64,000 nt of DNA from Mobula birostris (Eukaryota). The DNA lies in assembly GCF_030028105.1 (NCBI RefSeq), contig NC_092371.1:96127064-96191063 (forward strand), written 5' to 3'. The notes below the pieces were generated by a model, which searched no databases, was not told the origin of the DNA, and saw only the letters and a program-made list of their open reading frames with translations. How positions within the stretch are numbered: position 1 is the first letter of the stretch; the number at the start of each line of letters is the position of its first letter. The position numbers and the translations under genes were made by a program. This document shows, piece after piece, positions 1 through 64,000 of this stretch.

Positions 1-150
1 TGCTGTTCTGCCTTGCTCTGTGTCCGTCTACCGAGTAAATACAGATACTAAAAAATCCTTTTGTGATCTCCCCAAGCTCTTTCGGCTTCATGGCCACTCT
101 GATCGGAAACAGCACCAATTAGTCATTTGTTATCCTTTTACTCGTAATAT

Positions 151-3075
151 ACATAGAAACCCTACAACACAATACTGGCCCTTGGGTTCACAGAGTTGTG
201 CCGAACAAGCCCCTACCTTGGAAATTACAGGGCTTACCTATAAGCTCCATTTACCTCTCTAAAAGTCTCTTAAAAGCCCCTATCATACCCGCCTCCACCA
301 CCATTGCCGGCAGCCCATTCCACGCACTCAGCACTCTCTGAGTAAAAAACTTACCCCAGACATCTCCTCTACCCAGCACCTACTCCCCAGCACCTGAAAC
401 CTGTGTCCTCTTGTGGCAACCATTTCAGCTCTGGGAAAATGCCTCTGAGTATCCACACGATCAATGCCACTCATTATCTTATACACCTCCATCAGATCGT
501 CTCTCATCCTCCGTCGCTCCAAGGAGAAAGGGCCGAGTTCACTCAACCTATTCTGATAAGGTGAGCTCCTCAATCCAGGCAACTACCTTGTAAATCTCCT
601 CTGTGCCTTTTCTATGGCTTTCACATCCTTCCTGTAGTGAGGAGACCAGAAGTGAGCACAGTCCTCCAAGTGGGGTCTGACCAGGGTCTATATAGCTGCA
701 ACATTACCTCACGGCTCCTAAATTCAATTCCACGATTGATGAATGTCAATATACCGTACGCCTTCTTAACAACAGAGTCAACCTGCGCAGCTGCTTTGAG
801 CGTCCTATGGACTCGGACCCCAAGATCCCTCTGATTCTCCACACTGCCAAGCGTCTTACCATTAATACTATATTCTGCCATCATATTTGACCTGCCAAAA
901 TGAACCATTTCACATTTATCAGGGTTGAACTCCATCTGCCACTTCTCAGCCCAGTTTTGCATCCTATCAATGTCCCGCTGCAACTTCTGACAGCGCTCCA
1001 CACTATCCACAACACCTCCAACCTTGTGTCATCAGCAGTCTTACTAACCCATCCCTCCACTTTCTCATCCAGGTCATTTATAAAAATCACGAACAGTCAG
1101 GGTCCCAGAACAGATCCCCGAGGCACTCCACTGGTGACCGACGTCCATGCAGAATATGACCGGTCTAACAGCACTCTTTGCCTTTTGTGTGCAAGTTAGT
1201 TCTGGATCCACAAATCAATGTCTCCTTGGATCCCATGCCTCCTTACTTTCTCAATAAGCCTGGCATGGCGTACCTTATCAAATGCCTTTCTGAAATCCAT
1301 ATATACTACATCTACTACTCTTCCTTCATCAATGTGTTTAGTCACATCCTCAAAAAATTCAATCAGGCTCGTAAGGCACGACCTGCCCTTGACAAAGCCA
1401 TGCTGTCTACTTCTAATCATATTATACCTGTCCAAATGTTCATAAATCCTGCCTCTCAGGATCTACTCCATCAACTTATCAACCACTGTGGTGAAGCTCA
1501 CCGGTCTATAATTTCCTGGGCTATCTCTACTCCCTTTCTTGAATAACGGAACAACATCTGCAACCCTCCAATCCGGCAGAACCTCCCCCGTCCCCATTGC
1601 TGAAGCAAAGACCATCGCCAGAGGCTCAGCAATCTCCTCCCTCGCTCCCACAGTAGCCTGGAATACATCTCATCCGGTCCCGGCTACCTATCCAACTTGA
1701 TGCGTTCCAAAGCTCCAACACATCTTCTTGATGCTTTCCAAAAGCTCCAGCACATCCTTTTTCTTAATGTCTACATGTTGAAGCTTTTCGGTCTGCTGCA
1801 AATCATCACTACAATCACCAAGATCCTTTCTCATAGATAATACTGAAGTAAAGTACCTCTGCTATTTTCTCCAGTTCCATACACACTTTACCACTGTCAC
1901 ACTTGATTGGTCCTATTCTTTCACATCTTATCCTCTTGCTCTTCACATACTTGTAGAATGCCTTGGAGTTTTCCTTAATCCTGCCTGCCAAGGCCTTCTC
2001 ATGGCCCCTTCTGACTCTTCCAATTTCCTTCTTAAGCTCCTTCCTGTTAGCCTACTAATCTTCCAGATCTCTAGCATTACCTAGCACTCTGAACCTTTCG
2101 TAAGCTTTTCTTTTCCTCTTGACTATATTTATTACAGCATTTGTACACCACGGCTCTTGTACCCTACCATAAATTCCCTGTCTCATTGGAACGTACGTAT
2201 GCAGAACTCCACACAAACATCCCCTGAATATTTGCCATATTTCTTCCGTACTTTTCCCTGAGAACATCTGTTTCCAATTTAAGCCTCCAATCTCCTGCCA
2301 GATAGCCTTAAAATTCCCCTTACTCCAATTAAACTCTTTTCTAATTTGTCTCTTCCTATCTAGCTCCAATGTTATTGTAAAGGAGATAGAATTATGATCA
2401 CTATCTCCAAAATGCTCGCCCACTGAGAGATCTGACACCTGCCCAGGTTCATATTGTGTCAAGAAACCTTCCTGAACATATCTAGCAAACTATACCCCAT
2501 CTAAACCCCTTGTTCTAGCGAGATACCAATCGATATTTGGGAAATTAAAATCTCCCATCACGACAATTTTTACACCTTTCTAGGATCTGTTTCCCTATCT
2601 GCTCCTCCATATCCCTGTTACTATTGGGCGACCTATAAAAAACACTGAATAAAATTATTGACGCCTTTTTGTTCCTAACCTCCACCCACAGTGTCTCTGT
2701 AGACAATCCCTCCATGATGTCCACCTTTTTCTGTTGCCGTGACACTATCTCTGATCAACAGTGCCACACCCCCACCTCTTCTGCCTCCATTCTTGTCCTT
2801 TATGAAACAGCTAAAACCCGCACTTGAAGTAACCATTCCTGTCCCTGAGCCATCCAATTCTCTGTAACGGCCACCACATCGTAGCTCCAAGTATTGATCC
2901 ACGCTCTAAGCTCATCCGCTTTGTTCACAATAATCCTTGCGTTAAAATAGACACATCTCAAACCGTCGGTCTGAGCGCGTCCCTTCTTTATCACCTGCCT
3001 ATCCTCCCTCACAGACTTCTCCAAGCTTTCTCTATTTGTGAGACAACCGCCTCTTCCCCAGTCTCCTCAGTTCGG
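151..3075 (-). mobile_element. CR1 LINE, disrupted ORF2 (endonuclease + RT) with 3' tail
   Basis: Minus-strand ORF fragments with CR1 motifs ([38 protein letters not shown]-like endonuclease start); ACATAGAA-type tail near 151; several stops/frameshifts. Confidence 0.92.
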
Positions 3076-4186
3076 TTCTACTCGGTTCGATTGTAGAAAC
3101 TCTGGGGATTTCCTTTGCTTTGTCTACTGGAGCAACCTCATGTCTTCTTTCAGCCATCCTAATTTCCTTCTTAAGTGCTCTCTTAGTGTCCTGAGAAGTA
3201 CATTGCTTAGACTCCATGTCATTTATATAAATCACAAACCGCGTAACCTTGTCAAAAACTCAATCAATGTAGTACGGCACTGCCTGCCACACACAAAGCC
3301 ATGTTGACTTTCGCTAATTGGGCTATGGGTTTCCAGATGCTCATATATCCTATTGCCAAGCGTTTTCTCCCGCAATTTCCTACAACTGACGTGGGGCTCT
3401 CCAGTCTATAGTTCTGAGGACTTTCTCTTGTTCCCTTCGTAAACAGAGGTATATCATTAATCACTCGTCAGTCCTCTGGGACTTCGCCTGTGGCTACAGA
3501 AGACACAAAGATACTGGTCAAGGCTCCAGCCATCTCGTTTTCTGACTCTTTTAATAACCAGGGATAACTCCCATCTGGCCCTGGGGACCTATATACCTTT
3601 ATACTCATTGGGAGGCCGAGAACCTCCTTCTTCTTAACCTCTAAATGTCCTCATGTATTTATACATTCAGCACTGCATTCCCTTGAAAAGATGGTTTCCT
3701 TTTAGTTATTTTGCATACATGTAGTCTTGCGTTACGTCTTCAGTAGCTTCACACGTCATATTCCTACAACAATGAACGCCAGATGTTTGAAATCTAAAGC
3801 AGAAACAGAACATGCTGGACACTCAGCCGCTCAAGCAGCATCTGTGGAAGAAGAAGCAGAGTTTACGTTTCAGATCCCACACCTGCCATCAAAATACTCT
3901 GATGAATTAAATTGCCAGTAATACTTTTCTTAAACAAGGGCTCCCTGCCCTGCTGAATATTCCCAGCATTTTCTGTGCTTAAGTTTAGCTTCATCTTTAC
4001 TGGTCCGAGTATGCCGTTCGGCATTTTGCAATGAACCGCAGTTGATCCTCTGTCTTGACAATATTTGCACAATGAGGGTACATGCTCATCTTGAGGAAGA
4101 TCCGCGAAGGCTTTCCCAATGATACACGTGATCTTGCACAATCTAGGCTCTTGTATTCACTTTCACCTCTCCTTACCCGTGTCTCT

Positions 4187-4462
4187 TGGGCATCTGGGTA
4201 GCGTAGCGGTCAGCGCAACACAACAACAAATTTCGAACTTTATTTCTGGGGCTGTGTGTAGGAAGCTGTTCGTTCTTCCCGTGAATCGCATCTGTTTCTT
4301 CCGGGTGCTTCGGTTTCCTCCCATATTTCAAAGACGTTCCCGTTACTAGATTAATTCCTCATCGTAAATTTTCCTGGGATTAGGCTCGTTTTAAATAGGT
4401 AGGTTGCTCGACGGTCTGGCTCGTTGGACTGGAAGGGCCTGTTCTGTGCTGTATCTCTAAAA
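4187..4462 (+). mobile_element. V-SINE (HE1-like); paralogous copy at 15281-15615
   Basis: Central TTCTTCCGGGTGCT(T/C)CGGTTTCCTCCCA V-domain motif and GGGCCTGTTC(T/C)GTGCTGTATCTC LINE-like tail. Confidence 0.75.
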
Positions 4463-4603
4463 CCTGAGAATGATGAGGTGTGCCATTCGTTTTCTCTTCA
4501 TCCTATGCCGGACATTTATTTTGTTCTCTCTGCCCTCCCTATCCTCTATACTTCAATCATTTACACTTTCTAATGAAAGGGCATTGAACTAAAATATTAG
4601 GAG

Positions 4604-4810
4604 TGTCAAGAAACCCCGTGACGGGAATAAAGAACCAGCAGAGATGGAAAACACTTCGAAGTCTAATATTGCTATAAACCAATAATATTTTTTAGTAACT
4701 ACGCAATACAGGAATATAAATGTAGATAAATCGAACAGCTTAGCAATGATTATATAAAAGTAAGTGTGGAATATAAATGCATGAAAAACCAAGCTTCTTT
4801 AAGTCTGGGG
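4604..4810 (+). mobile_element. Truncated LTR, same family as 10488-10908
   Basis: Begins TGTCAAGAAACCCCGTGACGGG...AAAGAACCAGCAGAGATGGAAAACAC, the reverse complement of the end of the 10488-10908 element; absent from paralog at ~15770. Confidence 0.65.
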
Positions 4811-4819
4811 ATAAAAAGA

Positions 4820-5460
4820 TACAGTGGATCTGGGGTTGAGAGGGTGAACAGCTTTAAGTTCCTTGGCATCAGCATCACCGAGGACCTCACGTGGTCTGTA
4901 AACACCAGCTGTGTGGTGAAATTGCAAAACAGCGCCTTTTACACCTCAGACAGGAAGAAGGTCGGTATGGGCCCCCAAATTCTGAGAACTTCCTACAGGG
5001 GCAGAATTGAGAACATCCTGATTGGCTGTATCACTGCCTTGTATGGGAACTATACCTCCCTTAATCGCAGGATTCTGCGGAGAGTGGTGCGGATAGCTCA
5101 GCGCATCCATAGTTGTGATCTTCCCATGATTCAGGACATTTAGGGTTAGGGTGTGAAAAAAGGACTCGACGGATCATTGGGGACCCGAGTTACCCCAACC
5201 ACAATCTATTCCAGCTAAAACCATCCGGAAAACTTTACCACAGCATAAAAGCCAGGACCAGCAGGTTCCGGGACAGTTTCTTCCACCAGACCATCAGACT
5301 GATTAACTCACGCTGATTTGAGTGTATTTCTATGTTACACTGATTGTTCTATTTCTTATAAATTATTATAAATTACTACGATTGTCCATTGCACATTTAG
5401 ACGGACCAGTTATGTAAAGAGTTTTACTCCTCATGTATGTGAAAGATGTAAGAAATAAAG
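4820..5460 (+). mobile_element. Rex1/Babar LINE 3' fragment
   Basis: ORF 4766-5143 contains VERVNSFKFLGISITEDLTWS and IENILIGCITALYGN, typical Rex1/Babar C-terminal motifs. Confidence 0.8.
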
Positions 5461-6882
5461 TCAATTCCATTGCAATTGGTAATTCAATCCAAAGTGCGCA
5501 TTATTAAACTTTGAAAGATTTTTGGGAACTACCTGTATGCCAGGCAGTTTAGATTAGTTTTTGCAGATATGCAGTCCTCTTTTATAGTCATTTAGTAATG
5601 TATGCATTAAGAAATGATACAATGTTCCTCCTATGTGATATCAGAGAAACACAAGACAGACCAAGACTGAAAAACTGACAAAAACCACATGATTATAACA
5701 TATAGTTACAACAATGCAAGCAATACCGTAATTTGACAGAAGAACAGACCATGAGCACAGTTAAAAAAAAGGCTCCAAGTCTCTCTAAAGTTCCAACATC
5801 TCACGCAGACGGTAGAATAAAGAAAACTCTCCCTGCCATGAGCTTCCAGCGCCGCAAACTTGCCGATGCAGCATTCTGGAAGCATCCGACCACAATCCGA
5901 CTCTCAGTCCGTCTGAAAAATTCGAGTCTCCGATCAGCCTTCCGACACCGAGCACCGAGAACCATCTCTGCCGAGCGCTTCGACCCCAGCCCCGACCGCC
6001 AGCAACAGGCAAAGGCAAGGATTTGGGGTCTTCCCCTCCGGAGATTCTCGATCGCACTGTAGCAGCGGCAGCGAACCGGGCATTTCAGAAGTTTCTCCAG
6101 ATGTTCCTTTGTGTTTCTTACGTCTGTCTCCATCAAATCAGGATTGTGCACGGCACCTATTTAACAAATACGATATCATTTTCACCGGAGAGGCCGCGCG
6201 CGCTGCGTCGCGCCGCGATCTTCTCCTTCCTTTTCTTTGGAATAGCAAATAAAACGCAGAAAGAACCCGTTGCAGAACCGAAAGGACGTCACCTAGCAAT
6301 AACTGTAGAGTGTGCCTTGTATCTTGGGCCGGGATCACCACTTGAAAACAGTGGAGACACAGTTGCTTGAGGGGTGTAGCAAAAAACTGAGTTGTATAAA
6401 GGGAAATATAAACTTTCCTAGATGATGAGTCCATAATCATATCTCCAGTCTCAGGCTGAGAATTTGCTACTAGGAACAGAAGTGAGAAGGAATCGGGCCC
6501 TTTTGTCCGAATTCCGACTTAGTGGCGTTTCAAGTACCCAGAAATGGCACCTTGGCACAGCCTGCTCCTCGTTCAACCACAAGCACGTAATATGCTGTCG
6601 ATGGTGTAATTCTCCAGCCTTTGGAGGCATCGTTATTAAATTCGTTCATAAAATCACTCATTTTTGAATATTAAGGCAAAGGCCAGGAACATGACGCTGA
6701 GGTCAAATATCAAGCAGAACTTGATGAGTGTCTGAACATGTCAGGAGGACAAAATGCCGTTTTACTCTTCCCAGTTTTATAGCTAATGACCGATACAACC
6801 AGAGCACGGCATCAGCTGCCCGTCGTCCGATTATACTCAACCACTGACACGCTAGATATACAGGTTACCAGAAGAATACAAT

Positions 6883-6888
6883 TTTATT
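6883..6888 (-). promoter_or_regulatory. Polyadenylation signal (AATAAA) of the minus-strand IgL C pseudogene
   Basis: TTTATT on + strand, about 170 bp downstream of the TAA at 7057-7059; mutated to AGTGAA in the paralog near 17270. Confidence 0.6.
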
Positions 6889-7056
6889 TTTTTGTAACAA
6901 AAGATTCTGGGTCATATTTACAAAGTGAAAGGCTTTCCTGCCATAATTCGAAGTACGGCTGTAGGAAATCCGCTTGCAAACAGGAAGAAAATATTCGTTG
7001 AATGTTCCTGTACCCGACCATAAATAACAGCGCGAACCCAGACGACCGGCTCCTCC

Positions 7057-7368
7057 TTACACGCAGCCTGATCTCTGGATGCTTCGTTTCCGCAGAGACT
7101 CGAGTATACCCCCACAAGTTCACTTTTCTTCTGAGTTCCACTCAGCGGCGGTCACCGTGAGGTAACTGCTGACGGTGTAGGTCTGGTCGCTATCCTGGAC
7201 GACTCGGGTTGTCTGGAGACCAGTCCACGACATTATGGTCCATTTCTCAGGCCACCTTCACCGGTCCAGGGGAAACGTTGTTCCACACCAGAGTCGCCAT
7301 CTGTCCTTCAGTGCTTTGTTCAGTCGCGGGTGGAGGAAAAGCAATCGAAGGGCTGCACAATTTTCCAC
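7057..7368 (-). pseudogene. Immunoglobulin light-chain constant exon, divergent type, pseudogenised
   Basis: Acceptor TTTTCATTCCAG|GT; translation GKLCSPSIAFPPPATEQSTEGQMATLVW-NNVSPGPVKVA*EMDHNV..(frameshift)..GLQTTRVVQDSDQTYTVSSYLTVTAAEWNSEEK*TCGGILESLRKRSIQRSGCV*. C1-set IgL motifs (SSYLT, EWNS, penultimate Cys); first Cys lost, core Trp is TGA. Confidence 0.9.
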
Positions 7369-7724
7369 CTGGAATGAAAAAGAAATGTCCATATTAAAGA
7401 ACAATAACAAATCGCGTGTCAGACATTTAATACTTGGTCGCTTGACCTGAGGCCACACCGATGGGAAGTTGCAGGTTTACGTCCCACACTGAAGACTAGT
7501 GCCAAACATGGACTGACATTGTAGACCGGTGCCGAATGTCTGTTAAACAATCGCCATTAGGTAGTTGCGGTAACCGTACATGACCTTTGGCAGTTATTTT
7601 CAAGGGAAGGAGGACAGAGAGATTATTGCTCTAAACAATATTTATAACTGAAAACTATCAACAAAATTAGCTGGCTACATTGAAATTACTGAGACCTTCC
7701 GGTGCTAGAATTGGCTCCAGCAGT

Positions 7725-7866
7725 NNNNNNNNNNNNNNNNNNNNNNNNNNNNNNNNNNNNNNNNNNNNNNNNNNNNNNNNNNNNNNNNNNNNNNNNNNNN
7801 NNNNNNNNNNNNNNNNNNNNNNNNNNNNNNNNNNNNNNNNNNNNNNNNNNNNNNNNNNNNNNNNNN
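7725..7866. other. Assembly gap (142 N)
   Basis: Run of N in the sequence. Confidence 1.
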
Positions 7867-8199
7867 ATATTTATTTTAATGTGGATTACCAGTTGTACAG
7901 GAACTATCAGTTTCACAGACAGACGTCGTCAGTTAAGTGCTTGACTATACAAGAAGACTGGACGTCGCTCTGCTGCATGGGTTTTAACAAAATGACCCTG
8001 GATATCTAAGCAAACATAAACCGCTGCCCAAACACCTACCAATTCGCGCGCGATCACCTACACGAGTATTCGCTCTTCTTAAGGCTTCGAACGAACTTTC
8101 TTCCTATCCCATGCAATGAAACCAGAAAAGGCGAGTTTTCAACAATCACCGTCTGCTGTGCATCCCTGATATAATAGAGACCTACAGTATGTAGTGAGG

Positions 8200-9570
8200 T
8201 GAGGCGAGGCCTCCGGTCGGTCATAGTTGACCATGGATATTGCGTCCTAGCTTTCCAGATACGCAAGCCCGTGCACACGAATTGAAGAGCAAGCTGTTGC
8301 CCATGTAGCAAGCTTCCCTTTTCCGCGCACCTGGTGAACCCAAAGGAACAGCAGAGGCCGATACAGTTCGGTACGAGCAGCGTCGCAGTAGTTCCCAATC
8401 AACATTGAACTCAATGTAGGACTGCCATAGGGACACCAGCCCCGGATTGTTCCCTCGGGGTTAACTCCGAATCCTTCCCAATGAGAGGCTATAGCCGCAA
8501 GGCAGCGTAGATGTCACAAGGAGGGCATTGATGGCGGACCCAAATGCAAGACACAAACACGTCTTGAGGTTAACTAAATCGAGTTTATTGTTCGTTACAA
8601 GGAGAGCAAAGCAGAAGTGGGAATAGCGTAATGGGCAAGGACTCAGGCCCTGGACTAGGCTGGGACTAAGGGTCTGGGCCAGGACTCGGAACACGGACCT
8701 AGGAGCCAGGACTCGGAACACGGACCTCGGAGCCAGGACTCGGACCACGGATCTCAGAACACGGACCTCGAAGACAGGACACGATACCTGAAATCTCCGG
8801 AGCCAGGACTCGATACTTGACACCTCCGGAGCCAGGACTCGATTCTCGAAACCTCCGGAGCCAGGGCTTTATACTCGAAAACCTCCAGAGCCAGGACTTG
8901 ATACTTGAAAACCTCCGGAGCCAGGAACTCTTCTTATTCACGGGACAGACTCAGAATAGGACATAAAACATTGAGCCGGGAATCTTGCTTAGACACAGGA
9001 CGGAGTCGGGACTATTCTTGACACAGGGTCAGGACCCTTCCAGGCTACAGCGCCGTACCCCTTTTAGACAGAGAACATGGATACGGAGACTACACAACGA
9101 TAGATAGTACTATAACTGGGCACAAGTATGCTCCAAGCAGCGGCTAGCTCTTGACTCACCCCAGCGGGTTAACTTTGACTGACCCGCTCTGGCAAAGGAA
9201 GGTGGCTTGCTGGCACTTGCTTCGGGAAGAGACTAGGCTTGCTCCGGCAAGAAATTTAGTAGGCTCCGGCCAGATGACATTGGCTCGCACTACCTTCGGT
9301 GACTTCATTAACGCTCTTACGCCGAACGGCTGAAAGCCGGAGACTTATAAACTGCCAGTTCAGCCAAGAGTAAATTGCCTCTAATCACCAAGCCTGAAGG
9401 ACACGGGAAAGCAGGGAGCCAAAGGGAAACAGGGATTCAATGGTCGGATCGTAGCATAAACAAAGTAAATTTAAAGGGAAACCCGATCCGGACCATGACA
9501 GTAGATTTGAGATCAGAGTTTTCCTTCTCCTAGATGAGCTGCCAACCACGGTTAATGGGCCCCATCTGCT
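8200..9570. mobile_element. RTE-like/non-autonomous retroelement fragment split by a solo LTR
   Basis: Repeat-like sequence continues across the LTR (GGCAGCGTAGA | TTTGAGATCAGAG); class assignment is recollection only. Confidence 0.4.
8512..9500. mobile_element. Solo LTR with internal tandem repeats, 5-bp TSD GTAGA
   Basis: TGTCAC...CATGACA termini; GTAGA at 8507-8511 and 9501-9505; about 9 copies of a 27-30 bp unit GCCAGGACTCG...CCTCCGGA at ~8678-8927. Confidence 0.88.
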
Positions 9571-10194
9571 CCATGCGACCAATGCAATAGCTGATCGATA
9601 AACGCATTTATCACTGCATTGCGACCAACTCCCCAATTCTTCGGCCCATTTCGTCTATACCGACTAAAGAGTCTTCTTGAGCTGGACCCATTCACCGGCA
9701 TTTTCCGTGTATTTCTTTAAACATTTCCTATCTGCGCACATCTCCAAACGGTTTTAAAACTTCGTAATTGTTGCAGTGCCTACCAATTCCTCTGGCAGGT
9801 ATTTTAACATCGTCCCCTTTGATATTTCCCTCTCACCTTAAGCCCATCCAATTCAGTTTTTGGCACCGCGTCGATGGGAAATGGACCTTAGCCATTTACG
9901 CTATATATTCCCATCACTATGTACTAAACCTCTATAATGTCATATCAGCCCACTTGCGTCGAAGAAAAGCAGTCCCAAATTATCCCAGTCGCCCATTATA
10001 ATTCAAGACTGCCATTTCATGTTGTCAACTACTACCATGCCTACATCAACCATTTTGGTGACATCGATAAAACAGCCATGTAAATTTGGGAGCCGAGATT
10101 TCTCACGCACAAAACTATTTTAACTATTCCTAATTATTCATTTGCCTTTGCATATGCATATGGATCCTGTCTCGCAGAATCACCTGTAGTAATC

Positions 10195-10487
10195 TTCCCA
10201 ACACTAACGTTGGGCTCGCCTGCCTGTAATTCCGTAGCTTATCCTTAAAGTTTCTCTTAAATAAAGATGGAACATCAGCCAACCTATAGGTTTCCAAAAA
10301 CACAGCTGTGGCTAACGAAGATGCAAAAGTGTCTGCAAAGGTCCAGCAAACTGCACCCAAGCTTGCTACAATTTTTCGGAAATAGATAGCACGATCCCAG
10401 GAGTTACCCACGGCTATCCTCCTCAAAAATACAAATAACGATTTTGCATAATATCATTACCTTTCAGGGCATCACTGTGCCCGGCCT
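10195..10487. repeat. Block X (decayed CR1), paralogous to 28445-29072
   Basis: Shared CAGCAAACTGCACCCAAGCTTGCTACA and GATTTTGCATAATATCATTACCTTTCA.GGCATCACTGTGC. Confidence 0.85.
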
Positions 10488-10908
10488 TGTGAAAAAGGGG
10501 TGACCGGTGTGAAGTTATTAGTTTGCCCAATCCTCGCCTGGGTTGATAACTCACCCACAGAAGACGGTCTGCTTGAAGGATTTCGGAGGATAACGGAGAA
10601 TCGACGGCATCTGCTAACCTGAAGAAATAAACGTCTGTCTCTCTCTCCAACAGTACTCAACTCAATAATACGAACTGAACTCCACCTATCATCGTAAGAT
10701 TGTATCCAATTACCTCCTAAGCTCGAAGAAGCTTGGGTCTATTATTTCCACACTTATATATAATCATTGCTAACCTGTCTGCTACACATGAATTTTTGCT
10801 TCTGTATTGCGTAGTTACTAATAAACGAGCTTTAGAAAATAGCAATACCAGACTCCAATGTGTTTTCCATTTCTGCTGGTTCTTTAACCCGTTACGGGGT
10901 ACGTAACA
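10488..10908 (-). mobile_element. Solo LTR without target-site duplication
   Basis: TGTGAAAA...CGTAACA termini; flanks GGCCT / CACCA do not match; same family as 4604-4810. Confidence 0.72.
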
Positions 10909-11960
10909 CACCAATAACCCGTGATCTCTAGTTCTAATTTCACCCAAACTTAGTGGAAAAGCCCAGCTTGTGTTTAAGCTGTCCATACCTCTCATAATTT
11001 TGTACACCTCCATCAAATTGCCAATCACTCTCCTTTGCTCCAGGGAATTATGTCCAAATCTATTCAACCTTTCCCCATAATTCAGGTTCAGTGCCAGTAG
11101 CATCCTTTTACATTTTCGCGGCACTCTTTCAATGCTATTGATATCGTTCCTGTGGGCACGTGACTAGAATTACATATAATACTCCAAATAAAGCTTCGCA
11201 AACGTCTTATACAACTTCAAGGTTTCATCCCAACTCTTGTACTCAGTATTTATTTTGATCTACGAAGGCCAATATGCCAAAAGCTATCCTTACGGCCATA
11301 TTTACCTAGGGCGATATTTTGAAGAAATTGTGGATCTGCATTCCTTTTGTTCTACCGTACTCCTCAGTGCCCTGCCGCTCATCGTGTAAGCTCTATCTGG
11401 TTTGTCCTCTCAAAGTACAATAATCGCCACCTGCCATTTTTCAGCCCATTTATTCCGGCTGCTCCAGATACCGCTGCAAGCTTCAATAGCCTTCCTCGCT
11501 GTCCATTAAGTCCCCAATCTTGGTGTCATTCACAAATTTGATGACCTAGTTTACCACATTATGAATCGGATTATTGATATAGATGACAAACAACAACGGA
11601 CATAACACCCATCCCTGAGGTACACAACTGGTCACAGGCCTCCACTCACAGAGGCAAACATCTACTAGCACTCTCTGGTGAACGCAACGTCTAATCCAAA
11701 TTTTTACCTTATACTGAATGCCAAGCGAGTTAACCTTCATGACAACCTCCCATACGGGGCCTAGTCACCGTCCTTGCTATAGTCCACGTAGGCAATATCC
11801 ACAGTATTTTCTTCATCAAACCTCTTGATAAGGGTCTTGAAAAAATTTATGAGATTGGTTAGAACTGACACACCACGCACAAATCCATGTTGACCTTTCC
11901 TAATTAGTCTCTGTTTTTCTCCAAACGCCGTTATATCTGATCCCTTAGAATCCCTTATGA
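10909..11960. repeat. Block Y (decayed CR1), paralogous to 23407-24690 downstream of the lambda C exon
   Basis: Shared GATCTCTAGTTCTAATTTCACCCA..CTTAGTGGAAAAGCCCAGCTTG and CCCATCCCTGAGGTACAC..CTGG.CACAGGCCTCCACTCA.AGAGGCAAACATCTACTAGCACTCTCTGG. Confidence 0.88.
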
Positions 11961-12879
11961 TAACCTATGCTCTACTAACGTCAAGCTCACCGTCTGTAAT
12001 TGCCAAGCTTATTCTTGAGTGTTTCCTGAACAACGGAAGAAAATTAGCTACCCACCTATCCTCTGGCCTCTCATCTGAGGCTAAGGACATTTTAAATATG
12101 TTTGCTAAGTCCCTTGCACTTTCTCAACAGCCTCCCACAAGGTCCGAGAAAACTTCTTCAGCCCCTAGGGATATGTCCAACATAAGTTACCTCAAATAGT
12201 AAACCGACTCTTCTGTAACCCTCTTACGTCCATGAACACACTACTGTTTTGCCTCACTTAGTGTCCGTTTCTCGCGTAAATACAGATGTAACTCCACTAA
12301 TTACAGCCCTCCGGCCAGAATGAGTCCCTTCAACTACTATCCTCTGTCTTCGATGCGCAAATTGGTTCTGAATCCAAACAGCCAATTTGCCACGGACTCC
12401 ATGCTTCCTAATCTTCTGGGTTAGCTTCATATGACAGACTTTGTCGGAAGCCTTACTAAACCAGCATCCACTGCCCTACCCTCATCAATCTCTCTCTCGT
12501 AACCTTCTCGACAAACTCAATCAAGTTGGTAAGGCACGATCTACCATGCACAAAGCCATGCTGGCCTTTCCGAGTTAAGCTATGGGTTTCCAGATGCTCA
12601 TATATCTTATCCCTAAGCGTTTTCTCCCGCAATTTCCTACAGCTGACGTGAGGCTCTCCGGTTTACAGTCTCAAGGATTTTCCCTTGTTCCCTTCGTAAT
12701 TAGAGGTACAAAATTAGCCACTCACCACTCCTCTGGGACCTCATCTGTGGCTAACGAGGGCACAAAGATAATGGTCAAGGCCCCAGCCATTTCGTTTCCC
12801 GACTCCTTCAATAACCTGGGGCCCTATCTACCTTAATACTCATTAGGAGGCCTCACACATCCTCCTCCTTAACGTATTT

Positions 12880-14752
12880 GATTGGTAAGTTTATGGAGAA
12901 GATCCCTGAGACAGGATTTATGAATATTTGGAGAGGCATAATATGATTAGGAATACTCAGCGAAGCTTTGTGAAACGCAGGTCGTGCCTTACGCGACTGC
13001 TTGAATTTTTTGAGGATGTGACTAAACACATTGAAGAAGGCAGAGCAGTAGATGTAGTGTATATGAATTTCAGCAAGGCATTTGACAAGGTACCCCATGC
13101 AAGACTTATTGAGAAAGTAAGGAGGAATGAGATCCAAGGGGACATTGCTTTGTTGTTCCATAACTGGCTTGTCCACAGAAGGCAAAGAATGATTGTAGAC
13201 GGGTCATATTCTGCATAAAGGTCGGTCACCAGTGGTGTGCCTCAGGGATCTATCTGGGACGCCTACTCTTTGTGACTTTTATAAATGACCTGGATGAGGA
13301 AGTGGAGGGATGGGTTAGTAAATTTGCTGATGACACAAAGGTTGGGGATGTTGTGGATAGTGTGGAGGACCGTCAGTGGTTACAGCGGGATATTGATAGG
13401 ATGCACAGCTGGGCTGCGAAGTGGCAGATGGAGTTCAACCCAGATATGTGTGAGGTGGTTCATTTTGGTAGGTCAAATATGATGACAGAATATAGTATTA
13501 ATGGTAAGACCCTTGGCAGTGTGGAGCAGCAGAAGGATCTTGGGGTCCGAGTCCATAGGACACTCAAAGCTGCTGCGCCATGTGACTCTGTAGTTAAGAA
13601 AGCTTAAGGTACATTGGCTTTCATCAATCGTGGGTTTGAGCTTAGGAGCCGAGAGGCAATGTTGCAGCTATATAGGACCCTGGTCAGACCCCACTTGGAG
13701 TTCTATGCTCAGTTCTGGTCACCTCACTACATGAAGGATGTGCAAACCATAGAAAGGGTGCAAAGGAGATTTACAAGGATGTTGCATGGATTGGGGAGAA
13801 TGCCTTATGAGAATAGGTGTCAGGGCGCTGAAGCAGGGACCCAATCGCAGACCAAGTACTGTGCACACTGTGATATTTTCTGAGTAGCAAATCCAGAGGG
13901 GCAACAAAGTTGGTGTCAAAATTCAGGTGGAGATCAAAAATTCCAGAGAAATTCAAAAACCAGAATCAGGAAACAGGCAGAGTCGATATTCGGACGGACA
14001 GAGTTCAGATACGAATGCTGGAAAAGCTCAGGAAAACGCACTGGCACAGTTTGGCAACAAACAGGTGAAAACACAGGATTAAAATACACTGAGCAGTAAA
14101 CAGAGAGGCCGATGATAGGTGGAGAACAATGAGACACAGGTGGTAGCAAAACTGGTAAAAATGAGAAACAGGTGAAAAGTGGAGTATTCAGTAATACAGG
14201 GGCCGGAGTAGAGCAGGAGCGGGGACAGGAGCACTTGGGGCATGAAAACATACGCGAGCACATGGCAATATAAAACCACAGACTGACAGCTAGGGGGAAA
14301 ACACACAAAAAGACAAAGTTCAACTGGAGATACTGACAATAGGTTGACTGAACTCGGCCTTTTTTCCTTTGAGCGACGGAGGTTGAGGTGGCCTGATAGA
14401 GGTGTATAAGATGATGAGAGACATTGATCGTGTGGATAGTCAGGGTCATTTTCCCAGTGCTGAAATGGCTAGCACGAGAGGGCACAGTTTTAAGGTGCTT
14501 AGAAGAAGGTACAGAGGAGATGTCAAGGGTAAGTTTTTTTACGCAGAGCATGGTGAGTGCGTGGAATGGGCTACGGCGATGGTGGTGGAGGAGGATACGA
14601 TAGGGATTTTTAAGAGACTCCTGGACAGGTACGTGGAGCTCAGAGAAACAGAGGGTTTTGGGTAACCCTAGGTAATTTCTAAGGTAAGAACATGATCGGC
14701 ACAGCTTTTTGGGCCGAAGGACCTGTGTTGTGCTGTAGGTTTTCTGTGTTTC
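12880..14752 (+). mobile_element. 5'-truncated CR1 LINE (RT + 3' tail), interrupted by a solo LTR
   Basis: [32 protein letters not shown] motifs; absent from paralog A (3640-3660 is contiguous). Confidence 0.9.
13818..14338. mobile_element. Solo LTR nested in CR1, 5-bp TSD ATAGG
   Basis: TGTCAG...CTGACA termini; ATAGG at 13813-13817 and 14339-14343; removal restores CR1 text GAGAATAGGTTGACTGAACTCGG. Confidence 0.9.
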
Positions 14753-17474
14753 TATATTTACACTCAGCACTTTATTATTTTGAAAAGATGGTTTCCTTTT
14801 TGCACTTTTGCGTACATGTAATCTTCTGTTGCACCTCGCTAGGTTCCGACGTCATATTCGTACGACAATCAAAATGAATGTCAGATGCTGGAAATCTAAA
14901 GCAAAAACAGAACATGCTGGAGACACGGCAGCTCAAACAGGGTCTGTGGAAGGCGAAATTAGAGTTTGCGTTTCAGATACCAAACCTGCCATCAGGAATT
15001 CTGATCAATTGAATTGCCTCTTCTTATACCTAGGCTCCCTGCCTTGTTGACTGTTCCCAGGATTTTCTATGCTCAAGTTTAGCTGCACCTTTACTGTTCC
15101 GAGCATGCCGTTCGGCATTTCGCAATGAACCGCGGTTGATCCTCTGTCTTGACAATACTTGTACGATGCGGGGACATGCTTATCTTGAGGAAGATCCGCG
15201 AAGGATTTCCCATTTATTCATGTTAGCTGACTTAATCTAAGCTCTTGTATTCACCCACACCTCTCCTTGCCCGTGTTCCTGGGCATCTGTGTAGCGCAGC
15301 GGTCAGCGCAACGCTGCAAAAATTAAACAATTAAACTAATGTTTTAAATAAAATTAGTTGCTGAAACAAATCGGGGAGTACCATAGTTCGGACTTCACTT
15401 TCGGCGTGTGTAAGAGATTGCTTGTTCTTCCCGTGAACGCGTGGGTTTCTTCCGGGTGCTCCGATTTCCTCCCACCGTTCAAAGACGTTCCCGTTACTAG
15501 GTGAATTGGTCATCGTAAATTCTCCTGGGATTAGGCTAGTTTGAAATAGGTAGGTTGCTCGACAGTGTGGCTTGTTGGACCAGAAGGGCCTGTTCCGTGC
15601 TGTATCTCTCAATAAATAAAAACCTGTGGTTGACCACCTTTCGCTTGATGGAGTATGCCATTCGTTTTCCATTCATCCCATGCCGGACATTTACTTTGTT
15701 CTCTCTGGCCTCCCTATCCTCTATACTTCAATCATTTATACTTTCTAATGAAAGGGTATTGAACTAAAATGTTAAGGGTTATACGGAAAGTTGTCTGAAA
15801 CAGCATTTGCTGTTTTGATTAAATATTTTTCGACGACATGCACTTGGTATTTCTTTCTAAAGTGACCATTTTCAAGCTTTGAGAAAGATTTTTTTTTGAA
15901 AAATATCTCCATACCGCCTAGTTTTCGTTGGAGTACTAAATATAGCGCTGCAAGATCCTGTAGTGTAGCAGAACTGAAAGGATGTCACCCAGCATTACAC
16001 TGCAGAATGTGCCTTGCATCTTCGGCAAGATTCAGCCCTTCTAAACATTGGAGGCACGGCTGCTTGTGGGGTGTAGGGAAAAAGATGATTTGTATAAAGA
16101 GAAAAATAAGCTTTTCAAATATTTTAACTATTCGTTTGTTTGTTTGTATGTTTCAAGAAATAATTTAATTAAAACGTTAGTTTAATTGTCTAATAACATG
16201 CTCCAATTTTAATATATCTTACAAACATGTCAATTATTTTAATCGCAGGACATTCGGTAGTGTATTAAAAGTAACTGGGCATTGGCTTCCTGAAAGCCGA
16301 ACGGCCAAACCAACAGCCCACAAGGAACATAGAACACAGAACGCAGAATAGTACAGCACAGTACAGGCCTTTCGGCCCACCCTTAAACCCTGCCTCCAAT
16401 ATAACCTCCCCCCACCTTAAATTCCTCCATATACCTGTCTAGTAGTGTCTTAAATGTCTCTTAAAGGAAGACAAATGCTGTTTAACTCTTTCTCAGGAGA
16501 GAATGTGCGTACACAAATGGCAACGTCATTGTGGAGTTTAACTATCGCTACTGAAAAAGACCATAAGACATACGAGCAGAATTAGGCCATCTGGCCCATG
16601 GATGGAGGGATGGAGATTTCATCAAAAACATGGAGAGATTTCATCAACTATTCATACACTAGTTCCAGAATCGCCATTTGTGAAGAGATCGCGTAGTCGG
16701 GCCCTGTTTTATCTAGAATTTACGAGAATGAGGGGAGGTCGCGGTCAAATTTAAAACTCAAACAAATCTTAACATGCCGAAAGAAGAGAAGATACTTTCC
16801 TAGATGAGGAGACCACAATCATGTCTCCAGTTTCAGACTGAGAACTTGCTACTAGAAACAGAAGTGAGAAGGAATCAGGGTCTTTTGCCGGAATTCTGAG
16901 TTAGGGGCGTTACGTCATGTTCCCAGAAATGGCACCTCGACACAGCCTGCTCCGCACGCAACCACGCTCACTTAATGTCCTGTCGATGGTGTAATTCTGC
17001 AGCCTTTGGAGGCATCGTCATTAAATTCATTCATACAACCACGGATTTCTCAATATTAAGGCAAAGGGCAGGAACGTGTCGCCGACGTCGAATATCAACC
17101 AGAACTTGTAAATGTCTGAAAATGTTAAGAGGACAGAATGTTTTATTCCTCTTCCCAGTTTTATGGTTAATATCCGATACAACGAGGGCACGGCATCAGC
17201 TGCCCCTCCTCTGATTATATTCGACGGCTGGCATGCAAGATATACAGGCTGCCAGAAGAATATAATTTCACTTTTTTGTAACAAAAGATTCCAGGTTACA
17301 TTTAGAAAGTGAAAGTTGTTTTTTCCCTGCCATAATGTAAAGTACAACTGTAGGAAAGGCGCTTAAAAGTCGACGGTAGGAAAACCGCTTCCAAATAGAA
17401 AGGGTATAATCGTGGAACGTTGCTGTGCCCGACCGGAAATAACTGTGCGCACCCATCCGCCCGGCTCCCCTTTT

Positions 17475-17485
17475 ACGCAGCCTGA
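17475..17485 (-). pseudogene. Terminal remnant (SGCV codons) of a second copy of the divergent IgL C exon
   Basis: ACGCAGCCTGA identical to 7061-7071, at the end of the collinear 3'-flank block; homology stops at a Penelope fragment. Confidence 0.7.
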
Positions 17486-17496
17486 AGGAAGAGCTA

Positions 17497-17630
17497 ATAG
17501 TTTCAAATCTCTTACTAGCTCTTCCTTCAGTTATTCCTGACGAAGGATCTCGGCCCGAAATGTCGACTGTACCTCTTCCTAGAGATGCTGCCTGGCCTGC
17601 TGCGTTCAGCAGCAACTTTGATGTGTGTTA
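17497..17630 (-). mobile_element. Penelope-type terminal-repeat fragment
   Basis: GACGAAGG.TCTCGGCCCGAAA.GTCGAC...GATGCTGCCTGGCCTGCTGCGTTCA, the reverse complement of the 54857-55002 insertion; Penelope assignment from recollection of elasmobranch repeats. Confidence 0.65.
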
Positions 17631-18611
17631 CATCAGCATTATGTGCAATGCTGTATGACGTGAGCGATCACGGTATTATCTATGAAATGGATGTTCTTCT
17701 CAATTTTTTTCCCACAGAAGTGGTTTGACATTAACTTCTCCTGGGCAGTATCTTTTCAAGTCGAGTAAACACAACCATTGTCAATACTCTTCAGAGATTG
17801 TCTGCCTGGCGTCAGTGGTCGCATAACCAGGACTTGTGATATGTAACAGCTTCTCATACGACCACACACCGCCTGCTCGCCTGCTTCACGTGACATTGAT
17901 CCTGGGCTAAGCAGGTGTGACACACTACCTTAGGATGACCCACCGGCTAGCGGTGGGATGGAGCGCCTTACACCTCCTTAGGTACAGACGTATCTTCACC
18001 CCGCCACGGCTATATACATTATATCGTATCAGGCACCTGTGGTTACAAAAACATGTAATACACCATACTGGCCTAAGGTTGGCAGAATTTATAATGAACC
18101 AGCCTCGGCACCAGCTTAATCGTTTGATTCGCTTTCCATTATTCACAACACGCAATAAGCTCTCTGGTCGGTTCAATACCTTTATCAATTTTCCTCCTGA
18201 ATATCTTCAGGAATGTGAATGATTTGGGTGCTCCTGGAAAACAGGCTTTCTAAAATCATTGTAAACCCTTTATAACTGTTTGGCAGTGAGTTTTCTAAAA
18301 GTATACAGACAATTGGCTTGGACTTTATTAAAAACCCTACAGATCAGTTAATGACTGCCAATATTTTTTTGTTCATCTCTTGCTTTCGAAAATCTCGAAC
18401 ACACCATCTTTAATGATGGTGCGAGCTTCGCCTATTTGAAATATAGTGTGCAACTGAATGGACAAGAAGACGTGCTCTTTATCTAAAACACATTGGCGAA
18501 ATACACAACTCGAAATACATAGCTTATCTGGCTAACTACTTGAAATTAATTTGAGACAGGAAAAAATTAGCAACTTGTGATTGGTGTCAAGGTGTCACTC
18601 CGTTTGAACTG

Positions 18612-18624
18612 ATTTGCATAAATA
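18612..18624 (+). promoter_or_regulatory. Ig promoter octamer ATTTGCAT with adjoining TAAATA (cluster 1)
   Basis: ATTTGCAT at 18612-18619, 117 bp upstream of the leader ATG; same spacing in cluster 2; the octamer is the canonical IgL promoter element. Confidence 0.9.
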
Positions 18625-18728
18625 GGGAACACGCGCTGCCACCTCGTCAGAGGATTCAAAAGCGAGCTGAACAGTTCAGACGCCACTTAACCGCGGCACC
18701 TGGTGTGAGCTTCACTCAATTAATTACA

Positions 18729-18767
18729 ATGTCTTGGTGGATTCGTATGGTCAGTACGCTGGTGTTC
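18729..18767 (+). pseudogene. IGL: IgL leader exon (cluster 1), splice donor deleted
   Basis: ATG-SWWIRMVSTLVF, then 22 bp missing relative to cluster 2 (including GTGAGT); unspliced read-through reaches TGA at ~18837. Confidence 0.9.
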
Positions 18768-18880
18768 CATGGACATTATATTGAATCTCGAATACCGTTC
18801 AACGATATTCTACTCGCACTTCTGGTATTACTCGAATGATTAATCTCGGTACATTGTTTCTTCCCTCTGAATGTTTCGAG

Positions 18881-19225
18881 ATATCAACGCGGAAATTGCA
18901 ATGAATCACCCACCTTCGAAATCCACGTCTCCAGGGCAGAACGTGCAAATACCCTGCACCTTGTCTGGAACCTCTTTAGGAAGTAGCATTGTTTCCTGGT
19001 ACCAGCAGATTCCCGGAAAAGTTCCTCGGTATCTGTTTTACTATTATTCGGGGAGCAGCGTTAACAGAGGCTCCGGAGTTCCGAACCGTTTCGACGGCTC
19101 GATATCAGGCAACACGGCAACATTGACAATATCGAGCGTCCAGTCGGAGGATGCGGCAGACTATTACTGTGCTGTGTGGAAAAATGCTTTAATCTTGGGC
19201 AAAGGAACGAGGCTGGCAATTGGCA
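18881..19225 (+). CDS. IGL: Germline-joined lambda-type VJ exon (cluster 1; open frame, probably non-functional)
   Basis: EIAMNHPPSKSTSPGQNVQIPC...WYQQ...EDAADYYCAVWKNALILGKGTRLAIG; no RSS between V and J; donor GTAAGT at 19226; acceptor weakened to GAG; FGxG is LGKG. Confidence 0.93.
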
Positions 19226-21134
19226 GTAAGTAAAATATCAATTCAATGCGCTTAGCTTCTTGGTACTTACCTGAACAAGAATTAAATTTCTGTCGTTTCA
19301 TGGTTGCTTCGAAACAAAAGGTGGCATTTTTCAGATGTCCAACCACGAGTAACGCACCTTTGTCAATTTAGTTGAACATGCGCGCCTGAAGCGCTAAATG
19401 CCCCTCTGTTTTTTTTTAATTGGCGCTGGCTTTGTTGAAGATGAACTAATAATTTTTAAACCAGGTGTAGAATTAGTCCAAACGTTATTAAATGAGATTA
19501 ATCCTGCATTGCCGAATTTTGATTACATCAATGGTTTTGCTGGGGGGATCCACCTTTGCTTATGACACCACTTGCTGCTGATGCCCATCAGAACCATAGG
19601 ATAACTGCTAGCCACTGATCACTGAACCTTTGAGGGTTCTTTAAAATCATAAACTTGAATAGATGAAGAAAGATAGATAATGAAGGTGACTGGTTCCAAA
19701 GCAAGAAGCTATAATCTTTATGAATTTTCCACAGTATCTGGTTAGCTCCGTCTCGCTGAACATTTTTTATCTGATTTTTTTAAATCATCTGACACCCTGT
19801 GCAAGTTATTTGTTTGTCTCCTTACATTTTCTAAAAATAACAGAACTGCTACCATATTTACAACCTGGCACATGGATGATGATAAACACGGCAGTTAATG
19901 GAAATTCTTTAAGTGCCCGGAGAAACCGAATGGCAACAACAACGGATCTATTAGTCCATCAATTCTAGGGAAACTCTTTGAGATGTTACTGAGTAGACTA
20001 ACTGCTAGATTAATTATTGTATATTTAACTGTTTCTCATCGCCAGTTTGAGAAGTTAAAGGTATGTATTAAACCGCCAGGAGATGGTAAAACAATCCTTG
20101 AGTGTTTTGTTGTTTAGAATTAAATTTGAATTTGATTGAAATCTGAAACAAACTTGCGCCATGTAACACCACAACAAAGTTCGAAAATTAGCAGGTAGAT
20201 ACTAGAATGGAAATTTATTAGCAGACACCTTTTAGTATTTTATGTTTTCAACTGTTGGTATTACTTCTGTTTTAATTTGCAATGTCAATATGTGGAAGTA
20301 TAGAAGACAGTCTTTTCTGTCAATTGTGAAACTGAAATTGTGTGGTAATTTAAAATGCGTGTGGAAATAAACCTTCAAGACGACCAGAACTTTATCGTAG
20401 GATTTGAAGACATGCGTCGCTCAATGACTGGAGAGGTATATTGGCGAGTGTTAGGGCCTTGTGCTTTGGTTCTTGGTAGTGTCAAACCATGCCCAGTAGG
20501 TGAAAGGGTAAAGGCCAGACTAAGAGTGGCTTATTGGACATGCAGGATCCGGGGTTCAGTTCAGAGCTAACAGCCATGGCACGTCAAAGTTTGTTGCAGA
20601 AATAGCAGTGAAGAATCCTTCTATATCTGTTTGCGATGGCTTTGATAGGCAGAGATTGAAGATCTTAATTACTGACCTATACGACAGCGAAATAACGGCC
20701 ATTAAGTCAGTGGAATTAATCTATCATTAAAGTTTTCTGTGCACCAAAAATGGAACCACGGAACAGCGAGCGTTTCAACTTTACACGAGAAATATAAGTT
20801 AAAAATATGAAAGTTAACCACGTTGAGCCATATTCAGAGCCATATCAGATGAATGCATTTGCATTCCCTCTCTTTACCACCTAGGTCCTGAACATTGTAA
20901 GAAAGTGGTTTCCTCGCTGGTGAGTGTCAGGAGAAAGATCCGCTACACTCCACAAACCAGATTTGAATTACTTTCTTCAAGCAGAAAAATAATATTTCGG
21001 AAACAAAGCGTATAAGTTTCAACATGTATGTTAAACTTTCCAAAAGTCATTTACTATACAAGCAGCCTGTAATTTAATATTGTGCAAAGCGAAGGCTGTA
21101 TTCCGATGGCTAAGATGCATTAAATATACTATTC

Positions 21135-21215
21135 CAGGGATTCCCAACCTGGGGTCTACACATCCCTCTGGTAATGGCAGGGGTCCGTGGCATAAAAAAG
21201 GTTGAGAACCCGCTG
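21135..21215. mobile_element. hAT (Charlie-type) MITE in the J-C intron
   Basis: Termini CAGGGATTCCCAACC / GGTTGAGAACCCGCTG; degenerate 8-bp TSD TACTATTC / TGCTAATC with central TA. Confidence 0.7.
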
Positions 21216-21679
21216 TGCTAATCCCCGAGTTTAAGCAAAGCATGAATTAGACTTCCGTCTGTTGTCTTGATGACTGAAGATTTGAATGAAGAGAATCTGT
21301 CCATGGTAGAAGTAGAGACAGTTGGCTTAGGTGCAAAGGAAGCCAAAATTCTCAGTCAGGTATAACCTCAGATTTTTAGTCAACCTGAATCTAATAATGC
21401 AATGCTTGAGAGACCGATTAAAACCCGGGCCGAAATCGTTCATTTTACGCCACTGCACATATTGCGCTTAGGGTCACAAAAACACTTATCACGTGAGATT
21501 TCAGCTGGCATTTTTTTTTCACGACCAATTTAACATATTGAAACAGGTAAACGGAAGAGAGGTATTTATTCATTAAGGTGAATAAATGCATGAAATACCA
21601 AATGTATTTTAAACCAAAGCGATGTTTTAACAGAAACGGTTTCCCAACCTGTAGTAAACTAGCACCTTGTTTTAAACAG

Positions 21680-22002
21680 ATCCTCGGAGCCCCGCCGTCA
21701 CCGTCCTCCGGCCGTCAGCGGAAGAAATCACGGGAAAAGGCACAGTGACACTGGTGTGTTTGGTGAGATGTTTTAATCCGGGCGCTGTGAACATTGAGTG
21801 GACCGTGGACAGACGTACGAAAAGCGATGGCGTTGAAACGAGCCCTGTCCAACAGGAAACGGACAACACGTTCAGTGCGAGCAGTTACCTGACTCTGCCA
21901 GCCTCAGAATGGAGAACACACGAGCGTTACTCCTGTGTGGTTAAACACGAGGCTCTAGCAAACCCGTTTGAGGCAATGGTCGAGAGATCCATGTGTATCT
22001 AA
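21680..22002 (+). CDS. IGLC: Lambda-type (type II-like) IgL constant exon
   Basis: Acceptor TTTTAAACAG|AT, phase 1 matching the J donor; (N)PRSPAVTVLRPSAEEITGKGTVTLVCLVRCFNPGAVNIEW...SSYLTLPASEWRTHERYSCVVKHEALANPFEAMVERSMCI*; resembles shark type II lambda C as I recall it. Confidence 0.95.
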
Positions 22003-22058
22003 AACGATATTTCAAAATTAATCAAGATGAAAATCTTATTTTCTCCGTCTTTTTCTTC

Positions 22059-22064
22059 AATAAA
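22059..22064 (+). promoter_or_regulatory. Polyadenylation signal of the lambda C exon
   Basis: AATAAA 56 bp after the stop codon. Confidence 0.75.
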
Positions 22065-24207
22065 ATATATTTTGAAACATTATTATTTTGCAGATAAGTA
22101 TTTGAGCTCTGAGGCGTCATTTAAGTTTTATCAGTTTCAAAATGTCATTCCATTAGATTGGTAGCATTGTTAAGTGTATCTCCAATGCTAATTAATCTCA
22201 GTTAAATGCATCCCTAGATGTTTATCAAAATGATTCTGGCCTGAAGATTGCATTCTTGATTCTTGACAGACTGCTGATAATTTCGGCAGAGCTACCCAAT
22301 AACATTAACGATCCATTCTGATTTGCAACATAGTTTCATGACTTTTCTTTCGAGTGCAGAATAAAAGAAAAATATAATTTAAATCTCCCTTTAATGATAT
22401 TGCCTGTGTGTACTCACAGACACACAGTCATCTGTCATGAAGGAACACATTCAATTAAGGACGATTGACAAATATAGACGGGGCGGAATTGGTGGGTCTG
22501 GGACGATCCTCAGATTGTGTGAAGTGCAGCAGATTTTGTTTTCAGAATAAGTGCGTGTTTATGTGACTGAATATATAGCGCCCATATTCTAGGGCACTTA
22601 AATCAAAGGGAGGCAATGCCATCGATATACATAAAAAAAACCATTTTCGGCTTGAAAGTGAGATGCCGAGCTGAAGGCTGTAGCTTTCAGATAATAGGTT
22701 TGGGTATTCGGGGCTGAAAATAAAAGATAATATTCTTTTCAGGGTGTACCTTTAATCTGTAGTTTCTTTAGAAATTTTATCGGTGCCCAAGTAGATTGCG
22801 ATTGAAATATCTTTAAAAGTTTCAAAGGAGTCGAGACGTGACAGGAGACAGGAGACCGGAATTCTGGTCAGGATGCTTCTAATATTATTCTTTCGTATGT
22901 CCACAACTTGAACTTGCTAAAAAGTATAACAGGTGATAGTTATATTACATTGGAGTATTTTTTTAAAAATCTCAATTTTAATTTCATTTAAACTGAAGGA
23001 GCAAGTTAATATTTTCCGACCCAGAAGAAAAAGGCAAAACAACCATGGTTATCAAGCTCTTCGTTTTCAATTCCAGTGAAATACACGAACTGTATATACC
23101 CACCTGAGAGCAAATTGGAACTGTAACTGCCAGTTCATTCAAACGCTCAAAACGTATAGGTACAGTTCTCGAACACTACTGCACTGAAGCAGGCACTTTG
23201 GCCCATATGGGCTGTGCTGAACTGTTACACGGACTGGCACCAGACCATTGTTCTCCATACTCTCCCATCCATGCACCTATCCAAATTACTCTTAAATGTT
23301 AAAATAGGACCCCCACCCAATCCTTTCGCTGGAAGCTCCTTCTGCACTCCCACCACACTCCAGGTAAAGATATTCCCCTCATGTTAAAATTAATCTTTTA
23401 ATCTTTCACCCATAACCCATGATCTCTAGTTCTAATTTCACCCAGCCTTAGTGGAAAAGCCCAGCTTGCATTTACCCTCTCCATGCCTCTCATAATTTTG
23501 TACACCTCCATCAAATCGTCACTCATTCTCCTTTGCTCCAGGGAATACAGTCCAAATCTATTCAACTATTCCCTATAATTCAGGTTAAGTGTCAGTGACT
23601 TTCTTGTAAATTTTCTTTGCATTCTTTCAATCTTATTGATATCGTTCCTGTGGGCAGGTGACTAGATCAACATACAATACTCCAAGTAAGGCTTCGCGAA
23701 CGTCTTAAACAACTCGAGGTTTCATCCCAACTCCTGTGCACAATATTTACTTTGATCTACGAAGGCCAATATGCCAAAAGCTCTCTTTAGGCCCTATTTA
23801 CCTACGGCGATACTTTGAAGACATGATGGACCTGCATTCCTTCTGTTCTACCGTATTCCTCAGTGCCCTGCCGCTCACCGTGTAAGTCCAACCTGGTTTG
23901 CCCTCCCAAAGTGCAATACTCACCATCTGCCTTTTTCAGCCCATTTTTTCCATCTTCTCCAGATCCCGCTATAAGCTTTAATAGCCTTACTCGCGCCAAC
24001 TACGTCCCCAGTCTCGGTGTCATCCACAAACTTGATGACGTAGTTTAGCACATCATGATTCGGATCATTGATATAGATGATGAACAACAACAGACATAAT
24101 ACCCATCCCTGAGGTACACCACTGGCCACAGGCCTCCACTCAGAGAGGCAAACATCTACTAGCACTCTCTGGCGAGACCAATGTCTAATCCAAATTTCTA
24201 CCTTATA

Positions 24208-24430
24208 GAAACATAGAAACATAGAAAATAGGTGCAGGAGTAGGCCATTCGGCCCTTCGAGCCTGCACCGCCATTCATTATGATCATGGCTGATCATCCA
24301 ACTCAGAACCCCGCCCCAGCCTTCCCTCCATACCCCCTGATCCCCGTAGCCACAAGGGCCATATCTAACTCCCTCTTAAATATAGCCAATGAACTGGCCT
24401 CAACTGTTTCCTGTGGCAGAGAATTCCACA
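24208..24430 (-). mobile_element. Short CR1 3' fragment inserted in block Y
   Basis: (AAACATAG)n tail followed by GGCCATTCGGCCC; absent from the paralog at ~11712. Confidence 0.75.
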
Positions 24431-24699
24431 AAATGCCAAACGACTTAACCTTCATGACAACCTTCATTAACATTCATTACAGGGCCCAGTCATCGGCATT
24501 GCTCTACATAGTCCATGTAGCCAATATCCTCTGCTTTTCCTTCATCAACCCTTTTGATTACGTTCTGGAAAAACTGTATAAGATTGATTGGACATGTCCC
24601 AGCACGCACAAATCCATGTTGACTATTCCTAATCATTCTCTGTTTTTCTACAAATGCCTTTATATTTGATCCATTAGAATCCCTTACGATAACCTACAC

Positions 24700-25100
24700 A
24701 GTAGTAACATAGAAACATAGAAAACCCACGGCACAATGCAGGCCCTTCGGCCCACAATGCTGTGCCGATCATGTACTTACTTTATAAATTACCTCAGGTT
24801 TCCGATAGTCCTCTATTTTTCTTAGCTCCATGTACCTATCCAGCAGTATCTTAAAAGACCCTATCGTATCCGCCTCCACTATCGTCGCCGGCAGCCCATT
24901 CCACGCACTCACTTTTCTCTGCGTAAAAAAATTTTCCCCCGACAACTTCCCCTCTGTACCTACTTCCATGCACCTTAAAATTGTGCCCCCTCGTGTTAGC
25001 TATTTCAGCCCTGGGAAAAGCCTCTGACTATCGACACGTTCAATGCCTCTCATCATTTTATACACCTCGATCAGGTCACCTCTCATCCACCGCCACTCCA
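24700..25100 (-). mobile_element. CR1 3' fragment
   Basis: ACATAGAA tail; RMRGDLIEVYKMMRG motif on the minus strand. Confidence 0.8.
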
Positions 25101-28100
25101 TGGCAAAATCTGCAAGAACGAATGCGGCTTGAAGATCCACCGAGCGAGGATGAAGTGTTTGGCGGGAGCAGGAGCAGCACAATGCGCAGGTGTCCAACCT
25201 GGTGAGACGAAGGAGGTGTCAGGCCTGGAGTCACGCCATAGTGCCCGGAACCTCCAAGTGTTGCAAACTAATCCCTCTAAAATCAAGTCGAACAGGAATC
25301 GGATCAAATGGCCTGCAGCTAACATGACTTCACTGTGGAAGCAGTTTAATGAAGATGTCAACCAAATTCTAGAGGCAACGGCGATGGGAGCGGTCGATAA
25401 GTAGCTGAAAGCCATGACAACAATCATTGTCAGCATTGCAGCTGAACAGTTCGGAGAAGAGGAGAAGATAGGCTCCGAAACACCTTACTCGAAGAACCAA
25501 AGAGCGTTGAGGATCCACAACATCAGGCAGGAGATGAAAGGGCTGAAGCCCCAATACAAGGAGGCAGAAGAAGAAGAGCGCATTGGCTTGGCCCGGCTGA
25601 TGTGCATACTACGAAAGAAAATCAGGGTCCTCCGCCGGGCAGAGTGGCATCGGAGGCGGCGTCGTGAAAGGGCCCGAAAACGTGCTGCCTTTATCGGCAA
25701 CCCCTTCAAGTTCACCCAGGAGTTGCTGGGGGAGAAGCGCAGTGGGAAATTGACCTGTTCGCAGGAAGACATAGACCAACATCTGAAGAAGATATATAAT
25801 GATCCTGAAAGAGAGCAGGAGTTGGGAGTGTGCAACACCCTAATAGACCCACCTGAACCGGATGTGCAGTTCGACATGTCAGAACTGCAGCTAAAGGAAG
25901 TCAGAGAGTTCCTCCGCAAAGCAAGAACAAGATCGGCTCCAGGACCAAGCAGCACCTCGTACAAAGTGTACAAGAACTGTCCCAAACTCCTGCTGCGTCT
26001 TTAAAAGATCCTGCGACTCTTCTGGAGAAGGGAGAAGGTCCCAGAACAGTGGAGAGTGGCTGAAGGGGTGTGGATCCCGAAGGAGGACAATGCCACCCAG
26101 ATAGATCAGTTTCGCATCATCTCCCTGCTGTGTGTTGAGGTGAAGATCTTCTTCAGTGCCGTTTCTAACCGGCTGTGCACCTACCTAGCAAAGAACACCT
26201 AAATTGATACATCAGTCTAGAAGGGTGGTATTTCAAGGCTGCCAGGCTGTCTGAAGCACATCGGTGTGGTGACACAGCTCATCAGGGAGGCCAGAGAGAA
26301 CAAGGGCAACCTGTCAGTGTTGTGGCTTTACCTGGCAAATGCATATGGCTCCATTCGCACAAGCTGGTGCAGCTCACACTGTCCAAATATCAGGTCCCCA
26401 GCAGAATCAGAGACCTTATTGCTGATTATTACAGCAACTTCAGGATGAGGGTCTCTTCAGGAGCAATTACATCAACCTGGCACAAGGTGGAGATCGGCAT
26501 CATCACAGGGTGCACTATCTCAGTGACACTGTTCTCCCTAGCCATGAACATGCTCACTAAGTCTGCTGAACCAGAGTGCAGAGGACCCAGAATGAATTCC
26601 GCACAATGGAAACCACCTATCAGGACATTCATGGATGACCTCACAGTCACCAGTGAAACAGCCCCAGGTTGCCAGTGGATTCTGCAGGGGCTCGAAAACC
26701 TGGTGGAGTGGGCCCGGATGCGTTTCAAACCAGCCAAATCAAGATCGATGGTGCTGAGGAAAGGGAAGGTGGAGAACAAGTTCCGGTTCAGCATTGCAGG
26801 CACAGCCATCCCAACCATCACAGAAAAGCCAGTCAAGAGTTTAGGCAAGGATATTGACAGCTCTTTAAGGGACACGACATCCATTCAGGCGACCTGCACC
26901 GCGTTGGATGGCTGACCGAAATCTGTGGACAAGTCTAGCCTACCTGGGAAGTTTAAAGCCTGAGTTATCAACATGGAATTCTTCCCAGAATCCTGTGGCC
27001 CCTCCTCGTCTATGCAGTTCCAATCTCGATAGTCAAAACCTTAGAGAAGAGGGTTAGCAACCACCTCAAGAGATGGCTGGGGCTGCCAAAGAGCCTGAGC
27101 AGCATCGCACTCTATGGACACCACAACAAACTGCAACTGCCCTTCAAATCCTTGAAGGAAGAATTCAAGATTACAAGAGTCAGATAAGTGATACAGTATA
27201 AGGACTCAAGTGATCCGAAGGTGGCAACAGCAGGAATCCACGTGAGGAATGGCAGGAAATGGAGGGTGGAGGAAGCTGTTCAGGAAGGAGAGGCAAAGCT
27301 GCGTCACAGGAGGCTGGTGGAAGTGGTCACACGAGGCCGAGCTGGGCTAGGATCCTTTCCAACTCCCCAGATGGACACCAGAGGGAAGGAAAGGTGTCGT
27401 CTAGTTCAGGAGGAGGTGAGGGCAGTAGTGGAGGAGATGAGAGCCTGCAAGGCGGTGGGAATGAAGCAACAAGGAGCTTGGACAAGATGGGAGAATGCGG
27501 TTGAGAGGAAAGTGACCTGGGCTGATCTTTGGAAAGCCGAACCACACCGTATCCAATTTCTCATCCAGGCAGTGTAAGATGTGCTTCCAAGCCCTTCAAA
27601 CCTGCACACATGGGGCAAGGCAGAGTCATCTGTGTGCCCAATGTGCTCCAAGCGAGGAACCCTGGAGCACATCCTCAGCGGCTGCGCAAGGGCACTTAAA
27701 GAGGGACGGTACAGGTGGAGGCATGATCAGGTCCTGAAGACCATCGCTGAAGCCGTCAGCGCAGGAGTTGAGTGGGCGAAGCGGTCCTGATCCTCCAAGC
27801 AGACCATTGCCTTTGTCAGAGCTTGGAAGCAGCCAATATTCGCCAAAAGAGCATCGGCAGACATCCTGACCTCTGCAAGGGATTGGCAGCTGTTGGTAGA
27901 CCTCGAAACGGCAGCTGAAGTTCCCCAACCATATCGTAGCCACCACCCTGCGACCAGTCATTGTCCTTGTGTCTGAGTCTACTAAGCAAGTGGTGCTGCT
28001 GGAGCTGACAGTCCAATGGGAAGATCGCTTAGAAGAGGCCTTTGAAAGGAAGCTCTCCAAGTACGCAGGACTGGTCAGCAACTGTGAGCAGGCTGGATGG

Positions 28101-28430
28101 AGAGCGAGGTGCCTCCCAGTGGAGTTTGGTTGGAGGGGATTCGCAGCCCGTTCCTTAGCTAGAGCCTTCAGCAATTTAGGCAACGAGGGAGAGAGGAAGA
28201 GGAGAGCCATCCGCCCTACCACCGATGCAGCAGAGAGATCCTCAAGATGGCTGTGGCTCAAAAGAGGGGAGCCATGGAGTCATAAGTAGCTAGCCATCTG
28301 GACACAAGCTGGGTCTGATCAGCCCCGGCTGGGTCACCTGGAGGAGGGTGTATGATGTTGAAAGACCCGAAACACCCGATGATTCCAGGAACATCACTAA
28401 AGGTATGTCCAGAGGCATCAGTAGATATAT
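25099..28430 (+). mobile_element. Hero-like non-LTR retrotransposon (RT + restriction-like endonuclease), disrupted
   Basis: N-terminal GKICKNECGLKIHRARMKC zinc-finger remnant; LANAYGSI and FMDDLTV RT motifs; CPMCSKRGTLEHILSGC..RYRWRHDQVL CCHC; LRP(V)IVLVSESTKQVVLLELTV..KLSKY RLE; multiple stops and frameshifts. Confidence 0.85.
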
Positions 28431-28544
28431 GTACACAGTCACCACTAATGTTAGGCTCGCCAGGCTGCAATTCCGTAGCTTATCCTTAAAGTTTCACTAA
28501 AATAAAGATGCAACATCAGTCAACTTTCAGATGTCCAAACAACA

Positions 28545-28890
28545 CTTAGAAACAGAAAGACATAGCAAACCTACAGCACAGTACAGGCCCTTCGGCCCAC
28601 GAAGCTGTACCGAACATATCCTTACCTTAGAACCACCTCAGCTTACCCACAGCCCTCTATTCTTCTAAGTTCCATGTACCAATTCAGGAGTCTCTTAAAA
28701 GACCCTATCGTATCCGCCTCCACCGTCGCTGACAGCCTATCACGTACTCTCCACTCTCTGCGTAACCAACCTACCCCTGACATCTCCTCTGTACCTACTT
28801 TCAAGCACCTTAAATCTGTGTCCTCTCGTGCTATCCATTTCAGTCCTGGGAAAAAGCCTTTGCCTATCCACATGATCAATGCTTCTCATT
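28545..28890 (-). mobile_element. CR1 3' fragment inserted in block X
   Basis: CCTACAGCACAGTACAGGCCCTTCGGCCCAC tail; VEADTIGSFKRLL motif. Confidence 0.75.
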
Positions 28891-29410
28891 ATCGTGTCAG
28901 CTTCTCATTATCTTGTCTGCAAAGGAACCAGCAAACTGCACCCAAGCTTGCTACATGTCTTGGGATACAGATAACAAGATCCCGGGATTTATTCACCGTT
29001 GTCCTCTTCAAAAATGCAAACAGGGATTTTGCATAATATCATTACCTTTCAAGGCATCACTGTGCTCGTCCTTGAGTTTGCCCGCTTCAATGACTTTTCC
29101 TCTTTAAAGTAGAATAGAAGCATTCATTTAGGTCCTCCTTTGTCTCGACAATCAAATTAATTCCAAAGTGGACCTTTTCTCTCCCCAGTTGCTTTTTTTT
29201 TGTTCTTTATATATTTAAAGAATCTCTTATGATCAACTTACCGGTCAAGATGTCTTCTGTCCCATTTCGCTCCTGATTTCGTGATTAACTGGACTCCAGC
29301 AGTCCTTATTTTCCACAACAGTTTTTGCTACATGCCAGTTGGCTATTCCTTTCTCTTCAGCAGACTGCAATCTCCCTCCATCAGTTATGGCTCCTGAATT
29401 CTACCTACTG

Positions 29411-30543
29411 ATGTTCCTTCAGGCTACTTTGATTAATGTTACTGTAAGAGCAAATAGAATTCGCATCATGTACGTTTTTTTCCAATGTCCGTAGGGTTTA
29501 TGTCACTTTCACTGCTATATTGGCCCTGAATTATCTGTATCTCATTTTCAAAAGCTTCCGACTTGCCAAACTTCACTATGCCTACTAACAGCTTCTCCGA
29601 ATTGATCTTTGAGAGTTTTGGTCTAATCCCATCAAATTTTGCTTTGCTCCAATTTCGGCCTTGAAATTGAGAACTAACCGTGTCTCTTTTTGAAAACTCC
29701 TTTAAAATCTAATGGAATTATGGCCACTGGCTCCAAACGGCCCCCACCAGTCACTTGCCAAGTCTCATTTCCTAAGAGGAAGTCGATTCTGGTGCTGGAA
29801 TAGAAACAATGGGTCTCTTTAACTAAATTCCATATTTAGTTTCAGGATACGGTGCTACTGCAGAATTCTCATCATCTGTTGAAGATTGTTACTCACTGAC
29901 GGGCAGTGTCGCAGCTTTTCTTTCCATCTACCTCGTGTTGTCCTGGCCATGTCAGTGTTTATCCCGATATTGTAAGTGAAATGCCTTTGTTTTTAACTCA
30001 CCATACTCGTATCCTTGTAGTATGTGAAAGGAAAATGTACAGAAATGAATTTTACTATTGAAAATTCGAGGAGATAATAATTGGAGAAAGTAAAGGAGAT
30101 TTACTCTGTACCTTATTCGTGCACTAATTTATTCCGTGGCCTTTGAAACACTCACAAAAAAGTACCTCAAGAATCAGATGCAAAATAAATTACCCTCCAC
30201 ACAACTCTGTCAAATACTCCCAGGTCAGGAAAAGTGTGGTTTAGCTATTGGAAAATAACCTGAAACGTGCTGCATCGATTACTGTGGAAACATATCGATT
30301 ATATGAAGTTGAGGAGGGATGTGTCAGCCACGCAACCCTATGCAGCAGATAATGTCTCCAAATAATCGCCCGAATCCAGTAATTTATCCTTTCAAGATAA
30401 CCTGGATGATTGCTGCAAGTGTAAATTAGTTTATTGCAAATTATTATATGTTCCTTCAGGCTACTTTGATTAATGTTACTGTAAGAACAAATAGAATTCG
30501 CATCATGTACGTTTTTTTCCAATGTTCGTAGGGTTTATGTCAC
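29411..30543 (+). repeat. 96-bp direct repeat pair (29411-29506 and 30448-30543)
   Basis: ATGTTCCTTCAGGCTAC...GGGTTTATGTCAC, two mismatches by eye. Confidence 0.9.
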
Positions 30544-32382
30544 CTGTACCACAGCAATCTATGTTGAGGTGATACAAAACTCCGTGGAAACGATCGTTTC
30601 TGTTGTTCATCATCCCGGTACATGATAGAAGACTTGCAATTGTTCGCTCTATTTGGTAACAACGATGTACTTATTTCTATTAGAGTTGTGTGCCGAAAGT
30701 TTAAGTGCAGCTGTTGCTTTCAAGTTAATATCATCCGGCACTTTGTTAACGTGCATATAGATGGATTTAATTTGCAAGCAACAAATCTCAGTGGTTTTCT
30801 GTTTGGAAATAGCGACCACGTGATGGCGATATCTTATTCGGAAAGAGTTTTGTCACTTATCGATTGATAGAATAAGTTCGCTGACTCGCTTTCTTATGTA
30901 AAAATCTGTTGCAAAGAGGACATGAACTTCTCGGGTTCGGAATGGTTCTTTAAATTCTGTGTTGTTTTGTGATATTTGGGTAGCTGCTGGTTGCCAGATT
31001 CCAATTCTGGGGTCCGACAGGAATTGAGAGATATGCTGGAGTAACTCGGGATTCCTGGCATAATCTATTCTAACTGACCCTTTCAATTTCATTGTGTTAA
31101 ACGTCCTCTCTTCTTATGCCCCTGAAAATGACACAGAACTGTAGAGTTTGTTCTCCTATTCTCTAAGGAATAAGGGAAGCACTTAAAAATAGAATAATAA
31201 CACTCATGGATTAAATATTTGATGTAAAATTCATAATCCTGCTAATAGCTCTTCATGTACCGGACTTATATACTTTGCAATTTGCTATGTTCGATGGTTT
31301 GAATATTGTTAAGACTTAAGAATTTCTTTCCCTGTTCACTTCTTCTTCCTTTTCTGTGAGACAAATAAAATTAAAACATTCACTTTCAGGATGTCTGCTT
31401 AATTCATATAAACACATCATCAACTTTATTTGCACTGTTGTATGACGTGGGCGGTCATGCCATTATCCATGAAATGATTATTCTTCACAATTTTTGAACA
31501 GAAGTGGTTGCCATTGCTTTCTCCTGGGCAGTATCTTTTCAAGACGGGTGAACACAGCCATTGTCAATACTCTTCAGAGATTGTCTGCCTGGCGTCAGTG
31601 GTCACATAACCAGGACTTGTGATATCCATCAGTTCCTCATACGGCCATCCACCGCCTGCTCCCCGCTTCACGTGACATTGATCGTGGGGTTAAGCAGCTA
31701 CGACACATTACCTTAGGGTGACCCGCTGGCTAGCGGTGGGATGGAGCGCCTCACATCCCCTTTGGTAAAGACGTATCTTTATCCCATCACAGCTATGTAC
31801 ATTACATGGTATAAGGCACCTGTGGTTACATGTAAATAGAGTTCCCCATATTGACCAAAGGTTGGCAGAATTTATAGTGAACCACCCTCGGCACCAACTG
31901 AATCATTTGATCCACTTTTACTTATTCATAATACGCAATAAGCTCGCTAGTCGATTCAATACATTTATCAATTTTCCTTCTGAATGTCTTCAGTAAAGTG
32001 AATGATTTGGGTGCTGCTGGAAAATAGGCTTTCCAAAATCACCGCAAACCCTTTACATCTGTTTGGCAGTGAGTTTTCTAAAAATATACAGACAAGTGGC
32101 TTGGACTTTATTAACAACCCTACAGATCTGTTAATAATTGCCAATATTTTTTTCTTCGTCTCTCGCTATCAAAAATCTCGGACACACCACCTTAAAAAAG
32201 GGTGCAAGCTTCGCGTATAGTGTGCAAACTGTCGCGACAAGAAGACAAGTTCTTTATCTAAAATACATTGGTGAAATACACAACTCGAAACCAAATGCTT
32301 GGCTAACAACATGAAAATAATTTAACACAGGAAAAAGTTGGCAACTTGTGATTGGTGTCGATGTGCCATTCTGTTTCAACTG

Positions 32383-32395
32383 ATTTGCATAAATA
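32383..32395 (+). promoter_or_regulatory. Ig promoter octamer ATTTGCAT with adjoining TAAATA (cluster 2)
   Basis: ATTTGCAT at 32383-32390, 117 bp upstream of the leader ATG; ATTGG (reverse CCAAT) at 32351. Confidence 0.9.
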
Positions 32396-32499
32396 GGGAA
32401 CACGCAGTGCCAGCTCGTCACAGGATTCATAAGTGAGCTGAAAGGTTGAGACTCCACTTAACCGCCGCACCTTGTGTGAACTTCACTCAATTAATTACA

Positions 32500-32548
32500 A
32501 TGTCTTGCTGGGTTCGTGTGGTCAGTACGCTGGTGTTCACTGCAATCT
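32500..32548 (+). CDS. IGL: IgL leader exon (cluster 2, intact)
   Basis: 49-nt exon MSCWVRVVSTLVFTAI+T, donor GTGAGT; 124-bp intron ending CTTTTCCAG at 32672; splices in frame to YINA-EVAMNQPP. Confidence 0.93.
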
Positions 32549-32672
32549 GTGAGTATTTTCTATGGACATTATATTGAATCTCGAGCACCATTCAATGATA
32601 TTTTTCTCGCACTTCTGGTATTACTCGAATATTAATCTCGGTACATCGTTTCTTCCCCCTAAACTTTTCCAG

Positions 32673-33017
32673 ATATCAACGCGGAAGTTGCAATGAATCA
32701 GCCACCTTCGAAATCCACATCTGCGGGGCAGAACGTTCAAATATCCTGCACCTTGTCTGGAACCTCTTCAGGAAGTAGCTATGTTTCCTGGTACCAGCAG
32801 ATTCCCGGAATAGTTCCTCGGTATCTGTTCTACTATTATTCGGGGAGCAGCATTTACCGAGGCTCCGGAGTTCCGAATCGTTTCGGCGGCTCAGTATCAG
32901 ACAACACGGCAACATTGACAATATCGAACGTCCAGTCGGAGGATGCGGCAGACTATTACTGTGCTGTGTGGAAAGGCGCTTTAATCTTCGGCAAAGGAAT
33001 GAGGCTGGGAGTTGGCA
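32673..33017 (+). CDS. IGL: Germline-joined lambda-type VJ exon (cluster 2, intact)
   Basis: EVAMNQPPSKSTSAGQNVQISC...WYQQ...EDAADYYCAVWKGALIFGKGMRLGVG; both Cys, Trp and FGxG intact; donor GTAAGT at 33018. Confidence 0.95.
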
Positions 33018-33139
33018 GTAAGTAAAATATCAAATCAATGCGCTTGGCCTTTTGGTACTTACGTGAACAATAATTTAAATTGTGTCATCTAAGAGTGGCT
33101 TCGAAACAAATAGTGGCATTTTTCAAATATCCAGCCACG

Positions 33140-33822
33140 GTACACGGTGTATCGGAAGGATAGGCAGGTAGGCAGAGGGGATGGAGTGGCTTTATTGGTA
33201 AGAAATGACATTAAATCATTAGAAATAGGTGACATAGGATCGGAAGGTGCAGAATCTTTTTGGGTTGAGCTAAGAAATCGCAGGGGTAAAAGGACACTGA
33301 TGGCAGTTATATACAGGACTCCTAACAGCTGCAGTGATGTGGGCTACAAATTACAACACGAAATAGAAAAGGCTTGCCAGAAGAGCAGTGTTATGATAAT
33401 TGTGGGGGATTTTAACATGCAAGTAGATTGGGAAAATCAGGTCGACGGAGGAACTGAACGAGTATTTTGCATCAATCTTCACTGAGGAAGACATCAGCAG
33501 TATACCGGACACTCAAGGGTGTCAGGGAAGAGAAGTGTGTGCAGTCACAATTACGTCAGCGAAAGTGCTCAGGAAGTTGAATAGTCTAAGTGTAGATAAA
33601 TCTCCCGGACCAGATGTAAAGCACCCTCGTGTTCTGAAGGAAGTAGCTGTGGAGACTGCGGAGACATTAGCAATGATCTTTCAAAAGTTAATAGATTCTG
33701 GCATGGTTCCGGAAGACTGGAAGATTGCAAATGTCACTCCGCTATTTAAGAAGTGGGCAAGGAAGCAAAGAAGAAATTATAGACCTGTTAGCTTGACATC
33801 GGTGGTTGAGAAGTTGAAAAAT
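33140..33822 (+). mobile_element. CR1 fragment with internal deletion, at the break of the cluster-2 J-C intron
   Basis: YRKDRQVGRGDGVALLV endonuclease piece joined at ~33452 to KSPGPD..PRVLKE; same family as 60508-63130. Confidence 0.85.
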
Positions 33823-33994
33823 AACTGATGGAATTTAACGCTGAGAAGTGCAAGGTGTTGACCTTTGGTAGATCCAACCATGGTAGGTCTTACACAGTGA
33901 ACAGTAGGGCACTTTAGTATGTCGGGGTTAGTGTTGACAAGCCGTACCCTTCTTTCAAAGGTGAAAGTACATTTATGATCATTGTCTACTAAGG

Positions 33995-34395
33995 TGTTGT
34001 TCCTCCAACCTGAGTGTGGCTTCATCTTTAGAGGAGGTCGTGGATAGACATGTCAGAATGGGAATGGGATGTGGAATTAAAATGTTTTGCCACTGGGAGA
34101 TCCTGCTCTCTCTGGCGGACAGAGCATAGATGTTCAGCAAAGCGGTCTCCCAGACTGCGTCGGGTCTCCCCAATATATAAAAGGCCACATCGGGAGCACC
34201 GGACGCTGTATATCACCCCAGCCGACTCGCAGGTGAAGTGTTGCCTCACCTGGAAGGACTGTTTGGGGCCCTGAATGATGGTAAGGGAGGAAGTGTAAGG
34301 GCATGTGTAGCACTTGTTCCGCTTACACGGATAAGTGCCAGGAGGGAGATCAGTGGGGAGGGATGGGGGGGGGGACGTATGGACAAGGGAGTTGC
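33995..34395 (-). mobile_element. Penelope-like element, GIY-YIG endonuclease fragment
   Basis: FTCESAGVIYSVRCSRCGLLYIGETRRSLGDRFAEH...PVAKHFN. Confidence 0.88.
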
Positions 34396-34399
34396 GTAG

Positions 34400-35411
34400 G
34401 GTTAAGGGCTCGTTTTGTTTGGGTAATCGTGGTATTCAGGTAGTTTCAGAGCTACCACGACTACTGTTCACTATCTACGTCAATGATCTGTATACGGAGA
34501 TACAGATCACTCTGGTCAGGTCACTCGTCTGAGTGCTACTGGTCCCATGTAACCCAGTACTACCTCGCGCAAGGTCGGGTGGTCGGCGATTAAACCGGCT
34601 CCCCCACCAGGCTTGCCTGGTGAGGAGGGTGGCTAGACACCCTGCAGGACGAAAAACAAGACCTGTCAAAGGGCGGATGAACTCTCTCGTAGGGTCAACA
34701 ACCACCTAGCAAACACGAGCCGTGAAGCGCGGAGAGGGCATCCCTTGCATCGAAACTTGGTCTGGCTATTCACTGCAACAGAACTTCCCCCAGCCATCTT
34801 GGACCCCACTGTGCCGTTGGATCCGGGAGGGGATGCCGAGAGGGTTGTTCTGGACCTGTGCGACCACCTACTCACCTAAGATCCATTCGCGCACACACTG
34901 TTCCTTTCTGAGGAGTGGGGTACCACCCCACTAACTGACTGAAAGGAACCATCATCACCCTATGGGGTGGATAACCAGGGAGAGAGAGAGTATACGGAGA
35001 CCAAATGCAGGTAGTTTCAGAGCTACCACGACTACCGTTCACAATCTACGTCAACGATCTGTATACGGAGACCAAATGCAGCACATCCAAATGGTTTGCA
35101 TTGTGGGTTGTGAGGAGGATACAGTAAAGTGCCGTGTGAATATAAAGGTGTTGTGGAAATAAGCCTATGAGAAATCTCTCCTTATCTGATAGTTAATTAA
35201 CATGGGTACTGGAATCGGAGGATGACCACTTAAACAGATTCCTGGAGGATATAATGGAACTGATGACATTGGCAACATTGGAGATTGGCGATTCCAAACC
35301 CCTCCTTCGCCCTTCTGATGTTTATCATTCGTTTCCACTTTCTGTGCGTTCCGACCGTATATTAGTTTCTGCATGAAACTTATCTCAAGTTGAAAATCTG
35401 AAGCAGAATAT
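34400..35411. repeat. Block V, paralogous to 60487-60507 + 63131-63651
   Basis: Shared GGGTTAAGGGCTCGTTTT, CCAAATGCAGCACATCCAAAT, CTCCTTATCTGATAGTTAATTAACATGGG and GTTGAAAATCTGAAGCAGAATATAG. Confidence 0.88.
34501..34989 (+). mobile_element. Non-autonomous retroposon (RTE-like/SINE) with (GA)n tail and 11-bp TSD
   Basis: GTATACGGAGA at 34490-34500 and 34990-35000; absent from the paralog near 63195. Confidence 0.75.
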
Positions 35412-36189
35412 AGTGGATCATGGAACGAAAAACGCTCAGCATAATCAACAGCTTTCAGCGGAGTGAATATCATTTGATGTTAGTGATCTTACGAATAATT
35501 CCAGCATTCACAATTGCGTTAAGGCACCCATTCCTTCCGTGCTGCTAATCTCGAGAAGTTAGCCTTACCTGGAAGACAGGATAAATATTACGATATTGCA
35601 AAGTTGAATATTAAGTCGTGACATTTAAAATTAAAAGTCGGTATTCTGACATCTTCTCCGATGCGCTTTTTTTTTGCTCTTCCCTCTGTAGTATAGCAGC
35701 AAGCAAATTTAATATTAATTTGGCTCATGTTATTTCATGTTCCATTATGTATATTGACTATTACTCCAAGATGTTGCTGAAATTGTACACGGTGCTCCCG
35801 AGAGTACGGTACATGTGGAATACTGATTGCAGTCTGTTTCTCTTTACCCAGGATTATTTACACATGATTTGGAATGAATAAAGCATAATTTTACTAGTGT
35901 ACTTCGGTAGTGAAGTCCTATTATCAGACACTTAAGAAGACTGGTACAACATTACCGGATTTCAGCAAAATGGGAGATGATCTCATTGCGACATGCAAAA
36001 TAAAAAGGCTGACAAGATGAACTTTAGAATACGTTTTATCTTGCTGTTTAGGATCGATAAATAAATCACCGAAAATTAATGGAAACATTCTGCGGGAAGG
36101 GCAATAGGACATCATTATAATAGTAAAATAGCATAGTGGAGTCACAATCGCACTTTAACAGGACGGCACCTGAAGATTTTATTTACTTA

Positions 36190-36425
36190 TTTAGACACAT
36201 AGCGTGGAACAGATCCCACTGACCCAATGAGCCTCATAGTCCAGCAGTCTACCTATGAATCCCAGCATAATCACAGGACAATTTACAATCCAGATATTTA
36301 GAATCTGGGAGGAAACCGGATCACCCGGAGGAAACCCGAGAGATCACGGGGAGGAGCATACAAACTCCTTACGGATTAGGTAGGGGTTGAACTCGCAACT
36401 CCAGTACCTCTCAGGCTCGCTATCG
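36190..36425 (-). mobile_element. V-SINE fragment
   Basis: TGGGAGGAAACCGGA.CACCCGGAGGAAACCC is the reverse V-domain. Confidence 0.65.
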
Positions 36426-36984
36426 TAGTGTCCACATTGGACAGGTTGAAATTCACACTCCAAGGAGGAATACGAATGCGAGGAAATGTCCGTTTAGCAT
36501 CTGGGAGTATATTAGATTAGGGGTTAATTAGACCCCTAATTAATTATATTAGAGTAGGAGTTAATTCTATGTGGAGAGTTGTGAATGTTATACCTAAATT
36601 TTTCAATGTTCAGAACAGAGTAGCCATCTCATTGAAATAGTAAAAACCCTTACTACACTTGACGATGTGGATGTGTGAAATTAATATTGAAGTAGTTTCC
36701 GAAGAGATCGGATAAATCAAACGGAAATGGGGAAACCTGGACTGGTGATATTTCACACAATATATAAGACCATAAGACCATAAGACAAAGGAGCAGAAGT
36801 CGGCCATTCGTCCCATCGAGTCTGCTCCGCGGGACTTCCGGTAGAGCTCATGGAGTGAAGTCGTGTTCTTGACTCGCTCCATTACCTCTGAGTTTTTCTT
36901 CTTATGATCAGCTATATTTTAACTAACCATTAAGGCATCGATTTTTACAATACGTTGAAACAAATTTGGCTCTTTGATAATCGG

Positions 36985-37848
36985 ATGTTTTTAAGGTCTG
37001 CTATGTCTAAGAATGGAAAAAATGGAAAAGACGGCAAACCTCTGGTTAGACCGAAAGGTACCGATCTTACTCCGACTGAACCACCGGTGACTTTGAAAGC
37101 TATATCGGATCTAATTCAAAGGGAAATTTCAACCTCTATTACGGAACTGATTCGTTCGGAAATTTCAATTAATTTCCAGAAAATTGCCGATTCAATCGAT
37201 AAAATACAATTATCTATTACGGAATATCAGTCGGCTATATCTAATCTTCAAAAATCCACGCAACAAAATGAACTCAAGATGGGGAAAATTGAAGAAACAA
37301 TTACTATAATGAAGAAAAAACTTGACTTTCTGACCTTTAAAAACTCTGACTTAGAATCCCTAATGCGACGGCAGAATCTTCGAATGATTGGTGTGCGTGA
37401 AGCAGTGGAATCTGACAACCCTATGAAGTTTTTTTCTCAACTTTTAAAAGATGCATTTCCTACTGTATTTCCTGACCAACCACCGTTATTGGATCGAGTT
37501 CATAGAGTTCCATCATACACGTCTAAGTCAGATAAACTTCGACATGTCATCTTACGTTTTCATTACTTTCAAGACAAGGAGAAACTGTTTCGATTCGTTC
37601 GATCTAAAGGTTACATTGATTTTTCGGATCTTAATTTCCGATTCGTGGAGGATCTCAGTAAACCAATTCGGGATCAACGGGTTCGTTACAGATCTGTGAT
37701 GTCGGAACTCTACAAGATGGATTTAAAACCAGCGCTGCTTTACGCAGCACGTCTAAGGATTCGCACGTTGGATGGAGCCCTCCGTTTTTTTGAATCTCCA
37801 TCGCATGCCCAGAGTTATCTGGATCAATTTTCACCTTCAACATCTTAA
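36985..37848 (+). CDS. L1 ORF1p (coiled coil + RRM/CTD), open
   Basis: RRQNLRMIGVRE, LDRVHRV, VILRFHYFQDKE, LLYAARLRI motifs; ATG at 36985 or 37003. Confidence 0.88.
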   Translation: MFLRSAMSKNGKNGKDGKPLVRPKGTDLTPTEPPVTLKAISDLIQREISTSITELIRSEISINFQKIADSIDKIQLSITEYQSAISNLQKSTQQNELKMGKIEETITIMKKKLDFLTFKNSDLESLMRRQNLRMIGVREAVESDNPMKFFSQLLKDAFPTVFPDQPPLLDRVHRVPSYTSKSDKLRHVILRFHYFQDKEKLFRFVRSKGYIDFSDLNFRFVEDLSKPIRDQRVRYRSVMSELYKMDLKPALLYAARLRIRTLDGALRFFESPSHAQSYLDQFSPSTS

Positions 37849-38557
37849 TCGTAATTTTTAACTATCTGCGTTTGACCGGAGGTTGTGAATCTGTTGGCCT
37901 TAATTTTTTTTTGCCTTATATGGGCAGAAAAGTTTATTTTTGATTAATTAATATGGTTGCTAAACTTTCTTTCTATCTGCGTCATTCCTTTCTTTTTTTC
38001 CCCAGGGGATTCTGGGTGGTTATTTCCTCAGCGTCACTCTACGTATTTCCTTTGAAGCCTTAAATTTTGTAGTTTTTAAATCTTTTTTTGTAGGTTTTTA
38101 TAACTAGTTTATGTCAATAATTTCATTTCTTTTTTTTTGTTTATTCATGGGGTCTGGGGTTTGTTGCGGTTTTTTTATATTTTCTGGCTTTTTCTCTATT
38201 ATATTAAGTATTTGTTTGAATTGATTTACTTTTTTTTATTCTTTTACTATTTTATAATTTGCTGATCTTTTTTATATTTACACTTTTTTTTAGTGAGCGT
38301 CTATCGGAAGTCATGGGGGTAGTTTTAGTGCTTGCTTCTTTCTAGCTGGTCTGTTTTAGATTTAGCCTTGGGGTCATGGGGTGGGGGGGGGTGGGAGGGG
38401 CTTCACGTTTTAGTTTTTTTCTTCTTGGGTTATTTACACTATTGAAGTATTGGTTACGTTCTCCTTCCTGGTATCTCTTGCTTGCTCTGTTCCCTTTCCG
38501 GGTTCGTGGGTCGAGCCTATCGTCAATCCTCCTTTTTGCTGGTTGACTTTAGGGTTT

Positions 38558-41500
38558 ATGGAGTCTATTATTAATTTTGTCTCCTGGAATACTAATGGTC
38601 TTAACTATCCTATTAAAAGGAAAAAAGTTTTTAAAGTGTTCTGGAGACTTAAAGCACAAATTCTATTTTTACAAGAGACCCATGTGCGGAGGGGGGACTG
38701 ACTACGTTTTTTTAAATTCTGGAAGGAATAACAGTTTCATTCGAACTCTAACGCTAAAATTCGAGGCGTCTCTATTTTTATAGACTCCTCAGTTACTTTT
38801 ATACAACATGATATTATCTCTGATCCGAATGGTAGATTTCTACGGGTTAGTGGTTTACTATTTAATAAAAAGGTAGTTTTGGTTAATGTTTATGCTCCCA
38901 ATATGGACTGTCCCGAATTTTATAAATCATTATTCAATCAGTTCCCGAATTTGAATGAGTTTTCATTGATCTGGGGTGGAGATCTTAATACCTGTTTATC
39001 TCCAGCTTTGGACCGTTCGGTTCCTCTACGGACCTTACCTAATAAATCTGCAACTTTGATTAATTCATTCCTCTCTGATTCTGGGTCGACGGACATTTGG
39101 CGTTTTTTCAATCCTCAGGAAAAAGATTTTTCTTTTTTTACACATGTTCACCATTCCTATTCAAGAATTGATTACTTCTTTATTGACTCTCGTCTCATTT
39201 CTTCAGTGATTAAATGTGATTATGACTCTATAACCATTTCGGATCATGCTCCACTTAAGCTTTCTATTAAAATTCAGGCTAATACACAAAATAATAGACA
39301 ATGGCGTTTTAATTCGCTGTTGCTTCAGGACTCGGATTTTGTTAACTTTATGAATACACAGATTGATCTTTTTTTTACAATCTATACAGAGGATATTTCG
39401 GTGAACATTCTTTGGGATACTTTTAAAGCTTATATTCATGGTCAGATTATGTCGTATTCTGCTGCTTTGAGGAAGAAGCTGAAGCAGGAAGAGTTGGCAA
39501 TTGTGGACAAGATTAAGGAAATTGATAAGAAATATGTTATAGCTCCCTCTGAGGAGTTATATAAACAAAGAACTGAACTTCAAATGGAACACAATTTATT
39601 ACTTTCGTCCTCGATTGTAAACCAATCAAAGAAAACAAAAAATGAATTTTATGTACGCAGTGACAAAATTGGCAAACTGTTGGCTAACCAATTGAAATCT
39701 AATTATACTAAGTCTCAAATTAATCAGATTTATAATCAAAATGATCAACTGATACTTGATCATGCGGGGATTAATCAAACCTTTTTTGATTTTTATTCTT
39801 CCTTATATCAATCAGAGTCCTCTCGAGACTCTACATATATGAATGATTTTTTAGATAACCTAGAATTCCCTGAGATTTCACAGGATATGTCTTCTATGCT
39901 AGATAGTCCCATTACCACTGATGAGATTAAGAATGTTATTTCCTCTATGAACCTGGGGAAAGCTCCTGGCCCTGATGGGTTTACCGCAGAATTTTATAAA
40001 TGTTTTGCATCTTCATTAATCCCGTGGTTCTGTAGGGTTTTCGAGGCTTCATTAAAACTGGGTAAACTTCCCGAATCTTTCAATAGAGCGTCAATCTCTC
40101 TAATATTAAAGAAGGATAAAGATCCTGCTCAATGTGCATCTTATAGACCAATCTCTTTACTAAATGTTGATTCTAAATTTTTTTCTAAATTATTAGCAAA
40201 CAGATTAGAAAAAGTACTTCCTTTTATTATTTCGGAAGACCAAACGGGTTTTATTAGAGGTTGTTACTCTTTCTATAACATACGTACACTGTTAAATATT
40301 GTTTATACCCCCTCACAAAATGTTCCTGAGTGTGTTATCTCTTTAGATGCTGAGAAAGCTTTTGATAGAGTAGAATGGCCTTACTTATTTAAGGTGCTTG
40401 AAATGTTTAATTTTAGCTCGAAATTTATATCCTGGATCAAACTGTTGTATCATTCTCCTGTAGCCTCGGTCCGTACTAACTCTTTAAGCTCACCTTTTTT
40501 CCCTCTTTTTCGAGGTACTCGACAAGGCTGTCCTCTTAGTCCTTTATTATTTGATATTGCATTAGAACCTCTTGCAATTGCCATTCGAGAATCTCCAAAT
40601 ATTACTGGGATAACTCGGGGCTTAAAGTCCCATAAAATATCACTCTATGCTGATGACTTACATATATATATTTCTAATCCTCAAAAATCCATCCCTGCTG
40701 TTTTAGATTTATTAGCACAATTTAGTCTTTTTTCAGGTTATAAAGTAAATCTTAGTAAGAGTTAACTTTTCCTGATTAATAAACAACTTCCCTTATATCA
40801 CAACTTTCCGTTTAAGTTGATTAATAATTATTTTTCATATCTTGGGATTAAAATTACTTGTAAACACAAATATTTATTTAAGATTAATTTTTTACCCTTA
40901 ATTGACCATATTACTCAACTTTCATCTAAATGGTTTCCATTTAATTTAACTTTGATTGGTCGTATTAATGCAGTTAAGATGTTTTTTCTGCCAAAATTTT
41001 TATATATATTTCAGGCATTACCGATTTTTTTGATAAAGTTGACTCAAAAATTTCTTCATTTATTTGGCAAAATAAAAACCCGAGACTGGGTAAAATACAT
41101 TTACAGAAAGCTAAGAGAGATGGAGGTTTAGAATTACCTAACTTTAGATTCTATTATTGGGCAATTACTATTCGACATATGAAATTTTGGTTACTTGACC
41201 AGGATATACTATCCATTCCTAAATGGGTAGTATTGGAATTACAATCTGCTCAGGGCTATACACTTGGCTCTATTTTAGGTTCCTCTCTTCCTTTTGATTT
41301 GAAACACCTCAAACAAGTCTCTAACCCGGTAGTTAAATATACCTTACGTATTTGGTTTCAATTCAGAAAATTTTTTGATCTTAACCAATTTGGGCTAGCG
41401 ATTCCTATTTTAGGTAACATATTTTTTCTTCCCTCTTTCACGGATCATGCTTTTCAAATTTGGAAGACTAAGGGTATTTCATGGTTTTTGGATTTATTTT

Positions 41501-42320
41501 TAGATGGTTCCCTTATGTCTTTTGAACAATTATCTATTAAATATAATTTATCAAGAATACATTTTTTTAGATATCTACAGGTTAGAAATTTCCTAAGTAC
41601 TATACTTTCTTCCTTTCCAATGCTTCCTCCTATATACATTTTAGATACTATAATTAACCTTAATCCATGTCAGAAAGGTGCATCGGCTATGATTTATAAT
41701 ATTATTATGAAACTTAGGAAAGCTCCATTTGATAAGATTAGGGTAGATTGGGAACAGGAATTGGGCTCTATCATTTCCGTGGATGACTGGGGGCAGATTT
41801 TACAATTAGTCAATACTTCCTCTATCTGTGCTAAACATTCTCTAATTCAACTTAAAGTTGTTCATAGAGCACATATGTCCAAAGATAAATTAGCTCGTTT
41901 TTATTCTCATAATAATCCTTTTTGTGATAGATGTCCGGGGCAGATAGCCTCTTTAACTCATATGTTTTGTTCTTCTCCTACGCTGGAAACTTTTTGGAGA
42001 GACATTTTTAATATTATCTGAAAGGTATTGAATATAGATATCTCTCCTCACCCTATTACTGCTATCTTTGGATTACCTAAAATTTCCAGTAATCTTCCTC
42101 CTTCAGCCCGTAGAATGATTGCATTTCTTACTTTAATGGCGAAAAGATGTATCTTACAACATTGGAAAGAGCTTAATGCTCCATCTACCTTTTTTTGGTT
42201 TTCTCAGACGATATTATGCTTGAATTTGGAGAAAATTAGAAGCAATCTTTATGATTCCTCACTTAAATTTGAACAGACCTGGATATCTTTTATTCAATAT
42301 TTTCAATTAATTTTTTTTTC
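38558..42320 (+). pseudogene. L1 ORF2p (APE + RT + CCHC), inactivated
   Basis: FVSWNTNGL, FLQETH, SRIDYFF, SDHAPL, KAPGPDGF, LDAEKAFDRVEW, GTRQGCPLSP, LYADD, CDRC..SLTHMF; stops at ~38699 and ~40763, frameshift near 41030. Confidence 0.92.
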
Positions 42321-44061
42321 TTCCCCTTTTTGCTCCATATTTATATTCCCTTCTTGTTTTTTTCTACTGTTTTTAATGGAGGTCGGGTTTGAGGACGTGA
42401 TTTTAAGTCTTTTAACTCTACTTGTTTCCAAATTAGCCCATTGCTTTGCTTTGCTTTTAGTTTAGTTCCACGGTGGGTTTTTTTTGGGTTTTTTCCCCTT
42501 TTTCTATTGATATATATATATATGTATATATTAGTATACTATTATGTTACCTTATTATTCTATGCTTCAATTACATTGTTTGTATCATTTCTTTTCTGTT
42601 TTAATATCTTCTGTAATTTTATTATATTCTAACAGTGTATTAGTGCCTATATGGCTTACCTTTTGTATACTTATTCAATAAAAAGATTTAAAAAGAAAGA
42701 AAGAGTCTGCTCCGCCATTTTATCATGAGCTGATCCATTCTCCCATTTAGTCCCACTCCCCCGCCTTCTCACCATAACCTTTGATGCCCTGGCTACGCAG
42801 ATACCTATCAATCTCTGCCTTAAGTACATCCAATGACTTGGCCTCCACTGCCGCCCGTGGCAACAAATTCCATAGATTCACCACCCTCGGACTAAAAAAA
42901 CTTCTTCGCATTTCTGTTGTGAAAGGGCGCCCTTCAATCCTTAAGTCATGCCCTTTCGTACTAGACTCCCCCATCATGGGAAACAACTTTGCCAGATCCA
43001 CTCTGTCCATGCCTTTCAACATTCGAAATGTTTCTATGAGGTCTCCCCTCATTCTTCTAAATTCCAAGGAATACAGTCCTAGAGCGGACAAACGTTCCTC
43101 ATATGTTAACCCTCTCACTCCCGGGAACATTCTAGTGAGTCTTCTCAGTACCCTCTACAACGTCAGCACATCCTTTCTTAAAGAAAGAGACCAAAACTGC
43201 CCACAGTACTCCAAGTGAGGTCTCACCAGCGCCTTATAGAGCCTCAACATCACATCCCTGCTCCAATACTCTATTCCTCTAGAAACGAATCCCAACATTG
43301 CATTCGCCTTCTTCACCACCGACTCAACCTGCAGGTTAACCTTAAAGGTATCCTGTACGAGGACTCCCAAGTCCCGTTGCATCTCAGAACTTTGAATTTT
43401 TCCTCATTTAAATAATAGTCTGCCCGTTTATTTCTTCTGCCAAAGTGCGTAACCATACACTTTCCAACACTGTATTTCATTTGCCACTTCTTTGCCCATT
43501 CTTCCAATCTATCCAAGTCTCTCTGCAGATTCTCTGCTTCCTCAGCACTACTGGCCTCTCCACCTATCTTCGTATCATCAGCAAATTTAGCCACAAAGCC
43601 ATCTATTCCATAATCCAAATCGTTGATGTACAATGTAAAAAGAAGCGGCCCCAACACGGACCCCTGGGGAACAGCACTGGTAACAGGCAGCCAACCAGAA
43701 TAGGATCCCTTTATTCCCACTCTCCGTTTCCTGCCAATCAGCCAACGCTCTATCCACGTACGTAACTTTCCCTTAATTCCATGGGCTTTTATCTTGTTAA
43801 GTAGCCTCATGTGTGGCAGTTTGTCAAAGGCCTTATGAAAATCCAAATATACAACATCCACTGCATCTCCCTTGTCTAGCGTACTTGTAATTTCCTCAAA
43901 AAATTGTAATAGGTTTGTCAGGCAGGATTTTCCTTTAAGGAATCCATTCTGAGTTCTGCCTATCTTGTCATATGCCTCCAGGTACTCTGTAACCTCATCC
44001 TTGACAATCAGCTCCAACAAATTCACAACGGCCAATGTCAAGTTAACAGATCTATAATTTC

Positions 44062-47000
44062 ACCGAAGATAGAACATAGAATAGTACAGCACAGTACAGG
44101 CCCTTCGGTCCACAATTTTGTGCCTACCCTCAAACCCTGCCTCTCATATAAGCCCCCATTTTAGATTCCTCCATATACCTTTCTAGTAGTCTCTTAAACT
44201 TCACTAGAATATCTGCCTCCACCACTGACTCAGGCAGTGCATTCCACGCACCAACCACTCTCTGAGTAAAAAACCTTACTCTAATATCCCCCTTGAACTT
44301 CCCGCCCCTTACCTAAAAGCCATGTCCTCTTGTATTGAGCAGTGGTGCCCTGGGGAAGACGCGCTGGCTATCCACTCTATATATTCCTCTTATCATCTTG
44401 TACACCTCTATCATGTCTCCTCTCATCCTCCTTCTCTCCAAAGAGTAAAGCCCCAGCTCACTTAATCTCTGATCATAATGCATACTCTCTAAACCAGGCA
44501 GCATCCTGGTAAATCTCCTCTGTACCCTTTCCAATGCTTCCATATCCTTCCTATAGTGAGGTGACCAGAACTGGACACAGTACTCCAAGTGTGGCCTAAC
44601 CAGAGTTTTATAGAGCTGCATCATTACATCGCGACTCTTAAACTCTATCCTTCGACTTATGAAAGCTAACACCCCGTAAGCTTTCTTATCTGCCCTATCC
44701 ACCTGTGAGGCAACTTTCAGGGATCTATCTATACCCCGAGATCCCTCTGCTCCTCCATACTACCAAGTATGCTGCCATTTACTTTGTACTCTGCCTTGGA
44801 GTTTGTCCTTCCAAAGTGGACCACCTCACACATCTCCGGGTTGAACTCCATCTGCCACTTCTCAGCCCACTTCTGCATCCTATCAATGTCTCTCTGCAAT
44901 CTTTGACAATCCGCTACAGAATCTACAACACCACCAACCTTTGTGTCGTCTGCAAACTTGCCAACCTACCCTTCTACCCCTACATCCAAGTCGTTAATAA
45001 AAATCACGAAAAGTAGAGGTCCCAGAACAGATCCTTGTGGGACACCACTAGTCACAATCCTCCAATCTGAGTGTACTCCCTCTACCACCACCCTCTGCCT
45101 TCTGCAGGCAAACCAATTCTGAATCCACCTGGCCAAACTTCCCTGGATCCCATGCCTTCTAACTTTCTGAATAAGCCTACCGTGTGGAACCTTGTCAAAT
45201 GCCTTACTAAAATCCATATAGATCACATCCACTGCCCTACCCTCATCTATATGCCTGGTCACCTCCTCAAAGAACTCTATCAGGCTTGTTAGACACGATC
45301 TTCCCTTCACAAAGCCATGCTGACTGTCCCTGATCAGAACATGATTCTCTAAATGCCTATAGATCCTATCTCTAAGAAACTTTTCCAACAGTTTTCCCAC
45401 CACAGACGTAAGGTTCACTGGTCTATAATTACCCGGACTATCCCTACTACCTTTTTTGAACAAGGGAACAACATTCGCCTCCCTCCAATCCTCCGGTACC
45501 ATTCCCATTGTCAGCGAGGGCATAAAGATCCTAGCCAGATACTCAGCAATCGCTTCTCTCGCCTTGTGGAGCAGCCTGGGGAATATTCCGTCAGGCCCCG
45601 GGGACTTATCTGTCCTAATGTATTTTAACAACTCCAACACCTCCTCTCCCTTAATATCAACATACTCCAGAACATCAACCTCACTCATATTGTCCTCACC
45701 ATCATCAAGTTCCCTCTCACTGGTGAATACCGAAGAGAAGTATTCATTGAGGACCTCGCTCACTTCCACAGCCTCCAGGCACATCTTCCCACCTTTATCT
45801 CTAATCGGTCCTACCTTCACTCCTGTCATCCTTTTTTCTTCACATAATTGAAGAATGCCTTGGGATTTTCCTTTCCGCTACTCGCCAAGGCATTCTCAAG
45901 CCTCCTTCTTGCTCTTCTCAGCCCATTCTTAAGCTCTTTTCTTGCTTCCCTATATTCCTCAATAGACCTATCTGATCCTTGCTTCCTAAACCTCATGTAC
46001 GCTGTCTTCTTCCACCTGACTAGATTTTACACCTCACTTGTCACCCATGGTTCCTTCACCCTACCATTCTTTATCTTCCTCACCGGGACAAATTTATCCC
46101 TTACATCCCGCAAGAGATCTCTAAACATCGACCACATGTCCATAGTACATTTCCCTGCAAAAACATCATCCCAATTCACATATGCAAGTTCTAGCCTTAT
46201 AGCCTCATAATTTGCCCTTCCCCAATTAAAAATTTTCCTGTCCTCTCTGATTCTATCCTTTTCCATGTTAATTATAAAGGCCAGGGAGCGGTGGTCACTG
46301 TCCCCCAGATGCTCACCCACTGAGAGATCTGTGACCTGACCCGGTTCATTACCTAGTACTAGATCTAGTATGGCATTCCCCCTGTTCGGCCTGTCCACAT
46401 ACTGTGACAGGAATCCATCCTGGACACACTTAGCAAACTCTGCCCCATCTAAACCCTTGGAACTAATCAGGTGCCAATCAATATTAGGGAAGTTAAAGTC
46501 ACCCATAATAACAACCCTGTTATTTTTGCACCTTTCCAAAATCTGCCTCCCAATCTGCTCCTCTGTATCTCTACTGCTACCAGGGGGTCTATAGAATACC
46601 CCCAATAGAGTAACTGCTCCCTTCCTGTTCCTGACTTCCACCCATACTGACTAAAAAGGGGATCCTGCTACATTACCCACCCTTTCTGTAGGTGTAATAG
46701 TATCCCTGACCAGTAATGCCACCCCTCCTCCCTTTTTCCGCCCTCTCTATCCCTTTTAAAGTACTGAAATCCAGGAATATTGAGAATCCATTCCTGCCCT
46801 CGTGCCAGCCAAGTCTCTGTTATGGTCACTACATCATAATTCCATGTATGTATCCAAGCTCTCAGTTCATCACCTTTGTTCCTGATGCTTCTTGCATTGA
46901 GGTACACAAATTTCAGCCCTTCTACCTTACTGTCTTTACACCGTTTATTCTGCTTCTCTTTCCTCAAAGCCTCTCTGTATGTTAGATCTGGCTTTACTCC

Positions 47001-47398
47001 ATGCACTTCTTTCACTGCTCTATCGCTCTGGGTCCCATCCCCCTCGCAAATTAGTTTAAACTTTCCCGAACCATGCTAGCAAACCTACCTGCAAGGATAT
47101 TGCTCCCCCCTCGAGTTCAGGTGCAACCCATCCAATCTGTACAGGTCCCACCTTCCCCAGAAGAGATCCCAATGCTCTAAAAATCTAAAACCCTGCTCCC
47201 TGCACCAACTCCTCAGCCACACATTCAACTGCCATCTCCTCAATTCTTACCATCACTGCCACGTAGCACTGGCAGCAATCCTGAGAACGTCACCCTTGAG
47301 GTCCTGTTCTTCAGCCTTCTGCCTAATTCCCGAAACTCACACTTCAGGACCTCATCCCTCTTCCTGCCTATGTCGTTGGTCCCAACATGTATCGCGAC
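44062..47398 (-). mobile_element. Second CR1 family copy (ORF2 + end of esterase-type ORF1), nested
   Basis: ATAGAACATAGAATAGTACAGC tail; RT/endonuclease ORFs 44313-47015; HVGTND..LDGLHLN SGNH-esterase remnant at ~47050-47398. Confidence 0.9.
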
Positions 47399-47497
47399 TT
47401 TCCTTTTTGCTTCCTTATTCCCTTCTTAAATAGCGGAGCGATATTTGCAATTTTCCAGTCCTCCGGAAACATGCCAGAATCTATCGACTTTTGAAAG

Positions 47498-48599
47498 GTA
47501 GTCATAGTCAGAGTCATAGTCATACTTTATTGATCCCGGGGGAAATTGGTTTTCGTTACAGTTGCACCATAAATAATTAAATAGTAATAAAACCATAAAT
47601 AGTTAAATAGTAATATGTAAATTATGCCAGGAAATAAGTCCAGGACCAGCCTATAGGCTCAGGGTGTCTGACCCTCCAAGGGAAAAGTTGTAAAGTTTGA
47701 TGGCCACAGACAGGAATGACGTTCTATGACGCTCTGTGTTGCACCTCGGTGGAATGAGTCTCTGGCTGAATGTACTCCTGTGCCCACCCAGTACATTATG
47801 TAGTGGATGGGAGACATTGACCAAGATGGCATGCAACTTGGACAGCATCCCCTTTTCAGACACCACCGTCAGAGAGTCCAGCTCCATCCCCACAACATCA
47901 CTGGCCTTACGGATGAGTTTGTTGATTCTGTTGGTGTCTGCTACCCTCAGCCTGCTGCCCCAGCACACAACAGCAAACATGATCGCACTGGCCACCACAG
48001 ACTCGTAAAACATCCTCAGCATCATCCGGCAGATGTTAAATTACCTCAGTCTCCTCAGGAAATAGAGACGGCTCTGACCCTTCTTCTAGACAGCCTCAGT
48101 GTTCTTTGACCAGTCCAGTTTATTGTCAATTCGTATCCCCAGGTATTTGTAATCCTCCACCATGTCCACACTGACCCCTTGGATGGAAACAGGGGTCGCC
48201 GGTAACTTAGCTCTCCTCAGGTCTACCACCAGCTCCTTAGTCTTTTTCACATTAAGCTGCAGATAATTCTGCTCACACCATGTGACAAAGTTTCCTACCG
48301 TAGCCCTGTACTCAGCCTCATCTCCCTTGCTGATGCATCCAACTATGGCAGAGTCATCAGTAAACTTCTGAAGATGACAGGACTCTGTGCAGTAGTTGAA
48401 GTCCGAGGTGTAAATGGTGAAGAGAAAGGGAGACAAGACAGTCCCCTGTGGAACCCCAGTGCTGCTGATCACTGTGTCGGACACACAGTGTTGCACGCAC
48501 ACGTACTGTGTACTGCCAGTCAGGTAATCAACAATCCATGACACCAGGAAAGGATCCACCTGCATCGCTGACAGCTTCTCCCTCAGGAGAGCAGGGCGG
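47498..48599 (-). mobile_element. Rex1/Babar LINE 3' fragment nested in CR1
   Basis: PQGTVLSPFLFTIYTSDF, QKFTDDSAIVG, YKYLGIRIDNKLDWS, FYESVVASAIMFAVVCWGS; (ACTATG)n-type tail; host CR1 rejoins as TTTTGAAAG|ATCATCGC. Confidence 0.9.
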
Positions 48600-50724
48600 A
48601 TCATCGCTAATGCCTCCACAATCTCCACAGCTACTTCCTTCAGAACACGAGGGTGCATTCCACCTAGTCCGGGAGATTTATCTACCTTTAGAGTACTCAG
48701 CTTCCGGAGTACTTTCTCTGTCGTAATTGTGACTGCGCACATTTCTCTTCCCTGCCACCCTTGAGTGTCCGGTATACTGCTGATGTCTTCCTCGGTTGAC
48801 ACTGATGCAAAATACTCGTTCAGTTCCTCCGCTATCTCCTTATCTCCCATTACAATTTCTCCAGCATCATTTTCTATCGGTCCTATATCTACTCTCGCCT
48901 GTCTTTTACTCTTCATATAGTTGAAAAATCTTTTAGTATCCTCTTCGATATTACTTGCTTCCTTCCTTTCATAGTTAATCTTCTCCCTCTTAATGACCTT
49001 CTTAGTTTCCTTTTGTAAGCTTTTAAAAACTTCCCAATTCTCTGTCTTCCCACTAATTTTTGCTTCCCTGTATGCCCTTTCCTTTGACTTAACTTTGTCT
49101 TTGACTTCTCTTGTCAACCACGGTTGCATCCTTTTTCCACTCGAAAATTTCTTCTTTTTGGAATATACCTGTCTTGCACCTTCCTCACTTCTCGCATAAA
49201 CTCCAGCCACTGCTGCTCTGCTGTCTTTCCCGCCAGTGTCCCTTTCCAGTCAACTTTGGCCAGTTCCTCTCTCATGCCATTGTAATTTCCTTTACTCCAC
49301 TGAAATGTCGACACATCAGATTTCGGCTTCTCCTTTTCTAATTTCACAGTGAACTCAACCATGTTATGATCACTGCCTCCAAAGGGTTCTTTCACCTCAA
49401 TCTCTCTAATCACCTCCGGTTCATTACACAATACCCAATATTGTGCAATACGTTGAGGTGTTGCAGAACAATAAATCATAAGTAATGTTTTGACATTTAT
49501 TATTGATTAACAGCAAGTGATGAGTCCATATTTAGACGTACGACTGACCTTTTGTTTTTGATCTTTCAATTTTGATTTGCCAAATGTAGTAGAAAGTGTT
49601 TACGATATTACTTTCACACATTATTGTTTGGCTTCGCATAGAGGAGGTAAGTGGTATATTTAAATGACTTGGTCTGGACTCAGCCGTCTTTGAGTGAAGA
49701 TTAACATAATTTGAGAACCAAAAAGTTTCTTTTTATATGAAGCATTCCCAACTTTCTCCTCAGAGATCAGACATATACGGTACTCATCCATGACACTGAT
49801 AGATTTAAGAACACTTTGTGAAGCGCAGCGTAGGAGGAACGGCAGGACAATTGGCTGGATACATGGTCTTACTGGAGCAGGGATAGGAAGTGGGTGGAGC
49901 TAGATGGTCCAGTGTTGGTACTGCTGCATCTTTCTTCGGTCTTTGACTTGTTAGATGCGACCAAAATATTACTAATTTACAACAAGGAACCTATAATATA
50001 ATCAGATATTTAATAAAATCAAAGATTGCATGCTTACGGAAATGCTGAACTGTCTCAGCTGGCTTTTGTTTCAACGATGACTATAAATTGCTGGAGAAAT
50101 ATTAAACCTGAGAACAGAACGAATATGGTGATTACGGATTTCACTGGGATTCACTTCGGGGAGTTCTTATTGACGTCACTTTCCGGTGGAATTTTTATGT
50201 ACCATAAGCAGAGCCAAGTTTAAGCAAAGCATAACGTGCAAGCATAAAATGGACGTTTATATCAGGACTGCTTCGACAATGAGGGGGAGATGGGTTAGAG
50301 GGATTCTGTGTGCCTGGGCCACGGAATCCATTCAGGTTACTCAAAGAACCAATCTCACACTATTGTTAATGATCTCGGCGACAAGGAGGAAACATTCACC
50401 ATTTAAATGCACTGTTGAGAAACGTTACTGCTCGCACCCTCACACGCATGTTCAGGATCAATAAACACCTGGACAAATCCTAACTCGAAATAATCCCAAA
50501 ATTAGCATAATTAATGTCTTCTCATTACGCACATTGACCACTGCTCTAATAAGGATCATTGCCAACGGTGACTTCTACATAATATTATTGCACCCCAGCA
50601 ATCGTACCCCTACTGCGACAACCACCAGAACAGCTGACACCTTGTGCATGCGACCATCTAATACAACATAGTAATCGTTCATCCAACAAGCAATCTGATT
50701 ACTTTCAGTAAAAAGGTGGAACAG

Positions 50725-51710
50725 AAGTTGAAAAGATGGTTTCTTTTTATCTATTATCAATGTGTATAATCTGAAGTGTTAACATTTATATGGAAAGTCT
50801 CTGAATAGATCAGCTCTCCCTGATTTGATTAAGTCTCCTTTCTACCACATGGTATTGGTAAAGTGCGCATTTTCAAGTTTTGAGGACGATTTTTTGAAAA
50901 CTATCCGCATGCCGGTCAGTTTTTGTTGGAGTCCAAAATACTGTGCTGTAGCAGAACCGAAAGGACAGCACCCAGCATTGCACTGTTATTGACCCTTGTG
51001 TCTTGGGCCAGGTTCACCACTTCAAACCATTGGAGACACCATTGTTTGAGTGTAAGGAGAAGATGAGTTATATAAAAAGAAAGATAGATTGTAAAGATTG
51101 ATTGATAGATTGTAAGCTTGGCTTAAATTCATCTATTATTTTCACTATTTGTGTATTTATCTGTTTCAGGAACTAATTTTAATTAAAACATTAGTTCAGT
51201 TGTTTAATAACATGTTCCAATTTTAATATATTTTACAAATATTTCAATATCAGAGTATATTACTTTCATGGTAGTGTTGTTTGTGCTAGACGGGTTTCGG
51301 ATTGCTGAAAGCCGAAGTGCCGAAAAAACAGACCACAAGGAAGACAAATATTATTTTAGCCTTTGTCATGAGAGCGATCTAAGTACACGAATGGTGACGT
51401 CTTTCTGTAATTTTGATATCGCCGCTTGAAAAGATGGAGGGGTTTCAACAAATATTCACCAGACTAGTTCCAGGGACAGTAAACTCAGCATATGAGAATA
51501 ATGTGTGTGTTTTCTCCAGAACTTACGAGTATAAGGGGAGATCTCGGTGAAGTTTAAAATTCCAACAGATCTTAACACGCTGCATGACGACAAGAGACTT
51601 TCCAAGATGTTAGTCCACAACCATGGCTCCAGTCTTAGACTGAGCGGTTGCTACTAGGAACTGAAGTGAGAAGAATTCCGGGACTTTTGACGGAAAATTT
51701 GCTAGGGGCA
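50725..51710. repeat. Third, more diverged copy of the block flanking the minus-strand C exon
   Basis: Matches 15765-16910 (AATTAAAAC.TTAGTT.A.TTGT.TAATAACATG.TCCAATTTTAATATA; CTACTAGGAAC.GAAGTGAGAAG) but lacks the ~1 kb SINE-bearing segment shared by copies A and B. Confidence 0.8.
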
Positions 51711-51769
51711 TAGTTTTCTTCTTTCGATTGTTCCTTCTTTCCTCTCCGTTCTATAAGTGTATACCTCAG

Positions 51770-52660
51770 ATAAATATTATGTGGAGATTTGTGAGAAATA
51801 TGATTGTGAGAGTAAGCGTTCGGCATGGACTAGAAGGACCGAGATGGCCTGTTTCCGTGCTGTAATTGTTATATCCATGTTCGGCACAGCATTATGGGCC
51901 AAAGAATCTCTATTGTTCTGTAGGTTTTCTATGTTTTTATGTTTCTATTACCGGATAGCTTATGTTGTTCCGCTGTTTAAGAAAGGCTCTAAAAATAAAC
52001 CAGGTAATTAAAGGCGGGTGAGCCTGGCATTAGTCGTGGGAAAGTTGTTGGGAGATACGCTAAGGGACCGGATATATGAGTATTTGGATAGAGAGATTTT
52101 GATTAGGGATGGTCAGCATGGCTTTGTTCGTGTTAAGTCGAGTCGAAACAAGTTTTCTGAGGAAGTTACCAGAAAAATGGATGAAGGCAGTGGATGTTGC
52201 TTACATGGACGTTAGCAAAGCATTTTAAAAGGTCCCGCATGGGAAGCTGGTCAAGTTGCTTGGTGTTAATGTTGAGGTAATCAAATATATTAGAGATTGT
52301 TTTGAGGGAGAAACCAGAGAGTGACAGTAGATGGTTAGCTCTCTTACTGGAGGCCTGTGACAAGTGAAGTGTCACTGCGATCGGTGCTGGGTCCATTATT
52401 GCTTGTCATCTATATCAATCATCTGACTGGTAATGTGGTTATCTAGATCAGCAAATTTGAGGTTGACACCAAGATTGGCGGTGTAGTGGGCAGCGAGGGA
52501 GGCTGTCAGAGCTTCCAGCGGGATCTGACCCAGTTCGAAAAATGGGCTGAAAGATGACAGATGAAATTTACTGCTGACAAGTACAAGGTGTTGCACTTTG
52601 GTAGAACCAACCAGGGCGGTCTTACACACTGAACGGCAGGGCACTGTAGAATGTCGGGGT
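51770..52660 (+). mobile_element. Stacked CR1 3' tails and decayed CR1 RT fragment (52555-52700 paralogous to 33825-33990)
   Basis: GGCCTGTTTCCGTGCTGTA tail; [34 protein letters not shown] remnants. Confidence 0.75.
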
Positions 52661-53165
52661 TGGTGTCAAAGGTCAAAGTACATCTATGATCAGTGTTTAC
52701 TATACACAACATTGATATTCATCCCGTGATAAGCAGCCACAAAACAAAGAAACCCAATAGAACCCATTAAAAAGGCAGAATGTCAAACACCCGATGTGCA
52801 TGGGGGGGGGGGGGGGATCGTTTAACAATAAGGGTACGCAAATAGCATTCAAAACTCAAGTTCATGAACAGCCAAAAGACCGTCAGAAAGCTATAGAAGC
52901 AAGCCCTGCGGTCTCCGATGTCGTTGCTAACCATCTACACGAATTGAAAATTAAAGCAATAAATTGAACAATAATGTCAGTATTAGAAGAAAATTTAGAG
53001 TCTGTAAGTGAACCACAGAGAGTCAGAGAGAATGAACAGCAATCAGCTAGGAAGGCAAGAGGCTTTGATTATATTGGTAAATAAACCAATAGTGCACTCC
53101 CAACTTAACAAGACGCAGCTGAAATTTTTGTTTTTTATTTATTTACAGTCTTTCTGACCCAATAA

Positions 53166-53395
53166 GTCGCACGTGGTTGGTACGTGGCCAAGTGGTTAAG
53201 GCGGTCGTCTAGTGATTTGAAGGTCACTAGTTCGAGCCTCAGCTGTGGCAGCGTGCTTGTGTCCTTGAGCAAGGCACTTAATCACTGCTCTAGTCTGTGC
53301 GAGGAGTGGCGCCCCACACATACTTGCAATATGCGCCTGATAAGGCATGAAAATGCCCGACGCAGGCCTCTCATGGTCTGAGTCGACGTCCCCCA
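53166..53395 (+). mobile_element. tRNA-derived CORE-type SINE
   Basis: A box TGGCCAAGTGG (53185-53195), B box GTTCGAGCC (53230-53238), then GTGTCCTTGAGCAAGGCACTTAA core-like motif. Confidence 0.75.
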
Positions 53396-53404
53396 TCCCC
53401 GACC

Positions 53405-53625
53405 TAATAAGCTGCACAGACCAGCAACCTACTATTGCTCCTAGGCTCATCACAGGTCAACTTGCAATATGGATCTTTGGAACGTGGGAGGAAACCGTAG
53501 CAGCCGGCGGTAACCCACGCGTTTATGGAGAGGAACGTACAAATTCTTTACAAAGGACGTCGAGATTGAACTCAAACTCCGCGACTGCTAGCTGTAACAG
53601 CGTCTCACTAATTGTTACACTATCG
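53405..53625 (-). mobile_element. V-SINE fragment
   Basis: GTGGGAGGAAACCG..GCA.CCGG.GGTAACCCACGCG is the reverse V-domain. Confidence 0.6.
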
Positions 53626-54856
53626 AGGCGCTTAGTTGGAGCAGATTATAAATCCCTCTCCAAGGATGGATACAAATGCGTTGACATGAAAAGGATTCGT
53701 CCGTTTTGCATCACAGCGTAGGCGTTAATTCTATGTGGACAAGTTAAACGGAAAATACCTAAACTCTCTAGAGCACCCTTTTTGCCCTGGAGGAACCCTT
53801 GAAATAATTGTCGAGTCTGCATAAAAATTATTAGATCTGTAACTGACGGTACATTAGCATGATGAGTAAGCTGTAAATATAATCATCCAAGAGTAATTAT
53901 CAATGCTCTTTTAAGAAGGGTACGAATTTTTAGCCAATCTTTCTTGACAAAAAGGTAGATAAGCCTAACTTGCCTTTCTTGAAATTAATCTCCTACTTTC
54001 CCTTTCATAAGTATTAATAAGCTCAAGGAAAACATAATAAATTTCTATTAAAGATCCGGCTTCAGACAAAATCGGATTTAATTTTTCTAATGTCAGGCTC
54101 GATACATTTAACTTAAGTAAAAGTTGTAAATTGATTTCAATGAATGCTATTTACAACATGCAAAACTATTTGCAATGTTCAAAGAGTGTGTTGTGACAGC
54201 ATCAGAATTTTCTTCTTCACAAGTTAAGATTTTTAGCACTATGCTGTAGGTATTTCATTTTAGTAGTTCTGTAAGAGGAATCTGTTCTTCTTTCAGCTTG
54301 TTTGAATTTAAGCGAAGATAAGAGGCTTGTTATTCAATTTAGGAATGTGCTTCCAGCCAATCAGGATAGTGGGATTGGGAGAAGGTCCTGGAGAATGCTG
54401 GGTTGAAGGTTCTTGTTGGCGGGAGCTGGAAGAAGACTGGGGAAAAGATGGCTGAGGTTGCCATCCCTGTTGTACAAGATGCTTTGTGTAGATGAATGGC
54501 TTAAAAAGGAAGAACCAGTACTGCCGTGGGAGACCCGTTTGTTCGAGATGGATTTCGAGCGACGTTCGGATGGTGGTGTGTGCTTTCCCGCAGACCGAGG
54601 GTCCAGCGCGTGAGTGACAGACAAGTCCAAGATGAGCTCCAACTTAAGAACACATTTGACTGTTTTAGAGTAATGGGCCCTATTTGTTTCTTGTTCGTTC
54701 TTTCATTTAATAGCTGTTTGCTTAAATAAACATTTTTAAATATACTTTATAAATTGTATGCAGTATAAGATCTGTTATTTCTTGGCGGGGCACTAAATCA
54801 TACAGAATTCACACAACCGGGGTTTGGCTGGACCAACGTTGTATACACCTTAGAAA

Positions 54857-55002
54857 CAAAAACAACAGGAATTTTGCAGATGCTGGAAATTCAAGCAACA
54901 CACTTCAAAGTTGCTGGTGAACGCAGCAGGCCAGGCAGCATCTGTAGGAAGAGGTGCAGTCGACGTTTCAGGCCGAGACCCTTCGTCAGGACTAACCTTA
55001 GG
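54857..55002 (+). mobile_element. Penelope-type terminal-repeat insertion with 14-bp TSD
   Basis: ATACACCTTAGAAA at 54843-54856 and 55003-55016; absent from the second hAT copy. Confidence 0.75.
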
Positions 55003-57916
55003 ATACACCTTAGAAAGGTGGGTTTATCACCGCGGAATCCAATGGCTATTAGCGAGGGGCAAACAAGCCGCTTTTCCGGAGACACCCAGAGAAAGGGGGT
55101 TTCACAAGAGACACAAAACCTCTCATGGAACCAACCATTGATGGGGCACCACCAGTACAGATGTCAACAGAGTTCGTCCAAGACAGTCACTTTGTTTCCA
55201 GATATGGAGACAAAACATTAAATATACTTGACCCTTGCTTGTTTTGGGCAGCTCTTTGCAACGGGAAAAAAGTTTTCTTGAATTTCACTATCATTTACAA
55301 ATCTTATAAATGCTATGGCATTCATTGGTGAAATCTGTTGACTCATCAACCTGGATAGAGAAGCTTGTGTTTTTCAGTTTATCATATAAAACCCCTTCAG
55401 CATCATGCGACATATCTATCGTACTGTTTGTTGGTGAAACCTTTCAAATTTCTTGTAGTGCATCTTGACCTGGCATTTTACCCACTATAATTTTACATGC
55501 TGGCATTATTAGGTGTTCACCAACTGTATGACTTTTCCTTTTCTGGGTAATAGCTTGCTGCTGAGACTTTTTACTGACTGTGACTTTATTAACAGAAGCT
55601 TTACTCTGTTTGCTTTGAGATACCAATAGCCACGTAGAATAATCAGAATTTTTACATGTCATACGGCTGTGATTTGTAGTTAAATGACTTTTTCAATTTT
55701 GCTGGAGCTATTGCTGCATGTGTAAGTTGTTTGCCACAGACTAGACACAATGGAATAGGACAACTTAGATCACCAGTCCATGTAAAACCCACTGAAAAGT
55801 AACTTTCATTATATAGGTGGACAGTATAATAAGAGCTGCATAATAAATAACTGAACGAAAAAAACGGCAAAAATAACCAAAACTTCACAATACACAAACA
55901 AGACAAAATCTGCAGGTGCTAGAAATCGGAGCAACACAGGCAAAATGCTGGAGGAACTCAGCAGGTCAGGCAGCAACTATGGAAAAAAGTGCAGTCGACG
56001 TTTCGAGCCGAAACCCTTTGGCAGGATAGGTTCACAATACAATTCACTTCTGACCTATAAAATCCACCTTTTGCAACATTTACAACAGCAGCAAAGCGGT
56101 AGGTCAACAGCTGAGTCTAAAACTTCCTTCTTTAGAATGAAACGCTCTCTCCAATTTTCTCTACACTAGTAGAAATCCGAGCAACACAGGCAAAATGCTG
56201 CAGGAACTCAGAGTTAATTCGTAAGGAAGAGGCTGACGTCACAGCCCAAGTTGGGCGAATCCCGTTCAAAGCTCGGAAAACGCACTTCACGCTCCTCATC
56301 AGCCAACGGTCGTCCCCTCTGTGCAATACAGCATTCACCAATTATCAGTCTACCGTCCTCCCCTCCGTGCAATACAGCACTCACCAATTATCAGATTACC
56401 GTCCTCCCCTCCGTGATTTCGATTAATGCTATTTAAAACATGCAAAATTATTTGCAATGTTGAAGGAGTGTGTTATGACAGCATCAGAATTTTCTTTTTT
56501 ACAAGTGTGGCGCCCGGATTAAGATTTTTACTGCTATCCTGTAGGTATTTCATCTGTAAGAGCAGTCTGTTCTGCTTTCGGCTTGCTTGGGTTTGAGCTA
56601 AGATAAAAAGTTTGTTATTCAACTTAGGAATTTTCTGCCAGCCAATCAGGATAGTGAAATTAGGAGAAGGTTCTGGCAAACGCTTTGCTTTTGTTGGCGG
56701 GAACCGGAAGAAGACAGTGGTGAAAGATGGCTGAGGATGCCTTACCTGTTGCACAAGGTACTTTGTGTAGATGAATAGCTTCAAAAAGAAGAAGCAATAG
56801 AACCGTGGGAGACCCGATTGTCCGAGATGGATTTCGAGCGACGCTTGGACGGTGGTGTGGGTTAGGGTTAGGGTCCAGACAAGTTCAAGATGAGCTCCAA
56901 CTTAAGTGCATATTTGACTGTTTAAGAGTAATAGGCTCTTGTTGTTTTTTTTCTTTCATTCATTTAATAACAGTTTGCTCAAGTTAACATTCTAAAATAT
57001 ACTTTATAAATTGTACGTGGTATACGATCTGTTATTTCTTGCCGAGGGCAGTAAATCACACAGCATTCTGACAACCGGGGTTTGGATGGACCAACGTTGC
57101 AGACACCCTAAACGTACGAAGCTGGAAAAAGGTGGGTTTTTCACCGCGGAAACCAATGGCTATTAGTGAGGTGCGAACGAGCCGCTTTTCCGGAGACGGT
57201 CAGAGAAAGTGGGTTTCACAAGAGAAACGAAACCTCTCGTGGAACCAACCATTGATCGGCCACCATCAATATCAACACAGTTCCCCCAAGACAGACACTT
57301 TTTTTCCAGATATGAAGGCCAAACATTAAATATAACTTGGCCTTTGCTTGTTTCGGGCAGCACTTTGCAACACAAAAAGTTTTCTTGAATTTCACCATTA
57401 TTTATAAATTTTGCAAATGTCACAACATAACATTTATTGGTGAAATTTATTGACTCATCAACCTGGATAGAGTATCTGTTGTTTTTCAGCTTATCACACA
57501 AAACCTTTTCAGCATCCTGTGATATGTCATCAATACATCGACTATCGTACTGTTTGTGGGTGAAATCTTTTCAATTTCTCGTACTGAATCTTGTCCTAGC
57601 AATTTACCCATGATAATTTTACATGCTGGCATTATTAGGTTCTCACCAACTGTGTGACATTTTCTCTTCTGGGTAACAGTTTATTTCTGAAACTTTTACT
57701 GACTGACCTATTAACAAAAGCTTTAGTCTGTTCGTTTTGAGATTCCAATAACCGATTAGAATAATCAACATTTTTACATGTCTTATGACTGTGCTTTGTA
57801 GTTAAGTGACTTTTCAATTTTGCTCGAACCCTTGGTTCAGTTGTAAGTTGTTTGCCATAGACTAGGCACAATGGAATAGGACAACGTGGATCACCAGTCT
57901 ATGTAAAACCCTCTGA

Positions 57917-59150
57917 TGTCATGGTCCGGTCTGTGAAGTCCGCATTCCGGTTCACAGTCCGTCCATCGATCCGTATTCCAGGTTTTCCAGTTTTCCCTTG
58001 TCCTGCTGTGTGCCTTAATTGAGGCACATGATTCTGATTTTGGGCTGGCTACATAAATAGCTCCTGGGTTCAGCTTCAATTCCTGAACTGTTCCCACCCA
58101 TTCCCCTTCCTTCCGAAGCCTCGCCTGCTACCTTCGCCTGTGTCCTCGCCTGTAACGCCGTCAAGTTCAACCACCAGGGCAAGACCGGGGTCTTGCTGTG
58201 TCTAGATAAGGACTGTCTTTCGTTGTTTGGAACTGCCTCTCTTTGTGTCCTCGCCTTCGCTAGGTAAGTCTGGCCGTTTGCCGCTACCTTGAGTTGAGAA
58301 TAGTCTCTGTGTCCACGTTTTCGCTAGGTAGGTCCGGCCGTTTGCCGCTACCTTGTGTTCGGAACTGTCTCATCGTGTTCAGCATTCTGTGAATGAGTCC
58401 CAGCCCTACGTCCTGTTTCCAAGGAGGGGTCTCGGCTCTGTGTTCCATATTCCTGTCTCTCAAGACCAAGGCTCTGTGTTCTGCGTTCCTGTCTGCCAAA
58501 AATACCAATGCTCTGTGTTCTGCGTTCCAGTCTCCCAAGATTACCAAGGCTCTGCGTTCTGCGTTCCTGTTCTCCCTAGACCAAGTGTCTGCGTTCCTGT
58601 TCTCCCTCGACTAAGGCTCTGCGTTCCTATTCTCCCTCGAGTAAAGCTCTGCTTTCCTGTTCTTCCTCGACCAAGGCTCTGCTTTCCTGTTCTCCCTCGA
58701 CCAAGTCAAGTCTTCGTGTTCTCGTCCTGTCCGTGTGCCTCGCCCAGCCCGGTGCTGAGGTTCCCTCATCCTTTGCTGGGGTTCCCCATGGTCCTGTCCG
58801 GGAGTCTCACGTCCATTCCTTTTGCTACTCCTCGTCCTGTAGCCACATCTTGTCCTCGCCTAGATCTGTGGTCCGAGCCCGAGTCAAGACCCAGGTTCCG
58901 GGTCCCTGTCCAGTCTCTGGCTCGGAGTCCTTGCCCAGGTTCCAAGTTCCTATTTTCTCGTCCAGGTCCCGCTTTCCTAGTCTAGTCCTAGCCCAGGCCC
59001 TGTATTCTAGCCTCGTCCAGGGCCTGTGTCTTGTCCAGCGCCGTTTCTTCCCCCAGTTCCCTTGCTTGCTTGACACACCTAGTCCTGTCCTAGTACTTCG
59101 TTGTCTGTGTCGTGCATTTGGGTCCGCTCCCAGCTCCCCCCGATATGTCA
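57917..59150. mobile_element. Solo LTR (same family as 8512-9500, opposite orientation) with internal ~30-bp tandem repeats
   Basis: Starts TGTCATGGTCCGG (reverse complement of the 9500 end); GTGCATTTGGGTCCGC near the other end; CTGA duplicated at 57913-57916 and 59151-59154; repeats CCAAGGCTCTGCGTTCCTGTTCTCCCTCGA at ~58440-58710. Confidence 0.85.
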
Positions 59151-59670
59151 CTGATCAGTAGCTTTTATTGTAAAGGAAGACTGCATAAAAAGAACGGCAA
59201 AATAAGAACATCATTACAAATAACTGAACGAAGTAACCGCAAAAATACGAAAACTTCATAAAAGACAAACATGAGAAAATCTGCTGGAAATACAAGCAAC
59301 GCACACAAAATTTTGGAGGAATTCAGCAGGCAGGGCAGCATCTTTGGAAAAAAGTACGTTCGACGTTTCGAGCTGAAACCCTTCAGCAGGATGGGTTCAC
59401 AATACAATTCACTTCTAACCTACACAATCCACCTTTCGCAACGTTGACAACAGCAAAGCGGCAAGCCAGCAGCTGAGTCTAAAGATTCATTCTTTAGGAT
59501 GAAAATTTCTCTCCAATTTTCTCTACACTCGTAGTTTGCTCGCTCCCATAAGTAGTTGGCGCACGTCAGAGGAAGTTGGGGTGGGATTAAATTCGTGAGG
59601 GGGAGGCTGACGTCACAGCCCAAGTTGGGAGAGTTCACTCGATGCTCGGAGACCGCACTTGACGCTCCTC

Positions 59671-59856
59671 ATCAGCCTACCATCCTCCCCTCCGTGCAAT
59701 ACAGCACTCACCAATTATCAGCCTACTGTCCCCTCCGTGAAATACAGCGCTCACCAATTATCAGCCTACCATCCTCCCCTCCGTGTAATACGGTGCTCAC
59801 CAATTATCAGCCTACCGTCCTCCGCTCCGTGCAATACAGCGCTCACCAATTATCAA
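59671..59856. repeat. 46-bp minisatellite (about 4 copies; about 2.6 copies at 56300-56416)
   Basis: Unit ATCAGCCTACCGTCCTCCCCTCCGTGCAATACAGCACTCACCAATT. Confidence 0.9.
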
Positions 59857-60507
59857 CGGCCTCCCCTATCACGCGTCAAAAACTGAGAATGGACTCAAGC
59901 AAATAAACACGATTCTACTGCGCACTGCCACACTGGGCTGAGAGACCGCTAATGAAATTACCAACGGGGCTGCTCGATCACTGCCAACCACTAGCATCGT
60001 GAGTTGTTCGAATTTCAAAAAACTTTTTGTTTTAAATCATCATCTCTCGAGGAACTCCTGGCGACCACTCGCAGTACCCTAGGTTTCCGCGGAACTCCAG
60101 TTGAGAAAACCTGCTCTAAAGTTTAGAGCGTTTCCTATTCTTTCGAAGATTGCCATTTGAACCCCATCATTTAGAGAAAAGGGGGCGGGCGTAAACTGGC
60201 AACTACAAGCAATTCAACTGCACATCAATGGAAGGAAATCAACGCAATACTAGGGTAGCTATCTATAATTAAGGAACCGATAAGAAGGCACTTGGAAAAT
60301 AATAATAGGAATGGACAGAAACAGCGTGGATTTGTAAATGGGAATTAACGTTGAGCTGGTTTATTGGAGGCTGTTAGTAGCACAATGCGGAAGGTATAAT
60401 CAACAGCATTGTGTATTTTGGACTTTCAGAAGTCCTTCGAATGGAAACAAAAAACACTGTATTAGAGAAAATATATTGACAGGGTCTAAGGGTTAAGGGC
60501 TCGTTTT

Positions 60508-63130
60508 ATGGTTTGAGCTAAGAAATAGCAGGGATAAAAGGACCCTGATGGTAGTTATTTATAGGCCTCCAAACAGCTGCATGGATGTGGACTACAAATT
60601 ACAACTGGAAATAGAAAAGGCTTGTCAGAAGGGCAGTGTTATGATAATTGTGGGGGATTTTAGCATGCGAGTAGATTGGGAAAATCAGGTCAGCACTGGA
60701 TCTCAAGAGAGAGAATTTGTAGAATGTCTGCGCGATGGCTTTTTAGAACAGCTTGCTGTTGAGCCTACTAGGGGATCGGTTGTACTGGATTGGGTATTGT
60801 GTAATGAACCGGAGGTGATTGGAGAGATTGAGGTGAAGGAACCCTTAGGAGGCAGTGATCATAACATGATTGAGTTCACTGTGAAATTAGAAAAGGAGAA
60901 GCCGAAATCTGATGTGTCGATATTTCAGTGGAGTAAAGGAAATTACAGTGGCATGAGAGAGGAACTGGCCAAAGTTGACTGGAAAGAGACACTGGCGGGA
61001 AAGACAACAGAGCAGCAGTGGCTGGAGTTTATGCGAGAAATGAAGAATGTGCAAGACAGGTATATTCCAAAAAAGAAGAAATTTTCGAGTGGGAAAAGGA
61101 TGGTAGTTGACAAGAGAAGTCAAAGCCAAAGTTAAAGCAAAAGAGAGGGCATACAAGGAAGCAAAAATTAGTGGGAAGGGAGAGGATTGGGAAGTTTTTA
61201 AAACCTTACAAAAGGAAACCAAGGTCATTAAGAGAAAAAACATTAACTATGAACGGAAGCTAGCAAATAATATCGAAGAGGATACTAAAAGCTTTCTCAA
61301 GTATACAAAGAGTAAAAGACAGGTGAGAGTAGATACAGGACCGATAGAAAATGATTCTGGAGAAATTGTAATGGGAGATGAGGAGATGGCAGAGCAACTG
61401 AACAAATATTTTGCATCAGTCTTCACTGAGGAAGACAGCAGTATACCGGACACTCAAGGGTGGCACGGAAGAGAAGTGTGCGCAGTCACAATTACGACAG
61501 AGAAAGTACTCAGGAAGCTGAATACTCTAAAGGTAGATAAATCTCCTGGACCAGATGGAATGCACTCGCGTGTTCTGAAGGAAGTAGCTGTGGAGATTGC
61601 GGAGGCATTAGCGATGATCTTTCAAAAGTCGATAGATTCTGGCATGGTTCCGGAGGACTGGAAGATTGCAAATGTCACTCCGCTATTTAAGAAGGGGGCA
61701 AGGAAGCAGAAAGGAAATTATAGACCTGTTAGCTTGACATCCGCGGTTGGGAAGTTGTTGGAGTCGATTGTCAAGGATGAGGTTACAGAGTACCTGGAGG
61801 CATATGACAAGATAGGCAGAACTCAGCATGGATCCCTTAAAGGAAAATCCTGCCTGACAAACCTATTACAATTTTTGAGGAAATTACCAGTAGGATAGTC
61901 AAGGGAGATGCAGTGGATGTTGTATATTTGGATTTTCAGAAGGCCTTTGACAAGGTGCCACACATGAGGCTTCTTAACAAGATAAGAGCCCATGGAATTA
62001 CGGGAAAGTCACATACGTGGATAGAGCGTTGGCTGATTGGCAGGAAACAGAGAGTGGGAATAAAGGTATCCTATTCTGGTTGGCTGCCGGTTACCAGTGG
62101 TGTTCCGCAGGGATCAGTGTTGGGGCTGCTTCTTTTAACATTGTACATCAACGATTTAGATTATGGAATAGATGGCTTTGTGGCTAAGTTTGCTGACGAT
62201 ACGAAGATAGGTGGAGGGGCCGGTAGTGCTGAGGAAACGGAGAGTCTGCAGAGGGACTTGGATAGATTGGAAGAATCGGCAGAGAAGTGGCAAATGAAGT
62301 ACAATGTTGGAAAGTGTATGGTTATGCACTTTGGCAGAAAAAATAAACGGGCAGACTATTATTTAAATGGGGAAAGAATTCAAAGTTCTGAGATGCAACG
62401 GGACTTGGGAGTCCTCGTACAGGATACCCTTAAAGTTAACCTCCAGGTTGAGTCAGTAGTGAAGAAGGCGAATGCAATGTTGGCATTCATTTTTAGAGGA
62501 ATAAAGTATAGGAGCAGGGATGTGATGTTGAGGATCTATAAGGCGCTGGTGAGACCTCACTTGGAGTACTGTGGGCAGTTTTGGTCTCCTTATTTAAGAA
62601 AGGATGTGCTGACGTTGGAGAGGGTACAGAAAAGACTCACGAGAATGATTCCGGGAATGAGAGGGTTAACATATGAGGAACGTTTGTCCGCTCTTGGACT
62701 GTATTCCTTGGAGTTTAGAAGAATGAGGGGAGACCTCATAGAAACATTTCGAATGTTAAAAGGCATGGACAAAGTGGATGTGGCAACGTTGTTTCCCATT
62801 ATGGGGGAGTCTAGTACGAGAGGGCATGACTTAAAGATTGAAGGGCGCCCTTTCAGAACAGAAATGCGAAGAAATTTTTTTAGTCAGAGGGTGGTGAATC
62901 TATGGAATTTGTTGCCACGGGCAGCAGTGGAGGCCAAGTTATCGGGTGTATTTAAGGCAGAGATTGATAGGTATCTGAGTAGCCAGGGCATCAAAGGTTA
63001 TGGTGAGAAGGCAGGGGAGTGGGACTAAATTGGAGAAAATGGATCAGCTCATGATAAAATGGTGGAGCAGACTCTATGGGCCGAATGGCCTACTTCTGCT
63101 CCTTTGTCTTATGGTCTTATGGTCTTATGG
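60508..63130 (+). mobile_element. Young 5'-truncated CR1 LINE with 7-bp TSD
   Basis: ORFs of 195, 263 and 371 aa (endonuclease end, [25 protein letters not shown]); (TCTTATGG)n tail; TCGTTTT at 60501-60507 and 63131-63137. Confidence 0.93.
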
Positions 63131-63647
63131 TCGTTTTGTTTGGCTAATCGTTTCAGAGCTACCACCACTGCTGGTCACAATCTACGTCATTGATCTGTAC
63201 ATGGAGGCCAAATGCAGCACATCCAAATTGTTTGCATTGTGGGTTCTGAGGAGGATATAGAAAAGTGCTGTTTCAATATACAGTTGTGGTGGAAATAAGC
63301 CTATGGCAAATGTCTCCTTATCTGATAGTTAATTAACATGGGGACTGAAAACGGAGGAGAGCTACCTTAACAGATTCCTAAAGGATGAAATGGAACTGAT
63401 GAAATTGACAACCATGGAGATATGGCGATTCCAAACCCCACTTCTCCCTTCTGATGTTTATTACTCGTTTCCAATAAACAAAATTGTGGTCATGCTCATT
63501 CTAAACTTCCTACTTTGTGGTCAGATAAATGCATGTTGTTTGTGTCCTAACTCGAACTGGATCCCATTTATGCGCACTTACTGTGCTTTTCGGGATATAT
63601 TAGTTTCTGCATAAAACTTAACTCATGTTGAAAATCTGAAGCAGAAT

Positions 63648-64000
63648 ATAGAACATAGAATACAGCACAGTACAGGCCCTTCGGCCTACAATGTCGTGCC
63701 GACCTTTAAACCCTGCCTCCCATATAACACCCCACCTTAAATTCCTCCATATACCTGTCTAGTAGTCTCTTAAATTTCACTAGTGTATCTGCCTCCACCA
63801 CTGACTCAGGCAGTGAATTCCACACTCCAACCACTCTCTGAGTGAAAAACATTCCTCTAATATCCCCCTTGAAACTCCCACCCCTTACCTTAAAGCCATG
63901 TCCTCTTGTATTGAGCAGTGGTGCCATGGGGAAGAGACACTGGCTGTCCACTTTGTCTATTCCTCTTAATATCTTGTATACCTCTATCATGTCTCCTCTC
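63648..64000 (-). mobile_element. CR1 3' end running off the window
   Basis: ATAGAACATAGAATACAGCACAGTACAGGCCC tail; closely matches 44068-44420. Confidence 0.88.

What the first reader, a model, noticed from the sequence alone, without database searches (positions are those of the whole stretch)
6883..7368. Hidden second IgL isotype: divergent constant-exon pseudogene on the opposite strand
Seen: a splice acceptor, a 312-nt phase-1 exon with C1-set IgL motifs ending RSIQRSGCV*, and a downstream AATAAA; stops and a frameshift hide it from the ORF track. By eye it is only about one-third identical to the lambda C at 21680, whereas the two VJ paralogs are about 92% identical in DNA. Known: cartilaginous fish have several IgL isotypes (kappa, lambda, sigma, sigma-cart, lambda-2) in separate mini-clusters. 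Inference: this is a different isotype or deep lambda subtype (lambda-2 is a candidate), and the duplicated unit carried two IgL types transcribed divergently.
Basis: partly seen in the sequence, partly recalled or inferred. Interest (0 to 1): 0.78.

Follow-up and report, generated by a model that had tools for sequence, protein, structure and literature searches.

The report
Dead light-chain exon, duplication by-product
This is a real but long-dead antibody light-chain constant exon from a second lambda-like gene lineage that still has working copies in rays and sharks; it sits without any variable exon because a tandem duplication of the neighbouring lambda gene cluster cut its parent gene in the intron.

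Summary
On the minus strand, 7368-7057 is a 312-nt phase-1 IgL constant exon with an acceptor AG and the ancestral AATAAA. It is disabled by two stops, a frameshift, a Cys-to-Trp change and two in-frame deletions. It is 34% identical to the window's lambda C.

It is not classical type II lambda. Nesting it there is rejected (p-AU 5e-18). It belongs to an elasmobranch-wide lambda-like lineage that I call group A. Group A has intact, germline-joined genes in Mobula, stingrays, sawfish, an electric ray and many sharks. All are auto-annotated "lambda-1 light chain-like" and all are linked to the lambda array. The nearest relative is M. hypostoma XP_062929544 (66%).

Comparison with sawfish explains the missing V. 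There a lambda cluster and an inverted group A gene lie tail-to-tail. The window is collinear with lambda cluster, spacer, inverted C exon and J-C intron, then jumps to the next lambda cluster about 126 nt before the group A VJ exon. So the orphan exons are by-products of a tandem duplication that ended in that intron.

All lesions are shared with a second species, and exon and flank diverge equally (3.0% vs 3.3%).

The lambda-2 idea is unsupported and could not be tested. The deep status of group A is unresolved. An earlier scan note (s1-145616) reports two similar orphans 13 kb upstream of the window.

The parts
7057..7368 (-). Pseudo constant exon (psi-C) of the group A-i lambda-like lineage; 312 nt, phase 1, ends in TAA at 7059-7057
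   Evidence: DNA identity to sawfish C exons: 74.7% to A-i, 72.8% to A-ii, 62.9% to type II over only 140 nt.
7369..7370 (-). Splice acceptor AG (ttccAG|GT)
   Evidence: A contig of run X10 leaves the genome exactly here.
7283..7285 (-). Lesion: TGG (Trp) where the first Ig-fold Cys should be, followed by a 2-codon deletion
   Evidence: Alignment to P0036, P0033 and P0038; coordinates.
7247..7249 (-). Lesion: TGA at the invariant core Trp
7219..7225 (-). Lesion: frameshift (fits a 2-nt deletion) between ...NVVD and GLQTT...
   Evidence: The orthologous contig of organism B has no indel here.
7120..7122 (-). Lesion: TGA at the Tyr of the Y-x-C motif; a 3-codon deletion lies further 3'
6883..6888 (-). 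Ancestral poly(A) signal AATAAA
   Evidence: Conserved at the homologous position in the sawfish group A-i gene and mutated in copy B.
6832..7056 (-). 3'UTR of the pseudo-exon
   Evidence: Part of the block 6832-7716 that aligns to sawfish 10,220,363-10,221,314 at 67%.
7371..7716 (-). Retained 3' end of the group A-i J-C intron, up to the N run at 7725-7866 (not filled)
9635..10486 (-). Further piece of the A-i J-C intron in unit A (partly repetitive)
   Evidence: Aligns to sawfish 10,222,014-10,222,896 at 65.8% over 913 nt.
3691..6818 (-). 3' flank of psi-C, homologous to the spacer between the sawfish lambda and A-i genes (unit A)
   Evidence: Collinear blocks 3691-4154 and 6412-6818.
17194..17485 (-). 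Copy B remnant: the last few codons (...SGCV, stop lost) plus the 3'UTR of the same exon; the rest is deleted
12872..17202 (-). Unit B spacer, homologous to the sawfish lambda/A-i intergenic region
28916..31427 (-). Unit C: distal part of the A-i J-C intron, ending about 126 nt short of where the A-i VJ exon lies in sawfish
   Evidence: Aligns to sawfish 10,222,740-10,225,214 at 65.7% over 2616 nt.
31418..31427 (.). Tandem-duplication junction: A-i intron on the left, upstream region of the next lambda cluster on the right
   Evidence: Intron homology ends at 31427. Similarity between units C and B starts at 31418, matching 17631.
18011..23170 (+). Context: type II lambda cluster B (VJ 18898-19224, C 21682-21999), collinear with sawfish lambda gene XP_051888545

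Best explanation
The stretch is a non-functional relic of the constant exon of a second lambda-like light-chain gene, which I call group A, subtype A-i.

In the ancestor, as in sawfish today, an inverted A-i cluster (germline-joined L-VJ exons, a roughly 4-kb intron and a C exon) lay tail-to-tail beside a type II lambda cluster.

In the manta lineage a segment was duplicated in tandem. It ran from upstream of the lambda cluster, through the spacer and the inverted A-i C exon, and ended inside the A-i J-C intron. Every new unit therefore received a C exon with its acceptor, 3'UTR and poly(A) signal, but no V, J, leader or promoter.

With nothing to splice to and no selection, the copies decayed and were partly deleted:
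- Unit A lost its lambda cluster.
- Unit B lost the 5' part of psi-C and the intron.
- Unit C lost the exon.

Shown: lineage membership, the lesions, collinearity with sawfish, the junction, the shared lesions and the neutral rate.

Inferred: the order of events, and that the exon was never expressed as protein after the duplication.
For: Lineage:
- An unbiased HMMER search with a 33-aa piece found a 244-aa basking-shark light chain at 69% identity.
- Best blastp matches are intact batoid genes at 56-62%, against 38-42% for type II.
- In the careful ML tree psi-C is sister to the M. hypostoma and Hypanus A-i genes (99/86) inside a batoid group A clade (100/97). Type II is separate (96/96) and holds the window's own C.
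- AU tests reject psi-C inside batoid type II (lnL difference 55.5, p=5e-18) and with group C (p=0.0009).

Anchors for type II:
- Sandbar-shark lambda.
- Sawfish XP_051887747, the 'IgLL' of PMC12227049.
- Horn shark WKK30313.1, 'lambda light chain'.

Architecture:
- DNA homology to the sawfish A-i locus covers the intron, exon, 3'UTR and several kb of flank.
- Sawfish order and strands are lambda(+), A-i(-), A-ii(+).
- The window is collinear with lambda cluster, spacer, inverted C exon and intron. The jump to the next lambda cluster is at 31418-31427.
- No group A V, J or leader is in the window.
- Copy B keeps only the exon's 3' end.

Decay:
- Six lesions.
- An orthologous contig in organism B shows 19 substitutions, no indel and none at a lesion. 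Divergence is 3.0% in the exon and 3.3% in the flank.
Against: - The tree rests on about 100 alignable residues, and psi-C is a long branch (0.46 changes per column).
- The looser constraint, psi-C with type II as a whole, is only borderline (p-AU 0.055).
- Part of the intron homology (sawfish ~10,222,0xx-10,222,9xx) overlaps a repeat that occurs several times in the window.
- The duplication junction is seen once in this window (unit C). In unit B a later deletion has removed the intron side.
- I could not read the Mobula loci of the intact genes or the two other orphan exons reported upstream of the window.
- One contig of a run guessed to be RNA joins antisense lambda V sequence to the psi-C acceptor. 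So the exon may not be transcriptionally silent.
Confidence: 0.8

Rival explanations
1. Group A, and hence this exon, is an isotype-level lineage older than the split of cartilaginous and bony fish. It could be the lambda-2 orthologue that was searched for in vain in cartilaginous fish. The manta orphans would then be relics of a fifth isotype.
For: - Group A and type II C regions are only 43% identical within Mobula, which is as far apart as separate isotypes.
- Group A has its own two V families.
- Forcing type II with coelacanth and tetrapod lambda, apart from groups A and C, is not rejected (lnL difference 10.4, p-AU 0.14).
- Guselnikov et al. predicted that lambda-2 was present in the gnathostome ancestor.
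Against: - The best tree joins A, C and type II against coelacanth lambda, tetrapod lambda and sturgeon kappa (94/92).
- No gar, bichir or teleost protein is among the 120 listed relatives of the group A C region. Coelacanth lambda-type chains and a sterlet kappa are.
- Group A genes lie inside or beside the lambda array in every species seen, which fits local duplication.
- No lambda-2 anchors could be fetched.
Confidence: 0.1
2. The exon is retained because it serves as the terminal exon (acceptor plus poly(A) signal) of a non-coding transcript. That transcript would run antisense through a neighbouring lambda V exon and promoter, with a possible role in cluster accessibility.
For: - Run X10 (guessed RNA, organism A) has a 152-nt contig that reads antisense lambda V FR1, ...TTTCGAAG, joined to GTGGAAAATTG..., which is the exon from 7368.
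- The V antisense strand continues AG|GTGGGT in the genome, a good donor, and the exon is preceded by ttccAG.
- The acceptor AG and AATAAA are intact in this copy.
Against: - It is a single contig at depth about 2, and the run's RNA status is only a guess.
- The two sites share a 6-nt microhomology (AGGTGG), so template switching or a DNA junction in another unit would explain it equally well.
- The V part differs at 2 of 30 positions from the nearest V in the window.
- Two other runs of the same study show nothing.
- Exon and flank diverge equally between species, and copy B lost both the acceptor and the AATAAA.
Confidence: 0.1
3. Each unit once held a complete, working, divergently transcribed group A cluster, and the V-J parts were lost later by independent deletions.
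For: - Deletions are frequent in this array; units A, B and C each lack different parts.
- Intron homology reaches to within about 126 nt of the VJ position.
Against: - In unit C the intron homology stops within about 10 nt of where the shared lambda-upstream sequence of units B and C begins (31418-31427). This is the signature of one junction inherited by the units, not of independent deletions.
- No V, J or leader trace of group A type is anywhere in 64 kb.
Confidence: 0.07
4. It is just a very diverged pseudogene copy of the ordinary type II lambda C exon.
For: It lies in a type II lambda array, and pseudogenes drift.
Against: - 34% identity to the local lambda C against 66% to group A.
- AU rejection at p=5e-18.
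- The flanking intron and 3' flank are homologous to the sawfish group A locus, not to the lambda locus.
Confidence: 0.01

Closest known systems
Intact group A-i light-chain genes: Mobula hypostoma XP_062929544 (P0036), Hypanus sabinus (P0038), Pristis pectinata XP_051888544 (P0033); RefSeq name 'immunoglobulin lambda-1 light chain-like'
   Same: - Same C lineage by tree.
- Shared motifs: GGKL start, ATLV., NN.SP, EMD.N, QTY..SSYLT, EWNS, TCG, SIQ.SGC.
- Same poly(A) signal position.
- Homologous intron and 3' flank.
   Different: - The intact genes have a germline-joined L-VJ exon pair 2.5-4.4 kb upstream and an open frame.
- The window copy has no V and six disabling lesions, and is only 62-66% identical.
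Classical elasmobranch type II lambda (NS3): sandbar-shark lambda, sawfish XP_051887747, horn shark WKK30313.1, and the window's own cluster at 18898-21999
   Same: - Lambda-like V and C.
- Germline-joined clusters.
- Same chromosome and the same array; sister lineage in the best tree.
   Different: - A separate clade (96/96).
- 34-43% C identity within the manta genus.
- Different V families.
Defective C-lambda exon of the spotted gar (Guselnikov et al. 2018, PMC5985310)
   Same: A lone, broken light-chain C exon that records a light-chain type no longer expressed from that place.
   Different: In gar it marks an isotype lost from the species. Here the lineage is still functional elsewhere in the congener M. 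hypostoma (A-i) and in both Mobula species (A-ii), and the orphan arose by truncating duplication.
Lambda-2 isotype of ray-finned fish (Guselnikov et al. 2018)
   Same: A lambda-like paralogue distinct from 'true' lambda.
   Different: There is no sequence evidence of orthology. No ray-finned-fish lambda-2 is among the listed relatives, and RSS type cannot be read because group A genes are germline-joined.

Membership tests
Immunoglobulin light-chain constant exon (C1-set) | Single exon with a phase-1 acceptor, about 105 codons, its own stop and a nearby poly(A) signal | tested here: met
   Acceptor 7370-7369, exon 7368-7057, AATAAA 6888-6883. The layout matches the sawfish gene.
Immunoglobulin light-chain constant exon (C1-set) | Match to the C1-set profile | tested here: met
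   PF07654 E=2.5e-6 on a 35-aa piece; the other pieces are too short or too decayed to score.
Immunoglobulin light-chain constant exon (C1-set) | Intact fold core (Cys...Trp...Cys) and an open reading frame, meaning a functional gene | tested here: not met
   First Cys changed to Trp, core Trp changed to TGA, a frameshift, and the Tyr of Y-x-C changed to TGA. The second Cys and the C-terminal Cys are kept.
Classical type II lambda (NS3) of elasmobranchs | C domain groups with expert-named lambda anchors | tested here: not met
   It lies outside the 96/96 type II clade. Nested placement is rejected at p=5e-18. The loose sister-type constraint gives p=0.055.
Group A lambda-like lineage (my working name) | C domain nests within the clade of P0010-P0033, P0036-P0038 | tested here: met
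   99/86 with the Mobula and Hypanus A-i genes; 100/97 for the batoid group A clade.
Group A lambda-like lineage (my working name) | Genomic context homologous to an intact group A gene | tested here: met
   Collinear intron, exon, 3'UTR and flank with the sawfish A-i locus.
Group A lambda-like lineage (my working name) | Own germline-joined L-VJ exons upstream of the C exon | tested here: not met
   No group A V, J or leader is on the minus strand in 64 kb. Intron homology ends at a duplication junction.
Lambda-2 (Guselnikov 2018) | C and V cluster with gar, bichir and teleost lambda-2 | not tested
Indirectly, none is among the 120 listed relatives.
Lambda-2 (Guselnikov 2018) | Lambda-type RSS arrangement | not testable with these tools
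   The orphan exon has no V or J. The intact relatives examined are germline-joined.
Kappa (type III / NS4) | Partner V region of kappa type | tested here: not met
   V regions of intact group A genes have lambda-like framework 3. The best solved-structure matches of full P0036 are predominantly lambda chains. The shark kappa anchor L16765 was not available, so no tree test was done.
Sigma / sigma-2 (type IV / type I) | Groups with expert-named sigma or sigma-2 sequences | tested here: inconclusive
   Indirect only. The sawfish accessions used as sigma-2 and sigma in PMC12227049 do not match any of the seven sawfish proteins I looked up. I could not fetch the two sequences themselves.
Processed (retro-copied) pseudogene | Lacks intron and native flanks | tested here: not met
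   The native J-C intron end and the 3' flank are retained.

The most novel reading that the evidence does not exclude
Group A, together with the shark-only group C, is a light-chain lineage of isotype rank that the four-isotype scheme for cartilaginous fish does not name. It might be the lambda-2 orthologue, or a lineage near the kappa/lambda split. It has been hidden under automatic 'lambda-1-like' labels, and the manta array preserves its relics. A weaker add-on: the orphan exon is reused as the last exon of an antisense transcript through a lambda V exon.
Probability: 0.12. Interest if true: 0.7.

Novelty: new member of a known kind. Interest (0 to 1): 0.35.

Why it matters
The exon itself is an ordinary pseudogene. 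Two things around it have some value.

First, it gives a clean, base-level example of how minicluster antibody loci grow. A tandem duplication took a whole lambda cluster plus half of its inverted neighbour, and this explains orphan C exons without invoking a lost isotype.

Second, following it up showed that elasmobranchs carry at least three linked lambda-like C lineages: type II, group A with two V families, and a shark-only group C. Reviews list a single lambda, and genome annotation gives all three the same label. In the manta genus the group A and type II C regions are as far apart (43%) as separate isotypes.

Anyone annotating light-chain repertoires in sharks and rays should separate these lineages. 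Whether group A bears on the open lambda-2 question can now be tested with named accessions.

Tried and rejected
- **Kappa hunch.** My first idea, from the ...SIQRSGC tail, was kappa. I dropped it. Solved-structure matches of the piece and of the intact relative are predominantly lambda, and the partner V regions are lambda-like. C-terminal KRS.C also occurs in coelacanth lambda-type chains and in sterlet kappa, so it looks ancestral.
- **Word-indexed search with the 106-aa lambda exon.** It was defeated by the length filter. The one hit was a shark lambda fragment filed under Aeromonas.
- **Search with the sterlet kappa C region.** It returned no separate shark kappa set.
- **ESM Atlas.** Lambda and kappa clusters scored equally, so it was uninformative.
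- **Searching papers for group A peptide motifs.** Nothing relevant.
- **Guselnikov supplements.** No hit for the shark, skate or genus names I searched, and I opened only the primer table.
- **PMC7094790** (Criscitiello and Flajnik 2007) is not held.
- **DNA of the Mobula and cloudy-catshark group A loci.** Not available.
- **RSS typing.** Impossible, because the bamboo-shark and sawfish genes are germline-joined.
- **Head-to-head pairing of intact genes with lambda clusters.** Not seen. There is no other Ig exon within 10 kb in sawfish or bamboo shark, and the sawfish pair is tail-to-tail at 13.6 kb.
- **Expression.** No run on record as RNA holds the exon. The single X10 contig is ambiguous.
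- **Not run.** I ran no structure or complex prediction because nothing in the claim depends on one.
- **N run.** The N run at 7725-7866 was left as it is.

Full report
**1. The observation**

On the minus strand there is a polypyrimidine tract and AG at 7370-7369. A 312-nt exon follows (7368-7057), whose first two bases complete a codon (phase 1). It has a TAA at 7059-7057 and an AATAAA at 6888-6883.

Read in pieces, it gives (G)GKLCSPSIAFPPPATEQSTEGQMATLVWNNVSPGPVKVA / stop / EMDHNVVD / frameshift / GLQTTRVVQDSDQTYTVSSYLTVTAAEWNSEEK / stop / TCGGILESLRKRSIQRSGCV / stop.

The 35-aa middle piece alone hits Pfam C1-set at E=2.5e-6. The window holds one intact lambda C exon (21682-21999, C1-set E=4e-25) and no other full copy of either C. 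Identity between the two is 34%. The two VJ exons are 91.7% identical in DNA.

**2. What lineage it belongs to**

- A word-free HMMER search of 1.8 billion representatives with the clean 33-aa piece gave one light-chain-sized hit at 69% identity. This is P0010, a basking-shark protein.
- Searching with its C region returned 142 relatives.
- The pseudo-exon, joined with X at each break, matches intact batoid proteins best: M. hypostoma P0036 at 62% by BLAST and 66% by global alignment, sawfish P0033 at 60%, Hypanus P0038 at 58%, Narcine at 56%. Classical lambda scores 38-42%.
- A careful ML tree of 69 C domains recovers three elasmobranch clades:
  - type II lambda (96/96), which includes sandbar-shark lambda, Squalus chains and the window's own C;
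  - group A (88/97);
  - a small shark-only group C (99/91).
- The pseudo-exon sits inside the batoid part of group A (100/97), as sister to the M. hypostoma and Hypanus A-i genes (99/86).
- AU tests:
  - nested in batoid type II is rejected (lnL difference 55.5, p=5e-18);
  - with group C is rejected (p=0.0009);
  - the loose constraint 'with type II as a whole' costs 19.9 lnL but is borderline (p=0.055).
- Type II is tied to expert nomenclature by three anchors: sandbar-shark lambda, sawfish XP_051887747, used as 'IgLL' in PMC12227049, and horn shark WKK30313.1, 'lambda light chain'.

**3. What group A is**

- Its intact members are 240-258 aa chains with one of two V families: A-i (E[IF]TLTQ...GWW...FGGGTKLTV) or A-ii (...SQPPSVST...FGTGTKLT). 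Both have lambda-like framework 3.
- The best solved-structure matches of a full chain are predominantly primate lambda chains.
- In bamboo shark and sawfish the genes are germline-joined. The literature states the same for lambda in all species studied.
- Every species carries group A and type II on the same chromosome-sized contig.
- Accession order places group A next to or between type II genes in horn shark, bamboo shark and sawfish.
- No skate or chimaera member was among the 120 relatives listed.
- The sawfish accessions used as sigma-2 and sigma in PMC12227049 match none of the seven sawfish proteins I looked up.
- Reviews and recent papers recognise four isotypes with one lambda. The 2026 VGP preprint did not separate light-chain types in cartilaginous fishes.
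- I found no paper that names group A, but my literature access is partial.

Deep relationships are not resolved by 110 columns. The best tree joins A, C and type II (94/92). The alternative, type II with coelacanth and tetrapod lambda, is not rejected (p=0.14). Guselnikov et al. report no lambda-2 in cartilaginous fish despite an intense search. I could not fetch lambda-2 anchors, so that idea is untested, and nothing positive supports it.

**4. Why the exon is an orphan**

No group A V, J or leader exists on the minus strand of the window. The exon is also not an isolated fragment. DNA homology to the sawfish A-i locus covers about 350 nt of J-C intron, the exon, the 3'UTR with its AATAAA, and several kb of 3' flank.

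On the sawfish chromosome the order is:

| Gene | Strand | Coordinates |
|---|---|---|
| Type II lambda | + | 10,203,955-10,206,965 |
| A-i | - | 10,220,582-10,225,831 |
| A-ii | + | 10,238,468-10,240,680 |

Laid on that map in the same orientation, the window reads as follows:
- **Unit A:** spacer, psi-C, A-i intron (3691-10486).
- **Unit B:** spacer and the 3' end of psi-C (12872-17485), then lambda cluster B (18011-23170).
- **Unit C:** the distal A-i intron (28916-31427, reaching sawfish 10,225,214, which is 126 nt short of the A-i VJ exon). This is followed at once by the upstream region and VJ of lambda cluster C (31809-33111, matching sawfish 10,203,244 onward).

The similarity between units B and C begins at 31418, matching 17631, which is exactly where the intron homology ends.

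The simplest reading is a tandem duplication. Its unit ran from upstream of a lambda cluster to a point inside the J-C intron of the inverted neighbour. Each unit therefore inherited half a gene. Later deletions removed different parts of different units.

Within a unit the lambda cluster and psi-C are tail-to-tail, as in sawfish. The head-to-head appearance comes from the junction with the next unit.

**5. Age and selection**

- The flanks of units A and B are 79-82% identical.
- Manta-to-sawfish identity in this region is 65-75%.
- A second organism, probably the congener, has an orthologous contig covering 6750-7358. It has 19 substitutions and no indel, and none of them falls at a lesion. 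Divergence is 3.0% in the exon and 3.3% in the flank.
- So the exon was already dead before the two species split, and it evolves like non-coding DNA.
- Functional A-i C regions are 81-90% identical among Mobula, Hypanus and sawfish, while psi-C is 62-66% identical to them.

**6. A loose end**

In run X10 (organism A, RNA by guess only) one 152-nt contig at depth about 2 matches 7370-7295 perfectly. It then continues into sequence that is the antisense of a lambda V exon FR1, with 2 mismatches in 30 nt to 18916-18945.

The V antisense strand offers AAG|GTGGGT and the exon is preceded by ttccAG, so canonical splicing would give exactly this join. The two sites also share AGGTGG, so a template-switch chimera or a DNA junction in another unit would explain it equally well. 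Two sister runs show nothing, and no run on record as RNA holds the exon. I treat this as a lead only.

**7. Verdict**

It is partly wrong or unsupported: lambda-2 is unsupported, and the unit did not carry a second, divergently transcribed gene.
- The exon is a new, dead member of an annotated gene family.
- The more useful results are the duplication mechanism and the finding that 'lambda' in elasmobranchs is at least three linked C lineages.
- The species label (manta ray) comes from other notes of this scan. My data fit it: both C exons nest among myliobatiform sequences, and Mobula proteins are the nearest relatives of psi-C.
- An earlier scan note (s1-145616) reports two similar inverted orphan C exons 13 kb before this window, which I could not read.

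Noticed in passing
P0001: A 125-aa fragment filed as 'hypothetical protein [Aeromonas veronii]' (NJI29836.1, on a 652-bp contig) is a shark type II lambda J-C fragment. It sits next to sandbar-shark lambda in the tree, so it is contamination in a bacterial assembly.
   Followed up: partly
P0034, P0035, P0039, P0040: A third lambda-like C lineage, group C, with its own V family (...CTVHGISLSK...). It was seen only in sharks (Mustelus, Heptranchias, Stegostoma, Rhincodon) and is sister to group A (88/86).
   Followed up: partly
P0030 / P0031, Narcine bancroftii: Two predicted chains with different V families (A-i and A-ii) have almost identical C regions. Either one C exon serves two VJ exons (a mini-translocon or gene-model isoforms), or there has been recent gene conversion. 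In sharks the A-i and A-ii C regions also cluster by species (Heterodontus, Mustelus), which suggests concerted evolution.
   Followed up: no
window 7260-7403 in run X5: In organism B the 5' end of the exon and the acceptor region are covered by several extra, more diverged contigs, with summed depth 17-34 against about 5 elsewhere. This fits further paralogous orphan copies in that genome.
   Followed up: no
window 18898-19224 and 32690-33016: The germline-joined lambda VJ of unit B has LGKG where the J motif FGxG is expected, while unit C has FGKG. Unit C has no C exon in the window. These V regions are only about 52% identical to other Mobula type II V regions, so they form a distinct V family.
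   Followed up: no
window 1323-2035, 9635-10486, 11783-12196, 12465-12800: A repeat of about 400 nt that also lies in the sawfish A-i J-C intron (L002 ~13000-13390) occurs at least four times in the first 13 kb of the window, in both orientations. Other repeats shared with the sawfish spacer occur near 10971-12067, 23246-25100 and 28488-28908.
   Followed up: no
one search hit list: No skate (Amblyraja, Leucoraja, Rhinoraja) or chimaera protein falls in group A, although many skate type II genes are listed. Group A may be lost in skates, which would explain why it was missed in the classical skate studies.
   Followed up: no
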